Virus record (IMG/VR): IMGVR_UViG_3300037245_001773
Location: 8,209 to 72,208 of that record
From: a virus
Reading direction: 5' to 3' (one strand)
DNA: 64,000 nt
Made by a program: the position numbers and the translations under genes. The notes under the pieces were generated by a model. The model worked only from the letters and a program-made list of their open reading frames with translations. It had not been told where the DNA came from and searched no databases. This document shows, piece by piece, positions 1-64,000 of the stretch. Position 1 is the first letter of the stretch; each line of letters starts with the position of its first letter.

Positions 1-205
1 CGCCCATGATACCGGTCCCGCCTTTGTGGTTTTTTGACTCTGAATGACACCAGCGTTCCGAGCCGGTGACATATCCAAGGTGTCTGCAATGGCGCTCTTT
101 TGGTGGCGGCTGTTTTTGCAGATTCTTTTTCCGGCGCTTTTCTGGTTTTGGGAATGCAGGAACGTCAACCGCTCTGTCTTTAATGGCTTGGTATGTGTGT
201 TTCAC
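1..205 (-). CDS. Partial CDS running off the window edge; possibly a small Cys/His nuclease-like protein
   Basis: GTG overlaps the previous TGA; frame is open: MKHTYQAIK...HCRHLGY...WCHSESKNHKGGTGIMG. Confidence 0.4.
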   Translation of the reverse strand, partial: MKHTYQAIKDRAVDVPAFPKPEKRRKKNLQKQPPPKERHCRHLGYVTGSERWCHSESKNHKGGTGIMG

Positions 206-447
206 AGTGCTGAAAACTCTTTTTCAACTTCTGCAAGTTTGATTTGAATGCGTTTTTCTTGGGAGAAAAGGGCGATTTCAAAAAGGTCATGGTCTATCAT
301 CTTGTTTTCCCCGTATGCCCTTACAGCGCATTTATCTGGGTTCCTTTCTCCTCTGGCTCTAATTTCTTCCACCTTTTCAAGTTGACTTTTGAGTGCTTTG
401 ATTCTTTCAGTTAACAGATTTGCTCTCTCAAGTTTTTCATTGTCCAT
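202..447 (-). CDS. Hypothetical coiled-coil protein (start moved to MDNEK)
   Basis: AAGGA RBS before ATG 447; the upstream extension overlaps the HNH gene. Confidence 0.65.
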   Translation of the reverse strand: MDNEKLERANLLTERIKALKSQLEKVEEIRARGERNPDKCAVRAYGENKMIDHDLFEIALFSQEKRIQIKLAEVEKEFSAL

Positions 448-1120
448 TTTTATCCTTTTTTGATTGTTTGATACCCATAGCCCTGTGATAATCGGGATAT
501 TTAAATTCAGAATAACACTCAGGAATATTTTCACTGGCGCACCAATCATAAATAGTCCTCCTTGATACACCGCAAGCGATAGCGGCGTCTTTCGATCTCT
601 CATATACATAGCCATATATAAACCAACGCTTTGACGTCCTCCTATTTCCGCCGTTAACTTTACTGGTTGCCCACCTAACGTTTCCAGGCTCATACCCTCT
701 GTTGTTATTGATTCGGTCTATTTGGTGCTTTTTGCTCGGTGATGGCCCAATGTGTTTATAAAAAGCAAGGAAGTCATTTATCCATAATGTCGAAATATTG
801 ATTCCGCGACCTCCATAATTATGGTAGTCTGGGCTTTTCTTATTTAGGCACCTTTCTTTCAACTTACACCAGGCGGCATGTTCTTTTGTGTGCGACATGC
901 CGTGTTTTGTGTTTGCGTTTTTGGTACTTTCTTTATTTAGGCACCCGCAACTTTTTGTTACCCCTTTTCTTAATCTATACCCAACAATTGACACCGTATT
1001 CCCACAATCACAAAGACACTCCCAGTAAACCTTTCTATTCTTATGAGAGTCTTGCCGAATAACTGTTAGCCGGCTAAACTTTTGTCTCGTTAAATCAATA
1101 AACCTATTTCCGCGTTTCAT
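437..1120 (-). CDS. HNH-type homing endonuclease
   Basis: DLTRQKFSRLTV, WECLCDCG, KSCGC, YGGRGI and IDRINNNRGYEPGNVRWAT motifs. Confidence 0.85.
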   Translation of the reverse strand: MKRGNRFIDLTRQKFSRLTVIRQDSHKNRKVYWECLCDCGNTVSIVGYRLRKGVTKSCGCLNKESTKNANTKHGMSHTKEHAAWCKLKERCLNKKSPDYHNYGGRGINISTLWINDFLAFYKHIGPSPSKKHQIDRINNNRGYEPGNVRWATSKVNGGNRRTSKRWFIYGYVYERSKDAAIACGVSRRTIYDWCASENIPECYSEFKYPDYHRAMGIKQSKKDKNGQ

Positions 1121-1262
1121 CTTTTTTCTTTTTCCCTTCTCTGATGAAATACAAGTCCAGACCCATGCGGACAACAACGGACATTTTCATCCCTGTTTCC
1201 TTGCAGTGATCTCGAAGTGTCTTCGACCTCTCGTCGTCTATGGTAAATGTTTCTCGTTTCAT
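1104..1262 (-). CDS. Ribbon-helix-helix (CopG-like) regulator, 52 aa (not in ORF track)
   Basis: MKRETFTIDDERSKTLRDHCKETGMKMSVVVRMGLDLYF fits strand-helix-helix; sits directly after a promoter. Confidence 0.65.
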   Translation of the reverse strand: MKRETFTIDDERSKTLRDHCKETGMKMSVVVRMGLDLYFIREGKKKKDETRK

Positions 1263-1268
1263 AGTTAT

Positions 1269-1297
1269 AACTTATATGAATTATTATGAATAGTCAA
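1269..1297 (-). promoter_or_regulatory. Sigma70-like promoter with shared operator-like motif
   Basis: TTGACT-N17-TAAGTT; ATATGAATTATTA (+ strand 1274-1286) also occurs at 5605-5617. Confidence 0.55.
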
Positions 1298-1307
1298 GCT
1301 TTAATTA

Positions 1308-1724
1308 TCAAAAATTCAAAGCTATTTCCATTTCCAACTCTTCCCTGGTAGTATCTGGAATAAAGTATTTAAGAACGATATTGACCGCCTTATTGTAAAA
1401 AGCGTTAAATTCGTCCTCATCCATCGAAACGAAAGAGATTGACTTAGGGACATAGACCACAACCCCTTTCATCGTGACGTGCTCTTGATAGTGTCCTGTC
1501 CTAAGTTTTATCTCTGTCAGAACATCGTTGAGCGTGTCGTATTTATCTTGATTTTCAAATACGATATTGAAGAGGGAAAAGGCTTTTTTGTGGAAACGGT
1601 AATTCCGGGGCTTTTTTACTTCGCAACTCAGGACTTCGCCTTGCTTCCACTTTTTCAGGACTTCGGCGGCTTCATTATCAGCTGGTTCCAGTTTCGATAG
1701 ATTTTTGCGTAGATAAATTTTCAT
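1308..1724 (-). CDS. DUF1367-family (NinB-like) protein
   Basis: K-P-R-N-x-x-F-H-K-K-x-F and PKSISFVSMDEDEF motifs. Confidence 0.75.
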   Translation of the reverse strand: MKIYLRKNLSKLEPADNEAAEVLKKWKQGEVLSCEVKKPRNYRFHKKAFSLFNIVFENQDKYDTLNDVLTEIKLRTGHYQEHVTMKGVVVYVPKSISFVSMDEDEFNAFYNKAVNIVLKYFIPDTTREELEMEIALNF

Positions 1725-2011
1725 GTCATTGATTCAAGTGATTGCATTGCATCGATAAATTTGTACATGAATCTTTCTTCCTGCTCGGTTGTCTCACTCG
1801 GGAACGCCAACATAGCTTCTGAAATATGCGATATATGCCCGGCAGAGAAAACTTTAAATCCCATGATCTCAGGTATTACAAGGGCATTTTCAAGAACGCC
1901 CTGGTCGATTAACAATATGGCCTTGCTGAGATCAACCTTAAGACCTGTCTCAGTTTGTACGTCTCTCAGAGCTTGCCCGATTATCTCAACTATTTTTGTT
2001 CTTTCGATCAT
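1721..2011 (-). CDS. Hypothetical protein
   Basis: GGAG RBS; ATGA overlap with the next gene. Confidence 0.65.
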   Translation of the reverse strand: MIERTKIVEIIGQALRDVQTETGLKVDLSKAILLIDQGVLENALVIPEIMGFKVFSAGHISHISEAMLAFPSETTEQEERFMYKFIDAMQSLESMT

Positions 2012-2213
2012 ATCTCCACCTATTCTGATTTAAGATTATCGAATAAATTAAATATCTCTTCGGATGTTCCGAAATACTCCAAGGCGGCATCAACTCCAAA
2101 CTCCCTGATAGCCGCCTCGAACTTTTCTACTCCGGTACCATATAGGATTTCTTCATGTCCGCAAGTTTCGCATTTGTCTAATTTAACGATAGACATATCT
2201 CTACCTATTCGAG

Positions 2214-2486
2214 TTATTTATCATCCGAGTGAAGAAAATAGTGCATCATCTCAATGAATTCTCGACCTTTTTCGTCAAGATCATCGACCGACATAGCTAT
2301 CCCCAAATGCGACTCAGGATAAATTTCACCCATCTTATTGATGAGCTTGGCCAGCGTGTCGGACATACCCTCGGAAAGAAGATCGATTATATCCTCGGGC
2401 TTGATTGCGATTTGATGAGACTCAGTAACCATTGCGATTATTTCTTTTTGCTGGCCGTTATTTTTGTGAGACTCTGTAATTTTCAT
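2214..2486 (-). CDS. Hypothetical protein
   Basis: Co-oriented ORF with RBS. Confidence 0.6.
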   Translation of the reverse strand: MKITESHKNNGQQKEIIAMVTESHQIAIKPEDIIDLLSEGMSDTLAKLINKMGEIYPESHLGIAMSVDDLDEKGREFIEMMHYFLHSDDK

Positions 2487-2512
2487 ATCTCTACCTATTG
2501 AGGTTATTAAAA

Positions 2513-3115
2513 TTAAGCTGCAAAAACTATTTCCATTTTATTTTCAATGGCACTGATCATCTTAGCGCCAGCGGTCAAACCGATCTCAAGCTTTTTGTAC
2601 TTTTCAAGATCAGGAAGAACACGCTTGATAAAAATAATCTTGGCAAAATTAGGATTATAGGCCACAAAATCACACCACTCCTTTTCGCAAATCATCATCT
2701 GCATTTGCATCTGCCAGATATCTTCCGGTTTCAGAGTCTCTTCAGTCAGTAGCCTGAAATACTCCTTATCATCCCTGGCTTTTATTTCTGCCATCCCCCA
2801 ATGCCCAACAAATAAATCAGGGGAACATCCTGAAAATTCGTCATGGATTACGAATCCTATTTTCTGGACTTCGTTTCCAGTTTCGGCAGCATAAACAAAG
2901 GCCGCTGAGTCTTCAAGATCGTTTCCCCTTTTGGTATGGTGGTTTTGAAAATGATCAGGTTCAGCAATTGAATAATATTCCTGCATCATTTCCCTGGTAT
3001 AAGTCACTAGCCCTTTTCCATTGGCAGCTATTGCCTGGGCGTGACTTGCAGACATACGTTTTTCTTTCAGCTTCCACCATTCCGGGGATTTCTGATCAAC
3101 GTTAACTATCTGCAT
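2513..3115 (-). CDS. YqaJ/lambda-exonuclease-family recombination nuclease
   Basis: Q-x-S-x-E-W, SAS, RGNDLE, SGCSPD, EIK and WQMQMQM motifs; adjacent to RecT. Confidence 0.9.
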   Translation of the reverse strand: MQIVNVDQKSPEWWKLKEKRMSASHAQAIAANGKGLVTYTREMMQEYYSIAEPDHFQNHHTKRGNDLEDSAAFVYAAETGNEVQKIGFVIHDEFSGCSPDLFVGHWGMAEIKARDDKEYFRLLTEETLKPEDIWQMQMQMMICEKEWCDFVAYNPNFAKIIFIKRVLPDLEKYKKLEIGLTAGAKMISAIENKMEIVFAA

Positions 3116-3917
3116 TCTGCAACTCCTTGACTATTTTATCTTTCCTGATTGCAAGTGCATCAACAAAGACTTGTGCAAATTTGTCGCGCTTGGCCACCTT
3201 CAGATGTTTCTGATAGTAGTCAACCGTGTCTTGTACGGTTTTAAGGGCTTCAATCTCTCCCTTCATTTCGATAGGAAAGCCGGTTGGCTGGTCAAGATCA
3301 TAGTTCTCGTTGTCCAGTTTTTCAATACCCTCGTAGATATCATCAAAATGCTTCTTGCAAGCCTTTTTAATGACGGTCTTAAGGCACATTTCAATGAACC
3401 ACTTTTTCCAGATATAATCAGTTTTTGCGACTTCCCTGTGCTTTTTTAGTTCATCCGAGCTTAACGTGGTGATGAATTCGCCACGTTTGTTTTTAATAAC
3501 ACAGTAAGCGCCAATGACTTTATCCTCTTTTTTGGAACTGAAAGAGTTTTCCATTACATGGGTGTAAAGGACTTTCCCTGATTCTTTTTTAGGGCTGAAT
3601 TGATCCCCATCGTAAACGATATCCATGTCAATTTTTGACTCTGGGTAGGCCATCAGCATCTTGTTTCGATAGGCTACATAATCATAACTGACGCCAGTTG
3701 CAAGAAGTGTGATATGGACACCATCAAAAGTCATTTCAGACAAAGACACAGCCTTAAAAATATCTGCCAATTGTTGATCACTTCTGTGCTGCATCCATGG
3801 GTTTTTTGGTTGGTTGTCTTTCTTTTCGTTCTCAAGGTTCCAGCAGTATTTTGAAAAAACCTCTACGGCTGCCTGGTCGAAATCTTGAAGTAGTGCTGTT
3901 AGTGCTTGCGGGTTCAA
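3102..3917 (-). CDS. recT: RecT-family single-strand annealing protein
   Basis: IVYDGDQF, IGAYCVIK and W-x-x-W-F-x-EMCLKTVIKKACK motifs; paired with an exonuclease. Confidence 0.85.
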   Translation of the reverse strand: MNPQALTALLQDFDQAAVEVFSKYCWNLENEKKDNQPKNPWMQHRSDQQLADIFKAVSLSEMTFDGVHITLLATGVSYDYVAYRNKMLMAYPESKIDMDIVYDGDQFSPKKESGKVLYTHVMENSFSSKKEDKVIGAYCVIKNKRGEFITTLSSDELKKHREVAKTDYIWKKWFIEMCLKTVIKKACKKHFDDIYEGIEKLDNENYDLDQPTGFPIEMKGEIEALKTVQDTVDYYQKHLKVAKRDKFAQVFVDALAIRKDKIVKELQNADS

Positions 3918-4055
3918 TTGATCTCCTGTAGGATAGTGGTTGTGTAGCGTTAGATTACGGCTTCGTCATCTTCAGAATGGCGAAGATTATTTATTCCCTC
4001 GATCACCGTTGCGATAGCGATCATAGCGCAAAGACAAATATTTTCAGAATGTCAG

Positions 4056-4298
4056 TCATGGTTCAATCTCAAGTATCCAGCCTTTGCTTTTAACCTGCGA
4101 AATTATGCCGCAAGCAGTCGGTGGTTGGCCATTTGATTTGTTTCCATTTCCGTCAACATCCACTGAAAAAAGCGTTTTCCCATCAGATTCACGTATCAAT
4201 GAAAACTTTCCTCTGTGGTGATCCCATTTGGCTATATCTCCGGGCTCTGCGTGTGCGACATTTGGCCAGATTGGATATGTGTTTTTAATAACTTTCAT
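4056..4298 (-). CDS. Hypothetical protein
   Basis: Co-oriented ORF. Confidence 0.55.
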   Translation of the reverse strand: MKVIKNTYPIWPNVAHAEPGDIAKWDHHRGKFSLIRESDGKTLFSVDVDGNGNKSNGQPPTACGIISQVKSKGWILEIEP

Positions 4299-4443
4299 TT
4301 ATCCAACTCGTTTATAAGTTTGTCAGCCATCCAAACCGCATCAACAACCTTGGCTTCACTGTCCTGTTTTGGATTGTTTAGCAGGATGTATGATTTAAGA
4401 ATTTCTAGCGCCATTTCTGCCCGCTGTGCTTTTTCCCAATCTT

Positions 4444-4692
4444 TCATGATTCCCCCAAAAGTTTCTTGATATCACTGTCATAATAACCAGCCATCCAAAA
4501 GAACTTTCCTTCTGTTGGCTCGATATTGTGTTCGGTTTTCAAATGTTTTTCCATGCTTGGAATGCACCCTCGGTTCTCCGGCGTGTACCCGCAAATTTTG
4601 CAACGGTATTTAGTTGAGTAGACAACTTCAATATGTTCCGCATCTTCGAACATTTCTTTTTGCTTCTCTGTCATCGGTTTGTGTCCGTTCAT
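4444..4692 (-). CDS. C2H2 zinc-finger-like protein
   Basis: YRCKICG...MEKHLKTEH. Confidence 0.55.
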   Translation of the reverse strand: MNGHKPMTEKQKEMFEDAEHIEVVYSTKYRCKICGYTPENRGCIPSMEKHLKTEHNIEPTEGKFFWMAGYYDSDIKKLLGES

Positions 4693-5114
4693 GCATCCCC
4701 TTTGAATTTATCAATATCCAATGGAAACAAAACGTTTTGACCTCTCTGAATATCATTCCAGGCATGGTACATTGCCCATGCCCAATTTGTGACCTGATCT
4801 TTTTGTTCGGTCAGTTTTTCAAGCCTGCTTGACATTGCGCCTATTTCACCCTTTGCAATATCGCTTGATGCTTCGGCAACTTGACGAACAGCTTTATCAA
4901 GTGGGGTTGACGGTTTCTCAGGAGTATGGCTAATTGAACCATATGAACCCATGCTTGTCATTCCCTCTACGATCTGGTCTGCAACGTTTTTGATAATTTT
5001 ATCATTGCATGACAGATAATCGGCTATTTCTTCAACTTCATCAGGACCGAGTTTTTCAAGTATGTCTCTAAGGTCAAGAGTCACCTTGCCTCGATCAAAT
5101 GTAACTTGGCTCAT
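4689..5114 (-). CDS. Hypothetical protein
   Basis: GGAGG RBS; ATGA overlaps. Confidence 0.7.
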   Translation of the reverse strand: MSQVTFDRGKVTLDLRDILEKLGPDEVEEIADYLSCNDKIIKNVADQIVEGMTSMGSYGSISHTPEKPSTPLDKAVRQVAEASSDIAKGEIGAMSSRLEKLTEQKDQVTNWAWAMYHAWNDIQRGQNVLFPLDIDKFKGDA

Positions 5115-5380
5115 TTCGCCTCCGTTATTTGTTCACATAAATCCTTCAGAGCTTCATCTTTCGTTGATCCTGATCCGCTGAATTCGCCTAAATCGATGGT
5201 ATAAACTCCTGATGTGGCTAGTTTTGTCATCAGAATAGTGCAGAGCCAGGATTCCATGATTTCTGATTTGGAATAGATGGAAGGGATTGAATCGAATATC
5301 TCGTGGGTTTCTTTCTCGAAATATTCAGGTGGTACAGTGCTATCATACCGTCTTTGCGCTGATTTGAATTGATCGCTCAT
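5111..5380 (-). CDS. Hypothetical protein (C-terminus resembles a HicB-like GxTxxEA motif)
   Basis: GSGSTKDEALKDL. Confidence 0.55.
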   Translation of the reverse strand: MSDQFKSAQRRYDSTVPPEYFEKETHEIFDSIPSIYSKSEIMESWLCTILMTKLATSGVYTIDLGEFSGSGSTKDEALKDLCEQITEAK

Positions 5381-5565
5381 TACGCCCCTAAATAAGTTTC
5401 AATCGTTTCTTTCACATCATCCCGCATCGGGGTATTGCCATCCAACATGTTCATAAAATGGGAATACGTTATACTGTTATTAGCCCTAACGTAGTTCGCC
5501 CAGAACCATTTAAACTTTCTGTCAATGTCTGGCAATTTCAACTTCATCATCAACTTTTCTTTCAT
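5380..5565 (-). CDS. Small putative DNA-binding protein
   Basis: GAGGAG RBS; first gene after the promoter at about 5600. Confidence 0.6.
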   Translation of the reverse strand: MKEKLMMKLKLPDIDRKFKWFWANYVRANNSITYSHFMNMLDGNTPMRDDVKETIETYLGA

Positions 5566-5598
5566 TTCTCCTCTTACGTTTAATTAATGTGTTGATTA

Positions 5599-5628
5599 AT
5601 AATAATATGAATTATTAGTAAAAGTCAA
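5599..5628 (-). promoter_or_regulatory. Sigma70-like promoter with shared operator-like motif
   Basis: TTGACT-N18-TATTAT; same 13-mer at the same offset as the 1269-1297 promoter. Confidence 0.5.
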
Positions 5629-5993
5629 GCTATTTTTTTCAATTTATTTTTACTAAACAACCACACTTCCCGGCATGTCTCAATATCAAACATTCCAATA
5701 TGACATTTATCTTTTGTAATTCCCAGGAAATCGGCCAACATTTTATATGATTCTGTTCTTGTGAAATGCTTTTTCTTCCACAGTCGGTCGAATTCCTTGT
5801 GGGTTAATTGACGGGCTTTTTTAAGTTCTGCATTCGCCAATGTTCCAAGAGGCTTATCGGTTCCTTTATGACATCCAACGTGGGCATCGCACCGGTAACA
5901 AATCCACATTTTGCCATAGCTTCGATATCGGTAAATATAAATAGAATCAATTAGCTCTGCTTCTTGATTGCAATATGGGCAAATTGGTATCAT
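5625..5993 (-). CDS. DUF3268-family zinc-finger protein
   Basis: CPYC...WICYRCDAHVGCHKGTDKPLGTLAN...CHIGMFD. Confidence 0.85.
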   Translation of the reverse strand: MIPICPYCNQEAELIDSIYIYRYRSYGKMWICYRCDAHVGCHKGTDKPLGTLANAELKKARQLTHKEFDRLWKKKHFTRTESYKMLADFLGITKDKCHIGMFDIETCREVWLFSKNKLKKIA

Positions 5994-6202
5994 ACCGATG
6001 CAGTCTTAAATTCAGGGTGTTGATCGACATTGGCCGTACCATCCCGCAAGTCTTTGATGAGTTCTTTTTCCTGACCGATAGAGCGGGTTTTTACTTGCCA
6101 GTTTGCTGAGTTCTTGACCATTTGGGACCGTTCATCCATCAGGCGATTGATGCGTGAGCTTGCCTTAATGATAAGTCGATCTTTGTATGTTAGATTTTTC
6201 AT
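5990..6202 (-). CDS. Hypothetical protein
   Basis: Translationally coupled ORF. Confidence 0.6.
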   Translation of the reverse strand: MKNLTYKDRLIIKASSRINRLMDERSQMVKNSANWQVKTRSIGQEKELIKDLRDGTANVDQHPEFKTASV

Positions 6203-6567
6203 CAGAACCTCAAATTGAATCTACCTGAATAAGGGGCCTTTTCCAATCTCCTGTATAGATTCGGAGGTTGTGAAGGCACTGAGAAAGTGAGATAAAACTT
6301 TTTGGTGTGGACTTCTTTCATGTGCAACATTCCTTCTCTGTCCCAGTTTATAAAAACGATTGGGAATGCAAACAGAATTTCTGGTATTTCAACCTCTGGA
6401 GAATAGGTTTCTAAATGAATGACATCGATGTCTTCAATACCAACATATCCTCCGGTAGAGGATTCAATTAATTCTACACCAGCTTGTTGGATTTCTCGCA
6501 GGCATTCGTCAGTTGCTCCGGTTCCGTGTGAGTCTGTACTGGTAATCACATAAACTTTTTCTTGCAT
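6202..6567 (-). CDS. Hypothetical protein
   Basis: Coupled ORF (TGATG). Confidence 0.6.
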   Translation of the reverse strand: MQEKVYVITSTDSHGTGATDECLREIQQAGVELIESSTGGYVGIEDIDVIHLETYSPEVEIPEILFAFPIVFINWDREGMLHMKEVHTKKFYLTFSVPSQPPNLYRRLEKAPYSGRFNLRF

Positions 6568-6760
6568 TTATCAGGCACCTTAAAAAAATATTTGAGTCAG
6601 AGACCAGAAAGCAAATGCCCACCCGCACAGGACCAGAACGCCGCCCGTCATCCAATAAAGCGTGTCATTCCACCATGTCAAAACGAGAATAGTCAAGATT
6701 GAGAAAATAAAATTGGCAAACATTGTACTACGTTTTTAAATTGTCCGCTACGTTTAGAGA

Positions 6761-7078
6761 TTAGAATCGCTTTAAGGGCTTTTTGGGGACTTCTGAAAGT
6801 GAATTTTTGATATCCTGCCATGCGTCTTCGTATTTTGCTTTTTCATCACCAGAACAGGACTTGCAAACATAAAGATCAGCCATTTCAAAACTGATATTTT
6901 CAGGCGTTAGCTCTATGCCGCATTCGTAGCAACATTTCTTTTTTACTGCAACCCCGTGAGGGATTAGTTCCAGAACCTTCCATCCGTTGCATTTATCGGC
7001 ACAGACACGGCGGGTTATTCCTGGGCCGTGGTAGCTTCTGACTTTTCCGCCGCAATCTGGACAGGTTTCGATTGTCAT
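6761..7078 (-). CDS. Cys-rich zinc-ribbon protein
   Basis: CPDC, CADKC, CYEC and CKSC. Confidence 0.65.
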   Translation of the reverse strand: MTIETCPDCGGKVRSYHGPGITRRVCADKCNGWKVLELIPHGVAVKKKCCYECGIELTPENISFEMADLYVCKSCSGDEKAKYEDAWQDIKNSLSEVPKKPLKRF

Positions 7079-7545
7079 GCCGGTTTTTCATTCAGAGTAA
7101 CTTCGTCGACCATGCGTATAGCCTCATTAAATCCGTACTTCATGGCCTCATATCTGTCAGTGATATATAGATCCTCAAGACCGCAACCCATGGTTTCTGA
7201 ATTATATTCAACGTCAGATAGCACAGTATCAAGGGCACTCCATGCAATTTTGTCCTGGTCATTTCTGGCGCTCATGATTGCGCCTGCTATTTGAAAGAGA
7301 TTACCATCAACCGCACTTATTTCCGCCCCGTGAAGTCTGCAATACTCCATTGCTTCGCCGGCTGTTTTGAATTCACCCATGCTGGTTAATTCTTTGACGC
7401 GAGTATTGTCCTTTTCTTCTCTGACTTTTTCCAGCCAAATAAAAATACAACCCACTAAAACTGCCTGCTGAACGTTGGTTAATGCACATCCTGATTTTCT
7501 GAATGTGCTTTCTATTGAATCTATGATTTCGTTATTTGTTTTCAC
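7075..7545 (-). CDS. Hypothetical protein
   Basis: AAGGAG RBS, GTG start. Confidence 0.65.
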   Translation of the reverse strand: MKTNNEIIDSIESTFRKSGCALTNVQQAVLVGCIFIWLEKVREEKDNTRVKELTSMGEFKTAGEAMEYCRLHGAEISAVDGNLFQIAGAIMSARNDQDKIAWSALDTVLSDVEYNSETMGCGLEDLYITDRYEAMKYGFNEAIRMVDEVTLNEKPA

Positions 7546-7879
7546 AGGTTCTCCTTATTCCAATTTTTCACAAAAATAGTTTGATCTCTCCTTGAGACGT
7601 TTTTCTAGTCCCGGGATTGACATCAAATCAAGATCTTTGATTCTCTCGATGATATGTACATCTTCATTAAAAACATGATCGATCTGGTTTTCTATTTCGA
7701 CTATGCTTTCGATGAGATTATCTTTTCTGCTCACGCTTTACCCTTTTCAATTGAAATACCCATTAAAAAACCTCGTGCCAAATCAACGGCTCCGCCAGTG
7801 CAAATATCATAAAATCCGCATTTATGGCAGTGCACGTTGAGGCATCCACGGTCATTGACTATCTGCTGAGCCTGTTCTG

Positions 7880-8110
7880 TTAGTTTTTGTTTTTCGGAAA
7901 GTCCCATGCTTTCTTCTCCAAATCGTTTTTATCACTCAGTGAATCAAGTCTGACAGTCTTCTTTTTTCCGTAAAGCTCAATCAATGCCGATTTTTTGCCA
8001 CGTAGCTCAATGAAAGTGCATGGTGTCCTTGTTTTATTTACATTGTTCCAGTAGCCAGGGTCAGCGTAAATTATTCGATCATGTTTTTTAAATGTTAATT
8101 TCTGACTCAT
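7880..8110 (-). CDS. Hypothetical protein (start moved to MSQKL)
   Basis: GGAG RBS before ATG 8110. Confidence 0.55.
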   Translation of the reverse strand: MSQKLTFKKHDRIIYADPGYWNNVNKTRTPCTFIELRGKKSALIELYGKKKTVRLDSLSDKNDLEKKAWDFPKNKN

Positions 8111-8291
8111 TTGAATCACTCCCACATATGGCGCATTTCGTCTTTTGGCATCCAAAGAACACCTCTTATTTCACCTTCCCAGCTTACAGAATGGTCCTGA
8201 TAAGTCACTTTATGGCCTCCTGTCTCTTTGCATGAGTCTACCCACCATATTTCCCACTGTTCAGGCCATGAATCAATACCTTGATAAAATA

Positions 8292-8465
8292 TCATGTCTC
8301 CCGTGTGATTTTATTAGCCGGAAAATTTGCCTTTGCTTTTTTTAATGCAAAATGAATAACGCTTGATATAGTTCGACCCTCGTTTTTTGCTATCTTGCGA
8401 ATCCAATCGATTGTTTCCTTATCGGTTCTGGCGCTTACTTCTTCGCTTCTCGGTGCTGTTTTCAT
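8292..8465 (-). CDS. Ribbon-helix-helix regulator, 57 aa (not in ORF track)
   Basis: EEVSARTDKETIDWIRKIAKNEGRTISSVIHFALKK; AAGGA RBS. Confidence 0.65.
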   Translation of the reverse strand: MKTAPRSEEVSARTDKETIDWIRKIAKNEGRTISSVIHFALKKAKANFPANKITRET

Positions 8466-8567
8466 ATTCCTTTTTTGATTGTGTTTGGGATGTCAAGTCC
8501 CTTTTGTTTTAGGCTCTCACATTGACAATTTGAACCTTCCGGTTTTGTTTATGGTTGCCATGATTTG

Positions 8568-8596
8568 AATGTATAGGAGTTACACTTATCTGTCAA
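8568..8596 (-). promoter_or_regulatory. Sigma70 promoter for the leftward early/middle operon
   Basis: TTGACA-N17-TACATT. Confidence 0.55.
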
Positions 8597-8626
8597 GTAA
8601 AAAACACCTTTCGGTGAATTTATTTT

Positions 8627-9013
8627 TTACTCGTCTTTCGGTATGTTATCCGTAGGCCCCTCGTAGATTTCAATTGGGTATAGCTCCCCGCCCCACGATG
8701 AGTTGATTAGTTCTGTTCTCTCTGTATCACCACCATAAATAGCCCACAAGACCCTTGACTGGCCTTTGTACTTTGCAAAATAGTGGTTCTGTTCGTTCAG
8801 TTCTCCCACTTGCGCCAGTTTCATACATTTGCCATACATCTCGATCATAAATATGAACAGCTTCTTTCTCCCGCGTTCATCTTCATGATAGTTTAACATA
8901 TAGTGGCATTTAACCAGCTTTGGGGGCTCTTCTTTATCTTTATTGAACGGCCAAATAGCAAGCGCCGGGAATGATATCAATATGATTATGATTGAAAGGA
9001 GTAGTTTTTTCAT
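8627..9013 (-). CDS. Secreted hypothetical protein
   Basis: Sec signal peptide MKKLLLSIIIILISFPALA. Confidence 0.7.
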   Translation of the reverse strand: MKKLLLSIIIILISFPALAIWPFNKDKEEPPKLVKCHYMLNYHEDERGRKKLFIFMIEMYGKCMKLAQVGELNEQNHYFAKYKGQSRVLWAIYGGDTERTELINSSWGGELYPIEIYEGPTDNIPKDE

Positions 9014-9693
9014 CTTGAAAGGGGGAATGATATTCCGACAAATCCGCCGACGTGTGAGGGGTTCCCGTCATTTTCTGCCGCTGTTGGGATTTCTTCTTTA
9101 TCTGATGCCACCCGGACCCACTTGACCCCGGCGAAAAGATAGTTGCCTGCCCATGGTTGATTAAATTGTAGCCCTACCTCTGTCATCATGCCCAGGTCAG
9201 AAACGTCTTTCCCGTCCGAGTCGGTGGCCTCTATTAGTTTGCCCCACCCAAAATAAGCTTTCAAAGTCTGGAATAAATAAAAACCAGCGCCGACAAACCC
9301 GTATTTTATATTGAACTTTTCGTCGTATACTGCATCCAATGACTGATTTATCTGGTAGCTTCTTTGGCCTAGAGTCCCATACCAGAAAGCCCTTGGGGAT
9401 AGGTTGTGGACCACTGTTGCTTCTAGGTTGCCCGGAAAATAAAAGTCAAGTCTGTCGCCACCCGGGGTTTCAGCGAGTCCGAATCTTACCTCTAATTCTA
9501 AATCAAAGACATTTTCGCCCCTGTCAACATCGCCCCATGGTGTGTTCGGGTATGTCTGGCACGACTTTTGATTAACAGGATTGTACTCACTGACAGTTTC
9601 CCTTATCTTCTGCCCATAAGAGTTTGAAAGTCCACCAGCAAAGACCGGGAATGAAAGAAAGGAAATTAGAAGTACAAGGATAAGCTTTTTCAT
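9010..9693 (-). CDS. Putative outer-membrane beta-barrel protein
   Basis: Signal peptide MKKLILVLLISFLSFPVFA; amphipathic strands YGFVGAGFYLF, LKAYFGWG, YLFAGVKW and GGFVGISFP; GAGGA RBS. Confidence 0.65.
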   Translation of the reverse strand: MKKLILVLLISFLSFPVFAGGLSNSYGQKIRETVSEYNPVNQKSCQTYPNTPWGDVDRGENVFDLELEVRFGLAETPGGDRLDFYFPGNLEATVVHNLSPRAFWYGTLGQRSYQINQSLDAVYDEKFNIKYGFVGAGFYLFQTLKAYFGWGKLIEATDSDGKDVSDLGMMTEVGLQFNQPWAGNYLFAGVKWVRVASDKEEIPTAAENDGNPSHVGGFVGISFPLSR

Positions 9694-9710
9694 GGGATCC
9701 TCGTTTTTAA

Positions 9711-9739
9711 TTGACAAAAATTTAACTGTTGAGTATACT
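9711..9739 (+). promoter_or_regulatory. Consensus sigma70 promoter for the lone plus-strand gene
   Basis: TTGACA-N17-TATACT. Confidence 0.75.
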
Positions 9740-9766
9740 TTAAATTAAACCCTAACATAAAGCAAT

Positions 9767-10189
9767 ATGAAAATTCTAATTTTAATTATTCTCTTCCCGG
9801 CAATCGCCAGCGCTCAATATTTTGAGCCGTTTACGACTCAGGATTACGTGCTGCAATCTATCTACACTGCTGTAACCGTAATTGACTGGGCACAAACTAA
9901 GGATTTCGTTTCCCAGGGAATTGAAGAAAGAAACATTATCTTAGGTAAATACCCCTCACAAGACAGAATAGATATTCTTATTTTTAGTGCCATCGTTGTG
10001 CATGGTTTGATTACTTACGCCCTTCCGAGAAAGTATCGTTTTTACTGGCAATCACCTTGGATTGTCACTGAATATGTTGCTGTTTGCTATACTAAGTATG
10101 ATATGGAATTGCATGGTTACAAATTAACAAAAAACCCACCTGGTAATTGTGAAGGTGCCCATAAAATAGAAATTATTATAAAATTTTAG
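9767..10189 (+). CDS. Signal-peptide/membrane protein convergent with the tail fibre (moron-like)
   Basis: Has its own promoter; signal peptide; D-W-x-Q-T...E-x-N-x-I-L-G-x-x-P-S motif; fills a gap with no minus-strand ORF. Confidence 0.8.
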   Translation: MKILILIILFPAIASAQYFEPFTTQDYVLQSIYTAVTVIDWAQTKDFVSQGIEERNIILGKYPSQDRIDILIFSAIVVHGLITYALPRKYRFYWQSPWIVTEYVAVCYTKYDMELHGYKLTKNPPGNCEGAHKIEIIIKF

Positions 10190-10205
10190 AAATTGATTAT
10201 TTATT

Positions 10206-11585
10206 TTATGCAGCGTACCATATAGTTACCCATCCACGGTTATAAGATGGATCATTAAAACTACCGTTATCTAACTGACCGCTTGTTAGTCTTAAAATAT
10301 CTACAGTAGTAGTGGTAATGTACCTAACCCAAACCTGCATTTCACCATTAGTTATAGATGAGGACCCACCAGCAGCATAATATATACTATCTTGATCATT
10401 TCTGATCAAAATATTAACACTTCTAATATTAGCAAGAGTCAGCCCATGTGGTACGGCAATGTTTCCAGTCGTATCCATGTTCCAATTACCGATATTAATG
10501 ATCTTACATTTCAATCCATTTGCAGCAACTCCTGCTTGATCTTTTACGCTGTCGACTTCATTAATAGCGTTGTTGTCTCCTGATATTGTTTTATTTGTAA
10601 GTGTTTCAGATCCTGCTTTAGTTGCAGCGGTCGCTTTGTCGTAAACATCAAGATTTGTTCGAGAAATTGCTTTACTAGCTACATCATTTAGGTTTTCACT
10701 TTTTTCCAATCTCTTGTTTGAATCAATATCTGCTAAAACTTCTGGAGTAAGCAACAAAGACCCTGAATCAGTCAAAACTTTCCCAATCGGCTCATAAAAA
10801 GTATAATCAGCCGGTAATGTCGGTGTAGTAGCACTCAATGAAAACAATCCTGCCTGCGTGTCTGTGGTAGGGTTGTATATCACGTATATATAATACAAAG
10901 TACTCGCTGCTACCGATCCCGTGTCAAGTCCATTTGCGCCCGATGTGGTTATATCAGCTGTTAGATTAACTGCATCCGCTCGGAATGTTTCACCATTTAC
11001 GTTTTGTATGGCTATGTTATCAGCGTCAATGTCGGTTTGAATATTTGGATTACCCGCGTTTTGAATAAGGATTAGGTTTTTCCAGATTCCGGGAATGGAT
11101 TCTGGGGCCAATGTTGTTGCTCGATTAATAAACCCATATTTACCGGACCCGGTTATCACTTTCCCGGTATCGCTGACATTTATATCAAAAAAACAATCAT
11201 CTCCAAATATCAAATCTTGTGAGGAATTATCAAGCGTAATACTTGGATCGGATATTACCTTTAATCGATCAATGGCTGATAAATCGAAGTCATTTGTTAA
11301 TGTGTCTAGTCCGATGATATAAACTCTGTCATCGTCATCCAATACCACTATGTTGTCGTCTTTGTCGCGTAGCGTTTGGTCTGATGATTGGTATTTTAAC
11401 GTACAATCATTTAAGGCTAATTGTGCAGCCGTCCCGATTACATGATCCTGCTGTATTTCGAATAGAGCTTGATTGAAATATTTATCAAATATTCCATTCC
11501 CACCGGACACGCCGGATCTTTTCAGCCCGGTCGGTACGGTGTCCCTTTGTTCTGGGTCTATCGCGAATAATTTTCTTCCACTCAT
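10206..11585 (-). CDS. Tail fibre / receptor-binding protein
   Basis: Follows the baseplate genes; GANGLDTGSVAASTLYYIYVI, NLNDVASKAISRTNL and ETLTNKTI fibre motifs. Confidence 0.8.
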   Translation of the reverse strand: MSGRKLFAIDPEQRDTVPTGLKRSGVSGGNGIFDKYFNQALFEIQQDHVIGTAAQLALNDCTLKYQSSDQTLRDKDDNIVVLDDDDRVYIIGLDTLTNDFDLSAIDRLKVISDPSITLDNSSQDLIFGDDCFFDINVSDTGKVITGSGKYGFINRATTLAPESIPGIWKNLILIQNAGNPNIQTDIDADNIAIQNVNGETFRADAVNLTADITTSGANGLDTGSVAASTLYYIYVIYNPTTDTQAGLFSLSATTPTLPADYTFYEPIGKVLTDSGSLLLTPEVLADIDSNKRLEKSENLNDVASKAISRTNLDVYDKATAATKAGSETLTNKTISGDNNAINEVDSVKDQAGVAANGLKCKIINIGNWNMDTTGNIAVPHGLTLANIRSVNILIRNDQDSIYYAAGGSSSITNGEMQVWVRYITTTTVDILRLTSGQLDNGSFNDPSYNRGWVTIWYAA

Positions 11586-11586
11586 A

Positions 11587-12192
11587 TTAACTTATGTGTT
11601 TGATAAATTTACCGCCGTCGCTGCCGTCTGACAATGTTGCAAATCCTGAGCCAACAGGCACGCCACCATCAGCAGACGTTGAAAATAGAAATACAGGGGT
11701 GTCTTGTAACCCAATATCTAATCGTACCCCCTGAGCCCTGATTGATTGCATCTCTCTGTCTATTTCTTCCTCGTTGGTTACGTCGTCTATTTCGTCTACA
11801 ATTGCATACAGTGCAAGCGCTCGTGGGTAAAAAAATTCATGGTCAACTCTTGACGCTCCTGACAAGTTTGTCAATGCCTGGATTAATACTTCGTGTTGTC
11901 CTGCCTTCCTTAATTTTGCTGGAAGAATTTGCAAAAAAGACCTGTACTGGTCATCTGTTCTGTTGTTCCTGTCTCCTTGATCTCCGAAAAATTCCCCGAG
12001 TCCGTCTAACTGAACGCCGTCAGCGGTGGATATGGCACGCTCATTAATCATCTGATTCAGAACGTCCTCAAGTATCTGGATTCTGTTGGCACGTATCTTG
12101 ATTACTTTGTCGATGTTGGTTTTATTTTTAAACCGCTTGACCATCCTGGCTTGTGCGGCTTCGACATTATCTGTTATGGGTTCAAATGTCAT
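11587..12192 (-). CDS. Baseplate wedge protein (DUF2612-like)
   Basis: TADGVQLDGLGEFFG...R-x-D-D-Q-Y-R; lies after baseplate J. Confidence 0.75.
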   Translation of the reverse strand: MTFEPITDNVEAAQARMVKRFKNKTNIDKVIKIRANRIQILEDVLNQMINERAISTADGVQLDGLGEFFGDQGDRNNRTDDQYRSFLQILPAKLRKAGQHEVLIQALTNLSGASRVDHEFFYPRALALYAIVDEIDDVTNEEEIDREMQSIRAQGVRLDIGLQDTPVFLFSTSADGGVPVGSGFATLSDGSDGGKFIKHIS

Positions 12193-13586
12193 GTGCTAAT
12201 TACCCCCACGTCAGGCGTATCAATATTTGCAAAATCAGTAGGGTCAATAACTATCGGGGCCGTGTTTGACGGTGAAGCAGATGTATCGAATTTAAGTGAT
12301 GTTATTGTAATTATGCCGGGTACAAGAGCCGTTATTGACCCTTTTAAAAATTCAGGCCATAAATCTTGACCTGGATCGAATTCAATTAACGCAAGTGCGG
12401 CTTTGACTTGATCGTCACCTGTGGCAGGATATACTGGACCTTGAAATATATCTGTATTTGTCGTCAACTCAACGTCAACCCACGTTCTAAGCTCTGTCAG
12501 TCTTGAGAATTTTATTGTAACGTCGTTACCCTGCGAATCTGTGACAATCTCAGTGACGTTCCCGAATGTTTGAATCCCCGAAGAAACGGCATTAAATACA
12601 CCTTCCGCCACGTCCTCATCTGTCCCTCCGGACGCAAAACATTCGACGGTGCCGGGTTCGCGTCCTTCTGAATCTACAATATTTGATGTATTTTCAAATA
12701 CAGAGGCGGCTGTAACTCCTGACACTTCCAAAAGTATAGCAATGATTGCCTCTCTAAACCCACCGCCTGCAATACTAACCGTTTCGTCAACTCTTTCTCT
12801 TACCTCTGGGTCCGTCTCTGCATCAACTCCAAGTACCGCGTCGTCTGCATTTTCGGCGGCCACTACTCCAGGGACTGAACCCGATATATTTCTGAGTGTT
12901 CCAGCAAGTGCTATGACCGGGCCTGTCTCTTGAGCTTCGAAAGGTATTGGTGTTGCTTCATGGGCGTTTATTGAACCAGTTGCAGGGCTGACAGCTCCGG
13001 AGTCAACCACATAGTCAAACGTGGTCCCGGTTACTCCTGATATTTCGGTTAGGATATTGTATTCTGATTGATCAGCGCCTTCAATAAATACAAACGATCC
13101 ATCTATATATGAATGACCACCTGATATTGTGACCGTCGCGAGACCTACTGATTGCGTGATGCTGGTTACAGATTCGGTTCCAATACTTCCGAGTGTTGCG
13201 GCTGCCGGGTTCTGGAATATGGCGGTTGTTTCATCAACCGTCACCTTTAACGCCTCGGCCGCAATAGCCTGGTTTACTGTTCCCCTGACGTACTCTGTGA
13301 CGGTTGAATTCGTGGCGACTTGTCTTGAGTGTCCGGTTATTTCGAGATTAAAATCGAGATTGATACCTTGAGACGTGCTTCGAAAACCGGATGAGTAACA
13401 GAATTGAATAGCCTCTTGGAGTAACGCCTCGCGCTCAGCGTATACACCTATCTCCTTGCCAGCCAGTGCATTATCAGCAACATTAAAAGAAGCCCCGAGC
13501 TCGTCCCTATAGTCCTGTTCAACCTCTAATTTTATCTCTTCTAAGCTCTGAACAGATAATCCGGTTTCGTCAAATTCAATTGGCAT
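12189..13586 (-). CDS. Baseplate J/gp47-like protein with an inserted beta domain
   Basis: GINLD, GVDAETDPEVRER and VSGVTAASVFEN motifs. Confidence 0.9.
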   Translation of the reverse strand: MPIEFDETGLSVQSLEEIKLEVEQDYRDELGASFNVADNALAGKEIGVYAEREALLQEAIQFCYSSGFRSTSQGINLDFNLEITGHSRQVATNSTVTEYVRGTVNQAIAAEALKVTVDETTAIFQNPAAATLGSIGTESVTSITQSVGLATVTISGGHSYIDGSFVFIEGADQSEYNILTEISGVTGTTFDYVVDSGAVSPATGSINAHEATPIPFEAQETGPVIALAGTLRNISGSVPGVVAAENADDAVLGVDAETDPEVRERVDETVSIAGGGFREAIIAILLEVSGVTAASVFENTSNIVDSEGREPGTVECFASGGTDEDVAEGVFNAVSSGIQTFGNVTEIVTDSQGNDVTIKFSRLTELRTWVDVELTTNTDIFQGPVYPATGDDQVKAALALIEFDPGQDLWPEFLKGSITALVPGIITITSLKFDTSASPSNTAPIVIDPTDFANIDTPDVGVIST

Positions 13587-13951
13587 TATAGTGTAACCTC
13601 AAGTTCAATCACTCCAAATTCTGTAAGTGCTTCGATATCTACGACTAATTCTGTTTGACCCAGATCAAGTTCGAATTTGTTCAATGAAATAACTCCTAAC
13701 GTATTTTCTGATGCTGCGATTAATTGTCCTTCTTGAGCCGTGGTTATTGTTTTGGCTCCCATTATTCCGGCGTCATTATCGAAAAACAGTATGCCCTCAT
13801 CGAAATTCAGAAACCAATCTTTTTTTGATAGCTTGAGATTTGTTTCCATCTGCTGTTTAATGACTTCGGCATCTTCGACAATGACGAATGAACCGTTTTC
13901 AATGGCTCTATCCCCGCTTGCATCAAGTTTGTAATCGGTATATGTTGCCAT
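13586..13951 (-). CDS. Baseplate sheath-initiator (gp25/gp46-like)
   Basis: KQQMETNLKLSKKDWFLNFDEGI...TEFG. Confidence 0.7.
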   Translation of the reverse strand: MATYTDYKLDASGDRAIENGSFVIVEDAEVIKQQMETNLKLSKKDWFLNFDEGILFFDNDAGIMGAKTITTAQEGQLIAASENTLGVISLNKFELDLGQTELVVDIEALTEFGVIELEVTL

Positions 13952-14646
13952 TAGTTTATCAGCGTAGCAAGTTTTTGGGCGATTGCCTCGTTATCTGTTT
14001 TCATCGTCGCTAAATCAGTCAATATTTTACTGTTTGTTCCTGTCGAAGCTGTACCAGGATTATCAACGCTACCACTTAACTTGTCTATCAATGTGTTTTG
14101 AACTGTTAGCAAATCTTGTATTAGTGTCGGTATGTCAGCCGTCTCTGACCCTATTTCAAGTTTCGTGCCAGACATTACTTTTATTTCTGCCGTGTCGTCT
14201 TTCGGCGGACTTGTCCATGCCATCAAGTCAGGATACAGCCCTAAAACCGCAACGGCGTCTGCATAATAAAACTTTCTTCCGTCAGTGGGAAGGACATTGC
14301 CTCCGGTCTTTTTCCAGTTGGCTAGATAGTTATTTGAAATTATCAGCCCGACCCACGACCCAATTAACGATTTATCATCCGTTGGTGGCCTGATAATAAA
14401 TGTGTTTGTCCGTCCAACCATCATCAAAGGGATACTTTGTATCGCCCTTGGTTTGGCTAGATTCGTTTCCGGGTCAATCTGCAAGAAAGCTGAAACAACA
14501 TCAACCACAACCGTGTTAGGGTTTACAGGTGATCTTTTAACCTTCGATATCGTAGCAGGGAAGAACGTTGACACTTCATTAAAAAGAACACGCTGAACGA
14601 CTGATTCAATCGCATCCTCCATGCTCTCTGAGTTTTCTTGTGTCAC
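13951..14646 (-). CDS. Baseplate central spike (Gp138/gpV-like)
   Basis: PATI, R-K-F-x-x-A-D-A-V-A-x-x-G motif; gene position. Confidence 0.7.
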   Translation of the reverse strand: MTQENSESMEDAIESVVQRVLFNEVSTFFPATISKVKRSPVNPNTVVVDVVSAFLQIDPETNLAKPRAIQSIPLMMVGRTNTFIIRPPTDDKSLIGSWVGLIISNNYLANWKKTGGNVLPTDGRKFYYADAVAVLGLYPDLMAWTSPPKDDTAEIKVMSGTKLEIGSETADIPTLIQDLLTVQNTLIDKLSGSVDNPGTASTGTNSKILTDLATMKTDNEAIAQKLATLIN

Positions 14647-15587
14647 CCTGTAACCTGTTTTAATAAATCAATAAACTTTGTTGTCACGCTAGTTTTAAAT
14701 TCTCCCTCCCTGTTATCGCCTGAATGGATAATTTTACTAGACACCGTTATTCCTGATCTCTCAATACCAGCCGCCCCGCCGCTTGCAATTGCCAACCTGT
14801 CTGTCGTTGTTGATATCACTTTTACCGGATCATTTATTCTATATGTGGCATCGAGTCTGGTCTCATATTCAAGTCCACTAGTAGTTGCCCTCGGTGCGCC
14901 GATAAGACCATTTATTTCTGATACAATCTTTGTTTCTCTGCCTTTCGTCGGAAGTCCTAGCGGGTCAAATGATACTCCAGCATCATCCCAATAGACAACT
15001 ATTCTACGTGGTAACCCTTTACTGAATGCTGTCAGAATTGAATCAAGCGTTCCTTCAATGAGTTCATCTTCGTCATAAACAGCACCCGCTAAGTTGGTTC
15101 TTAGGGCTGTGTCTTGTCCGGATTCGATAATTCCACCGGCCTGTCTTATTATTGATAGTACAGCATCTGCCTTGGATTGTCCAGCCGCGGCTTGATATGT
15201 TATCGGCCTACGCATTAATTCATAATAAATATTTCTACACTCAACCCTTGTTATATAATCAGGGGCTTCGAACGTGGTTAAGGCTTGGACCACAACACCT
15301 GAGTACATTTGTTTGGGACCGTCTTCAATAAACCCGCCCTTGATTGTAACCTGTGGACCGAATTGGGTTGCGAAAGGATCGAATTTAAAATCAATTGCCC
15401 CGGAGTGTTCTTCGCTCAGATTATATATTTCAAGTGATGCGCTGTTTGGTTCGCTGGAAACCTGCTTTTCGACTTGGAACTTTACAAATATTTGAGGCTG
15501 GAATAAAGCGAAAGCGAGTTCATTTATTGTAAATGGTGCTGAATCTTTTGGGTTGAATGTTACTTCTAAATGCCTGGTACGTGTCAT
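14643..15587 (-). CDS. Baseplate hub protein
   Basis: FQVEK...PNSASLEIYNLS, GLIGAP and HSGDNR motifs. Confidence 0.8.
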   Translation of the reverse strand: MTRTRHLEVTFNPKDSAPFTINELAFALFQPQIFVKFQVEKQVSSEPNSASLEIYNLSEEHSGAIDFKFDPFATQFGPQVTIKGGFIEDGPKQMYSGVVVQALTTFEAPDYITRVECRNIYYELMRRPITYQAAAGQSKADAVLSIIRQAGGIIESGQDTALRTNLAGAVYDEDELIEGTLDSILTAFSKGLPRRIVVYWDDAGVSFDPLGLPTKGRETKIVSEINGLIGAPRATTSGLEYETRLDATYRINDPVKVISTTTDRLAIASGGAAGIERSGITVSSKIIHSGDNREGEFKTSVTTKFIDLLKQVTG

Positions 15588-15787
15588 GTTACAGAACCCG
15601 TGCCCGTCCCGTTTATAGTGTCAGGCGTCGTTACCACGGTTGCCACGGTACCACCTTTCACATATGTATCAATGGCATCTGCTATAGCATTGGCGACTGT
15701 TGTGTCTGCCGGCTGTAACCCTTGCCCGTGTGCCGCTGCGAATGCGTTAGCTATCGCTGTTCCGAGTGCTGCTTTATTAAGTGCCAT
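15584..15787 (-). CDS. Small Ala/Thr-rich baseplate-associated protein
   Basis: MALNKAAL...IADAIDTYVKGGTV...GTGTGSVT; coupled to both neighbours. Confidence 0.6.
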   Translation of the reverse strand: MALNKAALGTAIANAFAAAHGQGLQPADTTVANAIADAIDTYVKGGTVATVVTTPDTINGTGTGSVT

Positions 15788-16100
15788 TTGATTCTGTATA
15801 GTTAAAGGTTATCCGTCCGCCAAACGTGTTTCGGGTGGGGTCACGGTTAAGTCCGTCAAAATCAAATAGTCTCAGTTCGCCCGGGGGAACTGCTAAATGG
15901 TGAAGCTGTTGGATCATATCAACACCGTTTTGAACAGTTATTCCTCTTGCCGCTTCCCCGATACTCAAAATGAATCTGTCCGGTCTTGACAAAAATTGAA
16001 CCGTGAAAGTGTAAGTCACATCTTCAAGGGTCTTTTGGAATGACCGATAAAACTTTCTGTCTTCTGAGAAGTTGGGCAGGTTAAATAATATATCGGCCAT
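15777..16100 (-). CDS. Baseplate plug-like protein
   Basis: Size and position between the Dit-like and hub genes. Confidence 0.6.
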   Translation of the reverse strand: MADILFNLPNFSEDRKFYRSFQKTLEDVTYTFTVQFLSRPDRFILSIGEAARGITVQNGVDMIQQLHHLAVPPGELRLFDFDGLNRDPTRNTFGGRITFNYTESNGT

Positions 16101-16606
16101 TAAATAACCCCAATCGGAATAACACTGGTTGCTGAATGTGCAATACTTGAGTCAACTAAAAGAGCCGCCGCCAATGCAGCAAGACCCAAATCAGTCAATT
16201 GAACCTCAACGAATTTGATAGTTATTTTAATCGATTTACCGTCTGATGGTTGCTTGCTCGGATTAAGTTCCTGGATATGCATATTGATATATGATCTTAG
16301 ACCGAGAACAAGAATCAATGAGACCTTGAGTTTCTGCCATATTCTTAACTGAGCATATATAACACGGTGCCGACCTTCAAAGCTACTAACCCCGTCTTGT
16401 AGTGGGGTATCAGTTACCAATATATTCAACTCTACTTCGTCCGGTTGTTCCTGTGCATGGTCTGATCCAAATCTACCAGACTCAACGGGGTAACGAGTAT
16501 ACCTGACAACAGAACTATGATTTTCTGAGTTTAAAGAATCAATCAAAATAGGGATCCCGGGCCCTATGATTATTGACCTCTTTCCAGTTCCTCTTGTGAA
16601 ACTCAT
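16100..16606 (-). CDS. Dit-like tail-tube initiator
   Basis: ENHSS...TRYPVESG...SDHAQEQP motif; follows the TMP. Confidence 0.75.
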   Translation of the reverse strand: MSFTRGTGKRSIIIGPGIPILIDSLNSENHSSVVRYTRYPVESGRFGSDHAQEQPDEVELNILVTDTPLQDGVSSFEGRHRVIYAQLRIWQKLKVSLILVLGLRSYINMHIQELNPSKQPSDGKSIKITIKFVEVQLTDLGLAALAAALLVDSSIAHSATSVIPIGVI

Positions 16607-17922
16607 TTACTAACCGCTGGCTGTACTGTTGTGTTAAGTGCTTGAGGGGTTTCTCTTCTCTGACTGTTTTTAATTATCCGGCTTGCCATTTTTGATTCGA
16701 CGGCTCGGGCTGTTTCTTCAGGGTTTTTCGCCTCGGTTATATTAAACGTTGTGTTGTTTGTCGTGTCACCTTGCTTGTTTGTTGTGTTGACCTGACTTTG
16801 TTTTGTGCTTCCCACAGCCGCGCCGAGTAATCCGGCGTTAGGGTCTCCGAATATATTTCTTAAAAAGCCCTGCTTAATTCCGAAGAACCCCTTGTCGTCC
16901 TTTTCTTTTTCGTCCTTTTTTTTAATAATATTCCCGGCCTCGTCAAAGTCTAGTTCGCCACTAAACCCTGACACAAATTTAACAAACTTAAGCAACGCCT
17001 CCCCTACTGATTCACCGGATTCTATGTCTTTCTTGAATTTGTCTATTACCCCGGTTATTTCTTGCGCGGCCTTGTTTATTCCTGGGTTTAATTTTTCACC
17101 AAGGACAACGACCGTATCCTCTGTAACGGTTGACAATCTATCAAGTGTTGCCTGACTTCTTTTAAGTACTTTAGCGAAGTTAACGTCTAGTTTTTCCTCC
17201 CCTTTGGAAATCTTCCCGCTAAGAAGTGACTTTCTAGTTTCTAATCCTTGCTGTGAAAAGTCAGTGCTTGCTTTTTTTAATGCGTCTATTTCTTCTACTT
17301 TGAAAAATTCAAACGCTACAAGTTCGTCAAGGTTGGCACCTGTTTTTATAAACGTTGAAAATGCCCTTTGAACTTCGTCTACGTCTTTTCCCAGAACCTT
17401 TGACAATTTTATGACAGTTTCAAAGTTATCTATGACAAAGTCAATATCCCCTGTCATGTTCGCGCCTATGTTTATAGCATTAAGCGCGTCCAGTTCTGAC
17501 ACAAGGTTCCCGGTTTTCTCTCTTATATCGTCAATTCTTTTTAGGGTGTCCTCTATATTGTCTTCTCCTACCCTGAACTCAATAACCCCTCTAGCCCCTT
17601 CAATAGTTGCGAACCCGGTAAAAATTTTAGTTGCGGCGGCTACCCCTGCGGCTATTGCAACGGCTACGACTGCCAGCGCTTTCTTTGCAACGCTTGCCAT
17701 TCTCCCTGTCGCGGCCTTGAATTTTGAACCGAAATCTTTCTCGAACTTATTGAAATTTGGCTTTCCCAGCAAGTCTCTAATTTTTAGCTTACTTTTCTTG
17801 CTTCCTCCTATCCTATCTAGGCTTTCCTTGAGACGTTTAAACCTGGACTTGAATACATCGGCCCCGGTCGTATCAACGTCATACCCTAATTTTACTGTCA
17901 GACTTCTGATTGATTCACCCAT
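16603..17922 (-). CDS. Tape measure protein (short, 439 aa)
   Basis: IRSLTVKLGYDVD N-terminus, helical, hydrophobic Ala-rich segment; follows the chaperone. Confidence 0.8.
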   Translation of the reverse strand: MGESIRSLTVKLGYDVDTTGADVFKSRFKRLKESLDRIGGSKKSKLKIRDLLGKPNFNKFEKDFGSKFKAATGRMASVAKKALAVVAVAIAAGVAAATKIFTGFATIEGARGVIEFRVGEDNIEDTLKRIDDIREKTGNLVSELDALNAINIGANMTGDIDFVIDNFETVIKLSKVLGKDVDEVQRAFSTFIKTGANLDELVAFEFFKVEEIDALKKASTDFSQQGLETRKSLLSGKISKGEEKLDVNFAKVLKRSQATLDRLSTVTEDTVVVLGEKLNPGINKAAQEITGVIDKFKKDIESGESVGEALLKFVKFVSGFSGELDFDEAGNIIKKKDEKEKDDKGFFGIKQGFLRNIFGDPNAGLLGAAVGSTKQSQVNTTNKQGDTTNNTTFNITEAKNPEETARAVESKMASRIIKNSQRRETPQALNTTVQPAVSK

Positions 17923-18186
17923 TTTTAAGAAGGTCCTCTAATTCCTGTTTTTCTTCGTATGCTTTCTGTGCTTTGTGTGAATTTATGGCTTTGAGGTCTT
18001 CAACGTAGATCATTTCTAGCAAGTCGGTATAGGTCCATGATTCGATGATATTTTTTCTTGAGTCGTACCCTTCCATTACGGCGTGCCATTGGAGACTTTT
18101 TGTTTCGCCTAACTCGCTTGGTTCTCCAGTTTCTCCACTATCAAAGAGATCCTGGTGATTATTCCGGTTGATACCAATTTTTTTTT
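17915..18186 (-). CDS. -1 frameshift extension of the tail assembly chaperone (gpGT-like)
   Basis: A9 run at 18178-18186; the -1 frame is open for about 87 codons to TGA 17915, overlapping the TMP start. Confidence 0.75.
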
Positions 18187-18546
18187 AATGTCATTAATCA
18201 CCTTGCCGAAATTGTGTTCCATAATCCAGGCAACTAAGCTTACTTGATGGTGATAATTTTCTGTGAATGCCGTGTCGTAATCGTCATATTTTTCCATAAC
18301 AGGAAATCTTATCCCGGACATGATAATGTCACGCAAAAGATGAGCTCCTTTTTCTGGTTCGAGTCTGTCTAAAAGTCCTGTTACCATTTTTCCATAGTTC
18401 ATTTCTGAGTCAATATCTTTTATGCCTTCCCCGACCCCGGTCGCTATATGTTTTAATTGAAGCGCTATTATTGACCTCTGGGTGGCCGGCATCTCAACGA
18501 TTTCATAATTAACACCGTCAATGCTTTTTGGTAGAATGTTAGCCAT
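18109..18546 (-). CDS. Tail assembly chaperone (gpG-like)
   Basis: Between tube and TMP; slippery site near the 3' end. Confidence 0.8.
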   Translation of the reverse strand: MANILPKSIDGVNYEIVEMPATQRSIIALQLKHIATGVGEGIKDIDSEMNYGKMVTGLLDRLEPEKGAHLLRDIIMSGIRFPVMEKYDDYDTAFTENYHHQVSLVAWIMEHNFGKVINDIKKKLVSTGIITRISLIVEKLENQAS

Positions 18547-18977
18547 TAGACAGCCAAGCCCCCGCCCACGATACCTTTATAATCGTCGACCCATATCCGC
18601 CACGCCCTGTCTGTGACTGTATCGGCCACCGTGATATCTGCGTATTTCATGATACTGGCCCCGGATCCACTGCCCTCAGTGTCACCACGGAGATCGCGAA
18701 AAGAAACATCTTTTGTATTGTTTCCAGTATTGAGGTCTTCCGCATGGATGTCTGACAAGAACTTATTTGACTTTGAGTACATCGCCAGTGTGACCGTAAT
18801 AATCACAGACCTGTCGTTTGACATTACCCTAGCGCCCTCTCCATCGTTTCCTTTGTAGTAGGTAAAGGCGTCCTGATTGTAAACAATGCCTATCTGGGTC
18901 CCCTTCGTGTATCCACCTACCAAGTGATCACCGAAAACAAAAGGATTCTCTGCAGGGTTGATTGTGCTTTGTGTCAT
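18546..18977 (-). CDS. Tail tube protein (DUF3277-like)
   Basis: GNDGEGAR, ITVTLAMYSKSNKFL and RAWRI motifs; follows the sheath. Confidence 0.8.
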   Translation of the reverse strand: MTQSTINPAENPFVFGDHLVGGYTKGTQIGIVYNQDAFTYYKGNDGEGARVMSNDRSVIITVTLAMYSKSNKFLSDIHAEDLNTGNNTKDVSFRDLRGDTEGSGSGASIMKYADITVADTVTDRAWRIWVDDYKGIVGGGLAV

Positions 18978-18986
18978 TTATTCTCC

Positions 18987-20282
18987 TTATACGATCAGAG
19001 TTACATTAACGGTTAACTTCAGGACAGCCGAACCGATTCGGGCCGTTACAGGAATTGCATCAACGATACCTGCTTGCCTGTTTGATACAGAGGCGGAAAG
19101 AGCGTCAGGCATCTCAATGATGAAATCTTGAGTGTCGCTGAGAGGATTCAAGCCGGTTCTCCCGAGTTGGACATTCAGAGAACTTGCGATTGCTTTTCTG
19201 ATAAGCTCAAAGCCTGAATTAGTGTATGGGATTTTCTCATTGGATATCTGAATATTGAAAATATCCGTCGCCATGTTCAATTCAATGAACACTCTCACAT
19301 TCTCATCAACTATCTGCCTTCCGGTAATTGTGAATCCGTCAGACGTTACCGAGATATTGTTTTGCGGCTCGGTATATGTGATATAAAACTTATCTCTCAG
19401 AACTTGAATGTCTGACTCACTGTAAAGAGTCTTTGGAACTGCTACCTGACCTGCTAATGCTTTATAGGCCCATGAGCTTGTCCCGATCAGTTTTCCAAGC
19501 TGGAAACCCTCGAAAGCGGCCTCAGGGAAAAGATACCTTGCAAAGTAGTCGATTGCCCCGTTGTTAGCGTCTGCCCCGTCGCTTTCAGTTGTGGCAAATG
19601 TCCAGGTTCCATCTGTGGGAACTGATGCAACCACATGATTTCCGTTCAGGTCCGAGCCGTCTGCGCCGGAGAGAGTTACAGGATCACCGACCCTTAAACC
19701 GTGAGCCGCGTCGGTTACCGTGGCCACAAGAGAAGCGACGGTTATATCAACGTCTTCCACGTCAACCCCTGCTTCATGGTGCGCGTGAAGGTACGTGTTT
19801 GTATTACCTGATGCATTCAAGATACTGCCAAGATCCGTTTCATCGTCCGAGTCGATCATTTCTGCATCGATTTCGATTGAAGCCCCGAACATGATGTTTT
19901 TCCCAAGAGCCCAATCTGATATCTCTTCGAGTTCGGTTTCGTCTTTGGTCGTTGTCAGGAGCTGAAAGAATCCTCTGTCTTGCGCCCATATATTGTCAAG
20001 CGATGCTGTGATATTTGCATCACCTGAATCAGTCCGCGCCACCTTGAAAGTTGAATTGTGGCCGGGTTGCTTGTAATGAGCGTTTGCACATTTAGCAATC
20101 TTGGTTGTGTTCGCAAAATCAGTTAACAGGTCAGTTTCAGAAGTGTAACTCTTTGTCAGGTTGGTGATTACGTCGGTTAGTAAGGGGTCGAAAACCATCG
20201 CAATATCAAGAGACGGTGCGGCTGCCACTTTATCAGCCAAGCTGACATTTACAACGACAGCATCAAAAAGAATGGAAGCCAT
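18987..20282 (-). CDS. Tail sheath protein (DUF3383-like) with an inserted beta domain
   Basis: SWAYKALAG and KIPYTNSGFELI motifs. Confidence 0.85.
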   Translation of the reverse strand: MASILFDAVVVNVSLADKVAAAPSLDIAMVFDPLLTDVITNLTKSYTSETDLLTDFANTTKIAKCANAHYKQPGHNSTFKVARTDSGDANITASLDNIWAQDRGFFQLLTTTKDETELEEISDWALGKNIMFGASIEIDAEMIDSDDETDLGSILNASGNTNTYLHAHHEAGVDVEDVDITVASLVATVTDAAHGLRVGDPVTLSGADGSDLNGNHVVASVPTDGTWTFATTESDGADANNGAIDYFARYLFPEAAFEGFQLGKLIGTSSWAYKALAGQVAVPKTLYSESDIQVLRDKFYITYTEPQNNISVTSDGFTITGRQIVDENVRVFIELNMATDIFNIQISNEKIPYTNSGFELIRKAIASSLNVQLGRTGLNPLSDTQDFIIEMPDALSASVSNRQAGIVDAIPVTARIGSAVLKLTVNVTLIV

Positions 20283-20812
20283 TAGATATCCTCGATAGTA
20301 AGGGTTGCATCGATTGTAGAGACATCAACTTCGAACGTCTCCTCTGTGTAATTCAAATTGTTATTCAAGAAAATCTCGACCGTGGCGCGTTGCTCGTTTT
20401 TATCTCCCATGAATTGTACTAATGGGGTTAAATCCGTCCAGTTCATTACGCCTATATTGTTGCTTTTCTGATAAGCCTGGCTTGAAAATGTGTTTAACCG
20501 GATAGTCATTTCTTCAGCGATTTGATTAGCTGATTTAAATCCGGAAACCTTTTTGTTTTTATTCTGTGCCGCTGTCTTTGTGTAGAAATTTACCTGAACG
20601 GCTTCGGTTTTATTGATATCTATTGTTTCAGTGTAAACGCCGGCGACGTCTAAATACCCTATTTGCTCACGCCCGTTTGCCGGGTTGCTGATTTCTTGCC
20701 AAGAACAATAAGGATTTTTAGGGGCCGCTCCTGGTTGGTTGTGTTTTATCACTTTAAAACCAACAGGTAGGAGTATTTTAAAAAAGCCCTGCAAGACTGA
20801 ATCAGGTATCAT
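20282..20812 (-). CDS. Tail terminator / neck protein
   Basis: Q-x-x-x-x-P-x-x-P-Y motif; precedes the sheath. Confidence 0.7.
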   Translation of the reverse strand: MIPDSVLQGFFKILLPVGFKVIKHNQPGAAPKNPYCSWQEISNPANGREQIGYLDVAGVYTETIDINKTEAVQVNFYTKTAAQNKNKKVSGFKSANQIAEEMTIRLNTFSSQAYQKSNNIGVMNWTDLTPLVQFMGDKNEQRATVEIFLNNNLNYTEETFEVDVSTIDATLTIEDI

Positions 20813-21173
20813 CTATATTATCCGCTTCGCCACTTCTCGTTAAATCAAATTCTCTGTAATCTCCTGGCCAGTGTACCATATTACTGACAGTAAATAATCC
20901 GTCATCTACTGTGATAATGTCTTTGTTTGATACTTTGTTCCCGGGAATATCAACTGCCCATCCATGCCATGAAATTTCCTGTCTTTGTGATGGTACGCCG
21001 TCATTGAGCTTGTCAACTATCGGTTGTAAATGAACTTTGACTGTTGTTTTTGATTCCGGAGCATCAACCCATATCCCGTCATCATCATCAAAAAATCCTT
21101 CTGCCCGTTCGAATCTTTGTATCGGATATTCCCTAGACCTGCTTAAAATAGTCTTTCTTATCGATTTGCTCAT
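20802..21173 (-). CDS. Head-closure protein
   Basis: G-x-W-V...L-Q-P...D-I-I motif; gene position. Confidence 0.65.
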   Translation of the reverse strand: MSKSIRKTILSRSREYPIQRFERAEGFFDDDDGIWVDAPESKTTVKVHLQPIVDKLNDGVPSQRQEISWHGWAVDIPGNKVSNKDIITVDDGLFTVSNMVHWPGDYREFDLTRSGEADNIDDT

Positions 21174-21619
21174 GATACTTTAACGGTCGCCCCGTTTATC
21201 ATTCTTGATGAGTCAATCAATGGCGTGTCACTTCCTTTTCTGTCGATTGTCGATTGCTCGTTATCCGCCAATCCTAATTCTCTTGTGACAACTCCATTCA
21301 TCATTGTGTTTCTGTAAAAGTCTCCCCATACTTCTAGTGCTAACTCCGCGTCTATTTTATCATCCAGATATTTATCAGCGAGCTTAACACCCATGTCGCC
21401 TATTTCCTGCTCGTTATTATCAAACGAATCCCGCATGAATGGCCTTGCCGTCTGTCCTTCGCCTAACTCATGTATGATTGCGAGTTTAGCAAGATCAATT
21501 CCATCCTCTTCGGACTCCCCTTGTTGATAACCAACTTCGGCATCCATCTTTGTCAGAGTTTCTATTTTGTCAAAAAAGTCATCAAACCCATTATCAATGT
21601 CTATTATCTCAACACCCAT
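21170..21619 (-). CDS. Neck/tail-completion protein
   Basis: LAIIHELG, RPFMR and STIDRKGSDTPLIDS motifs. Confidence 0.8.
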   Translation of the reverse strand: MGVEIIDIDNGFDDFFDKIETLTKMDAEVGYQQGESEEDGIDLAKLAIIHELGEGQTARPFMRDSFDNNEQEIGDMGVKLADKYLDDKIDAELALEVWGDFYRNTMMNGVVTRELGLADNEQSTIDRKGSDTPLIDSSRMINGATVKVS

Positions 21620-21987
21620 CAGTTGTAAAACCCCACGTACCTATGTTTCATTATGTGCCAAAAAGAACGCCCATATTGAGTTTCCTGGATAGTCATGTCA
21701 GGGGGTGGGTTGTTAACTGCCAACGTCACCCCCGTTGATACTGACCCAATAGATTCACTGGATCTTGTTCCTTCGCCTGCGGGTGGAGTTATGGCCATAT
21801 TAGCCCAATGCGAAGCATAATAGCGCCTCGCATCGAATGTGTCATCCAGATATCGAGACTCTGCAATCCGACGGTTTGTCATATTTATCACCAAGTCACG
21901 TTGAGCCGGTGTGAACAACTCAAGTTCTTCGGCAATATCCTGCGCCGTGTTCTGCACATCAGTCCATGTAATATCTGGAAGTGCCAT
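21619..21987 (-). CDS. Head-tail adaptor (DUF4054-like)
   Basis: YYASH, SSESIGSVS and TQYGRSFW motifs. Confidence 0.8.
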   Translation of the reverse strand: MALPDITWTDVQNTAQDIAEELELFTPAQRDLVINMTNRRIAESRYLDDTFDARRYYASHWANMAITPPAGEGTRSSESIGSVSTGVTLAVNNPPPDMTIQETQYGRSFWHIMKHRYVGFYN

Positions 21988-22460
21988 TATTTATCCGCCT
22001 TTTTTGCTTCTTTTTTGGCTTCTGCCAATGCTTTTTTGGCTTCTTTGACCACAAGCAATGCGGCCTTTTTCTCATCCGCATTAGCAGCCTTTTCAAGAGC
22101 GTCTTCTGCTTCCATTAAAGCCTTTTCAGCCTTGCCGACTTCAGACTCCTGTTTTTCATCGAACTTCGCCTTGTCCTCGGCATATTTGAGTTTTTTCTCA
22201 AGTTTCGTGATTTCACCCTTGAGACTTGAGATTTCAGACGACGCGGACTCGGCATCTTCGACAAAATCACCGCGATTCAACAGATGTTTCAATGCACTCC
22301 CATTTTCAGCCATGAGAGCGTCGAATTGATCATCGTGAACCTCAGTTTTTTTATCGGGCAAAAATTCAACCGAAAATACCTTGTCGGGTTTATCTTTGCC
22401 GACTTTAATCCTACCACTCATGACATTGGCGGATGTTAGCTTTGAATAAATCAAATGCAT
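21987..22460 (-). CDS. Capsid-adjacent protein with a K/E/A-rich helical C-terminus
   Basis: GGAGG RBS; follows the MCP. Confidence 0.7.
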   Translation of the reverse strand: MHLIYSKLTSANVMSGRIKVGKDKPDKVFSVEFLPDKKTEVHDDQFDALMAENGSALKHLLNRGDFVEDAESASSEISSLKGEITKLEKKLKYAEDKAKFDEKQESEVGKAEKALMEAEDALEKAANADEKKAALLVVKEAKKALAEAKKEAKKADK

Positions 22461-22469
22461 TTTATCCTC

Positions 22470-23624
22470 CTATATGCCGTAAGTTTGATCAAGAGCAACC
22501 GCGTAGCGCATTGTCACGCCACCGAATTCCATCTCTGAATCAAAGTTGAAAAGAAGCCCTTTGATTGACATCGGCATCCAAATGATACTTTCGACAACGT
22601 TTGCCTCTAGGACTCGGTTGTCTTTTGGATACACAATCATCAACTGACTTGAGCCGGTTCCCTGATCAGACAGCTCGAAAATAACCACGAAATTGCTGAT
22701 TCCGTTGACTGCTGAATTGTTCAGGATGTACTGCATGATCGACGTGTCAGTACCGGACGACATACGCTCGTTTGCAAGAAAGTCGAATCTTGCTTGACTC
22801 AGAGCAACGGTCATTCCAGCCTTGCCATAAACACCGTAAGTCCTGGTTCGAACCCTGGAAACAGAATCAACGACATCGTGCATGATCTCATCGTTGGTCT
22901 TTTCTCCGCCTGGCCATGTCCTGTCAGTACCGGACGCGCCCAGCGGTGCTTGAGTATTCGTCACGCCAGTAGCGTTGATAAATCCCTCAAGTCCAAGTGC
23001 TGAGTTTCCAAGGAACATCTGAGTTTGAAGCCGTCTTGCATAACCGAGTTCAACAGCGATCAAATCTTCAGTGCTCAGAGGTACGCCAGCCATTGCAGCC
23101 TTGCGCAACTCTTGAGCTGTGTAGCCATAACCCAAAGCCCAAGAATAAACTTTATTCGAGAACTCAACGCCTTTGGCGTTTGCCCGTGGAACGTTCGTGA
23201 TGTTTCCGACTGCGGTCAGTTCAGCAAGTCCGGTATGATCGATGGTTCTGTATGTAATCCGATCAGTTCCGGGTGTGAACGTCTTGATTGGAAGAACTTC
23301 TTTCCAATTGTCCAGGGGCTTATGGATCACCGCGTAACGGGTGGGATCGATCTCTTCCAACTGACGGGCAAAAACGAGCCCTTCATTTGCATCGAAACGA
23401 CCGGATTTCTCCATGTTTTTGACAATCTCATCATCTGTCAATTCCCTGCTGTACTGGTTTTTGAAAGCGTTGTTTTCAATCGCCGCTTTCTCATACTCAA
23501 TCACCCGAAACTGCTCCTTAAGCTGATCGAGTCTGTACGGGGTGTCTTTCCCGTCAGGATTGATAGCTTTCATAATAAAGGGGTTGGCCTTTATCTCAGC
23601 CATCAAAGTATCTAAATATTCCAT
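22470..23624 (-). CDS. Major capsid protein (DUF2184, encapsulin-like HK97 fold)
   Basis: FARQLEEID, GYGYTAQELRKA, GNSALGLEGFIN and FGGVTMRY motifs. Confidence 0.9.
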   Translation of the reverse strand: MEYLDTLMAEIKANPFIMKAINPDGKDTPYRLDQLKEQFRVIEYEKAAIENNAFKNQYSRELTDDEIVKNMEKSGRFDANEGLVFARQLEEIDPTRYAVIHKPLDNWKEVLPIKTFTPGTDRITYRTIDHTGLAELTAVGNITNVPRANAKGVEFSNKVYSWALGYGYTAQELRKAAMAGVPLSTEDLIAVELGYARRLQTQMFLGNSALGLEGFINATGVTNTQAPLGASGTDRTWPGGEKTNDEIMHDVVDSVSRVRTRTYGVYGKAGMTVALSQARFDFLANERMSSGTDTSIMQYILNNSAVNGISNFVVIFELSDQGTGSSQLMIVYPKDNRVLEANVVESIIWMPMSIKGLLFNFDSEMEFGGVTMRYAVALDQTYGI

Positions 23625-23633
23625 TTATCCCCC

Positions 23634-24143
23634 TTATGTTAGAGTTGAGCCAATTCCTGCCGCGATATCGAGGTAGAAAAGGACAATGTCACCTGAGTCA
23701 CCACCCTCAAGATAATATCCCGGGACTTGGCTGGCTTTGTTGGTATCCAGGTCAATTCTCCAGGTTTTGGCCGCCGAGTCGCCGGTGGTATGAGTAAAAT
23801 ATCCGATATCATTCTTGACCACCGTATCGCCAAGCAATACAGCGATAGTTCCCTTTCTCAGGAGCGTAATCGGCTGGTCGTCTTCGTACGAGTTGACCCC
23901 GGTGCTGAGAGCTTTCTCGTTCTGAAACTCCGACCAAATGGCGATCCCTTGGAATGTTTTCTGGGTAAAAGCAGCCTCCGCGCCTTTGACATCAATTTCC
24001 GCCGTGCTTTGGACTGCTACCTCGCCCGGCTTCATATTGGTGTCGTCGTCAAGAATTCTGACCAGAGTTTCGGCGGTTTCGAGATCAACCACTTGGCCGG
24101 CCACCAAACGATCACGGAATTCACTTACTGTTGTTTGTGTCAT
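23634..24143 (-). CDS. Capsid decoration / cement protein
   Basis: Between protease and MCP; FQGIA and ITLLRKGTIAV motifs; TAATG coupling. Confidence 0.75.
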   Translation of the reverse strand: MTQTTVSEFRDRLVAGQVVDLETAETLVRILDDDTNMKPGEVAVQSTAEIDVKGAEAAFTQKTFQGIAIWSEFQNEKALSTGVNSYEDDQPITLLRKGTIAVLLGDTVVKNDIGYFTHTTGDSAAKTWRIDLDTNKASQVPGYYLEGGDSGDIVLFYLDIAAGIGSTLT

Positions 24144-25357
24144 TATCCGTTCCTCCATGCTCTGGCTTTATCGAATGCAGACGTTTCCCCTTCTTTGCCT
24201 GGTTCGAAACTGTGGTTATCAAGATTCTCCTTGGCGGCAATCTTCTTTTTTTCATGCTTATGATCCAGCATGTCAAACGCGGCCTTGGCGTAAACAGGAT
24301 TTTCAAGATCAGCATGCTTTGACTCTGGCAATTTGCCTGCTTTCTTGACCACCCCTACAATGATTTCTTCGTTGGTCATTTTATCCGCACCATCAAGCTT
24401 GTACTCGCTTGCTGTATTCAGATAACCTGACCTTTCCTTGACAAATTCATCCAGCTTTTCTTTCGGGATTGAATCTACATTCGCTCCCTCAAGCTCTGTA
24501 TTCTTAGCTTCAAGAATATCGAACTTTGCCTTGGATGCTACTGCTTCATTTGTCAAAGAATCAAATTTCTCAACAGCTTCTTTCAGTGCAGTTGTGAAAC
24601 GTTTCTCGCGCTTTTTCAGCTGAGTGATGACTCCCTTATATTCCTTAGGAAGCTCAACCTCTTCAGCATCAAGCCGAAAATCGCCAACCACTACCTCCGG
24701 TAGCTCCCGTTGAATAATTTCCATGATTGATTCCTCTTTATGGTTTTCGCTGATTTCCTCGGAGTCGATTCTCTCAGCTTCAATGCCGTTTATTGCGCTA
24801 TTACTATCAAGACGGATACGGCATGTTTCCCCGCCCCTAGCGTTCTTCACTCTTGCTATGTGGTTGTATCTTATGTTTTTTTGACGTTTTTGAAACTCAA
24901 CCCCTTCAAAGATACCCGATTCGTTTATTACATCACATCGATATCCGGCTGAAAGTTCTAAATCTTTTTCCCCTTCTATCGCTTTTATTTCTTTTCCATC
25001 AACAATTTTTAACGGTACTCTTGCATGATTTTCAACTCTAGAAACATCCTCCATTGACATTCCAAAAGTTTTATTAGCAGCGTTTTCAGGAGTAAACAGT
25101 TCAACATGATTTGATTGAGTTGTGTATGGCAGCCCCTTCAATGAATCCATTGTCTCGACAGAAAACACATCATCCGGGTGCCTTAATTCTCCCCACTCAT
25201 TACCAATAGAGTCCCGGTACATGAAAACACCGGCTCTTGTCGGAGTCGAATCAACCCTCAAAAAACCGTTGCTGTCTTTTTTTGGGTCATCTACTTTGAA
25301 CGCTGGAACGTTGACCTTGAAAAAGTCATACCTGATTTGGCCCATCATTTTACTCAT
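24143..25357 (-). CDS. Capsid maturation protease-scaffold (DUF2213)
   Basis: GFLRVD-x-x-P-TRAGVFMY, ELRHPDDVFS, ELSAGY and YNHIARV-x-x-ARGG motifs; coiled-coil C-terminus. Confidence 0.9.
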   Translation of the reverse strand: MSKMMGQIRYDFFKVNVPAFKVDDPKKDSNGFLRVDSTPTRAGVFMYRDSIGNEWGELRHPDDVFSVETMDSLKGLPYTTQSNHVELFTPENAANKTFGMSMEDVSRVENHARVPLKIVDGKEIKAIEGEKDLELSAGYRCDVINESGIFEGVEFQKRQKNIRYNHIARVKNARGGETCRIRLDSNSAINGIEAERIDSEEISENHKEESIMEIIQRELPEVVVGDFRLDAEEVELPKEYKGVITQLKKREKRFTTALKEAVEKFDSLTNEAVASKAKFDILEAKNTELEGANVDSIPKEKLDEFVKERSGYLNTASEYKLDGADKMTNEEIIVGVVKKAGKLPESKHADLENPVYAKAAFDMLDHKHEKKKIAAKENLDNHSFEPGKEGETSAFDKARAWRNG

Positions 25358-25634
25358 TGATTAACTCCCGTATTCCATTGATTAGCCACTCCCAAAAGTC
25401 CTTGAATTCAGAGATATACTGACGCATGAAAAAGAAAACCAGCCCGAACAAGGCAGCAAAAACCGCTATTCTGATGATGAAATTGTCATCCCTGGTCTTT
25501 GACTCTGACTGATTTAATGTAGCTCTCTCAGCCCTTGCCAGTGCAATTTTCAACAGCATATATATGATGCCTGCCATTGCAAGGATGTTGAAATAATACC
25601 AAACTAGCCCGGTTTGAGCGTAACTAAGAAGCAT
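25350..25634 (-). CDS. Small two-TM membrane protein (holin-like candidate)
   Basis: Two hydrophobic segments. Confidence 0.65.
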   Translation of the reverse strand: MLLSYAQTGLVWYYFNILAMAGIIYMLLKIALARAERATLNQSESKTRDDNFIIRIAVFAALFGLVFFFMRQYISEFKDFWEWLINGIRELINE

Positions 25635-26094
25635 TTTCCTTCCTCGGCATTCCGTAAAGTTTCGCGCCTGTATTCTTCTGGTTTCCCTTGAAGCATTGGG
25701 ACAATATCACAGCAGACGTAATCAATATGTACCCGAATCCATTATCCCCAAATGGCGGAACAAATGACTCAGTTGGCCATAACATTGCGAACGCTTGCCA
25801 TTGCCAATAATATCCAGTAGCCCCACATATAAAAAACTTGGCTAAATAATTAGTTGTGTAGTCCACATATCTAGCTGTGAGAAAGCAAACGATTACAAAC
25901 TGCCATATGATAAGCCCAAAAGTTCCAGATTTCACGGGAACGGAACTGTCACCGAGATAACCAGTTGTTACCAGCCCGATCAAAAACCCGTTAAACAAGG
26001 CAACCATCAGAATAATATTAGGCGTTATATTATCTGTTGCGGTTCTCAGAAAATCATTTACACCCTGGAGGGCGTCATCTGCTTTGTCTTTCAT
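25624..26094 (-). CDS. Four-TM membrane protein
   Basis: About four hydrophobic segments. Confidence 0.7.
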   Translation of the reverse strand: MKDKADDALQGVNDFLRTATDNITPNIILMVALFNGFLIGLVTTGYLGDSSVPVKSGTFGLIIWQFVIVCFLTARYVDYTTNYLAKFFICGATGYYWQWQAFAMLWPTESFVPPFGDNGFGYILITSAVILSQCFKGNQKNTGAKLYGMPRKENAS

Positions 26095-26095
26095 T

Positions 26096-26269
26096 TTACC
26101 TTTTCCTCAGTGCTCTGTTTAACGTGTTGCTTAACTCTTCATCTTTTTCTATTTCGTCATGTCCGGCCTCTACATATTTCGCAATGGTTGCCAAGTCGAA
26201 CTTGTTTGATCTTCTCATTGACTTGTTCGTATCATATTTATTTGATTTTGATTTCCTAACGGTTGTCAT
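26096..26269 (-). CDS. Small charged protein, 57 aa (not in ORF track)
   Basis: ATGA overlap; MTTVRKSKSNKYDTNKSMRRSNKFDLATIAKYVEAGHDEIEKDEELSNTLNRALRKR. Confidence 0.65.
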   Translation of the reverse strand: MTTVRKSKSNKYDTNKSMRRSNKFDLATIAKYVEAGHDEIEKDEELSNTLNRALRKR

Positions 26270-26973
26270 TCTTTGTCGTCCTCCACAAAGTCCTCAATTA
26301 CATCTGGACCGATTACACACCTAAACCGTTTTTGATCTTCTTTATTCTTGATTCTTTTGACTCTCCATGATTTAACAAAAACCGCTTCCATTTCTTCGTC
26401 TGGCAGAAACCCGTCGAAATAATCCTCACAATAATCATCGGCTGACATGCTGAAAAAAGTCGAGTGATCCAAGTTAAGTCTTGCGTTATCTTTTCCCCTC
26501 GCCGCTGATCTCATCACCATAAAATCTTGCTCATCATATATAGCGTATGCGAATATTTTCGAGAACTTTATTTTCTTGTCAAATTCAACATTGAACTTCG
26601 ATTCTAAACTTCGGACTCCCTTGGTATGGAAAAAAGGGTGCATGTTTAGTTTTGTGGATTTATGTCCTGATTCTTTTGCGAATATCTTAAAGAATCCCAC
26701 ATAATCATCTTTTGCCCCCGCATCCGCCAATCCACCGGCAATGTCTACACTCTTTGTATAATTCATTGTGAGTGCCATCATTGCTACTGTAAAAACACCC
26801 AAGAACATAAACCTTGCCACCTGATAACCAGCCGCTTTCTTGCCGAGTTCACATATCGTGTTCAAGAGTGGATGCCTTATCAAGAAATCAGAACGTCCTG
26901 TATCGGTGTCGAGTCTGGTCTCCTCTGTCTGATTTGTATCGCTGAATTCATCCAAATTAAATAAATTAGACAT
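26266..26973 (-). CDS. Single-TM hypothetical protein
   Basis: One TM segment (FMFLGVFTVAMMALTM); coupled to both neighbours. Confidence 0.7.
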   Translation of the reverse strand: MSNLFNLDEFSDTNQTEETRLDTDTGRSDFLIRHPLLNTICELGKKAAGYQVARFMFLGVFTVAMMALTMNYTKSVDIAGGLADAGAKDDYVGFFKIFAKESGHKSTKLNMHPFFHTKGVRSLESKFNVEFDKKIKFSKIFAYAIYDEQDFMVMRSAARGKDNARLNLDHSTFFSMSADDYCEDYFDGFLPDEEMEAVFVKSWRVKRIKNKEDQKRFRCVIGPDVIEDFVEDDKE

Positions 26974-28174
26974 CTATCGCCCCTGACTTTTGCGCTGTTT
27001 GGATTGCCTTGTCATTTGATGCAAATTGAAAAAGTTCATCAATCGGGTTGCACTCGTATCTTGTGGATCCGCACGCTCTGGAATTATCCAGGTTGACATC
27101 ATGCTTTTGTTCGTCTTTTTTGATCAGTTTGCTGCGTTCATCCAGTACCCCTGACCCCTTATCAAAAATTCTCACGGGTGCGCCGATACTTGTCACACTC
27201 AGACCAGTGTTATATTGCATGAGATAGACATCGTTATTCTTTACAATGTCCCCGTTCATAATCCCAAAACCTGTAAACATTGGCTTGGAATTGAAGAAAA
27301 CAGGATCCAGCATTGCAGCACAGACAGCTATGTAAATCGGCATATCCGGAAATGTCTTTCTTGTGATTGTCATGGTCCTACGTGAAATATCCCATACCGG
27401 AATATAAACATCTTTCTGGCATTCCTTGACTGTCAGATCTCGGTCTGTTCTCCCTCCTCCAGCACTCTTTGCCTTGAAGTAATTCCGGATAACTTTTTCC
27501 GCTTTCTTCGATTTGATTCTATCATTGTCTCGGTTCAGGAGAATGGAAGACGCTATTTCAACACCGACTTGAACGTATCCTTTTCTCACGACATTTAGAA
27601 AATCGCTCAGATACCACCGATTTAATTCATCTGCACTGTAACCGAGCGCACAACTGAACGCCTGTAATGAACCGAACCCGGCACCTGAAAAAACATCAAA
27701 TTCGGTTACTATTGAACCGTACCTTTCCGCGATCCTTCCTTCCAGTCTATGCTGAATTACTATCTGGCCGATTGTGCGGGTAAAATATGACTGATCGAAT
27801 GAAAGCGCCTTGCCTGTAAATTTCTGGTTAAGTGTTTCCTGGCTCTTTTGAATCTCGGCCCTGAAATATTGGTTCCCCGCAATCGACTTTTTGACGGGGG
27901 GTTCATCATATTTTTTTGGTGCTGTGGTTGCTTGCTCGTCAATGATAAAATGATAACTCGCGTTCATCAGGTAGCAATCCTGAAAGGTGATTTCCGCAAT
28001 GTTGTCTTCCGGTATCAGGACAATTTTAGGCGGCATTATCCCGGTTCCGGAAGTACATCTTATATATACAGGAGTACCGGCAAATTCAGATCCTACCCTG
28101 TATATTCTGCTATTCGGTATCTTGATGCGAAATTCTTGCCCTAGCTTTATCTGCTGGTTCGATTGCATTATCAA
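26966..28174 (-). CDS. Patatin/CapV-like phospholipase-fold protein with degenerate catalytic motifs
   Basis: ALSFDQSYFTR ~ ILSLDGGGIRG; FDVFSGAGFGSLQAFSCALGYSADEL ~ FDLIAGTSTGGIIALGLALGYSAEEL; AAMLDPVFF ~ ASSAAPTYF; NGDIVKNND ~ DGGVVANNP. Confidence 0.7.
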   Translation of the reverse strand: MIMQSNQQIKLGQEFRIKIPNSRIYRVGSEFAGTPVYIRCTSGTGIMPPKIVLIPEDNIAEITFQDCYLMNASYHFIIDEQATTAPKKYDEPPVKKSIAGNQYFRAEIQKSQETLNQKFTGKALSFDQSYFTRTIGQIVIQHRLEGRIAERYGSIVTEFDVFSGAGFGSLQAFSCALGYSADELNRWYLSDFLNVVRKGYVQVGVEIASSILLNRDNDRIKSKKAEKVIRNYFKAKSAGGGRTDRDLTVKECQKDVYIPVWDISRRTMTITRKTFPDMPIYIAVCAAMLDPVFFNSKPMFTGFGIMNGDIVKNNDVYLMQYNTGLSVTSIGAPVRIFDKGSGVLDERSKLIKKDEQKHDVNLDNSRACGSTRYECNPIDELFQFASNDKAIQTAQKSGAIDV

Positions 28175-28610
28175 TCTCGGTTATCATTGTTTTAATCTGG
28201 CTTTCTTCTGTAGATTCTACCAGGTAAGATAAATAGCATGCCACATTTTGATTTACCAGCGTTTCGTCTGAGAAAAAAGCCTCTTTCTGGTCACTGTGTC
28301 TTATTCTTAAAATTCCACCGTTGACATATAGATAATGGTGACCGTCGAAAATTAGTCCTTTTGTCCTCGGTGTTATTTCGTTCAACTCTTTCACAAAGTC
28401 CGTTACTTTCAAAGGACTTTCAAATGCCCCGGTTCCAAATAATCTGTCATTCTCGAAATATTGTGGCGGCACGCTTCTGTTGGGAGTCAGAGATTGTTCC
28501 CTTATGTTCGTTGCCTTTAATCCATTCTGCACTGATTCCAAAAACCAAGGATTCCTTGTCGGGTTCTTTTTATCTGGTCTTTCCTTGTATGTGGTTAATA
28601 AGTTTTTCAT
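28110..28610 (-). CDS. Hypothetical protein
   Basis: ATGA-coupled to the gpF-like gene. Confidence 0.65.
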   Translation of the reverse strand: MKNLLTTYKERPDKKNPTRNPWFLESVQNGLKATNIREQSLTPNRSVPPQYFENDRLFGTGAFESPLKVTDFVKELNEITPRTKGLIFDGHHYLYVNGGILRIRHSDQKEAFFSDETLVNQNVACYLSYLVESTEESQIKTMITEIDNAIEPADKARARISHQDTE

Positions 28611-29647
28611 GCTGCTTTTTTCCTCGCCTCAACAGTATCGGGATGGCTCACACCTGTTATTTCGTCATAAATTGCCTGTGGCCAACAACGATCTTGAATA
28701 TCAGTTCCGGCATGATGCCTTTCACCTGCTCTTTTTCCCTTGAAAACTGTGACCGGGGGATCATTCCACTTAATTATCACCCCTTCTAGCCGTTTATGGT
28801 CTGAATATCCGTCTGAATTTGCCAATGATCTGACCCTGCCATCCTGCCTTGTTCTCCAAATATACTCAGTAACACCGGACTTTCTTTGGCGGGCCTCTTC
28901 AATATTGGCCGTCAACTTTCCGATCTGGTCACGGGCAATTAATCTGGCTCTATTTTTTGCGTTTCCTGTCAATTCCTGAATCTTCGCTCTTGCCGTGGCT
29001 GTCAATTCGCCTTTCCGTACAGCGTCTTTGGTGATTTGCTCTATCTGAGAAAAGTATTGACCCGGGACTGTTTTGATTAAAGAGATGTTTGCCTGCAAAG
29101 AATCTTGAATAAATTCATCCACGTTTAACTGTGCCGGTAATGGCTTGGTTCCGGTCTGTCTTTCGAATTCATTAACAAATTGCGTCTCTGTTTTTTCTTT
29201 GACTCTGTTTAAAAATGGTTTCACGGTTTTATTCAATGATCTGGTAAAAATCTCTTGCCTTGGTTCCGTGTTGGGTTTTACTGATTCGCCGAAAAACATG
29301 CTCTTCATTCTTGCGATCAATGCGGCTACCAGTGTGATTCCTGCCAGTTCTTTAAATTGTACGTCTAGCCTGATTTCTTTTATAAACGGGATGCCGATAA
29401 GGTCACAGGCTTCTTTTTTACTTATGAGACTGGTGTCGAATCGTTCTGTTTTATGGTTCGTTAATCTATCGAGTTCAGGGAGTAAGACTTTTTTTGTTAT
29501 TTCATCGATTTTGTTTATCTCTTTGATGATTGCCTTTCCGAATTCCATTTCGATCATGCGATTCTCGGGGGGTTCTTTGAAAGCGCGGGTCTTTCTCCTG
29601 TTTGATAGTTGTTTTTTGATTCGCTTTCTTTGTGCTTCAGTTGGCAT
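28607..29647 (-). CDS. Head morphogenesis protein (Mu gpF / SPP1 gp7 family)
   Basis: RARLIARDQIGKL, YIWRTRQDGRVR, H-x-x-L-E-G and GTDIQDRC motifs. Confidence 0.9.
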   Translation of the reverse strand: MPTEAQRKRIKKQLSNRRKTRAFKEPPENRMIEMEFGKAIIKEINKIDEITKKVLLPELDRLTNHKTERFDTSLISKKEACDLIGIPFIKEIRLDVQFKELAGITLVAALIARMKSMFFGESVKPNTEPRQEIFTRSLNKTVKPFLNRVKEKTETQFVNEFERQTGTKPLPAQLNVDEFIQDSLQANISLIKTVPGQYFSQIEQITKDAVRKGELTATARAKIQELTGNAKNRARLIARDQIGKLTANIEEARQRKSGVTEYIWRTRQDGRVRSLANSDGYSDHKRLEGVIIKWNDPPVTVFKGKRAGERHHAGTDIQDRCWPQAIYDEITGVSHPDTVEARKKAA

Positions 29648-30473
29648 TAATGGCTCTTAATGGTTTTGTTAGTGCGTCTTCTGTTGACCACCCGCGACCA
29701 ATCCTGTTGCTTATTACTTTTTTTGGTATCCCAGTTTTATTAGACCACTCCATGGCTGTCGCAGTAATTCCATTGTATGTGTGCAGGGCTGGCTTCTTTA
29801 TTTGTTTTGTTATGGCATCTTCGAAGCTCATTCCCTTTCGCATTCTGCTGTCAACAGTTTCCGGCTTTATGCCGTTCCTCCTGCACCATTGTGCAAATGT
29901 CAGTGTTTGATTTTCATACGTATAAAATGTATTTGATCTTCTGTTGTTTGCCTGCTCCATTGGAGTTGCCCACTTGCAATTGTCCGGAGAGTATCCCTTG
30001 TCGTTGTCTTCCCTTTCTATTGTCATTCCGTCCGGGACGTCTCCCATGTCTGAGTAGAAATTTTCAAACTTTGCCCACCTCTCACAGACTTTTATACCTC
30101 GGCCACCGTAGTATTTATAGTCTTTGTCATTCTCGTTGTGGCACCTATTCTTTATTTTTAGCCACCTTCTATATGACTTTGTTATTGTGCCATTTGATGA
30201 GTGCCCGTGTGTTGTTGCCCTTTTAATCAAAGACTTAATTTTTCCGCAGCCACAACTCTTCGTGTGCCCACTTATTAAATCATTTGATGCAACCTTTGTA
30301 ATAGACCCACAATCACAAACGCACAACCACATTATTTTTTTATTTTCGTAGTCAGTTCGGTACAGAACGTCGATATCTCCAAATCTTTTGCCGGATAAAA
30401 TGTATTTTAATTTTTTTCTCCTAATAGTATTAGGACCTTTCCTGGATTGTTGTAGCTCAAATAATATGCTCAT
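29637..30473 (-). CDS. HNH-type homing endonuclease (second copy)
   Basis: WLCVCDCG, TKSCGC, YYGGRGIKVCERW and TIEREDNDKGYSPDNCKWAT motifs; two C-terminal DNA-binding repeats. Confidence 0.88.
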   Translation of the reverse strand: MSILFELQQSRKGPNTIRRKKLKYILSGKRFGDIDVLYRTDYENKKIMWLCVCDCGSITKVASNDLISGHTKSCGCGKIKSLIKRATTHGHSSNGTITKSYRRWLKIKNRCHNENDKDYKYYGGRGIKVCERWAKFENFYSDMGDVPDGMTIEREDNDKGYSPDNCKWATPMEQANNRRSNTFYTYENQTLTFAQWCRRNGIKPETVDSRMRKGMSFEDAITKQIKKPALHTYNGITATAMEWSNKTGIPKKVISNRIGRGWSTEDALTKPLRAINAN

Positions 30474-30487
30474 AGTTTTCTGTTTAA

Positions 30488-31357
30488 TTACAAGTCTTTG
30501 TAATCACTAGAGGCGGCGTCGGTAATTGCTTTCTGTGCATCGCTCCCCTCAATCCCAAGCTCTGAAACCTTGAATTGAACTGTGCTCGAACGGGGTAATA
30601 CCCAATAAATTCTGTTGTTTGCGGGATCGTAAGTGCCGTTTACTTTCTGTCCGCTATAGAAAACTCCACTCAACTCAGCAGGCAAGCTGATGATTTCAGC
30701 AGTTCCAGTGAGGCTTGCAAGGCTGACAGTCGGACGTTGGCTGGAAACGAAAATTGAGACCTCATTTTCTCCCGCCCCACTACTCGGGGTAATTACAATC
30801 GCGGCCCCGGCGTAAGTGTCGGTTGTCGTTCCGGATACGGTTAAATCTTCTGGGACTGTAAAAGAGTATTGAGGTTTAGCGAGAACAACTTTATATGCTC
30901 CATCATCCAAGGCAAATACAACTATGCCGCTTGAATTGGTGTTTTTTGAGTCAAGCTTTACCGTTTGGGCTGCATTCCATACTTGAACTTCTACGCCTAG
31001 AATTGGGACTGGAACAGCATCGTTAACAGTGATCGTGACAGAATTAGCACCGGGACCAGAAGAGGCTGATTCAACCCATCCACCGACACGGAAGAAACCG
31101 GAATACTTCTTTGTGGTGGCGTCCACCATCGTCCAATAGTATTCAGCGAATGCGGTCGGAGGCGTTACCAGATCAGAAAGGGGATAGTAGAAAACTCCTG
31201 TTGTGCCAATTTGAACAGCTGTTCCGGTTGTCATTGCTTCCGGAGTTGCGGACCCGTCTTTATATACAGCGACGGTTATCGCATCAAGATTGGCGAATAC
31301 CCCGAGAAAGGAGTAGACTTTTGATGATGCAAATTCAGAGAGTTTTATTCTGTCCAT
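30488..31357 (-). CDS. Ig-like / carboxypeptidase-regulatory-like virion protein
   Basis: VTITVND-x-x-x-x-PILGVEV...TNSSGIVVFALDDGAYKV...YSFT. Confidence 0.65.
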   Translation of the reverse strand: MDRIKLSEFASSKVYSFLGVFANLDAITVAVYKDGSATPEAMTTGTAVQIGTTGVFYYPLSDLVTPPTAFAEYYWTMVDATTKKYSGFFRVGGWVESASSGPGANSVTITVNDAVPVPILGVEVQVWNAAQTVKLDSKNTNSSGIVVFALDDGAYKVVLAKPQYSFTVPEDLTVSGTTTDTYAGAAIVITPSSGAGENEVSIFVSSQRPTVSLASLTGTAEIISLPAELSGVFYSGQKVNGTYDPANNRIYWVLPRSSTVQFKVSELGIEGSDAQKAITDAASSDYKDL

Positions 31358-31635
31358 TATTTAGACTCCCATGCGCTTATGTTCTTCCATTCTCCAGTGG
31401 AATCATCCAGAATATCAAAGACACCTCCCCTGGTTTTTTTGTTCTTGTGCATTAAATCCCATATTTCTTTAAGGAATTCGGATACTGAGAGGCTATAATC
31501 AAGCTCAGGGTATTCTGTGCTGACCCTATCCTTTTTTCTCCTGTAATCAACATACCACTGAAGAGCGTCAACTTCGTCACCTTCAAAATCATCAGGTAGA
31601 TGGATGTATCCTATGAATTGGAGAATTTTCATCAC
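31357..31635 (-). CDS. Hypothetical protein
   Basis: Coupled ORF. Confidence 0.6.
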   Translation of the reverse strand: MMKILQFIGYIHLPDDFEGDEVDALQWYVDYRRKKDRVSTEYPELDYSLSVSEFLKEIWDLMHKNKKTRGGVFDILDDSTGEWKNISAWESK

Positions 31636-31805
31636 TTGGTCTCGCCTCTTTCTATCTCAAGGTTCATTTTTTCCAAAAGATCTTCAGGGACTTGTTTTAA
31701 GGACTTTAACTCTTCGATCAGGTCTTTAACATCACCATAGGGGCACGTTCTTAAATAAGCATACAACGCCCCTATAAATTCACCTTTGATTAAATGCATT
31801 ATATT

Positions 31806-32330
31806 TTACCAGCTTGCAATCGCAACACGTTCCCATTCATCTGTTCCCACACAAATATAGATGAAGTCAGCATCCCATGCGATAGTCCCGGCTGTTCCAG
31901 TATCATTTGCTGCTGATGGGGTTTTAGTTGCTGTTATCAAAAGACCTGAAGCCGTAATATTAACCCCGGTGATATTTCCAGAGGCCGCAAAATCAACCGA
32001 CCCTGCGTTACCAGTTACCGCGAGAATACCTGGGAGTGTCACGGTTCCAGCATCATCAATGATGACCTCATGTTCAACCCCGGCACCATCCTGGAAATAA
32101 GCCTTGTTATCGGCCTTGTAATAGATTGTCCCGAAGTCCGGCACCGCTGTCGGGGTTGTGATCTCAGGGAGCCCAACAAATCCAGCTGTCACAGTCAACG
32201 CCTTGAGTGTCACTGTTGTGGCCGCTTCGACACTTGCCACAATCTCAGATGCCGTTCCTGATTTCCAATCCGTACCGATGTGCGCGTCAATCAAGGCGAT
32301 TATTTCGCCTGCTCTCACTGTTCCGTACAT
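31806..32330 (-). CDS. Fibre-like virion protein
   Basis: C-terminal TPSAANDTGTAGTIAWDADFIYICVGTDEWERVAIASW motif, typical of viral fibre proteins. Confidence 0.65.
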   Translation of the reverse strand: MYGTVRAGEIIALIDAHIGTDWKSGTASEIVASVEAATTVTLKALTVTAGFVGLPEITTPTAVPDFGTIYYKADNKAYFQDGAGVEHEVIIDDAGTVTLPGILAVTGNAGSVDFAASGNITGVNITASGLLITATKTPSAANDTGTAGTIAWDADFIYICVGTDEWERVAIASW

Positions 32331-32476
32331 TACTTGTCCTCCTTTTTTTCTTCTTCTTTCTTGCCGAAATTAAACTTGTCTTTCCGTTCGTTCAATCCTT
32401 TTTCGTGAGCTTCCTTTGCCATCATTCCGGCGTCTTTTTTCTCTTCCTTTTCTTTCTTCTCAAAATTAAATGGCAT
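32330..32476 (-). CDS. Small K/E-rich peptide, 48 aa (not in ORF track)
   Basis: AAGGAG RBS; MPFNFEKKEKEEKK...KFNFGKKEEEKKEDK; TAATG coupling. Confidence 0.6.
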   Translation of the reverse strand: MPFNFEKKEKEEKKDAGMMAKEAHEKGLNERKDKFNFGKKEEEKKEDK

Positions 32477-32506
32477 GTTTTCTCCTTTATTTTGGTTTCT
32501 GTTTTA

Positions 32507-32535
32507 ACGATACACTGAACATTTGTTCTTGTCAA
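32507..32535 (-). promoter_or_regulatory. Sigma70 promoter with a GAAC-N4-GTTC palindrome in the spacer
   Basis: TTGACA-N17-TATCGT; GAACATTTGTTC at 32517-32528. Confidence 0.65.
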
Positions 32536-32544
32536 ATTTTCAGT

Positions 32545-34818
32545 TTATACCCCTATCATTATCACATTATCTGGTAATGTTGCGTGGCTTGATGTTTTCC
32601 ATAATTCATTTGCAATAGCTCCAGATCCTATCTGTGTCGCTCCTGACTTCATATTCGTCAGCAATGTGGGGTTGGTAAGGTCAAGCGTTTGATTTGGGGA
32701 CCTGCCAGCCAATAAAAGGTATTGAGCGTGATCATCGTCGGCCAAACCCGCCATATCTCCGTGATCACTTACACCCGCATTAGCAAATAACTGATCAAAC
32801 GCTGAAGATATTGTTGCTGTGTCCGATGATTTTTGAAATGTAAACCTTGCAGCTAATAAAGATGTTTCTGTTATTTTTGACGGTAAGGATGAACTGGGAA
32901 CCGCTTCATTGTCAGCCGCAAATTCCGAATTATGTTGAGCGCGTCCATAAACCATAACAATATGGTCATCTGGTTCAATAAAAAAGAATAAGTTGGCCCA
33001 CTTGTTATTGCTTAAAGTGGTCAATGTTCCAGCATTGTCATATTGTAAATTATTCCATTGGGATGCTGCCGCTTCCTCTTGTCCTCCCGCTGAATATGTT
33101 GAAAAGGTATCTGCACCCGAAGTGTTGAAAGTGGATATGGGATATTCAGTTCTGCCCCACCAAATCGATCCTGACGTCACGGAAACATCTCTATTAGCAT
33201 CTCCTGACTGTCCGAAAATCAATCCACCTTTTCTTTTATCTCTACTTAAACCAAAGACCCGTCTGATAAATCTACCGGCCTGACCTATGCTTTCTTGGAG
33301 TCTAACTCCCAATGAAAAAACATGTTCGACAGCTCCGTTTTCTTTTGTGACTACTCCAATTTGAATTTTATCAGGAGTTTCTAAAAACTCATCTGTGCTT
33401 AATGAGATAACGCCTGAATCATCGACGTAAACATATTGAGTAGTGTTATCTGTAACCGCTATACCTAGTGATTCTGACCACTTGAAAGACTGCAATTCAG
33501 CGTTAGGATCATTAGTTGTGCGGATAAACCCTGATCCGGCAGATACGTCAAGAGTTCCTGATCCACCATCACTTAAGATGCCACCCAGGAAGAAACCGGA
33601 TGATCCTGTATTGTCTAGATACTCTTGTAATTGATCTACTGTTGGGGTGCCTGATCCTTTGGCAATAGACACCGAACTGCTTGGAACTTCAGAAAAGTTT
33701 GTACCCTTGAATGTTGGGCTTGATCCGCTGGTTACATCTTGGTCAATAAGTGAATGATCACTGCCATCTGACCCACGATGAGTATCATTAAGCGCTACGT
33801 TGGCGTGATCTGATCCGTTCCCAGATCTATGAGAATTATTTAAAACAACGTCGGAATGGTCTTTTCCGTCACTTGACCGATGAGTATCGTTTAGAGCAAC
33901 GTTTGCATGGTCAGACCCATTTCCGGTTCGATGACTATTGTTCAGTACTAGGTCGGAATGATCCTTGCCATCTGAAGTTTTGTGTGTCGTATTTAAAGCA
34001 ACATCTGAGTGATCAGAACCGCTCCCCGATCTATGAGAGTTATTAAGAACTACATCTGAGTGATTCTTCCCGTCCGAACTTCGATGAGTTGTATTTGCGT
34101 CAACATTCGTATTGGCGTTGACTCTCGCTTCAGTATAATAAAGATTCGATCCCTCCTCAACATCGTCTGTATTTTGAGTTTCCCATATTGCGTCCCCTGC
34201 CTCGCCTGAATCTTTTGTTAAATGCTGGCCTGCTGTCCCGTCTGGAGGCAGACCCAGTTTCCAATCTGACGTACCTAAAATCTTGGTAAATTCGGCAATG
34301 ATCTCTTTTGCATCGATTCCAGCATGAGAGGGTAGTTTGATTTTGCCTGACTTCAATTGCTTGACAAGTTCGATAATATCTTGCTTGCGGTCTTTAATCA
34401 GTTGGGTAACGTCGATTAAATCAGCTATTTCTTTTTTGTCTCTGTCTGTCAGTGGGAGGGGTTGAGCGTCTTGACCGGGCTCTCCCTGCTCACCGGGAAT
34501 GCCTTGTTCACCATCTTTGGGTACTTCGATTTGATCAAGTACGGATTTTTGAAAGGCTTCTTTTACTTCAGGGGAAAATATTTCATCCCGATAAAAGTCA
34601 ACTCGCTTTTCATCGTCTGTGGATTTGACTTGATCTAAAAGCTGTTTGACTATTTCTGATGAATCTAACTTAGGGGTTTGGATTGAGGATTGAACGCGCG
34701 CAACTATATTGTCAATTTCAGATTGATCGAAACGTATTTTTCTTTTGTCTAACTGTTCGATTATCTCTGATATAATTTCAAACTTTAATTTTTCTCTTGA
34801 TTCAGGGGTTGCTTTCAA
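32545..34818 (-). CDS. Large fibre-like head-module protein (coiled coil, short collagen stretch, His repeats, beta-rich C-terminus)
   Basis: GEQGIPGEQGEPG, GTAGQHLTK, TDDVEEGSNLYYTEAR and DHGDMAGLADDDHAQY fibre motifs. Confidence 0.75.
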   Translation of the reverse strand: MKATPESREKLKFEIISEIIEQLDKRKIRFDQSEIDNIVARVQSSIQTPKLDSSEIVKQLLDQVKSTDDEKRVDFYRDEIFSPEVKEAFQKSVLDQIEVPKDGEQGIPGEQGEPGQDAQPLPLTDRDKKEIADLIDVTQLIKDRKQDIIELVKQLKSGKIKLPSHAGIDAKEIIAEFTKILGTSDWKLGLPPDGTAGQHLTKDSGEAGDAIWETQNTDDVEEGSNLYYTEARVNANTNVDANTTHRSSDGKNHSDVVLNNSHRSGSGSDHSDVALNTTHKTSDGKDHSDLVLNNSHRTGNGSDHANVALNDTHRSSDGKDHSDVVLNNSHRSGNGSDHANVALNDTHRGSDGSDHSLIDQDVTSGSSPTFKGTNFSEVPSSSVSIAKGSGTPTVDQLQEYLDNTGSSGFFLGGILSDGGSGTLDVSAGSGFIRTTNDPNAELQSFKWSESLGIAVTDNTTQYVYVDDSGVISLSTDEFLETPDKIQIGVVTKENGAVEHVFSLGVRLQESIGQAGRFIRRVFGLSRDKRKGGLIFGQSGDANRDVSVTSGSIWWGRTEYPISTFNTSGADTFSTYSAGGQEEAAASQWNNLQYDNAGTLTTLSNNKWANLFFFIEPDDHIVMVYGRAQHNSEFAADNEAVPSSSLPSKITETSLLAARFTFQKSSDTATISSAFDQLFANAGVSDHGDMAGLADDDHAQYLLLAGRSPNQTLDLTNPTLLTNMKSGATQIGSGAIANELWKTSSHATLPDNVIMIGV
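33739..34095 (-). repeat. Seven tandem 51-nt (17-aa) His-x7-His repeats
   Basis: NTTHRSSDGKNHSDVVL and NNSHRSGSGSDHSDVAL types alternate; 357 nt = 7 x 51. Confidence 0.9.
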
Positions 34819-36563
34819 ATCTCTATTTCCTGATCTAGTTTTTTGCTGATTTCATCAAGTCCCTTCTGAATATCGTCTATCTCTTTCGCATGGTCGATCT
34901 GTTCCGGGATTTTAACGTTGACAATTGGGGCTTCTACGATTATCTGTGGTTCGAGTTTTATGATTTGGTCTTTCTTTTCTTCTGGCTTCTCTGGAATTTC
35001 CGGTGGAATGACTTGATTCTGTTTTGCGGCCTCATCACTGATGGCCTTTTCCATCTTGATGCCTTCGAGTTCTTCAGCCATTGCGTCGGCCTCTTCCGGG
35101 GTGAACTCGTCTTTCATTTCTTCCCGGGCTTTGAAATCGATGATCATAGATTCAAGGTCAACCGTGTCCTTACTGAAACGAGATATTCCGACTTCTTCAG
35201 GACTTACAACGTTTAAATTAACGTAAATTTCATCCTTTTGAGCTACAGTGTAGGCTGTATCGGCCTTGTCTTTGTCTGATTGTTCCTGTAATGGGTTGAA
35301 TACGTATGACGGTAATTCTGTCAGCATTCCGACTGCCATATTCACAAACGTCATGAACTCATTTAACCATGGCCTGAGTTGAATCTCTTGTTTTGAGTGG
35401 ATCCCATTGAAATATGTTCTAGTGTCTGATTCAGAAGATGTTCCCCCTAGATTGCCTGACTCAGAAGAGAAAAATCTTGATTTGGGGATACTTGCGGCCC
35501 CGCATATTGCCTCTGTGTACCTGTCCCATAGGTCGGCAAGACCGGTTATTGGCGTTCCTTTGCGCTCCATTTTCTCTGAATCGGCATCATACACATTGAG
35601 ACGGTTCGACGTCATATTAAAATGAGTCATAGCCAAGCGGTCAAGTATATAGTCAGGGTCGCTTCCGGTCATCACTTTTTCTGCCAGGCCCTTCATTCCG
35701 AGATAATCCTGGGTGAAGGTTTCCATTGTGCTGTTGGATTCCGTGACACAGATACCATAGTCTCTCAGAGCTGTATAAACTGCCTGCAGCTCTGAATCAT
35801 CCCACCCTCTGTTGAGAGTACGTGGTGTTTGAGTGGTGAAACGTCCGTCCATGCGGATAAGTCTGGATTCGTGAACGTTCAGCGTCTTGCCGCCTGCGGG
35901 TTCCCTGATAATGACTTGGTAATGTTCAGGTTGTAACCATTTGGGGTCGTTTACGTCTTGATACCATGTAACAGGGATTGCAAACCATGCCGGAACCTGC
36001 CTAACCCACCTGATTTCTGAGACTTGATTTTCATTGAGAGGTTCCCAGAAATCATCAGGACCGCTAACGTCATCAAAATTAAACACGGTCACAGAACCAC
36101 CGGACGCGCGCGCGAGGGCTATGGACTGGAAAGCTGTTTGCCATAACTTGAACTGCTCATTCAGGAGATCATCGAAGTCTTCTACCTCTTTTTGGATTTT
36201 TATTTGATCTGTGGCTTCTTTTTCTTCACCTTCTTTTGATTCGTCGTCGTCGTTGTGCTTGTATGAGATACCATTGCGGGTCATGTCTTCGCTCGGCGCG
36301 TCTATAATTTTTCTAGAAACCCAATCAGACTGGTAAAGATCTTCTTGTTGTACGGTGTCTACTTTTGGAATGCCGGTGTATTGTGAGTTTGCCACGGGAT
36401 GTTGGGCGCGCGTTCCAAATCCGGTTGATGGATTGGTCCATGCGTCCATTCTTTTGGAACGTGGGATTCTTAAGGCTGGGTCGATGTCTTTGAGCGGTTT
36501 TAGGTCGTAACCCTTTGAGGCTAACAGTAATCTTTCGTCTGCGAATGCGTTGGATTGCGCCAT
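34815..36563 (-). CDS. Portal protein (DUF1073 family)
   Basis: LYQSDWVSRKIIDAPSEDMTRNG, VHESRLIRMDG and ICGAASIPKSRFF motifs. Confidence 0.9.
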   Translation of the reverse strand: MAQSNAFADERLLLASKGYDLKPLKDIDPALRIPRSKRMDAWTNPSTGFGTRAQHPVANSQYTGIPKVDTVQQEDLYQSDWVSRKIIDAPSEDMTRNGISYKHNDDDESKEGEEKEATDQIKIQKEVEDFDDLLNEQFKLWQTAFQSIALARASGGSVTVFNFDDVSGPDDFWEPLNENQVSEIRWVRQVPAWFAIPVTWYQDVNDPKWLQPEHYQVIIREPAGGKTLNVHESRLIRMDGRFTTQTPRTLNRGWDDSELQAVYTALRDYGICVTESNSTMETFTQDYLGMKGLAEKVMTGSDPDYILDRLAMTHFNMTSNRLNVYDADSEKMERKGTPITGLADLWDRYTEAICGAASIPKSRFFSSESGNLGGTSSESDTRTYFNGIHSKQEIQLRPWLNEFMTFVNMAVGMLTELPSYVFNPLQEQSDKDKADTAYTVAQKDEIYVNLNVVSPEEVGISRFSKDTVDLESMIIDFKAREEMKDEFTPEEADAMAEELEGIKMEKAISDEAAKQNQVIPPEIPEKPEEKKDQIIKLEPQIIVEAPIVNVKIPEQIDHAKEIDDIQKGLDEISKKLDQEIEI

Positions 36564-36590
36564 TGATACCCTGCTGATTGTTTTTCTCTT

Positions 36591-36619
36591 ATCTTACAGG
36601 GTACATTTGTTCTTGTCAA
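36591..36619 (-). promoter_or_regulatory. Promoter of the morphogenesis operon with a near-palindromic GAAC-N4-GTAC box
   Basis: TTGACA-N17-TAAGAT; box at the same offset as in the 32507 promoter. Confidence 0.7.
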
Positions 36620-36641
36620 ATCTCTAATTACCTGAACGCAA

Positions 36642-36677
36642 AAAGACCACCAACACTCTCTTGAATGCGGTGGTCTC
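36642..36677. terminator. Hairpin, possible terminator upstream of the portal promoter
   Basis: AGACCACC...GGTGGTCT inverted repeat, followed by TTTT on the minus strand. Confidence 0.45.
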
Positions 36678-36714
36678 AGCTTTCTCTATGCTCTGTTCCG
36701 GTTTATACTTTATC

Positions 36715-37083
36715 TTAACCGGCCAGGGCTGCCAGATCTCGTTTTTGTGTGTTGTTTGCCGTCAGGGGCGATAAATCCAGACCGATCCCCGTTCGGTGTG
36801 CCGCCTCCCAATGGTTAAGAATTCCGGCAATTAGGGTTTCGGACCTTGTAATTGTATTTGGCTCCGTTTTGCTGCTGGCTTCGTTGGGGATAATATAGAT
36901 AGTCTCGTTGTCGAATTGACTAACATCACGACAATGAACGGTGTTGGCCGTTGACTGTCCCATAAAAACGGGGGTAACGAATTCCGGCACGCTTTGTGAC
37001 ATTCCAAGTTCAGCCGCAAAAATTACGGGACTGAACAAGATTGCCAACATGAAGGCCAGAATACTGAATAAACTTAATTTCAA
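36715..37083 (-). CDS. Secreted hypothetical protein
   Basis: Signal peptide; GAGG RBS with TTG start. Confidence 0.55.
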   Translation of the reverse strand: MKLSLFSILAFMLAILFSPVIFAAELGMSQSVPEFVTPVFMGQSTANTVHCRDVSQFDNETIYIIPNEASSKTEPNTITRSETLIAGILNHWEAAHRTGIGLDLSPLTANNTQKRDLAALAG

Positions 37084-37276
37084 TTTAACCTCTTTGCAAA
37101 GATATTAAAGGAGGCGATTAACCGGATCGCCTTTTCCGGTCGTACTGTATGTTTTAACTATCTCATATTGAATACCTTTTTGTCAAGTAATTTTTAAGGC
37201 AGGTTAAAGCTAATCCTCAGAACACCGAAGAACACAAACAGAGCAAAGCAGACTATTAGCATTTTAGATTCAAAGC

Positions 37277-37540
37277 TCATTTTGGCGGGTCCGGTAATGG
37301 CATCCAGTGAGTTACTGGATAATTTAACTCACATTCACACTCATTTTCGGAAACAAAAACATTGTCTGGGAAATCCATATAATTTTCCTTGTAAAACTCA
37401 CTATCTGCTGGATTGATGAGCCTCCCAACTGATTGACCGCCCGCCTTACTATATACTAAGATAGGAACGCTTTTCCAGCATTTAGTGAGTTTTAATATTC
37501 CACCGGGCGGTAACCGTTCTTTGACGTTTATCCAGTTCAT
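37277..37540 (-). CDS. DUF551-family protein
   Basis: MNWINVKERLP...VTHWMPLPDPP. Confidence 0.85.
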   Translation of the reverse strand: MNWINVKERLPPGGILKLTKCWKSVPILVYSKAGGQSVGRLINPADSEFYKENYMDFPDNVFVSENECECELNYPVTHWMPLPDPPK

Positions 37541-37559
37541 ATAATCTTGTATGGAGGTA

Positions 37560-37979
37560 TTATTTATCAACCGCCTTATGAGTAAGCAGACCGATTGCGA
37601 AAGGAAATAGCAGAATAAACTGAAGCGGTATTTTGTGAATATACGCCAAATAGGAGCACACAAAGCAAACGACAGGTAATGCCCAACCGTGGGTAAACCC
37701 TCTATGTTTGTCTGAGCTGAAGGCCATATATACGATGCCCGTCACCGCTGAATGTCTGTCTTTCCCGTACCACATAAGCAGAGCCGCGATGATAATTCCA
37801 GCCCATGCGAACATCCTTGACGGTATACTTCCGGTATCGATATCGCTTGCCAGGGAACCGATTACAGTCACCCCTGCAAACGCTAATCCTGCAACTGGAT
37901 TCTTTGTGATGTACCAGGCAGTTGCTCCGGTTATTAGTCCGGTTGCGGTTCCTGCTAATGCGTGCGCTCGAAAATTCAC
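37560..37979 (-). CDS. YdjM-family membrane metal-dependent hydrolase
   Basis: AH, GSLASDID, HRGFTH and H-x-x-x-D motifs; several TM segments. Confidence 0.8.
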   Translation of the reverse strand: MNFRAHALAGTATGLITGATAWYITKNPVAGLAFAGVTVIGSLASDIDTGSIPSRMFAWAGIIIAALLMWYGKDRHSAVTGIVYMAFSSDKHRGFTHGWALPVVCFVCSYLAYIHKIPLQFILLFPFAIGLLTHKAVDK

Positions 37980-38006
37980 TTTATCCCCTATTTGATTGAT
38001 GTTTTA

Positions 38007-38285
38007 TTAGTGCCTTTGTAATGCTGTTTCACTTGTCCCTGTTGACGTTTTTGGTGTTTCTGTTATTGTTTCGGGTCCATCCTGGTAGAAATCTTCCACG
38101 TCATGCCCTGGATTCTCGAATGGATTAACGCGAGTGTTCCAAGCTTTGATTAAGTCCCGCCTACTGTCCCTGTCCATTATTATCTCGCAGCGTTCACATT
38201 CTATCCACCATCCCGAGTCTGCCGGTTCTGGTCCCACTGGTTTTGTATCGCAAAAAGGACACGGCTTTAATTCTTCACCTATCAC
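38007..38285 (-). CDS. Lar-family restriction alleviation protein
   Basis: ELKPCPFC...IECERC...IKAWNTR. Confidence 0.75.
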   Translation of the reverse strand: MIGEELKPCPFCDTKPVGPEPADSGWWIECERCEIIMDRDSRRDLIKAWNTRVNPFENPGHDVEDFYQDGPETITETPKTSTGTSETALQRH

Positions 38286-38494
38286 AATAACCCCCTCAAT
38301 CTCTCAATTATACTCAATTTTCTGACAGGAAACCTTCTATATTCGTGGCCACTGCTCTCAGTTTGTCAGGTATTGTGGTTTCATCTTCTATACCCATGAA
38401 CTGTACTTTTGCCACATACCCGTCTAACTTAAATACTAACTCCTGTCTTATTACTTCACCATCCAGTTTGTTTTTATTGACTGTTATTTCCATT

Positions 38495-39175
38495 TTACAT
38501 CCACCCCTTTAATCTTTCAATAATCGTTAATTGTCTGACAGGCTTCACACCTAACGCTTTCATGTTCCGGATGATGTGTTTGACTGCCATGATTTTATTA
38601 TAATAGTTTTGCGTCTCCGATGGCAAGGTGGATTTGCCTAATAGCCACGATTTTACTCGACTGGCTCCGCAGTTATAAGCGAGTATGGATAACTTGGCTG
38701 TTTCTTTGTGGTATCTGAATTGCTTGAATAGGATCCCCATATGTTTTGCGCCGAGTCGGGTGTTTATCACTGGATCTTTGCCGTACTTCAATATTTTGGC
38801 CGGTGTGGGTACCATTGTGAATGTTTGGCCCATGATTGTCTTCTCTTTGGTCATGTAATGCCGAATATTGAAGGGCATGAGCTGCCATAAGCCGATTGCG
38901 TTTGATCTGCTGATAGCGTCAGGCTTGAATGATGATTCCACAGCTGGAACAGCGATCAACCATCTCGGCAAGTCTTCTTTGTCCAGGTATTTGAACATCA
39001 TTTTCGAGTAGCCCACCATGCGCCCGAGAATTAATTCCAGGTCTTGCTTGCAAGCTCGGTTCTTTTCAAGGGTTGTGCAATCTCTGAGATAAAAATCTGT
39101 CCATTGTTCGATGCTGAAAACGGTTGCATTTAGATGGAATGGAATGAGCAAAAAAAGAATGATCAAGATTCTCAT
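38495..39175 (-). CDS. Lytic transglycosylase (SLT/MltD-like) with signal peptide; endolysin candidate
   Basis: AVESSFKPDAISRSNAIGLWQLMP, LAYNCG and ETQNYY motifs. Confidence 0.88.
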   Translation of the reverse strand: MRILIILFLLIPFHLNATVFSIEQWTDFYLRDCTTLEKNRACKQDLELILGRMVGYSKMMFKYLDKEDLPRWLIAVPAVESSFKPDAISRSNAIGLWQLMPFNIRHYMTKEKTIMGQTFTMVPTPAKILKYGKDPVINTRLGAKHMGILFKQFRYHKETAKLSILAYNCGASRVKSWLLGKSTLPSETQNYYNKIMAVKHIIRNMKALGVKPVRQLTIIERLKGWM

Positions 39176-39400
39176 TTATTTGTTTTGAGGTGGAATTCTG
39201 ACGACTGCTTGCATTGGAAACATGTGAACCATGAAACTAACATCACCTCTTTTATCTTCAAGACGCTTTCCAGGCGGAAGCAAATCTTTTTCGATGTCTT
39301 CCCAGTCTCGATCTATTAATGATCTTTTCAACCGGTCTTCTATCATTTCTTCAAATGTCTTGCGCGGTAGTGCGTCTGCTTTAATTTTGTTTGGCTTCAT
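39176..39400 (-). CDS. Hypothetical protein
   Basis: Coupled ORF. Confidence 0.55.
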   Translation of the reverse strand: MKPNKIKADALPRKTFEEMIEDRLKRSLIDRDWEDIEKDLLPPGKRLEDKRGDVSFMVHMFPMQAVVRIPPQNK

Positions 39401-39750
39401 TCCTTATTCTCTCCCCCTACGCCTCTGTTTATGCGGTCTTTCGTGCGACTTTCGAGTAATGCGATTGCCATTTGAGCGTATCCAAGAGCAACTTCATTTT
39501 CGGTGCATGGAAAGTCCCCTGCCTGAAATCCCTTGAGTCTATGAATACAGATAGCGAATAAATCTTCTATCTGGCAGCCGTTGACACCGTTTTCTTGAAT
39601 TGGGCCTTTTTGAAAGTAGACGAATTGATCAGTCATTTCTTTGTTATCATCGTCTGACGATTTTACCATGTACCGATGACAAGCGCCGCCTTCTCCTGGT
39701 TCATCCATTACAATTACTTTTGCATGCTCTGTTTCTCTGATTGTTTTCAT
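39397..39750 (-). CDS. tad1: Tad1-like anti-Thoeris/anti-CBASS nucleotide sponge
   Basis: GEGGACHRY, FQKG, DLFAICIHRLKGFQAGDF-x-x-x-EN-x-x-AL and RTKDRINRGV match, in order, the CbTad1 motifs as I recall them; GAGGAG RBS before ATG 39750. Confidence 0.8.
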   Translation of the reverse strand: MKTIRETEHAKVIVMDEPGEGGACHRYMVKSSDDDNKEMTDQFVYFQKGPIQENGVNGCQIEDLFAICIHRLKGFQAGDFPCTENEVALGYAQMAIALLESRTKDRINRGVGGENKE

Positions 39751-39980
39751 CTCTCCTCTGTATGTTCTGATATTATTTTTAACATCGGGTATCCCCATGT
39801 GAATATTATGCCAATAGAGGTGCACAATAAATTAAACCATATTGGATAAAAAGACAGGATTCCTAATTTTAGGGGATCAAATAAATACGTTGAAGAAAAA
39901 AAGAATTGGCCCAACAATGGAATGAGACCAATTACAATGATGACCCTGCCAACCATAAGTAATTTCTTTTCCTTGTCCAT
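39747..39980 (-). CDS. Small two-TM membrane protein
   Basis: Two hydrophobic segments; ATGA-coupled to tad1. Confidence 0.6.
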   Translation of the reverse strand: MDKEKKLLMVGRVIIVIGLIPLLGQFFFSSTYLFDPLKLGILSFYPIWFNLLCTSIGIIFTWGYPMLKIISEHTEER

Positions 39981-40000
39981 CCTCTCTCTCGTTTAATGTT

Positions 40001-40246
40001 TTACCGATTAGCGAAGCCTTCCACGCGCTCGACATCTGATTGAATTACGATATAACCGTATATTTCACCACATCTTGAGCATGAAATGGTATTTCCTATT
40101 GTTTGGAATATATCGTAACCGCACCCTTGGCATAAACCATCTGGATAAATACCGGCAATCCTTCCGCAAAATTCACATGGATGTGATACATGATTAAAAC
40201 ATCCTGGATGATCGCATGGTTCGCCTTTTTTAAATACTTCGCTCAT
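40001..40246 (-). CDS. Cys/His-rich zinc-binding protein
   Basis: GEPCDHPGCFNHVSHPCEFCGR plus CQGC and CSRC. Confidence 0.65.
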   Translation of the reverse strand: MSEVFKKGEPCDHPGCFNHVSHPCEFCGRIAGIYPDGLCQGCGYDIFQTIGNTISCSRCGEIYGYIVIQSDVERVEGFANR

Positions 40247-40638
40247 CTCATTTTTTTGTTTAATGTTTTACAGCCACCGTGACTCAACCTGGCTCCTGAT
40301 TTAGAGCGTGGGAACTGTCATCCACATTTGGCGATCTGATACGGTGGCATTGATTATCTTTTTATCGGCTTCGATTCTTGGCCTCCTCGGGCACAAAAAC
40401 TTTAGCCAGAAAGTTGCTGATTAGATATAAATACATGTCTTTTCCTTATTTTTGGGTCCCGGCCCCACACTGCGATAGTAACGAGTGCGCGTTTATGTCG
40501 AACTCAAGTTCTCCGAAGCCGGGGTTTAATGTTTCAGGGCATGGCTGCTGTTCAAGTGGTCCAACTCCATTTGATTGTTGGTCCGGCTATTCACCCTTGC
40601 TAATCCATGCCCCATTGAAATGGTTATTGTGATTGTTA

Positions 40639-41076
40639 TTATTGGCATGGTGGTTTGAGGGTTTTCATTACATTAGATAACAATGTTAGCCCGCTGTTCA
40701 TTTTACCATCAATAATCAATTCAGCTGCCTCTCTCAACTCCTTTGTCCGGTTCCATTCTTTGAGGCTAAAATATTTATGACACAAAGCTATGGTATTTCT
40801 GACTGTGGCATGAACGCAATCAGCATTCCATATGCCATCAACCGGACCTTGTTTTCTGGCTATTTCTTCTATCTCTTCAGCCGTCAAAACCTTTGGCTCT
40901 GCTTTTATTACTTGCCATTTGTCTGACGCGATAGCGTTTGGAGTGGGGAAGTTTACCTGATTATCAAGAATATACTTCAAGGTAAGTTTGCCAGTTGAAT
41001 TCCACCCCTCTTCGAGAAAAGGAATATCATCATCACCGCATTTAAACGCTTGTTCCATTTTCATGTATTTGGTCAT
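40639..41076 (-). CDS. Hypothetical protein (shares EPKVLT with 62095-62634)
   Basis: GAGGAG RBS before MTKY. Confidence 0.6.
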   Translation of the reverse strand: MTKYMKMEQAFKCGDDDIPFLEEGWNSTGKLTLKYILDNQVNFPTPNAIASDKWQVIKAEPKVLTAEEIEEIARKQGPVDGIWNADCVHATVRNTIALCHKYFSLKEWNRTKELREAAELIIDGKMNSGLTLLSNVMKTLKPPCQ

Positions 41077-41089
41077 ATCTCCTCTTTGG

Positions 41090-41275
41090 TTATTCCGCAT
41101 TATAGGTAAATTCATTTTCCGAAACGCTGGTCACTTTATAGACAACCGGTTTAGGCGTATACCAGAAAGCGAGCCATAGAATGAAGCGCTTGAACCAGTG
41201 CTTTTTCTCTTCTTTGACATACACCGCATCACCGGCTTTTAGATCATGGCCTGCTGTTGCTTTGATTGTGTTCAT
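41090..41275 (-). CDS. Hypothetical protein
   Basis: Coupled ORF. Confidence 0.5.
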   Translation of the reverse strand: MNTIKATAGHDLKAGDAVYVKEEKKHWFKRFILWLAFWYTPKPVVYKVTSVSENEFTYNAE

Positions 41276-41631
41276 GATTCTTTTAGTTCCCTGATTACAC
41301 CGAAACCCGCCATTAATGAGTTATCTGACAAGACGTTTATCACTTCATCAATCGCAGCGTTCCAGCCAGTTTTTCTATCTTCATATTCAACTCTGTTTTT
41401 ATGGAAATTCATGCCGCCTGAATTCCACTTCTGAAAGGCTGATTGTTTTGGTGGTAAGTATACCCATGTTCTAGAAATATCAGAAGGGGTAAATATAATA
41501 CGCCCCCCATTCATGTATCTTTTCAATTCGTCGGCTGTATGCCTGCCGCAATGTTCTTGATTTTTGTGGTGTATTAGTCCGCCGTTCTCCTTGCATAGCT
41601 CAATTGCTTTTTGTAATGTGCATTCTATCAT
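41272..41631 (-). CDS. Hypothetical protein
   Basis: GGGGAG RBS; GWNAAIDEV motif. Confidence 0.6.
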   Translation of the reverse strand: MIECTLQKAIELCKENGGLIHHKNQEHCGRHTADELKRYMNGGRIIFTPSDISRTWVYLPPKQSAFQKWNSGGMNFHKNRVEYEDRKTGWNAAIDEVINVLSDNSLMAGFGVIRELKES

Positions 41632-41686
41632 GTCTCCCCCTTGTTCACAAATTCATGAGTTTCTAGCGCCTCAACTATCACGGCGG

Positions 41687-42067
41687 TTATGAATGGATAA
41701 GAACCTCTGTTTTTAGCTCATCGTCTGATTCGAATGCGCTGAATACATGCTGACCAATCCAGTAATCAATAATTTGCGCATCATCCCACTCGGCAGCAGT
41801 GTTATGGCTGATTTTAACGTAAATCCTACTTATATCTTCATTGTAGGCAAATCGTGTCCCGAGTGCAAGCGAATCAAAAGGTTTCTTGATTAAATTATAC
41901 GTTACAGTACACTTGCTTTCGATCTCATGATTTTCTAGGGCTTCAACCATTACTGAGGTCATTGAGCAGTTTTGTTTTTCACTGATGAACCTGAGATGAT
42001 TTACTGATCTTTCTGGGAGGTTCCAGGGGCCTATCTTGATATGTCCTCTTTGGTTTCTTTTTGGCAT
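41687..42067 (-). CDS. RHH-like N-terminus fused to an unknown domain
   Basis: WNLPERSVNHLRFISEKQNCSMTSVMVEALENH. Confidence 0.55.
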   Translation of the reverse strand: MPKRNQRGHIKIGPWNLPERSVNHLRFISEKQNCSMTSVMVEALENHEIESKCTVTYNLIKKPFDSLALGTRFAYNEDISRIYVKISHNTAAEWDDAQIIDYWIGQHVFSAFESDDELKTEVLIHS

Positions 42068-42246
42068 ACTTTCTCTATTCGTTTATACTTCTCAATCCAT
42101 GCGTTGAACTTCTTATCAAAGCGCTTCTTTTCCATCACAGACATAAATCCATTCTTAACCAATCCCTCAGCGCATGATTGAACATACTCATTGAGTGTCA
42201 GGATTGTGCTCTCGATATGGATGTTTAGCATTGGGTGATTTTTCAT
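42031..42246 (-). CDS. Hypothetical protein
   Basis: Co-oriented ORF. Confidence 0.5.
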   Translation of the reverse strand: MKNHPMLNIHIESTILTLNEYVQSCAEGLVKNGFMSVMEKKRFDKKFNAWIEKYKRIEKVCQKETKEDISR

Positions 42247-42275
42247 TGGCTTTTATTCAAGGTGCAATTCTTTTA

Positions 42276-42385
42276 AACAGCTATTCGACAGGATTCGAAC
42301 CTGCGGGGATCGGGGTATAGGCCACTGGACCACCCCTCACCCTAACCAGTGCTAACGTTAAACCTTTCCGCCACAAATAGCTGCT
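42276..42385 (-). ncRNA. tRNA-like RNA with canonical T arm and acceptor stem but an aberrant anticodon domain
   Basis: AGCAGCTATTTG/CGAATAGCTGTT stem, TGGCGGAAAGG D-like segment, GCAGG-TTCGAAT-CCTGT T arm; no 7-nt anticodon loop and no CCA. Confidence 0.6.
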
Positions 42386-42390
42386 TATAT

Positions 42391-42476
42391 ACAGAGAACA
42401 GGCTTCGAACTTTCGGTCAGAGCCGGTTTAAATTCACGGTGGTGACCTATTCTAATCCGATTCCTATCTACTCTGC
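42391..42476 (-). ncRNA. Degenerate tRNA-like / structured element
   Basis: GCAGAG/CTCTGT and ATAGG/CCTGT stems, with GTTCGAA near the 3' end. Confidence 0.35.
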
Positions 42477-42483
42477 AATTCTT

Positions 42484-42619
42484 TATCATTCAAAGCCGGT
42501 GTTTTGCCACTAAACTACAACATCAAGATCAGCCATTGAATATATCCTTTCTATACTTTTCACTGCTTGACTAGATGCCCCGGAATTGAACCAGGGGGCT
42601 CCGACACTCGGTATCATTC
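42484..42619 (-). ncRNA. tRNA(Gln)-like halves in permuted order (3' half precedes 5' half)
   Basis: GTCGG-AGCCC-CCTGG-TTCAATT-CCGGG-GCATCTA-GTCA, then about 41 nt, then TTGATGT-TGTA-GTTTAGTGGCAAAAC-A-CCGGC-TTTGA. Confidence 0.5.
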
Positions 42620-42850
42620 TTTTAAAATACACCGCCGCCACTTTTCGCCGGTCGTTCCACCGGTCAGCACGTTGAACAATTTATGCTGGAAAAGGGTATA
42701 TCCATCCAAACCCAGTCAGCAGAAAAGGAGGGTCAGGACAGCATCAAAGCGGTGTATCTTTGTATGGCCGGTAACTCAGATCAGGGAAAGCTACCGGCCT
42801 CTTATCGGGCTAGCTCCACCCAGCCCACGCACTCAAGTTCTGAGCGCATT
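42620..42850 (-). ncRNA. Multi-hairpin structured non-coding region
   Basis: Hairpins GCGCTCA/TGAGTGC, GGGCT/AGCCC, GGCCGGTA/TACCGGCC and CAGCA/TGCTG; long-range ATACACCGC/GCGGTGTAT; no minus-strand ORF. Confidence 0.55.
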
Positions 42851-42930
42851 CTTGGATCAAAAAACTGTAACCGGTCAGGGTTTTTCTGTTTCATGATCAC
42901 AATTTCATTGTACAGGGTTCCATACTTTTG

Positions 42931-43116
42931 TCAATACTTTATTTTCTGTGTTCCGTCGTTATTCATGATAAAATGCAGGGTATCAGCCAGTATCCTGTCG
43001 TTGAGATCTTCCGCTATCTGACGTGTTGTTTTTCCTTCTGGATCTATTGGCGTTCCCCTTATCGACTCTAGCCTGGCCTCTTCTTCCTCGTCAATAAACC
43101 TTACTTCAGCCCTCAT
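42931..43116 (-). CDS. Hypothetical protein
   Basis: GAGGA RBS. Confidence 0.55.
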   Translation of the reverse strand: MRAEVRFIDEEEEARLESIRGTPIDPEGKTTRQIAEDLNDRILADTLHFIMNNDGTQKIKY

Positions 43117-43138
43117 AATTCATCCTCTGTTAGTGGTT

Positions 43139-43405
43139 TTATGACGGTTCCATGACTGAGACAATATCAAAATTCTTTTGAGCTGATTCAAGCCTTGACT
43201 TTGATCTTTCAAGTTCCTGAATTACTCTGAGTTGTAGGAATGAAAAAGCATCTTCCCATGAATCAAAATGTTGATTGGATTGCGTGTTCTTTCTTTCGTG
43301 GTACTGTTGATTCTTGATCCAAATAGAGTGCTCGGACTCTTTGGTAATTTCAAGTTTTTCGATCTTCGTTCTATACTCATTTACCCTGTATTTAAACTTT
43401 TCCAC
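43139..43405 (-). CDS. Hypothetical protein
   Basis: GAGGG RBS. Confidence 0.6.
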   Translation of the reverse strand: MEKFKYRVNEYRTKIEKLEITKESEHSIWIKNQQYHERKNTQSNQHFDSWEDAFSFLQLRVIQELERSKSRLESAQKNFDIVSVMEPS

Positions 43406-43449
43406 TTTATTCCCTCTGTTAGTGGTTAGTAATATCTATGTGTTTCCGA

Positions 43450-43719
43450 CTAAAGTTTATGCTTTTTTACATAGTTCCAGACCTCTAAACAGCCAGTGCA
43501 TGTCGGGCGCTTATCGGTTTCGTGCATGTTGAGATCCATTCGATCAACATTCCCACATAATGTCTCCATCATATTAAAACCAACTATATGAACAATGTCC
43601 GGACCTTCATCCCCTTCTGTGTAATACTCAGCGTTAATCTTTGGGGTATAATATAATCTTTCGGCGATTTCCAGCATTTGGAATACTCGGTTAATAGTTA
43701 ATAAGGAATAACTGGTCAA
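43450..43719 (-). CDS. Hypothetical zinc-binding protein (start uncertain)
   Basis: H...TLCG...TCTGC. Confidence 0.55.
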   Translation of the reverse strand: MTSYSLLTINRVFQMLEIAERLYYTPKINAEYYTEGDEGPDIVHIVGFNMMETLCGNVDRMDLNMHETDKRPTCTGCLEVWNYVKKHKL

Positions 43720-43722
43720 TAA

Positions 43723-43962
43723 TTAGGCGCTTTCGGTTAATATGATGTCGGCCACTTTTCTCAGAAAGAACTTTTTCTTTAGATTTTTCTTCATTGGAAA
43801 TCCCATGTATCCAACGAGAACAAACAGGAAGTCTTTTGTTCCATTATCCAATGCCCTGATTAATGATCTCCTGTCTTTTATTAATTTTATTTCACTGATG
43901 TATCCGTCAATCTCTTTCTTTCCGCCAAGCACTTCTTTAGCCCAATCTTCTTTTGTTTTCAT
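43723..43962 (-). CDS. Hypothetical protein
   Basis: AAGGAG RBS. Confidence 0.6.
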   Translation of the reverse strand: MKTKEDWAKEVLGGKKEIDGYISEIKLIKDRRSLIRALDNGTKDFLFVLVGYMGFPMKKNLKKKFFLRKVADIILTESA

Positions 43963-43977
43963 CTCAATCTCCTTTCG

Positions 43978-44196
43978 TTATGTGTTGTTTAGTGCTGATT
44001 TCTTGAGTTTCTTAAGCTTTTGGATCTTGTTATGCAAATCATCAAAGAAAAGCCCTAGTGTCTCTTCACTAAGACCGTCTTCATGGAGATACTGCGCGTG
44101 CTCAATAGAATAAATATGGTTCTCAAATAAAAAATGAGCTATATCACAACTCTGCGCCTCTTCCCAGCAATCGTTAATTTTATCCATATCAATCAT
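43978..44196 (-). CDS. Hypothetical protein
   Basis: AAGGAG upstream. Confidence 0.55.
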   Translation of the reverse strand: MIDMDKINDCWEEAQSCDIAHFLFENHIYSIEHAQYLHEDGLSEETLGLFFDDLHNKIQKLKKLKKSALNNT

Positions 44197-44240
44197 CTTC
44201 TCATCTCCTTTGATTGCTGGGTTAATCTATTGATGTGGTG

Positions 44241-44492
44241 TTAAATCATGTTTATTAAACCACCGTCATCTACCCCAATAAATTTAGATTCGGTATACGT
44301 TGGAGTATAATATATTTTTCTGAGATCAAAACATCCCGGTTCAGATCCTAAGATAACGATGTTTATTTCAACGTTTTCAAGAATTGAGAAATCAATGGTT
44401 TTGTCCTCGAATACGTACTTAAGCCTAGAATATGTAACTACCCCATTTTTAACTTTCCTTTTGAAATTTTTGTAATAGGCTGTTTTTTTCAT
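44241..44492 (-). CDS. Hypothetical protein
   Basis: Co-oriented ORF. Confidence 0.55.
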   Translation of the reverse strand: MKKTAYYKNFKRKVKNGVVTYSRLKYVFEDKTIDFSILENVEINIVILGSEPGCFDLRKIYYTPTYTESKFIGVDDGGLINMI

Positions 44493-44497
44493 CTTTG

Positions 44498-44776
44498 TTA
44501 ATTATCCAGTTCCGCAAATATATTATCGTATTCTGTTTTATCCTTATTCCATGCAGCAATTGCTCTATACGAAATAGGGCAAGTAATTAAACCCATAGAA
44601 TCACTACACGCTAAATAGTCGTGCCATATTTCACAATCAGGGCAATAAATATCTGAATAAAAGATCACTCTCAATTCTCCAATATTAAATTCTATCTTCA
44701 ATACGCTGTCGATATTCCAGGGGAACATCATCTTTATACTTATCCCAAAATATCTTGAATTCTGCTCGGTCTTCAT
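44498..44776 (-). CDS. Hypothetical protein (Lar-like AIAAWN C-terminus)
   Basis: IYCPDC...AIAAWN. Confidence 0.5.
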   Translation of the reverse strand: MKTEQNSRYFGISIKMMFPWNIDSVLKIEFNIGELRVIFYSDIYCPDCEIWHDYLACSDSMGLITCPISYRAIAAWNKDKTEYDNIFAELDN

Positions 44777-44867
44777 CTGTGAGGGTTCCGGCTTCGAATT
44801 TGACTTCGAATTCTGTTATGGACATGGGTTCCTTTTTGGTTGCCGGTATTGTGACCGGCGTTTTGGT

Positions 44868-45089
44868 CTATGCAGAATATTTTTTAAGGTGATTGAAATC
44901 CGTTCCGTGGTCTTTTTTGCCAATTAACCATGCTGGGCATTTCGTATTTTTTGAGACAATACTGCATCCATCAAATATACCCCTGAAGGATTCAAAATCG
45001 TATTCGTTCCAGTCTGATCTAACCGTTGCTACATGAATAATTCTGTTGTTTTTGTAAATCGGGATATGTAGCGTTTCCAGTTTTTTCAT
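44868..45089 (-). CDS. Hypothetical protein (start moved to MKKLE)
   Basis: GGAG RBS. Confidence 0.55.
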   Translation of the reverse strand: MKKLETLHIPIYKNNRIIHVATVRSDWNEYDFESFRGIFDGCSIVSKNTKCPAWLIGKKDHGTDFNHLKKYSA

Positions 45090-45102
45090 TTTTATCTCCG
45101 GT

Positions 45103-45336
45103 TTAGACTGATTCAAGTTCAAGATTTTGCAGTTTTTCTGCTTGCTCGGATATGCACTTTTGTAAACTGTTCCTGTCCCATCCATTCTTTACGAATTCTG
45201 GAACGCCACCGTTTTCAATTATCTCTTGATTTTGTTGTTCCGCCAATTCAAGTAAGTCGGATCTTTTATAATCAACCAAACCGCAGTAACAAAGGTCCAT
45301 GATTTCGATCCAGTCCATTTTAAGAAGCTCATTCAT
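45103..45336 (-). CDS. Hypothetical protein
   Basis: AAGGA RBS. Confidence 0.6.
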   Translation of the reverse strand: MNELLKMDWIEIMDLCYCGLVDYKRSDLLELAEQQNQEIIENGGVPEFVKNGWDRNSLQKCISEQAEKLQNLELESV

Positions 45337-45383
45337 CTTTGATTCCTTGTTAAGATTGTGCCGGGTTGCCCCGGCTTTGGTTC

Positions 45384-45569
45384 CTAATGCAATGGTGATG
45401 GACTAAGATCACCATTTGTTCGCTCATCAACAAATGCTCTGTCAAGAGTTGCCCATTCTTCGGTTGCCCAAAACTTAAAGGCATAACGGTTGGCCTCATC
45501 ATGAAAACAAATGATGGTCTTGCCAGTGATGCGCTCTATTGCGCGAAAAATCTTATCGGAAGCTGTCAT
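45384..45569 (-). CDS. Hypothetical protein
   Basis: AGGA RBS; first ORF after an early promoter. Confidence 0.5.
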   Translation of the reverse strand: MTASDKIFRAIERITGKTIICFHDEANRYAFKFWATEEWATLDRAFVDERTNGDLSPSPLH

Positions 45570-45670
45570 GGGATTTCCTGTATGGAGTTAACTGCGCGGG
45601 TGGAAAAACAAAGGAATTTATTTTAAATCCGGTATTTTCTAACCCGCTTTAACCCGGTGCGCGGTTTTAA

Positions 45671-45878
45671 GTTTTTGTTGTTTTGTATGTCTTAATCATA
45701 ACATTATGGCAATATATGTCAAGTAAATAATCATATTATTTTAATTTATTTTTGCCTTCCTTGGCTTTGATGAATAGGGGCTGGACGGGGGGTCGTTTTT
45801 GCTGTGTGGTTTTCGTGCTGATCGTTTTTAGCGTATGCTACTGAAACATAACGGTATTATCGTTTTAAATCGGTTTTC
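45671..45878 (-). promoter_or_regulatory. Early promoter module, copy 1
   Basis: TTGACA-N16-(TG.)TATGAT at 45695-45722, AT-rich UP region, upstream box ATAACGGTATTATCGTTTTAAATCGGTTTTC (+ strand). Confidence 0.7.
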
Positions 45879-45920
45879 AATATGCCGGATCGGTAAAAAC
45901 GGAAATATCGGTGTATCTTG

Positions 45921-46109
45921 TTATTGTTTACTTTCTGGTTTCTCTTCAGGCTTCACGAAGATTTTATCGTACCATTTGAGAGACTTCTCTCTTTCTTCTT
46001 TTGTCGTCTCTCTGTATGGATCATCAATTATAATTAATGTCTTTTGTTTTGATTTGCCCTCCATAATCATGTCCTTTAGTGTCCTCGTGATTTTGCGTGA
46101 GCTTTCCAC
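45921..46109 (-). CDS. Hypothetical protein resembling a terminase Walker-B fragment (start uncertain)
   Basis: LIIIDDPY...EREKSLKWY. Confidence 0.45.
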   Translation of the reverse strand: MESSRKITRTLKDMIMEGKSKQKTLIIIDDPYRETTKEEREKSLKWYDKIFVKPEEKPESKQ

Positions 46110-46813
46110 GCTTCCTCAAGATCGCCGGTTGTAAAGTCATGCCTGTTTGGGTGATGCATTCTTCTTGTTCGAGTTGCCCAATCTTCAAAGGTCTCAGTCT
46201 CACGGTGTTTGAGTTGGTTGTTTGCTTCGCCCTGTTTGAGTGAATCTTTAGCGACTCTTTTCACGATCAACCCAATTCTTGATTCAATTAACCCCTTTAC
46301 CGAATACTTATTTTCGATCAATTCCTTATACGTCTGGGTTGATTTCTCCCATTCAAGCATATGACATGCCCACTCTTCAGGATCAACCGGCTCAACTTTC
46401 TGACAATCTTCACAGGTCAACGGATTATTGATATCGATTCCGTCTAACTCTTTCCCGCATTTATTGCACTCGATTACTTCTACTAAAAGCCCCAGTCTTA
46501 ACAGGCTTTCATCCCACATATCGTCAATTTCGCCGTTTCTTTCTGCCAGTCCTGGGTTTATCCATCTGAGTAACTCTTCCGATATCTCTAGCCTGTAGCG
46601 CTTTTGCGACTTTTCTGGAATTCCGAAGTTAACACGAGGGTCAGGGTTGTATCGCTTTTGGGCGCTCTCATATCGCTTTAATTTATGAGCTTCTTCGATA
46701 CCGTCAATAATAGACTTGAATTTTTCCATATGAACCGCGTTTCCGTCGTATGCGTGCTCATCACAAAGAATGCCATAGATAGACCTCAACAGTTTAATAT
46801 CTTCTTTGTTCAT
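46076..46813 (-). CDS. Hypothetical mosaic protein with a zinc ribbon
   Basis: CNKCG...CEDC; ATGA coupling. Confidence 0.65.
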   Translation of the reverse strand: MNKEDIKLLRSIYGILCDEHAYDGNAVHMEKFKSIIDGIEEAHKLKRYESAQKRYNPDPRVNFGIPEKSQKRYRLEISEELLRWINPGLAERNGEIDDMWDESLLRLGLLVEVIECNKCGKELDGIDINNPLTCEDCQKVEPVDPEEWACHMLEWEKSTQTYKELIENKYSVKGLIESRIGLIVKRVAKDSLKQGEANNQLKHRETETFEDWATRTRRMHHPNRHDFTTGDLEEAWKAHAKSRGH

Positions 46814-47394
46814 CCCTTCCCCCTAACACGGTTGGCCCATGACTTACCTTCATCAGTCTCAATTATCCACTCGCTGTACTTCATCTTGCTTTTTATCCAT
46901 GCATCTCTTGGCTCACCGCTCTGTGGTTCTGGGTGATCATGGATAGCCGCCTCTTTAGTGTCTGCCGGATCATATGCGGTGTCACATAGACCACACATTA
47001 TCCACCTGCTATCTGTGGTCTTTTTGGGGAGGTCATTTCTGTCAAACGATTCGCATGATGCTACCGCAAGTGCCGCAACTTGTATCATCCTGCGTCTGAA
47101 TTTATCCGGGCTATCTAATCTCCACATCATCTTTGCCCACTGAGCATAAGTGCAGATGAATTCAACCCAATCATTCACGCAGTGGGTATCATCATGATCT
47201 GAGCCACCCCACTTCTCATCCTGACGGTCTCTTTCTTTCTGCACATCAATTAGAGCGTTGCTTACTGGCTTGTGAGTTTCCTCGTCCATCTCATAGACCA
47301 TATCAACCAACTCATTTCCTTCACTTGCTGACATGTTCCTGATTGTTCCGCTACCAACCATTTTATCGAGTAGTTCTTTCAATCTAGGTTCCAT
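46810..47394 (-). CDS. MazG-like fragment plus zinc-ribbon protein
   Basis: ERDRQDEKWG...MIQVAALAVA; CGLC. Confidence 0.55.
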   Translation of the reverse strand: MEPRLKELLDKMVGSGTIRNMSASEGNELVDMVYEMDEETHKPVSNALIDVQKERDRQDEKWGGSDHDDTHCVNDWVEFICTYAQWAKMMWRLDSPDKFRRRMIQVAALAVASCESFDRNDLPKKTTDSRWIMCGLCDTAYDPADTKEAAIHDHPEPQSGEPRDAWIKSKMKYSEWIIETDEGKSWANRVRGKG

Positions 47395-47406
47395 TTTTTC
47401 TCCTTA

Positions 47407-47537
47407 AAAATAAAAAGCCAAACCTAACAGAGCTGTCCAGCAAGCAGTAAATACTATTTGCACTCCGGGAGATTTGGCTTTTTAAGTTACTGCGCACTGG
47501 ACAATATTAACGTACCATTATGATATACTAAAGTCAA
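47407..47537 (-). promoter_or_regulatory. Promoter plus leader with mutually exclusive stems (attenuator-like)
   Basis: TTGACT-N17-TACGTT; TGTCCAG..GCAGTAA/TTACTGC..CTGGACA versus AAAAAGCCAAATCT/AGGTTTGGCTTTTT. Confidence 0.6.
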
Positions 47538-47540
47538 GGT

Positions 47541-49142
47541 TTATCGATTCCGACGACGACTCAAAGCCTCAAGCATGGTTATTTCAGTGTTGATGTGCTC
47601 CGCTAATCCACTGACCGCGTCAGGTGCGTCATCATGAGCGTTTCCGCCTTCTTTCGAGTATTTCATAAGGGCCTCTGAGAAACCAGTCCAATGTTTGTTT
47701 CTGGTTCTCCAATCAGCCGGAAAATAAACATACTTCATAACCGTGTTCGAATTCGCGTTGATCCTGGCGTTCTTATTCTCTGACTGGTGAAATGACTCGA
47801 TGTAAATCTTTTCCTTTGGGTAGTTGGCCCTTATAGCGTTCTTAACATTCGTAGCGTAATACCCCCCGCCTGCCTGGGACTCTACTTTTACATTCACGCT
47901 GTTCTGGATATTATTCTGAACCAGAAAATCAACCATCATTTCTTCGGTTACTTCGAGACCTTCCTGAGTATAAAGAACGTCTAAGATATATGCCTTTTTA
48001 ATTGGTATCCCGAATGCATCCTTACCGTATTTGATCCCTCCGAATGGAGAGCACAGAAAATCAGACCCCATATCAGCCGTATCGATATAGCAAAACATCT
48101 CATCAAATGTTTCTGGCTGTTCTTCTGCAGTATAGAAATTAAAAGAGGTATACAGCTTCCCGGCCATTCCTAATCGCTGGCACAGATAGTTTCCGGATAG
48201 GATAATGGGATCCAGTCTCGATGTCAGAATATCAAACGCTCTTTTGTCCAGGATATCTTCACACAGCATTCCCTGGGTTTCAGTGTAGGCTTTGCAATTG
48301 AATATTTTTATAATCTCTCCAGAGTCAACCGCACCTTTAATTATTCTATCTCCCGGGTCCCCTTCTATCCATGGGGTCATTACCAGGATTTGTTTTCTCG
48401 GTTTTTCGAGACGTGACAGCCATGAATTCGAATATGCATTCCAGACCTTATCAAGATGGTTTTCATTAAATGCTTCAAGACTTCCTTTGATCGGGTCGTC
48501 GATTATGATTAAGTTTCCACCCTTACCCATAATTCCTGCCATGATACCAGCGCCAGTATATGACAAAAATGTACCCTCAAGTGCCCACCTTTCTTTCGAT
48601 CTGTCACCGTGTTTGGTTCTGGTTTCCGGGAATATGTCAGGGTAGATAATATCAAAAGGTTTTATTCTGACTTCCTCGATTCCGTCCCTTACATACTGGC
48701 TGAATTCATTTGCTAGTTTTGAATTATAAGACGCCGTGATCATGATCTGTTTAGGATCTTGTCCTAAAATCCAGCACTCGAAATTGATTAACGAATGGGA
48801 TTTATGGTGCCGGGGCGGAACTTCTACAATCAAGATATCTGTTCCGGACGTATCGACCGTGATTAATGTTTTGTCGTTTTGATCTTCAAGTTCTACTTTA
48901 ATTGTGCATTGTGACAGGTCAAGTAATTCATGGTGCTCGATTGGTAGGTTTGATAGATAGCTGACTGGCTCATCCTGGTAGAACGACTGTAGGCAGAGTG
49001 ATAGGATTATCAGGTAAGTTCTGTCTTCTGTGTAGTCTTGCGGGGCTGTGATTTTTTGGAATTCCCATAAACTCTCTCTTGCCGCGAATATTTGATCAAG
49101 TCTTTCAAGCTCAAGGAGTTCTCTTTCTTCGGCTTCATTCAT
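47541..49142 (-). CDS. terL: Terminase large subunit
   Basis: PPRHHKS Walker A, LIIIDDPIK Walker B, DTADMGSDF and HDDAPDA nuclease motifs. Confidence 0.95.
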   Translation of the reverse strand: MNEAEERELLELERLDQIFAARESLWEFQKITAPQDYTEDRTYLIILSLCLQSFYQDEPVSYLSNLPIEHHELLDLSQCTIKVELEDQNDKTLITVDTSGTDILIVEVPPRHHKSHSLINFECWILGQDPKQIMITASYNSKLANEFSQYVRDGIEEVRIKPFDIIYPDIFPETRTKHGDRSKERWALEGTFLSYTGAGIMAGIMGKGGNLIIIDDPIKGSLEAFNENHLDKVWNAYSNSWLSRLEKPRKQILVMTPWIEGDPGDRIIKGAVDSGEIIKIFNCKAYTETQGMLCEDILDKRAFDILTSRLDPIILSGNYLCQRLGMAGKLYTSFNFYTAEEQPETFDEMFCYIDTADMGSDFLCSPFGGIKYGKDAFGIPIKKAYILDVLYTQEGLEVTEEMMVDFLVQNNIQNSVNVKVESQAGGGYYATNVKNAIRANYPKEKIYIESFHQSENKNARINANSNTVMKYVYFPADWRTRNKHWTGFSEALMKYSKEGGNAHDDAPDAVSGLAEHINTEITMLEALSRRRNR

Positions 49143-49702
49143 TTATTCCTGAGTTGCTTTATTCTTTCCTGAACATCTTCGCGGGTCATCCCTTTTGTTG
49201 GATCGTTAGCGTCATTTTCTTTTTGTTTATCCTCTCTATCCATACCAAGGGCTTTCCTTGCCCCTTCATACCCTAGTTTCAGTGCTTCAATTGCTGTCTT
49301 GATTGCCTTTGCGCTTTCCCATATCCGGCTGAACTCTTCCTTTGTTACTTTTAATTTCTTTTTTTTGACTGGATCACTTTTCGACGCTTCGTTGTAGGCA
49401 GATGCTAATTCAGAGGCAGGCATCAGGCTAAGCTTTCTATACTTCTCGATATCTTCTAGAAAATTGGTTGTTATTTGCGTGGCTAAATCAACTTGTTTAT
49501 TGATTATCTTATCCAGTGACCGATTTTCTGTTGCCTTGTCTATTTCTGTACGATTCTTGCCATATACCCACCCTTCCGATGCCGCGATTTTGTAGATTGT
49601 GGAGCGTGTAAGCTTGTGTTTGTTTGCTATGTCGCTTTTTGTCAGTAAACCGGCTTCAAAATCGACTTTGATAACGGTTTTTTTTTGGTGGGATATTGCC
49701 AT
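49139..49702 (-). CDS. terS: Terminase small subunit
   Basis: N-terminal HTH (KSDIANKHKLTRSTIYKIAASEGW); ATGA-coupled to terL. Confidence 0.75.
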   Translation of the reverse strand: MAISHQKKTVIKVDFEAGLLTKSDIANKHKLTRSTIYKIAASEGWVYGKNRTEIDKATENRSLDKIINKQVDLATQITTNFLEDIEKYRKLSLMPASELASAYNEASKSDPVKKKKLKVTKEEFSRIWESAKAIKTAIEALKLGYEGARKALGMDREDKQKENDANDPTKGMTREDVQERIKQLRNK

Positions 49703-49861
49703 TTATCTATTTACTTCAAGTAGTAACAATATCAGTCTTTTAGTAGATGGATGAAATCCATTGTTTTTCCATCTCCATACTGTGTTTCTGTCAACCTGTA
49801 GTTTGCGTGCAAGCTCTGAATCTGTTTTACAACCCAGAGCTTTTTTGATTTCTTCAATCAT
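49703..49861 (-). CDS. Cro-like HTH protein, 52 aa (not in ORF track)
   Basis: KTDSELARKLQVDRNTVWRWKNNG; ATGA overlap. Confidence 0.7.
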   Translation of the reverse strand: MIEEIKKALGCKTDSELARKLQVDRNTVWRWKNNGFHPSTKRLILLLLEVNR

Positions 49862-50586
49862 GCTGCGAGTAAATCCTTTTTGATCATGTATCTTTTACCG
49901 AGTGACTCTAATTTATTGATCACTGATTCACGAAAAGATACCCAATCAATTGACTTTGAATGTTGGTGATAGTTGAGCTTTCCAACCTTGTAAAAATCAA
50001 CAAATTCATGGGTTGAGTCTATTAATCTCATAACAGCGTCAGGGTCAATCACCGGCTCAAAACTGACAAACGTTTCAATCCCGAGTGTCCACGCCTCCAT
50101 TAATGCTTTTATTCTGTCTTGCGGTAATGCTGCCCCTGGTTCCCATTCCAAGGAAACTGAATCAACATCATGTGTTAGAGAAACGCCAAACTTTCTATTT
50201 TTGAATTTCGTGAGAATATCAAAATCCTTGGTTGCATTAGTCCCGCCTTTTGTCAGGATTACAGGGAATAAATCATATTTGAGCGCGATCTCAAGAGCTT
50301 GACGTGTGATATTTATTTCAGTTTCGCATTTCTGATAAGGGTCTGTTGTGAATGAAAAAAGTATTTCTCTTTGATCTCCTGCGTATTTTTTGCAGTCTTT
50401 TTCGAATTGTTCCAAAACTTTAGCACGTGGCCTAATGTATTCATCTGAATGGAATATTTTTCTGTCTTTGAATGTAGCTGAAGGCGCGTAACAGTAGATA
50501 CATGAATGTGAACAACCTTTATATAAATTTGCTGCAAGGGGGCTATACTCTAACGCCTTACCCTTTGGTTCGTAAATTATAGACAT
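49858..50586 (-). CDS. Radical SAM protein (SplB-like)
   Basis: GCSHSCIYCY (CxxxCxxC), TTDPYQ, ILTKG and VSFEPVI motifs. Confidence 0.85.
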   Translation of the reverse strand: MSIIYEPKGKALEYSPLAANLYKGCSHSCIYCYAPSATFKDRKIFHSDEYIRPRAKVLEQFEKDCKKYAGDQREILFSFTTDPYQKCETEINITRQALEIALKYDLFPVILTKGGTNATKDFDILTKFKNRKFGVSLTHDVDSVSLEWEPGAALPQDRIKALMEAWTLGIETFVSFEPVIDPDAVMRLIDSTHEFVDFYKVGKLNYHQHSKSIDWVSFRESVINKLESLGKRYMIKKDLLAA

Positions 50587-50672
50587 TTTATCCTGTTTAT
50601 TTTCAGAACCGCTTTATTGCTGATCTGTTAAGTAATACTTTCAGTTTGTCGTCATTCTGTCAACACTTATCT

Positions 50673-51224
50673 CTATAATTCAAAAGAAAAATAGTTTTTA
50701 TTTTTTATTCCTTTGTAATGAATCTTAGAAACGCCGTTCAAGGCAAGATAAAGTTTCATCTTATCCATACCGTTTTTATTGAATAAAGTTGGTATTTTTC
50801 TAACCATTTTATTAGGGTATCCGCATTCTTTTAAGAAAGCGCGAGGTAAAGCACCAAACATAGTCTGTATAAACGTTACAAAAACAATTACATCTAATTT
50901 CTTTTTTTCGTTTTGCATAAATATTATTTTTAATTGCTTGAATGGCACTCCGTAAGCATCTAAGTCTATCACGTCAAATTTACTTAAATCCATCCCTTTT
51001 AAGAATTTGACATTGTCTCCCTTTAAATATATGCCTTGTTTTTTTTCCTTATCTAATCTTAACACTTGTATCTCTTTATCCGTTTTTTCCTTAACTTCAT
51101 CCCATATTTTCCCATCACTTGAAAAAGCGTCCAATACTTTTATTTTACCTTTTCCTGGCAAATGATTTAATCTTAATATCACTTTATCGTAAAAATAACT
51201 ATTATCAGTTACTACTTTGCTCAT
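50673..51224 (-). CDS. SAM-dependent methyltransferase-like protein
   Basis: VLDAFSSDGKIW (motif I-like), GDNVKFL, FDVIDLDAYGVPF (motif IV-like). Confidence 0.65.
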   Translation of the reverse strand: MSKVVTDNSYFYDKVILRLNHLPGKGKIKVLDAFSSDGKIWDEVKEKTDKEIQVLRLDKEKKQGIYLKGDNVKFLKGMDLSKFDVIDLDAYGVPFKQLKIIFMQNEKKKLDVIVFVTFIQTMFGALPRAFLKECGYPNKMVRKIPTLFNKNGMDKMKLYLALNGVSKIHYKGIKNKNYFSFEL

Positions 51225-51807
51225 ATTCTATGCCCTCTATTTTTATGATTTTTTCAATATAATTTTTTATTTCGCTAAATTTTTCAGGGCTGAAGCTTAA
51301 AAGTATATGAGTTTTTTTGTATGCTTTTATTTCTTCCTCTTTTTCCGGTATTTCTTCTATTAACGTTTTTCCAAACTCGGAGCCACTTAATTCATTGAGT
51401 TTAAGATCTTCAAAATCTTGCATTTCGATGCTTAAATCTTCAAGCTGTGAATCCAGTAAATCAATATCCCATTCTCCTTGAATCTTTTCGTTATTCGCAA
51501 TTATACAAGCTTCTTTGTGGGTTTGTTCGTCCCAGTCCACCTCACGGTAATTAAGGCGTTGTCCAGTCGGGAGTGTAATTGTTCCTTCTGCTGTGGTTCC
51601 GGTATCGTCTGAAGTTGAATTGACTTTAATTACTGAATCTTTGTGGATTGTCTTAACCCGGTAGTGGCCTCCGACTAACTGTTCATTGCGGATGTTAAAT
51701 ACCACACCGGATAGATCACCGTATTTCAGGATTGATTTTGATAAGCCTTCACCGTCTCCGTGGATGCGCGGATTGTCAGGATACGGTTTTAAATCTTCTG
51801 TTTTCAT
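51205..51807 (-). CDS. ParB/Srx N-terminal domain protein
   Basis: LKPYPDNPR, SILKYG, LVGGHYRV and IIANN...GEWD motifs. Confidence 0.85.
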   Translation of the reverse strand: MKTEDLKPYPDNPRIHGDGEGLSKSILKYGDLSGVVFNIRNEQLVGGHYRVKTIHKDSVIKVNSTSDDTGTTAEGTITLPTGQRLNYREVDWDEQTHKEACIIANNEKIQGEWDIDLLDSQLEDLSIEMQDFEDLKLNELSGSEFGKTLIEEIPEKEEEIKAYKKTHILLSFSPEKFSEIKNYIEKIIKIEGIEYEQSSN

Positions 51808-51863
51808 ACCCTTAATCTATCATAGGTTAATGATATTGTCCATTTTTGCAAGTTGGTTTTTTC

Positions 51864-51960
51864 CTGCACACAAGGACGATAGGCAGAGAGTTATTTACTG
51901 CACACATAGATAAAAGTCAGTTATCAATTATCTGCCATACATAGGCGATAGGCAGATAAT
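51864..51960. repeat. Three degenerate direct repeats at 34-bp spacing (iteron/ori-like)
   Basis: CTGCACACA / CTGCACACA / CTGCCATACA at 51864, 51898 and 51932; CGATAGGCAGA twice; inverted repeat ATTATCTGCC/GGCAGATAAT. Confidence 0.5.
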
Positions 51961-52069
51961 TTTCCGTTTTTGTTTTAGTCTGTATTTTCATTGTGTTGAA
52001 TAATATTAAGCGCAAAATTATCTCTATTCTCTGACTATCATTAATGTGTGTGTTCTATAGATAGCCATA

Positions 52070-52489
52070 CTATGCAGTTTTCATTTTATCAGTAAACCCT
52101 CTTTTGCCGGGCTTAAATTTTAACCGACTCCTTTCTTTCACAATAAAATCTTCAGTACCGTACTTCTTCCACCGATCGGACAAACCGTAAAGAGTCCAAT
52201 TGCCTTTTGCGTGTCCGCCGTACTTCTCAATACTGATAAACCCATATTTGAATAATTCATCAATCGCCCTTGTGAATTTTGAGGCAGGATATCCGTGTTT
52301 ATTGAGTGCGTCTTCATATGTGAAAACCAGTTCTTTATCATTAACGAACTGATAACTTCCATTCATTTTTACAAATCTTCTCTTGCAAAGGAACTGGAAC
52401 AAAATGTACTTTGGTGATCCTGGCAATTCTTTGAAAGCTTTTGATCTTAATAAGCTTTTTTCGATCCTTATTAGGCCACTGCTTGACAT
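52070..52489 (-). CDS. Winged-helix DNA-binding protein, possible replication initiator
   Basis: LLRSKAFKEL, FTY, FTRAIDELFKYGFI and TLYGLSDRWKKYGT motifs; GGGAG RBS. Confidence 0.65.
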   Translation of the reverse strand: MSSSGLIRIEKSLLRSKAFKELPGSPKYILFQFLCKRRFVKMNGSYQFVNDKELVFTYEDALNKHGYPASKFTRAIDELFKYGFISIEKYGGHAKGNWTLYGLSDRWKKYGTEDFIVKERSRLKFKPGKRGFTDKMKTA

Positions 52490-52628
52490 GGATAACTCCC
52501 TGAAAATCATCAAGATAAGACCGGCTGAAAGAGGTTGTTCAGGGCAACCCCCTTCAATTACTGGCAGCAACTCCACCGGAAGGACTGTGTGTCTCTTGAT
52601 ATAATCATAAAGGAGTGATCACGCTAAA

Positions 52629-53048
52629 TCAAGTTTTTTCTTGTGCTAGTGGAGGGTAAATAGTGTAGTCAAGTTCTCTGACGCCGATACCTGCTTTTTC
52701 CAGGTTTGCGGCAATGATTTTTCTGTGGCAATCTTCCCGGTCCTTGCACATGCAAATGAAGATGATGTTTTTATCTTCGCCGTTCAGGAGTTTTTCGATC
52801 ATCTTCAGGCCACCCGCATAGTTTTTCAATTCGGCCTGCTCGATTGGGGCCCGATAATTCAGATTCCCGAAGAACTCACCGCCTGCAATGTACTTCTCCT
52901 TGAACGTTCTAATGAAGTTGGACTGTCCCCATGTTTTGTTTCTTGACCAGGGCTTTATCCGAATGTCAATAATGAATGCGTCCAGCTCTTCTACTTTTGC
53001 AATCAGTTTTTCAATCTTCAGGCCTGTGTATCCAGTTGTGTAAATCAT
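52629..53048 (-). CDS. DUF488-family protein
   Basis: IYTTGY, IDIR-x-x-P-x-SR and C-x-x-x-x-x-CHRKIIA motifs. Confidence 0.8.
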   Translation of the reverse strand: MIYTTGYTGLKIEKLIAKVEELDAFIIDIRIKPWSRNKTWGQSNFIRTFKEKYIAGGEFFGNLNYRAPIEQAELKNYAGGLKMIEKLLNGEDKNIIFICMCKDREDCHRKIIAANLEKAGIGVRELDYTIYPPLAQEKT

Positions 53049-53245
53049 TTTTTCCCTTTGAGTTTTAAGAGTTCATCGTAAAATTTTATGGAATTCGCCA
53101 AGACTTCAGGTATTGCATTTGGATTTTCTCCCTCATACCTTCTCAGCGTGTGATATTTCACGCCGAATACCGTCGCCATCCACTCTTTTGACATTTTACC
53201 TGGAAACACTCTCTCTCTAAATTCGCCCATCTGTTCGCCTGTCAT
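53045..53245 (-). CDS. HTH (XRE-like) protein
   Basis: MSKEWMATVFGVKYHTLRRYEG. Confidence 0.7.
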   Translation of the reverse strand: MTGEQMGEFRERVFPGKMSKEWMATVFGVKYHTLRRYEGENPNAIPEVLANSIKFYDELLKLKGKK

Positions 53246-53269
53246 TTTTTTCTCCTTTGTATATTATTA

Positions 53270-53298
53270 ATGATACTGTTTTGGGCCTTTTGTGTCAA
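53270..53298 (-). promoter_or_regulatory. Sigma70 promoter
   Basis: TTGACA-N17-TATCAT. Confidence 0.65.
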
Positions 53299-53335
53299 GT
53301 GTTTTGCCAGTTTTTTTGGTGTGTATTGTAGCGCT

Positions 53336-53569
53336 TTATACTAAGAACAGCATGATAATCCATGTGGTAACTGCGGCCGGGATTGATAGTTGCCCGACCA
53401 GAGGTGTAAAGCCAAGGAAAAATCCATGCCACCATAAAACAACGGCTTCTTTTCCGGCATAAACGAGCCATGTGTTAATCGTGTAAGTCCAGCAAACAGC
53501 TCCGATAGCTCCGAAAATTGACAAAATCAAACATATTCCAATTACATAAGCAATGAATTTCATATTCAC
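53336..53569 (-). CDS. Small membrane protein
   Basis: Almost entirely hydrophobic; GAGG RBS. Confidence 0.65.
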   Translation of the reverse strand: MNMKFIAYVIGICLILSIFGAIGAVCWTYTINTWLVYAGKEAVVLWWHGFFLGFTPLVGQLSIPAAVTTWIIMLFLV

Positions 53570-53679
53570 CTCTTTGGTTTGAGTTTTTGATTAACTGCTT
53601 TTACTCCGTACCGATCTGAATTGAGCGGTAGAGAGTAACAGGCAGTTAAGCCTGCTAGATATCCTCCTTCTTGTTTAGG

Positions 53680-54804
53680 TTACCACTGGATTTTGACTGG
53701 CATTAAAACAGCCAAATACTCGGGCTTGTCCGGGTCCAGGAAAAGGATAGGTTTATCAGGTCCAGCCACGACCATATCAAAGCTTTCTACCTTTTTGAAT
53801 ATCGCAACGGCTTCTTTGAGAAGGCAAATAGTCAAACCCCATGCTTGGGTTGTGTTTTCATATTCACAATCTATTTCAACTCTGCCTTCCCCGAATTCTA
53901 TTTTCTGGGTTTCCATGGTCAAGGAATTATTGCCATTTAAACTCAGCTTTGCAATTGCGTTGGGGTTTGTGTCGGTCAAGACTTGCATCATTTCCATGGC
54001 TTCCAGTGCTGCTTTGGAGTCGATCCGGCAAGGCTGGCCCCCGGCTTGCGTCAGGCTGTCAAGATTTGGATATTCTGCCTCAATCAATCTTGACTGATAT
54101 TTCTGGGTATCATTTTGAATAATCAGGCAATCATCATCAAAATACCAGTCGGAGTCCTGCCAATTAAATATCTGGTTTGATTTGCTGAATGCCTTTTTGG
54201 GGAAAATAACAACCTCCTCAAAGTCATTCGCCAGTGGCAAAAAGTACCTGGCTATCCTGTAGGCGTCTGCTCCTTGGAACATTACCTGTCTATCCTTTTG
54301 TCTGATATTCAACCCCATCAGGCTTTTCCTGCTCTCGTTTTCACCGATACTGTACAGAACCATTTCAGTAATTTCCTTCAAATGAGCGGCTGACAACTTG
54401 AATTTCCAGGCCGGTTTTTTGAATTCACATTCAGGGAAAGCGCTTGAATCCGCCCCGGGAAGTTTTGTTGTGATTTTTCCCAGCTTCATATTGAACCAGT
54501 TGTGAACAGTTGTCTCGATCTCAACAGTCTCTGCCTTTGATTTTGACAGCACCTTTTTCAGTTTGTCGGCATTGACTAGGATGGAAGGGTATTGCTCACA
54601 GTTTTCTTGATCCCGTATTTCATTGAATGCCGGGATAGTTTCCCTGTAAATCTCTTCGTAATCCGTGGCGGTAACTTCGATGCTTGCGCTCTTGCAGTCA
54701 ATCCTAAGATTACTGATGATAGGATCAGTACAGGATTTTGGCGCTATCCTGCAGGCGTTTTTGACTGCATCAAGTAAATCTGTTCTTCTGCATGTTGCCT
54801 TCAT
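53680..54804 (-). CDS. dnaN: DNA polymerase III beta sliding clamp (phage-encoded, divergent)
   Basis: PIISNL, ATDYE, ADAYRIA, SRLIEAEYPN and YLAVLMPV motifs; 374 aa. Confidence 0.88.
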   Translation of the reverse strand: MKATCRRTDLLDAVKNACRIAPKSCTDPIISNLRIDCKSASIEVTATDYEEIYRETIPAFNEIRDQENCEQYPSILVNADKLKKVLSKSKAETVEIETTVHNWFNMKLGKITTKLPGADSSAFPECEFKKPAWKFKLSAAHLKEITEMVLYSIGENESRKSLMGLNIRQKDRQVMFQGADAYRIARYFLPLANDFEEVVIFPKKAFSKSNQIFNWQDSDWYFDDDCLIIQNDTQKYQSRLIEAEYPNLDSLTQAGGQPCRIDSKAALEAMEMMQVLTDTNPNAIAKLSLNGNNSLTMETQKIEFGEGRVEIDCEYENTTQAWGLTICLLKEAVAIFKKVESFDMVVAGPDKPILFLDPDKPEYLAVLMPVKIQW

Positions 54805-54823
54805 GTTTCTCCTGTGGTTTGTG

Positions 54824-55027
54824 TTAAGTATGATTTTTGAAATAATTCAAAATCATACTATCCTGATGAAACGCAGCCATTGCCGCGTCAATATCTGCCT
54901 GGTTGACATTCACAGATTTGATCTTTTTGGATGATGCCACGATCAGCCGCCCGCGTTCGAGATTGTAAGTCGTTACGTTCATGCCTTCCAGAATCTTGAC
55001 GTTGATGCTTTCTTGTAAGTGGCCCAT
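54824..55027 (-). CDS. Hypothetical protein
   Basis: GGAG RBS. Confidence 0.55.
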   Translation of the reverse strand: MGHLQESINVKILEGMNVTTYNLERGRLIVASSKKIKSVNVNQADIDAAMAAFHQDSMILNYFKNHT

Positions 55028-55262
55028 TTTATTCTCCGTTGGGTTCCGGGTTGATTCCCGGCTTTGTTGGTTGTTAAACTTCGCTGAAATCGTTCAGTCC
55101 ACTGCATGACGGGCAAATCTCTTCGTCATACCCGTAAAGCTCACTGCCACACCAGCCGCATTCCAGGTCTTCCATTTCTATCGTATTCCCAGATTCTTTA
55201 TGGGTTACTTTTGTTATTACCTTTTTTGCCATTTTTGATTTCATTTTCGGGCTCCGTTTGGG

Positions 55263-55448
55263 GGTTTTTGTTTTTTGTTGTTTGTTAATATAATCTTACC
55301 ATTTTGGTAGAATATGTCAAGTAAATAATCATATTAATTTCCCCACCCTATAGCCTTAGTGCTAGGGGATGTACGGCTGGTCAGTTCGCGGTGTCCATGC
55401 CTTATCCCCCTGTTATGATAACGGTTTTATCGTTTTAAAACGGTTTTC
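55263..55448 (-). promoter_or_regulatory. Early promoter module, copy 2
   Basis: TTGACA-N16-(TG.)TAAGAT at 55293-55320; upstream box ATAACGGTTTTATCGTTTTAAAACGGTTTTC. Confidence 0.7.
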
Positions 55449-55881
55449 AGAATTCAAACTGAGCCCTTATCTCGGTAGCCATATCCTGATAAGATTGAGA
55501 CGTTCGCCGGTTCCCCTCGAAATAGCGGTTGTTGATCTTGAAAAAATGGTTGGTGATATTGCTCGTCCAATATTCACACATTCGAAACGCTTCACAGGAT
55601 CCGGTAGTCTCCCATTTTTCCGGGGGCAGCAATTCCAACATTTCCCAGTACCGTTCCTTGTCAATTTCATGCCATGGATTTGAGGCGTCGGCGTCATCCA
55701 TTTTTTTCGTGATCGCTTCAAATTTGCAGTAAGGGACCAGGACCAGATTCGGCCTTTCCTGCATGTACTCTTTGAATGGTCTTTTCCTAACTGATGTCAA
55801 TCCGTCAGGTTGCACAAAATCCACATAATAACTTTTTCCCAGCTCGTATAGTATCGGGGTTCTGTCTGTAATTTCTATCAT
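55447..55881 (-). CDS. Hypothetical protein (DUF1419-like C-terminus)
   Basis: WHEIDKERYWEMLELLPP...FRMCEY...IT-x-x-F. Confidence 0.6.
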   Translation of the reverse strand: MIEITDRTPILYELGKSYYVDFVQPDGLTSVRKRPFKEYMQERPNLVLVPYCKFEAITKKMDDADASNPWHEIDKERYWEMLELLPPEKWETTGSCEAFRMCEYWTSNITNHFFKINNRYFEGNRRTSQSYQDMATEIRAQFEF

Positions 55882-56064
55882 GGCTTCTCCTTTGTTTCAA
55901 ATTCTTGTTCTTCTTGAACAATTTCACCTTCCCAGCAACCATCGATAATCATTGCCGCGATGTGCTCTCTTTCGATGTCGGTAAGATCACTGAGATCTTC
56001 AATATCTGTTATTTCCAGTTTCCACCATCCTCTTGCCATCTTTTTCTCCTTTTTTTTGTTTTAA

Positions 56065-56259
56065 TTAATTAGCCGACTCATAAATTGAAGGCTTTGAAGT
56101 AACATTGTAAATATAAGAACCACAACGAACCAGCAAAGCATCTTTCCCGTAAAACTTGTCTTTCATGCCCTTGATGCTTCCAGTTTTTGAAAAATTTGGG
56201 AAACCGCTAATTCCGATTTTTTTACCTTCAGAGACTTTTAAATATTTTGTTCGTGCCAT
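56065..56259 (-). CDS. Hypothetical protein (start moved to MARTK)
   Basis: RBS present; promoter directly upstream. Confidence 0.65.
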   Translation of the reverse strand: MARTKYLKVSEGKKIGISGFPNFSKTGSIKGMKDKFYGKDALLVRCGSYIYNVTSKPSIYESAN

Positions 56260-56294
56260 TTCCTTCTCCTTTTGGGGTTTCGGTTTGTAACTCA

Positions 56295-56322
56295 ATCTTA
56301 CCATTTTGACAGTATTTGCCAA
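56295..56322 (-). promoter_or_regulatory. Early promoter, core-only copy
   Basis: TTGGCA-N16-(TG.)TAAGAT with the shared CAAAATGGTAAGAT. Confidence 0.55.
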
Positions 56323-56330
56323 GGTTTTTA

Positions 56331-56573
56331 TCAGTTTATTATTTCAATATCTCCTGCTGGTGTACCCATCGGCTCACAGTTGAAAGAACTGCCAAAATAA
56401 CAAAGATCTGCCTCTGAAACCTTCTTTAAGACTTCGCTTTCGTCCGCTTCCAACTGAGTATTGAACGGGGAAAAGACCTTATCTGTGCATCCATAATACA
56501 GTTTAGCGTCAACCTGTTTGAATATGGGCCTTCCAAAGCCATCTATGCCGGCGAATTTTACTTGTTTTTTCAT
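56331..56573 (-). CDS. Hypothetical protein
   Basis: F-x-GID-x-x-x-RPIFK...EPMG. Confidence 0.6.
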   Translation of the reverse strand: MKKQVKFAGIDGFGRPIFKQVDAKLYYGCTDKVFSPFNTQLEADESEVLKKVSEADLCYFGSSFNCEPMGTPAGDIEIIN

Positions 56574-56676
56574 TCTTAATCCTTTATTTGACGTTTTCAA
56601 AAAAGTGTGAGAGTATGACATTACGCCACTGAGAAAACTCTCACTGTAAGCCGGGTCCGTCCCGGCTGGTGGTTAA

Positions 56677-56916
56677 TTAATAACACTCTGACCAGTGTTC
56701 TCCTGTCTCTTCTCCCCATTGTTCTCGAGGGGCCAACTTTTGACCTGCAAAATTATAATCGATTCCACAGTCGCACTCATTCGTAAAACTTGAAAGAGTA
56801 ACTTGCCTTCCACACGAACACTCACCAATAGCACTGTGATAGATAACGCTCTCTTTCCCTGTTTCTGGATCAACAAATATCTCTTCGTGTTTTGTCTGGA
56901 TTATTTCAATTCCCAT
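56677..56916 (-). CDS. Zinc-ribbon hypothetical protein
   Basis: CSCG...TNECDCG-x-DYN-x-x-GQ-x-LAPREQWGEETGE. Confidence 0.6.
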   Translation of the reverse strand: MGIEIIQTKHEEIFVDPETGKESVIYHSAIGECSCGRQVTLSSFTNECDCGIDYNFAGQKLAPREQWGEETGEHWSECY

Positions 56917-56968
56917 TTTTCCGCCTGTTTTTAAGGTTTTTATTGTGCCGGTGAAACCCGGCTGATGG

Positions 56969-57448
56969 TTATGCAATTTTTCTTCTGCTTTCCTTCTCAA
57001 CTGTCCTCGATCCGTACTTGATTCTGATTTCATCCATTGAGAATTTACCCCGCCCTCTTGATTTAAAATCAGCAGGTCTAAAATACCATTGAAACTTTTT
57101 GGACGCCCATTTGTAACCGGCATTATTCAAAAGTTTTTTGAACTCTTTCGTATTTCCAGAAACCCAGACCCAAGAACCGCAGATTTCAATAATGATTCCA
57201 TCCAGACCGATGATAGCATTTAAGGCGTCGTTCAGTTTTTCCGGGTAATCATCAGCTTGAACATCGATTGTCTCTGATTTAATATCTCTCAGCGTGTCAT
57301 ATGCTTCATTGACAACTTGCATCATTTCTACTGATCCGCCCATGTCAGGATGATATTTTCTGGCAGCTTCTCTGTAGGCATTTTTCACTAGTTCAGCTTC
57401 GATCAATCCTGTCAGTCCTAAAATCTTTAAAGCGTCGTGTTTGGTCAT
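56969..57448 (-). CDS. J-domain (DnaJ-like) protein
   Basis: ALKILGL, AYREAARKYHPD and VNEAYDTL motifs. Confidence 0.9.
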   Translation of the reverse strand: MTKHDALKILGLTGLIEAELVKNAYREAARKYHPDMGGSVEMMQVVNEAYDTLRDIKSETIDVQADDYPEKLNDALNAIIGLDGIIIEICGSWVWVSGNTKEFKKLLNNAGYKWASKKFQWYFRPADFKSRGRGKFSMDEIRIKYGSRTVEKESRRKIA

Positions 57449-57470
57449 TTTGGTTTCCCCGGCTGGTTAA

Positions 57471-57671
57471 TTAAGCACAGTTTTTAATAATGCTTTCGCA
57501 GACTTTGCAATTTTTGTTAATTAGTGAATCTTTCCAAATCTTCAGTTTTTCTTCGGCTTCTTTGACCGCTTCCGCTTTGTCACTTGAGGAAACTGTTATT
57601 GTTTTTGATCTTTTCAAAGTGCATCCGCATGTATTGCATCTGATTGTTGTTTTTACTTTTAATTTGTTCAT
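57471..57671 (-). CDS. Small zinc-binding protein
   Basis: CNTC...CKVC. Confidence 0.6.
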   Translation of the reverse strand: MNKLKVKTTIRCNTCGCTLKRSKTITVSSSDKAEAVKEAEEKLKIWKDSLINKNCKVCESIIKNCA

Positions 57672-57691
57672 TTTGTCTTTTGTGAGGGTTT

Positions 57692-57910
57692 GGGTTTTTG
57701 TTGTTTGTATAATTAATCATAACATTTTGGTAAGATATGTCAAGTTATTTATCATTTTATTTTAATTATTTTGCCCACTTGTAGGCTTTGAGTAGTGGTG
57801 GATGTACAGAGGGTGGTTTTTATTATGGTTCTATTTTGCGGCTTTCGTTCATAACGATAATTTCGTAACTACCTGATAAATATCGTTTTTATCGTTTTAC
57901 TGCGGTTTTC
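57692..57910 (-). promoter_or_regulatory. Early promoter module, copy 3
   Basis: TTGACA-N16-(TG.)TATGAT at 57716-57743; upstream TTATCGTTTTACTGCGGTTTTC box. Confidence 0.7.
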
Positions 57911-57990
57911 TGGAGCGGCCTCCTGGTATTGCGCCAGGTCCTTCCCGATGGTATCGGGACGCACTACTTTTATGCTTTAGCCGCTTGTTT

Positions 57991-59501
57991 TCATTCCTTT
58001 TTGTTCGCCTTTACTGCATTCTCAATAATAGATTTATCGTTTCTGAGAGATTCTAGCCCTTTCCTGCTTATCTCTGAGAACCGGTTATCTTCAACGTAAG
58101 TACACCCTGACCTTATACAGTGATCAGCCGCGCCAAAGTCTCCCATTTTATGACCGAGTATATTGCAGATTCTATTCATTTTCAAAGAAACTCCAAAATG
58201 CTTCGAATGATTCTCTTATGGTTAAATATAATTTCACGTCCCTTAGTGACATAGTTGGGTTTTCTGCCAGGACTACATCTCTGACTTCCATGGGTATTAC
58301 GTCGGCATAAGCGGTAGTTTCTGCCATGGGACCGGGAGGTTTTGAGAACTCTTTTAAATTGTCGAGCTCATCTTGATTTATTTTCATGACCCAAAAGTGA
58401 TACAGGTTAAAGCCCACATCATGAAGGCGGTGAAGGCTAGTGGTATTAATCCGAATATTGGGTTCACTCATCCCCCTTATGGAATCGGTTGAATATTTGC
58501 TCTGAAAGATTGCAAACCGTTGATACCACCTTGTCTAGTCCCTTGTTCATAATGTATTCTGCGCTATCATCATTTGTTAATAAACTACAGACCATATCCT
58601 TAGCCATATGCATCTTTATTTCAGCTTCTTTTGACGTGCACTCTTCGAATTCTAACTCTTCGTCTTTCGATATAAAAACAACATCAATACCGTAAAGGCT
58701 ATCAATTTCTCTTTTTGCTTGCACCAATTGTTCTGGGTCGTCGCCAAATCTTCCTAAGTCTGTCTTTAGTATAGCTTTCATATTTTCCCCGGTTTTAAGA
58801 TTGACACTCGATACCCAAATGGAAGCGGTAATGATTTTCTTCTGCCTATCTTTTCTCGGTGTCTTTCTGAGAATAGCTTAGGCGTGTTTCTAATGTTTAA
58901 CCCGTACCCGCGTATCCTGAACCAGAATGATTTATGTTTGTCTGATTGATAGTGGTATTGGATCATTTTTCCAGTCTCTTATCAAAACATGTCTTGCATA
59001 GCGGAACGATAATTTTGTCACCTTCCATTAGCTGGTATTCTTCAAGAAACGGTACTCTTGCTTCACAATCAATGCACTTTGGATCGAGTTTTATTTCTTG
59101 ACCGGTTGTGAATCCTTCAATCTTAATATCTCCCATGAACACTACCATGTCATCTGGTTTATATTCACTCATTGTTTATCCTTTGCATTTTCATCTGAAG
59201 AGAATATACCTTCTATCCTGATTCTTTCACTCTCTGATATGGTGTCTTCGCATGTAGATAACTCATCACCTAGTCCTGAACCTAAGGGATACTTTCGCAT
59301 TGTTGAAACTTTGATTTCACCCTTGTCTTTTGTAAAAATGCGCAGATAACCCTCAATACATACAACGGCTACAGTAAGGTCTCCAATGGTTATAACAGAC
59401 TTTTCCTGCCTATCCTTGAAAGCCCAATCAGGAAATACCATTTCAGCATAACATACTGAGCTTATCAGGATTAGGGCTGCTATTGTTATAATTGTTTTCA
59501 T
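57991..59501 (-). other. Run of six short coupled hypothetical ORFs (57991-58185, 58172-58471, 58464-58781, 58778-58966, 58963-59172, 59169-59501; the last has a signal peptide)
   Basis: Co-oriented with overlapping starts and stops. Confidence 0.6.
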
Positions 59502-59705
59502 TGTTCTTTCCCATGATAATAATTGTTAAACCGATCTCTTTTCTTGTGAGTCATAAAGTGAATTGGTATCCATTGCATTATCCCGTACGTGTTTAAATTA
59601 TCTTCATCTCTATCGCTTGGTGCTGGGTCCCTAACAACCTTTCCATCCCATAAAACAATATGTGAATGACTTCTGTCTATCGATTTAACAATAACAAACG
59701 CCGGT

Positions 59706-60217
59706 TTATTTCTGTCTATTCAATGCCTGGATTCGGTAGAATGGTTTTCTCTTTTCTTCGTACTCTTTGATGATTTCCGTTTGAGTTTTTGCTGATTCTC
59801 CAAGTCTAACTTCACTTGTGGCGATATTGCTGTTAAACAAGATCGTATCATTTAGTTGCTCAACAGCTCGGTCACATGCTGATAATATCTTTTCAGCGGG
59901 GTAGTTTATTGTTGTCATAGGTAGTCTTTGAGGAGTTGATATTCTTTATGATCTATCCATATTTCAGAATAAAATTCGCATATCTTTTCATTTTTGGAAA
60001 AAGCAGGATTATATCCGTGCAACCTTTCGCAATTGTCAAAGTTATATTTTATGCCGTACTCTGCCAGTTCTTTGATCGCAGTCACATCGTCATCGCTATA
60101 ACAATCTTGATCATTTGGGTCCGTCATTTTATACGATGTTCTCGGTTGATTCATGTGCTCTAGAATCTTATCGCACGCTTTTAAAACTTTCTGACAACTT
60201 ATCTTTATTTGTGCCAT
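59706..60217 (-). other. Two short hypothetical ORFs with similar N-termini (59706-59918, 59915-60217)
   Basis: EKILSACDR versus QKVLKACDK; GGAGG RBS. Confidence 0.55.
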
Positions 60218-60393
60218 TCACTCCTCCGTGTAATCATTGCAGATCATAATTAATTGTGCTGGAAATATTACTGTATGTTCGTGTTTTTCGCATAGCGTGA
60301 CATTTGGAAGCGGAATTCCAAAACTACCAGGACACGGCTGGTTGTGTTTGCATAAAAAACAACACTTGTGGATAGGCTTAAAGTGGTCTGGCT

Positions 60394-60843
60394 TCATTCT
60401 TTATACTCCAATAAATGCCCAAACCCTTTATCTTTGATTTTTTCATAAAAGGTCTGGTCTCGTTTGTGATCGTACATATATGTCAGGTATGCCTCTGTTA
60501 TCTCTATCTGGCCTAGCTCTACTCTTGCCATTTGAATATCAATATGGTCAGACAGGATTTTCCAGGCTGTTCGCTCGGCTTGTTTTGGAGCTTTTTTCCT
60601 TGTCTCTGACCTGGTTCTTGTTCCCATATTCCTGAGAAGAATGACTTCACATTCTTTTATCCTTGCCAGCAGCTTGTAGGGGATCTCTTGTCCGTTATGC
60701 GGTAGTTCAAAACAAATACCTGATATCAATTTATCATCGCCGTACAATCTAAGGATCTTTCTGGCGCCATGTTTTACCAGTTGCTCTTCGATGTTATTGA
60801 TAGATTGCTTTGCTGAAATTTGAGACGTGTAATTTTTAATCAT
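60394..60843 (-). CDS. Conserved-type phage hypothetical protein
   Basis: IKNYTSQI...L-x-x-HGA...QAERTAWKIL. Confidence 0.65.
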   Translation of the reverse strand: MIKNYTSQISAKQSINNIEEQLVKHGARKILRLYGDDKLISGICFELPHNGQEIPYKLLARIKECEVILLRNMGTRTRSETRKKAPKQAERTAWKILSDHIDIQMARVELGQIEITEAYLTYMYDHKRDQTFYEKIKDKGFGHLLEYKE

Positions 60844-63800
60844 CCCATCTCCTCAAATAATTTAATTTTCTTTCTGAGTTCTGCTTCTTCACTTTCAGAT
60901 GGATGGCTGAATTGGAAAGCTGATTTTATTTTAGCCTTGAGAAAGTATTTAACGTATTCGAGTTTTTCTTTATGCATCCGGTCGAGTGTTTTAGTGTCCA
61001 GTTTTAACACATCTATATCCCCGATATTGTTTTGTTTGGCTGTAGATTTCATTCAGGATAATAGCAAGTTCAGCTTGTTTTTTGTTCATATGTGTTTGGT
61101 GTATTGTGGTCCATTTAACGGTCCAGCCGGTTTTTGTGCATTAGGCTTATGATTGTCAGTTATTGTGCCCATGATTGCCAAAACAACATCTTTTTTGTGG
61201 ATTGATTCTTTTGGTATTCCAATGATTGAACTGGCACATATACGGGTTTGATCTTCGCGGATTTCTTTTTCAAATTCCTTGATTCTCAATTGCATTTGCT
61301 GGACTGCTTTTAAGGCGTTTTCATGCGTTTGTGATTTTAATATCTCGTTCAAGAATTTTTCTTGGCGCTCGTTTAGTTTCCAGTCTAACATAATTTTACC
61401 TGTCTTTATTTACTGTTATCGTAGCACTTTTTACACGATCGGTCAGTATATTTTGCAATTTTTCTGCCAGGTCTTTTTCGTTTTGGGCTTCAAGAAACGC
61501 TTTGTAAACCGGTTCTTTGCTGATGATATCAACCTCGTCCAGGACATCACTTGCCATAGTTCTTATAGACCATGGAATACTGAACCAATATTGCAGGCTT
61601 AAGGTAATCGCGAAGTAGATCAGGAATAGGATTATTGTTTGCATTTGCACCCTTGATATTTACCGCAATGACCAGCCGGACCATGAATAGTTATATTTGA
61701 TTTCTTCCATGCCATGCACTCGGTATGAACGCAATTTTGGTCTACGTGTATTCTGTCCTTTCGATCTGGACACCATAATTTACGGGCTTGGTTTTCTGTT
61801 AGTAGGTTCATAGTTTGTTTTTAAACGATATCAAGACGTTCTTTCGAGATACTGACTGTTTGTCTTCTGCCGTGAACAGCGCATTGATATAGGCCACTTT
61901 TACAGCGTTTTAAGACTACCATTGGGAAGAAAAAACGGTCTTCATCCCATAACGGGACTTTCCCGTATCCTGTCATCTTCCAAGGGACATTTAAAACAAC
62001 TGAATCTCCCGGCCGTGGGTTTTTCTTAGCCACTTGGCTTCCCTCCAAATCCTGATACTTGAATTATTTTGTCTTTCATTATGATTTTAAAGGTTTAATG
62101 ATGGCTGCCAGAATGATCAATAGAGCTGTCTATCGGAACCGTTCTTTTATGGATATCTGGGCCAGTGTTTAAAGGTTTGTGGTTTCTGTAGTACTCAACA
62201 ATTGAATCATATCCATCATTTGCAAGGGATTCGATATTGTCACCGATGCAGTCGATAAAAGGTTTTATCCTGATTGACTCTTTTATTTGGCCGTTGTTAT
62301 CCCCGTCCCAAAACGCTGACTTGATATCCTTGTTTTCCATTTTAGCTGGGTCATCATGGTACATTTTCCTCATATAAAAAAGAGTGGTCAATACCTTTGG
62401 CTCTACTCTGATGATTTTGCCTTCGAGGTCCATTGTGTTTTCACATATACCGAGAACGTTATATCCAACCTGTTTTTTTTCGACATCACTGTATGGGTAT
62501 AAAAATCCTTTTTCGGATTTTATATACCAATTATCGAGTTTTGTTCTGAACAGATCACCTGGATTCATTTCTCTAATTGCTTCACCTAATTTTGGTTTAG
62601 TCATCTCTAAAAATCTCCTCTCAGGTTTTATCAATCACATTAACGGTTTTCCGCAGTGCTCACACTTTACCTCACCCTCAACGGGATTATCCGCAATGTT
62701 CACGTCTATGCAATACGGACATTCCCAGCTGTACATTGTTTCTGGGTGACATTCTGATTCTTTCATTTTAATACCAGGAAAAAATCTATCCATATCAGAG
62801 CTGTGGTAATTGCTAGAAGTGTGGATATGAAAAGTTTCTCGTTTCTCATCAGTATTCTGTTGATGCAAAGAATTGTGGTACTTGATCCATACGGTTCATT
62901 TGTTCCCGGAATGTACATTTAGGACCGTTGTCACCATCAGCAATAAATGACATTACATCCAGATCAACATCGGTCAGCTCATATGCTTTCTTGACATCAG
63001 CTGGATCTGTGTCGATTTCTTCACAATACTTTGTGCAATTCTTTTTCGCTGATTCCAGATCGATATCCATCCACCAGTCATATTCATTCATTTTAAAGAT
63101 TTTCATGGAATAGGTCACCGCCTCACCTTCAACTCTAAATTCTTCGACAAGATCAAATTTATATAGTTTTCCGCATCCCCAGCAGGCAATCTTTTTCCAG
63201 TCGTCTGCCTTATTCATGGTTTTGCCTGAATTACTGATGATCTGATCACCGCATATACAGTCAACACGTCCTGTTTTCATGATTTACCATCCGAGTGTCC
63301 GAGCCTATAAGCTTCGAGTATCATTTCACCAACCCAGCTTAGATCTCTTCCAAAAGTCGCGTCTTCTGGCTCCATAGCGTCAGATTCGATAGACAATATT
63401 TTACCATCATGGTCTATTTTTAAATAAGTTGCATATTCTTTGCCGCTTCCATTGTTTGATGCACGCTCTTTTTGAGCATCGGTAAGGTCATCAAAATAAA
63501 TAATTCTCACGTTCATCTCACACCCCACTTTTTAAGATTCTGGTTTCTTTAATCCATCAGTGATTAGTTTTGTTAATTTTCTCCACTCGCTGTCTCTCTC
63601 TTTGATATTGAGTTTCGGTGGTGCATAATCGTGTTGATAATCTCTTAGCATTTCTCTCATATCATCCCACGGCAGCACGCAAAACCCAACACTTTCTAGA
63701 TTGTGATATATCTCCCCGCAGGTTTCGCAAAAATAAATATCTGCCATTGGCATCTCTCCGTCCTCTCCGTAGATATTTATTTCTACCTCATATTCTGGAA

Positions 63801-63966
63801 TTTTATACACGTCGAATCGAACACAAAATGAACCAATATCAATCAACTCTTTGCAGCTCTTACATCGTTTGCGTTTTTTTGTTTCAAGTGGCTCAAAATC
63901 TGACCCGCCGTATGTAACTTTTTGACCTGGTTCTGCGTCGAAGTCACAACTACATGATAATGGCAT
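60840..63966 (-). other. Run of short hypothetical ORFs (60840-61052, 61086-61391, 61396-61650, 61821-62048, 62095-62634, 62635-62766, 62849-63280, 63277-63528, 63532-63966), several with CxxC zinc motifs
   Basis: Co-oriented and tightly packed. Confidence 0.55.
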
Positions 63967-64000
63967 TTTATTTCCTTTTTAAGATTGCCTTTGTTGTGTT

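Follow-up and report, generated by a model that had tools for sequence, protein, structure and literature searches.

A predicted patatin pseudo-enzyme in a conserved late-operon module with membrane proteins in uncultured phages

CapV is a cyclic-dinucleotide-activated effector of CBASS and belongs to the patatins. Anti-defence genes are usually patchy in their distribution and lie in early or accessory regions. To our knowledge, the known phage counter-measures to CBASS destroy or sequester the cyclic-nucleotide signal.

In AbCapV, protomer A contacts 3'3'-cGAMP through F147, K149, D159, and E207, and three filament protomers together, rather than a single subunit, form the cGAMP site; R21 contacts a phosphate, P175 and I59 are parts of the acyl pocket, and Y202 makes a dimer contact (PMC12480259). 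According to a preprint (bioRxiv 10.1101/2025.07.23.666291), Gp15 of ICP3, a protein encoded in a phage structural operon, inhibits CapV directly. For phage WO, one report (PMC9203015) proposes a lytic cassette, based on a patatin and a small partner resembling a holin, that adjoins the tail module, and the WO gene, annotated as a patatin-like phospholipase A2, is the proposed lytic enzyme. A dead phage CapV or patatin is not described in the literature that was found, supplements excluded, and the main text of an anti-defence catalogue preprint (10.1101/2025.06.06.658234) contains no occurrence of patatin, CapV, or phospholipase.

The locus described here belongs to an uncultured phage (IMG/VR record IMGVR_UViG_3300037245_001773; 72,208 bp), positions 8,209 to 72,208 of which were analysed as one stretch of 64,000 nucleotides, i.e. 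the window, whose numbering is used for all coordinates below. The pseudo-phospholipase gene (hereafter, the pseudo-lipase) is present at 26966..28174 on the minus strand and specifies 402 amino acids when counted from a TTG codon. Only two codons upstream of the TTG are open in this frame, and the real start is therefore likely the ATG at 28168 (M3). The database gene model P0001 (356 aa) begins too late, at M47, and thus drops the N-terminal domain; our analysis corrects this model. A programmed frameshift fusing the upstream 166-aa ORF to the pseudo-lipase was rejected, since the pseudo-lipase frame is open only 2–7 codons upstream of its start in four loci.

Three regions are distinguished in the predicted protein, all encoded on the minus strand: an N-terminal six-stranded beta-sandwich (27935..28162; residues ~5–80), a linker (27818..27934; residues 81–119), and a complete patatin fold without the Ser-Asp dyad (26969..27817; residues 120–402). 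The beta-sandwich was also obtained when the N-terminal domain was modelled separately (pLDDT 79). A wide VIA-align search with this domain gave a best Z of 5.5 (the C-terminal sandwich of GH29 fucosidases), which corresponds to a generic beta-sandwich and provided no functional lead. A reading made earlier from the sequence alone had pointed to an extra N-terminal domain of ~95 aa, and the existence of a coding domain there is borne out by its conservation in the homologues, its dN/dS of 0.076, and its beta-sandwich in the model. The linker contains the conserved residues Y89, P92, K96, S97, G100, F104, and R105; model confidence is low in its first part, and a helix is predicted from residue 98 on.

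The same reading had assigned the C-terminal ~280 aa to the patatin fold, and the structural comparisons bear this out. The AlphaFold2 model (mean pLDDT 83.7) had as its best Foldseek matches AbCapV (8zr9; E 1.1e-12), CapE, and plant patatin. In VIA-align, model residues 120–402 gave Z values of 25.4 to 23.1 with a CapV-like protein (9kh6), CapE, patatin, AbCapV, iPLA2-beta, and PlpD, and hhalign aligned the family profile with 22 Ser-bearing CapV-like lipases over 191 columns (probability 99.6%, E 1.4e-23). A complete patatin fold in residues 120–402 is thus confirmed at the level of the predicted model. Sequence searches of the PDB yielded no significant match, either with the single sequence (best E 0.46) or with the profile (best match CapE, E 0.33).

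With CapV and CapE (AbCapV 8zr9/9jeh and CapE 9iom/9ion), the pseudo-lipase shares a compact single-domain patatin fold (Z 24–25, ~250–265 aligned residues), and the fold likeness extends to plant patatin (1oxw/4pk9), iPLA2-beta (6aun), and PlpD (5fya), in which the order of the four blocks is the same (Z 23–24.6). Unlike the PNPLA lipases of Pfam Patatin (PF01734), it scores under the 27.7-bit gathering cut-off of that family (19.6 bits, E 0.0012) and has all three catalytic blocks altered. The fold comparison does not favour CapV, since CapV, CapE, plant patatin, iPLA2-beta, and PlpD lie within ~2 Z units of each other.

The altered blocks are found where the sequence-only reading had located them. 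On the minus strand, the Gly-rich oxyanion loop DGGGxRG is replaced by FDQSYFTR (27776..27799; residues 126–133), the nucleophile elbow G-x-S-x-G by G-A-G-F-G (27671..27685; residues 164–168), and the catalytic D-G-G by N-G-D (27248..27256; residues 307–309). In the hhalign columns against the CapV-like lipases, G166 corresponds to the nucleophile Ser, N307 to the catalytic Asp, R133 to the Arg of GGGxRG, and D290-P291 to the A-P of block III. The replacements are shared by the whole close family. In 33 of 33 homologues, G-x-G-x-G is found at the elbow and FDQS in the oxyanion loop, and all of them have G164, G166, G168, F126, D127, Q128, S129, R133, D290, and P291; K312 is also kept in 33/33, D309 and D315 are each kept in 31/33, and position 307 varies (N in 25, A in three, T in two, and K, S, and G in one each). 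In a 44-row far alignment, which includes 38 more distant relatives, the column of G166 contains Gly in 40 rows and a gap in four, and never Ser. Of the oxyanion-loop motif G-G-G-x-[KR]-G, only the Arg (R133) survives in a loop that reads F-D-Q-S-Y-F-T-R-T, and its column in the far alignment contains R in 33 and K in two of the 37 non-gapped rows.

The reading frame is intact in all homologues, and 29 columns are invariant across the 33 sequences, the identities of which range down to 36%. The dN/dS of the pseudo-lipase is 0.067 in comparison with the 82%-identical copy (L001), a value lower than that of the neighbouring protease (0.159), and a dN/dS of ~0.07 indicates that the gene is not decaying. 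Drift, which had been raised as the finding that would undo the earlier proposal, is ruled out: the dead site is fixed (33/33), no homologue retains GxSxG, and the synteny is conserved. Judging from these replacements, the protein is a pseudo-enzyme, unable to cleave lipids in the way that patatins do.

Other features of the patatin site appear to be retained. R133, P291, F167, and Y317 of the pseudo-lipase are aligned with R21, P175, I59, and Y202 of AbCapV, respectively, and the column of Y317, the only residue that could be mapped to a dimer or filament contact, contains Y in 23, F in six, and L in four of the 33 sequences. By this alignment, the Arg that binds phosphate is retained, as is part of the acyl pocket. 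Like CapV and CapE, the pseudo-lipase keeps the Arg of GGGxRG, the block-III Pro, and an aromatic residue where Y202 makes the dimer contact; unlike them, it lacks the Ser-Asp dyad and the Gly-rich oxyanion loop and has the additional N-terminal beta-sandwich and linker.

A profile search of 1.84 billion representative proteins gave 61 matches. All 36 matches with E < 1e-5 lack the Ser, and Ser-bearing matches begin at E 1.3e-5. NCBIfam CBASS_lipase (NF041079) fits 21 of the 22 Ser-bearing matches; when Ser-bearing proteins were scanned singly, it was the best family in 9/9 and was above its 200-bit cut-off in 4/9. The pseudo-lipase itself reaches 18.5 bits with NF041079 (E 2.6e-5 in the scan of its own genome), which is under the curated 200-bit cut-off, and hmmscan found no NCBIfam family at E <= 0.001. 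It scores better with the PADLOC CBASS phospholipase model (E 3.2e-7) than with Pfam Patatin (E 1.2e-3). By profile comparison, the nearest Ser-bearing relatives of the pseudo-lipase are CBASS CapV-type lipases.

The dead family itself comprises at least 39 clusters among the 1.84 billion representative proteins and is unannotated. Among 50,697 deposited phages, no match was found to the pseudo-lipase protein or to the 12 kb around its gene, and the prohead protease encoded nearby has no relative above 31% identity, suggesting a lineage that has no cultured relative in this collection. The pseudo-lipase has no PHROG match, and the bacterial genome contigs scanned with the family profile contained no relative, hence no prophage copy or clue to the host.

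The gene is located in the late structural operon, between two head-related genes (all on the minus strand, listed in the direction of transcription). The upstream boundary is a MuF-like minor head protein (28607..29647), which is followed by a 166-aa soluble, mildly acidic protein of unassigned fold (28110..28610), whose coding sequence runs ~59 nt into the beginning of the pseudo-lipase gene. Directly downstream of the pseudo-lipase is a 235-aa one-span membrane protein (26266..26973), with a hydrophobic segment at residues 52–70 and a C-terminal domain containing conserved Cys residues (C182 and C219). Next are a very basic small ORF of 57 aa (26096..26269; net charge +5), a slot that is variable between relatives, a 156-aa multi-span membrane protein with a C-F-x-G-N motif at its end (25624..26094), and a 94-aa two-span membrane protein (25350..25634), with which the module ends. 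The downstream boundary is a DUF2213 prohead protease/scaffold (24143..25357).

The pseudo-lipase gene is placed between the MuF and prohead protease/scaffold genes in every close-family locus. The order 166-aa protein, pseudo-lipase, 235-aa protein, 156-aa protein is constant in all loci with sequence there: the 166-aa protein is upstream in 15/15, the 235-aa protein is directly downstream in 11/11, and the 156-aa protein is present in 10/10. By its gene neighbourhood, the pseudo-lipase is one unit of a fixed multi-gene module in the late structural operon and not a free-standing accessory gene. Unlike CapV, it has genes for membrane proteins in a phage late operon as its neighbours and not a CD-NTase; no SMODS domain (PF18144) was matched in the 72,208-bp genome. 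In a protein-atlas comparison, the best score of the 166-aa protein was 0.85, which is under the meaningful level, and the 235-aa protein had no usable match. A predicted complex of the pseudo-lipase with the 166-aa protein received a score of 0.00 and a mark of 0.32, values that weigh neither way on binding. Scanning of 23500–32600 for promoters and terminators gave counts at the level of chance (19 versus 17.0 +/- 3.7 expected, and 8 versus 7.6 +/- 2.9 expected, respectively).

In other phages, a distant subfamily with ~23% identity follows the baseplate and tail-fibre genes and has the same layout, namely a small acidic ORF, the pseudo-lipase, a one-span protein, and a multi-span protein. 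Between the two module versions, the multi-span proteins share homology (hhalign probability 89.7%, E 1.9e-6), and no homology is detectable between the one-span proteins (hhalign probability 0.2%). The similarity of the 166-aa protein to the small ORF that precedes the pseudo-lipase gene in the distant subfamily (probability 47%, E 1.9e-4) is weak and gives a hint only.

We consider that the pseudo-lipase is, with a probability of roughly 0.45, a non-catalytic, membrane-acting look-alike of CapV/patatin, which contributes the soluble and positively charged part of a membrane module and works by binding. The loss of the cutting residues and the constant company of membrane proteins suggest that it probably acts by binding at the membrane and not by cutting lipids, and the fixed membrane module in a late structural operon likewise points to action at the membrane. 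The pseudo-lipase itself lacks a hydrophobic segment. The median net charge of the family is +7 (range, +1 to +12), compared with −0.5 in the active CapV-like set, and such a positive charge fits binding to anionic membranes. The locus L009, at which the N-terminal domain is joined directly to a membrane-spanning protein in the equivalent slot, also speaks for this view. We infer, rather than observe, the association of the pseudo-lipase with the membrane, its binding to lipid or CapV, and any effect on defence. The 166-aa soluble protein, the pseudo-lipase, and the one-span, multi-span, and small two-span proteins would form the module and would be expressed with the late structural genes. 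The Cys-containing domain of the one-span protein would face outward, and the N-terminal beta-sandwich would be kept on the inner side of the cytoplasmic membrane by the dead lipase domain together with the membrane partners.

The role that we favour for this subunit, tentatively, is mimicry of the host CapV-type CBASS lipase with an anti-CapV effect, which is plausible. The pseudo-lipase would occupy the membrane sites of CapV or, by an alternative route, join and stall CapV dimers or filaments, and the destruction of the membrane would be blunted when late phage proteins trigger CBASS. Gp15 offers a precedent for the direct inhibition of CapV by a phage structural-operon protein, and the Tad1 homologue encoded in the genome also counts in favour. 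The likeness between the pseudo-lipase and Gp15, an ejectosome protein of the ICP3/T7 type, is one of functional analogy only, i.e. a structural-operon protein that acts on the CBASS effector and not on the signal; their folds are unrelated, and the activity of Gp15 is experimental, whereas the pseudo-lipase is known from sequence and models. A fixed module in a late structural operon is atypical of a free-standing anti-defence gene, and a fixed position there, combined with a slower evolution than that of the protease, would be unusual for a protein tracking a host target. It is rather doubtful that the module represents a new anti-CBASS device, in which a membrane-anchored dead CapV look-alike neutralises the effector by means of a gene taken from the opposed defence system.

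The alternative that survives best, although we regard it as rather unlikely, is a late membrane module unrelated to CBASS, which would function in lysis timing, superinfection exclusion, or the blocking of DNA entry and in which the pseudo-lipase would be a degenerate phage lytic patatin. The cassette proposed for phage WO (PMC9203015) resembles the present locus in having a CapV-like patatin gene in the late region, with a small membrane protein as its neighbour, and both the WO cassette and the distant subfamily are beside tail genes, the latter directly after tail-fibre genes. Among the deposited phages, moreover, CapV-like patatins were found only in six WO records and one uncultured phage, so the ancestor of the pseudo-lipase could be a phage lytic lipase and not a host defence gene. 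The one-, two-, and multi-span membrane proteins and the slow, head-protein-like evolution, which fits a core function, are also in accord with such a module. However, a dead lipase cannot be a lytic enzyme, and the genome encodes a separate SLT-type lysin (PF01464 match) with an N-terminal hydrophobic segment and with membrane proteins nearby, at 36.7–39.2 kb; in these two respects the locus would differ from the WO cassette as proposed. The lysin families PF00959, PF01510, and PF13539 had no match in the phage genome, and searches with PF05838 and PF00182 were uninformative, as their controls gave no signal either. In addition, the membrane proteins of the module match no known holin, spanin, or exclusion family.

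It is quite unlikely that the pseudo-lipase is a capsid-internal protein that is ejected with the DNA, in which case the beta-sandwich and linker would target it to the prohead and the injected dead lipase would aid membrane passage or early anti-defence. Its constant position between MuF and the prohead protease/scaffold suits such a role, the conserved but poorly ordered interdomain stretch (Y89 and P92) could be a processing site, and Gp15 is a precedent for a virion protein that inhibits CapV. The N-terminal domain is also modular: at the locus L009, it occurs in the same genome slot without the lipase fold, with another C-terminal part. This part, however, is a membrane-spanning protein, fused to the N-terminal domain and without a significant match to the one-span proteins of either module version. 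Multi-span membrane proteins, moreover, are unlikely to be packaged in a capsid, and the distant subfamily is located beside tail-fibre and not head genes.

An enzyme repurposed for a different reaction, with a new active site composed of D127, S129, R133, D290, D309, K312, and D315, would account for the unusually strict conservation of polar residues in four loops of the old active site. We consider it improbable, as the invariant polar residues of the close family (FDQS, D290, and K312-N-N-D315) are not retained in the distant subfamilies, which have the same architecture and module and in which only R133 and G166 persist, and no known catalytic motif was recognised. Their absence there also argues that no single ligand site is common to the whole extended family.

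Besides a dominant-negative CapV subunit and a lipid-binding virion protein, the sequence-only reading had put forward a cyclic-oligonucleotide sponge, in which the dead fold would be retained for the capture of CBASS signals, for example 3'3'-cGAMP, and the sponge proposal has lost ground and now appears very unlikely. In its favour, the closest relatives with an active site are lipases activated by cGAMP or cUA, many invariant polar residues surround the former active-site loops in the close family, and the G-x-G-x-G turn at the strand-to-helix junction could, together with R133, bind phosphate. The phage already invests in signal sponges, since the Tad1-like protein noticed in the same reading was confirmed in the window at 39397–39825 (match to the structures 7uav/8kbh, E 4.6e-15). 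Nevertheless, the four protomer-A contacts of AbCapV with cGAMP appear not to be conserved in the phage family, which argues against a CapV-style sponge: F147 corresponds to T269 (T in 16, V in 12, A in three, and I in two), K149 to T271 (T in 28/33), D159 to F275 (F/Y), and E207 to a gap, a mapping that was made through two chained profile alignments in a weakly conserved region and is indicative only. The CapV site is built between three filament protomers, and a sponge would give no role to the membrane-protein partners or the N-terminal domain. To the sponges Tad1, Tad2, and Acb2, the pseudo-lipase is similar only in the purpose first proposed for it; as a 402-aa patatin fold with membrane partners, it shares neither sequence nor fold with them, and the PDB sequence and fold searches returned patatin-type lipases only and no sponge family. 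Finally, a decaying or drifting copy without function, for which only the loss of all catalytic motifs would speak, is refuted by the intact frames, the dN/dS of 0.067, the 29 invariant columns in 33 sequences, and the conserved synteny.

If the favoured role of the membrane-acting look-alike is true, a virus would have taken a host immune effector and disarmed it, and would practise effector mimicry in place of destroying or sponging the signal. A conserved, dead relative of CapV carried by a phage would be a convenient system in which to test effector mimicry against bacterial immunity. Even without a role in defence, the locus represents an unannotated family of predicted pseudo-enzymes with a fixed set of membrane partners and a portable multi-gene module that occupies two late-operon positions in uncultured phages.

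The virus record, whose source is an uncultured myovirus, comprises 72,208 bp with direct terminal repeats and has a completeness rating of 100%; the window corresponds to its bases 8209-72208. Every gene around the pseudo-lipase, the catalytically dead patatin/CapV-like protein, lies on the minus strand, i.e. the portal gene (34815-36563), several genes of unknown function, an HNH endonuclease gene (29637-30473; phrog_374, E 3e-68), the gene for a MuF-like minor head protein (28607-29647), six genes of unknown function including the pseudo-lipase gene, and a DUF2213 prohead protease/scaffold gene (24143-25357), which is followed in order by the cement protein, major capsid protein, and tail sheath and baseplate genes. 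Among 50,697 deposited phages, neither the pseudo-lipase protein nor the 12 kb of DNA around it found a match, and the DUF2213 protease has no relative with >31% identity. The HNH endonuclease gene is located between a 289-aa gene and the MuF gene, the homologues of which adjoin in three other viral loci (L002, L004, and L056) with no HNH endonuclease match; it resembles a mobile insertion of the homing type, present in the window genome only. The MuF homologue of L004 (5187-7274, plus strand; 695 aa) is twice as long as that of the window (346 aa) and may have an additional domain at either terminus. A 757-aa protein encoded directly after the portal (32545-34818, minus strand) has no Pfam or PHROG match and shares only short N-terminal stretches with its relatives.

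The pseudo-lipase ORF (26966-28174, minus strand) encodes 402 aa. It begins with a TTG at 28174, an ATG follows two codons on at 28168, and only two codons are open upstream. Since the frame is barely open upstream here and also in three homologous loci, the start is placed at this position, with no hidden upstream fusion. The public gene call (database entry P0001; 356 aa) begins at M47, so that the greater part of the conserved N-terminal domain is missing; several metagenomic homologues also look shortened at this end. The ORF for a 166-aa protein (28110-28610, minus strand) overlaps the pseudo-lipase ORF by ~59 nt in a different frame (28110-28168), and a comparable overlap is present in all other close-family loci for which both ORF coordinates are listed.

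The Pfam Patatin match is sub-threshold (E 0.0012; 19.6 bits vs 27.7), and the protein falls within no Pfam, PHROG, or NCBIfam family. An AF2 model built from 33 homologues (mean pLDDT 83.7) retrieved AbCapV (a CBASS lipase of known structure), CapE, and plant patatin by Foldseek at E 1e-12 to 3e-11. VIA-align of model residues 120-402 gave Z scores of 25.4 for the CapV-like lipase 9kh6, 25.1 for CapE, 24.6 for patatin, 24.2 for AbCapV, 23.3 for iPLA2-beta, and 23.1 for PlpD, so that the fold alone does not separate CapV from plant patatin. When the family profile was aligned with one built from 22 Ser-bearing relatives (99.6% probability, E 1.4e-23), the nucleophile Ser fell opposite G166, the catalytic Asp opposite N307, the GGGxRG Arg opposite R133, and the block III A-P opposite D290-P291. 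By this alignment, the sequence-only reading was correct in describing all three catalytic motifs as altered and in locating the elbow at 27671-27685.

A word-indexed search yielded 33 proteins, 32 of which were aligned with the full-length window ORF. Residues F126, D127, Q128, S129, R133, G164, G166, G168, Q171, D262, D290, P291, K312, R335, R372, C375, D379, and E380 are invariant (33/33), and column 307 is variable (N25, A3, T2, K1, S1, and G1). When 1.84 billion representative proteins were searched exhaustively with the profile, 61 matches were obtained at E <= 1e-3; all 36 with E below 1e-5 lack the elbow Ser, and the 22 Ser-bearing matches start at E 1.3e-5. In a 44-row alignment with 38 distant relatives added, 40 rows have Gly in the nucleophile column, four fragments have a gap there, and none has Ser. 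Relative to an 82%-identical copy (L001), dN/dS was 0.067 (0.076 in the N-terminal part and 0.063 in the lipase part) and that of the neighbouring protease was 0.159, all approximate at a dS of ~1.5. The dead site is fixed and not drifting; the loss of the active site without decay, proposed from sequence, is borne out, as close homologues do not retain GxSxG beside a drifting copy.

Judged by sequence, the nearest active relatives of the pseudo-lipase are CapV-type lipases. All nine Ser-bearing relatives scanned singly had NCBIfam CBASS_lipase (NF041079) as the best family (four above the 200-bit cut-off), 21 of the 22 matched NF041079 at E <= 1e-5, and their profile found CapV structures at E 1e-60. 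The window protein itself matched the PADLOC CBASS phospholipase model at E 3.2e-7 and NF041079 with only 18.5 bits. AbCapV residues, with roles taken from PMC12480259 (sections 8 and 9), were mapped by chaining the alignment between the active set and AbCapV with the family alignment (column counts over 33 sequences). The phosphate-binding Arg (R21 to R133), parts of the acyl pocket (I59 to F167, P175 to P291, and L195 to I310), and the dimer-contact aromatic (Y202 to Y317; Y23/F6/L4) are kept by alignment, and the nucleophile S58 and the catalytic D192 correspond to G166 and N307. The family is basic, with a median net charge of +7 vs -0.5 in the active set.

The pseudo-lipase is accompanied by a constant set of genes. 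In 17 distinct close-family loci (window included, duplicates removed), the genes follow one fixed order, with the 166-aa gene upstream and overlapping the pseudo-lipase start in 15/15 loci with sequence there, a 235-aa gene (26266-26973, minus strand) directly downstream in 11/11, and a 156-aa gene (25624-26094, minus strand) next in 10/10. The 235-aa protein contains a single hydrophobic segment (52-70), and its C-terminal domain has conserved Cys residues; the 156-aa and 94-aa (25350-25634, minus strand) proteins have at least two hydrophobic segments each. Upstream sequence of at least 3 kb was present in 35 of the 41 viral loci that encode a related DUF2213 protease, and only three of the 35 carry the pseudo-lipase, with proteases matching over nearly the whole length at >=41% identity; the module is therefore a lineage-specific insertion, fixed within its lineage. 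In L009 (protease 35% identical), the slot between MuF and the protease is occupied by a 339-aa protein (6774-7793, plus strand) sharing only the N-terminal domain with the pseudo-lipase (hhalign E 4.6e-5; HMM 100 bits); its N-terminal beta-sandwich is followed by a hydrophobic membrane-spanning segment and an unrelated C-terminal part. The latter contains a C-x-x-x-A-G-R-L motif resembling an FGE-sulfatase-like stretch of L046 (10310-11152), a motif-level likeness that is not significant by hhalign.

Three other viral contigs contain a second subfamily (~23% identity; elbow G-Q-G-x-G), which is encoded immediately behind the baseplate and tail-fibre genes in the same layout: a small acidic ORF overlapping or abutting the pseudo-lipase start, the pseudo-lipase, a one-span protein (2/3 loci; with the FGE-sulfatase-like stretch in L046), and a multi-span protein. 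Homology links the multi-span proteins across the two module versions (89.7% probability, E 1.9e-6; common C-terminal C-F-x-G-N), the acidic ORF is weakly similar to the 166-aa protein (47% probability), and the one-span proteins have no detectable homology. Because the same composition is kept at two different late-operon positions, the module behaves as a self-contained functional unit acting at the membrane. The basic dead-lipase domain would bind the inner face of the membrane or integral partners without cutting, and such binding may hold the N-terminal sandwich at the membrane, a role that a direct anchor would serve in L009.

The candidate roles were ranked as CapV mimicry, a membrane function unrelated to defence, a packaged or ejected protein, a new enzyme, and a signal sponge. 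Mimicry of CapV-type effectors (probability about 0.25-0.3) is favoured by the kinship to CapV and by the Tad1 homologue, which the sequence-only reading had recognized in this genome (39397-39825, minus strand; residues 25-140, E 4.6e-15 to 7uav/8kbh; no Pfam match). There is also a precedent in Gp15, a phage structural-operon protein that is reported to inhibit CapV directly (bioRxiv 10.1101/2025.07.23.666291). However, the gene is core-like, slowly evolving, and in the late operon. A late function at the membrane, for instance in lysis timing or exclusion, is a tentative alternative. CapV-like patatins among deposited phages occur only in six Wolbachia WO records and one uncultured phage, and the WO patatin, with a small holin-like partner, has been put forward as a lytic cassette (PMC9203015). 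A simple lysis enzyme is made less likely by the phage's own exported SLT-type lysin (226 aa; 38495-39175, minus strand; PF01464, E 4.1e-23). The SLT gene adjoins the Tad1 gene; its product has an N-terminal hydrophobic segment (residues 3-21), a signal or SAR-type anchor, and nearby ORFs (36715-37083 and 37560-37979) encode a 122-aa protein with a hydrophobic segment at its N-terminus and a 139-aa protein with two spans. The SLT gene and its neighbours, just upstream of the portal, are probably the lysis region. A packaged or ejected protein is unlikely, and a new enzyme doubtful. The cyclic-oligonucleotide sponge suggested from sequence is the most improbable, as the AbCapV cGAMP contacts F147, K149, D159, and E207 correspond, in a weakly aligned region, to T269 (T16/V12/A3/I2), T271 (T in 28/33), F275 (F/Y in 28), and a gap, and the AbCapV ligand is placed between three protomers of a filament (PMC12480259), both of which would argue against a CapV-style sponge site.

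The pseudo-lipase is fixed, selected, and CapV-related, has membrane-protein partners, and is encoded among late genes that are tightly packed and share one orientation. The literature searched contained no account of a phage CapV or patatin that is catalytically dead; the fold is known, but this inactive form of it and its set of partners are new.
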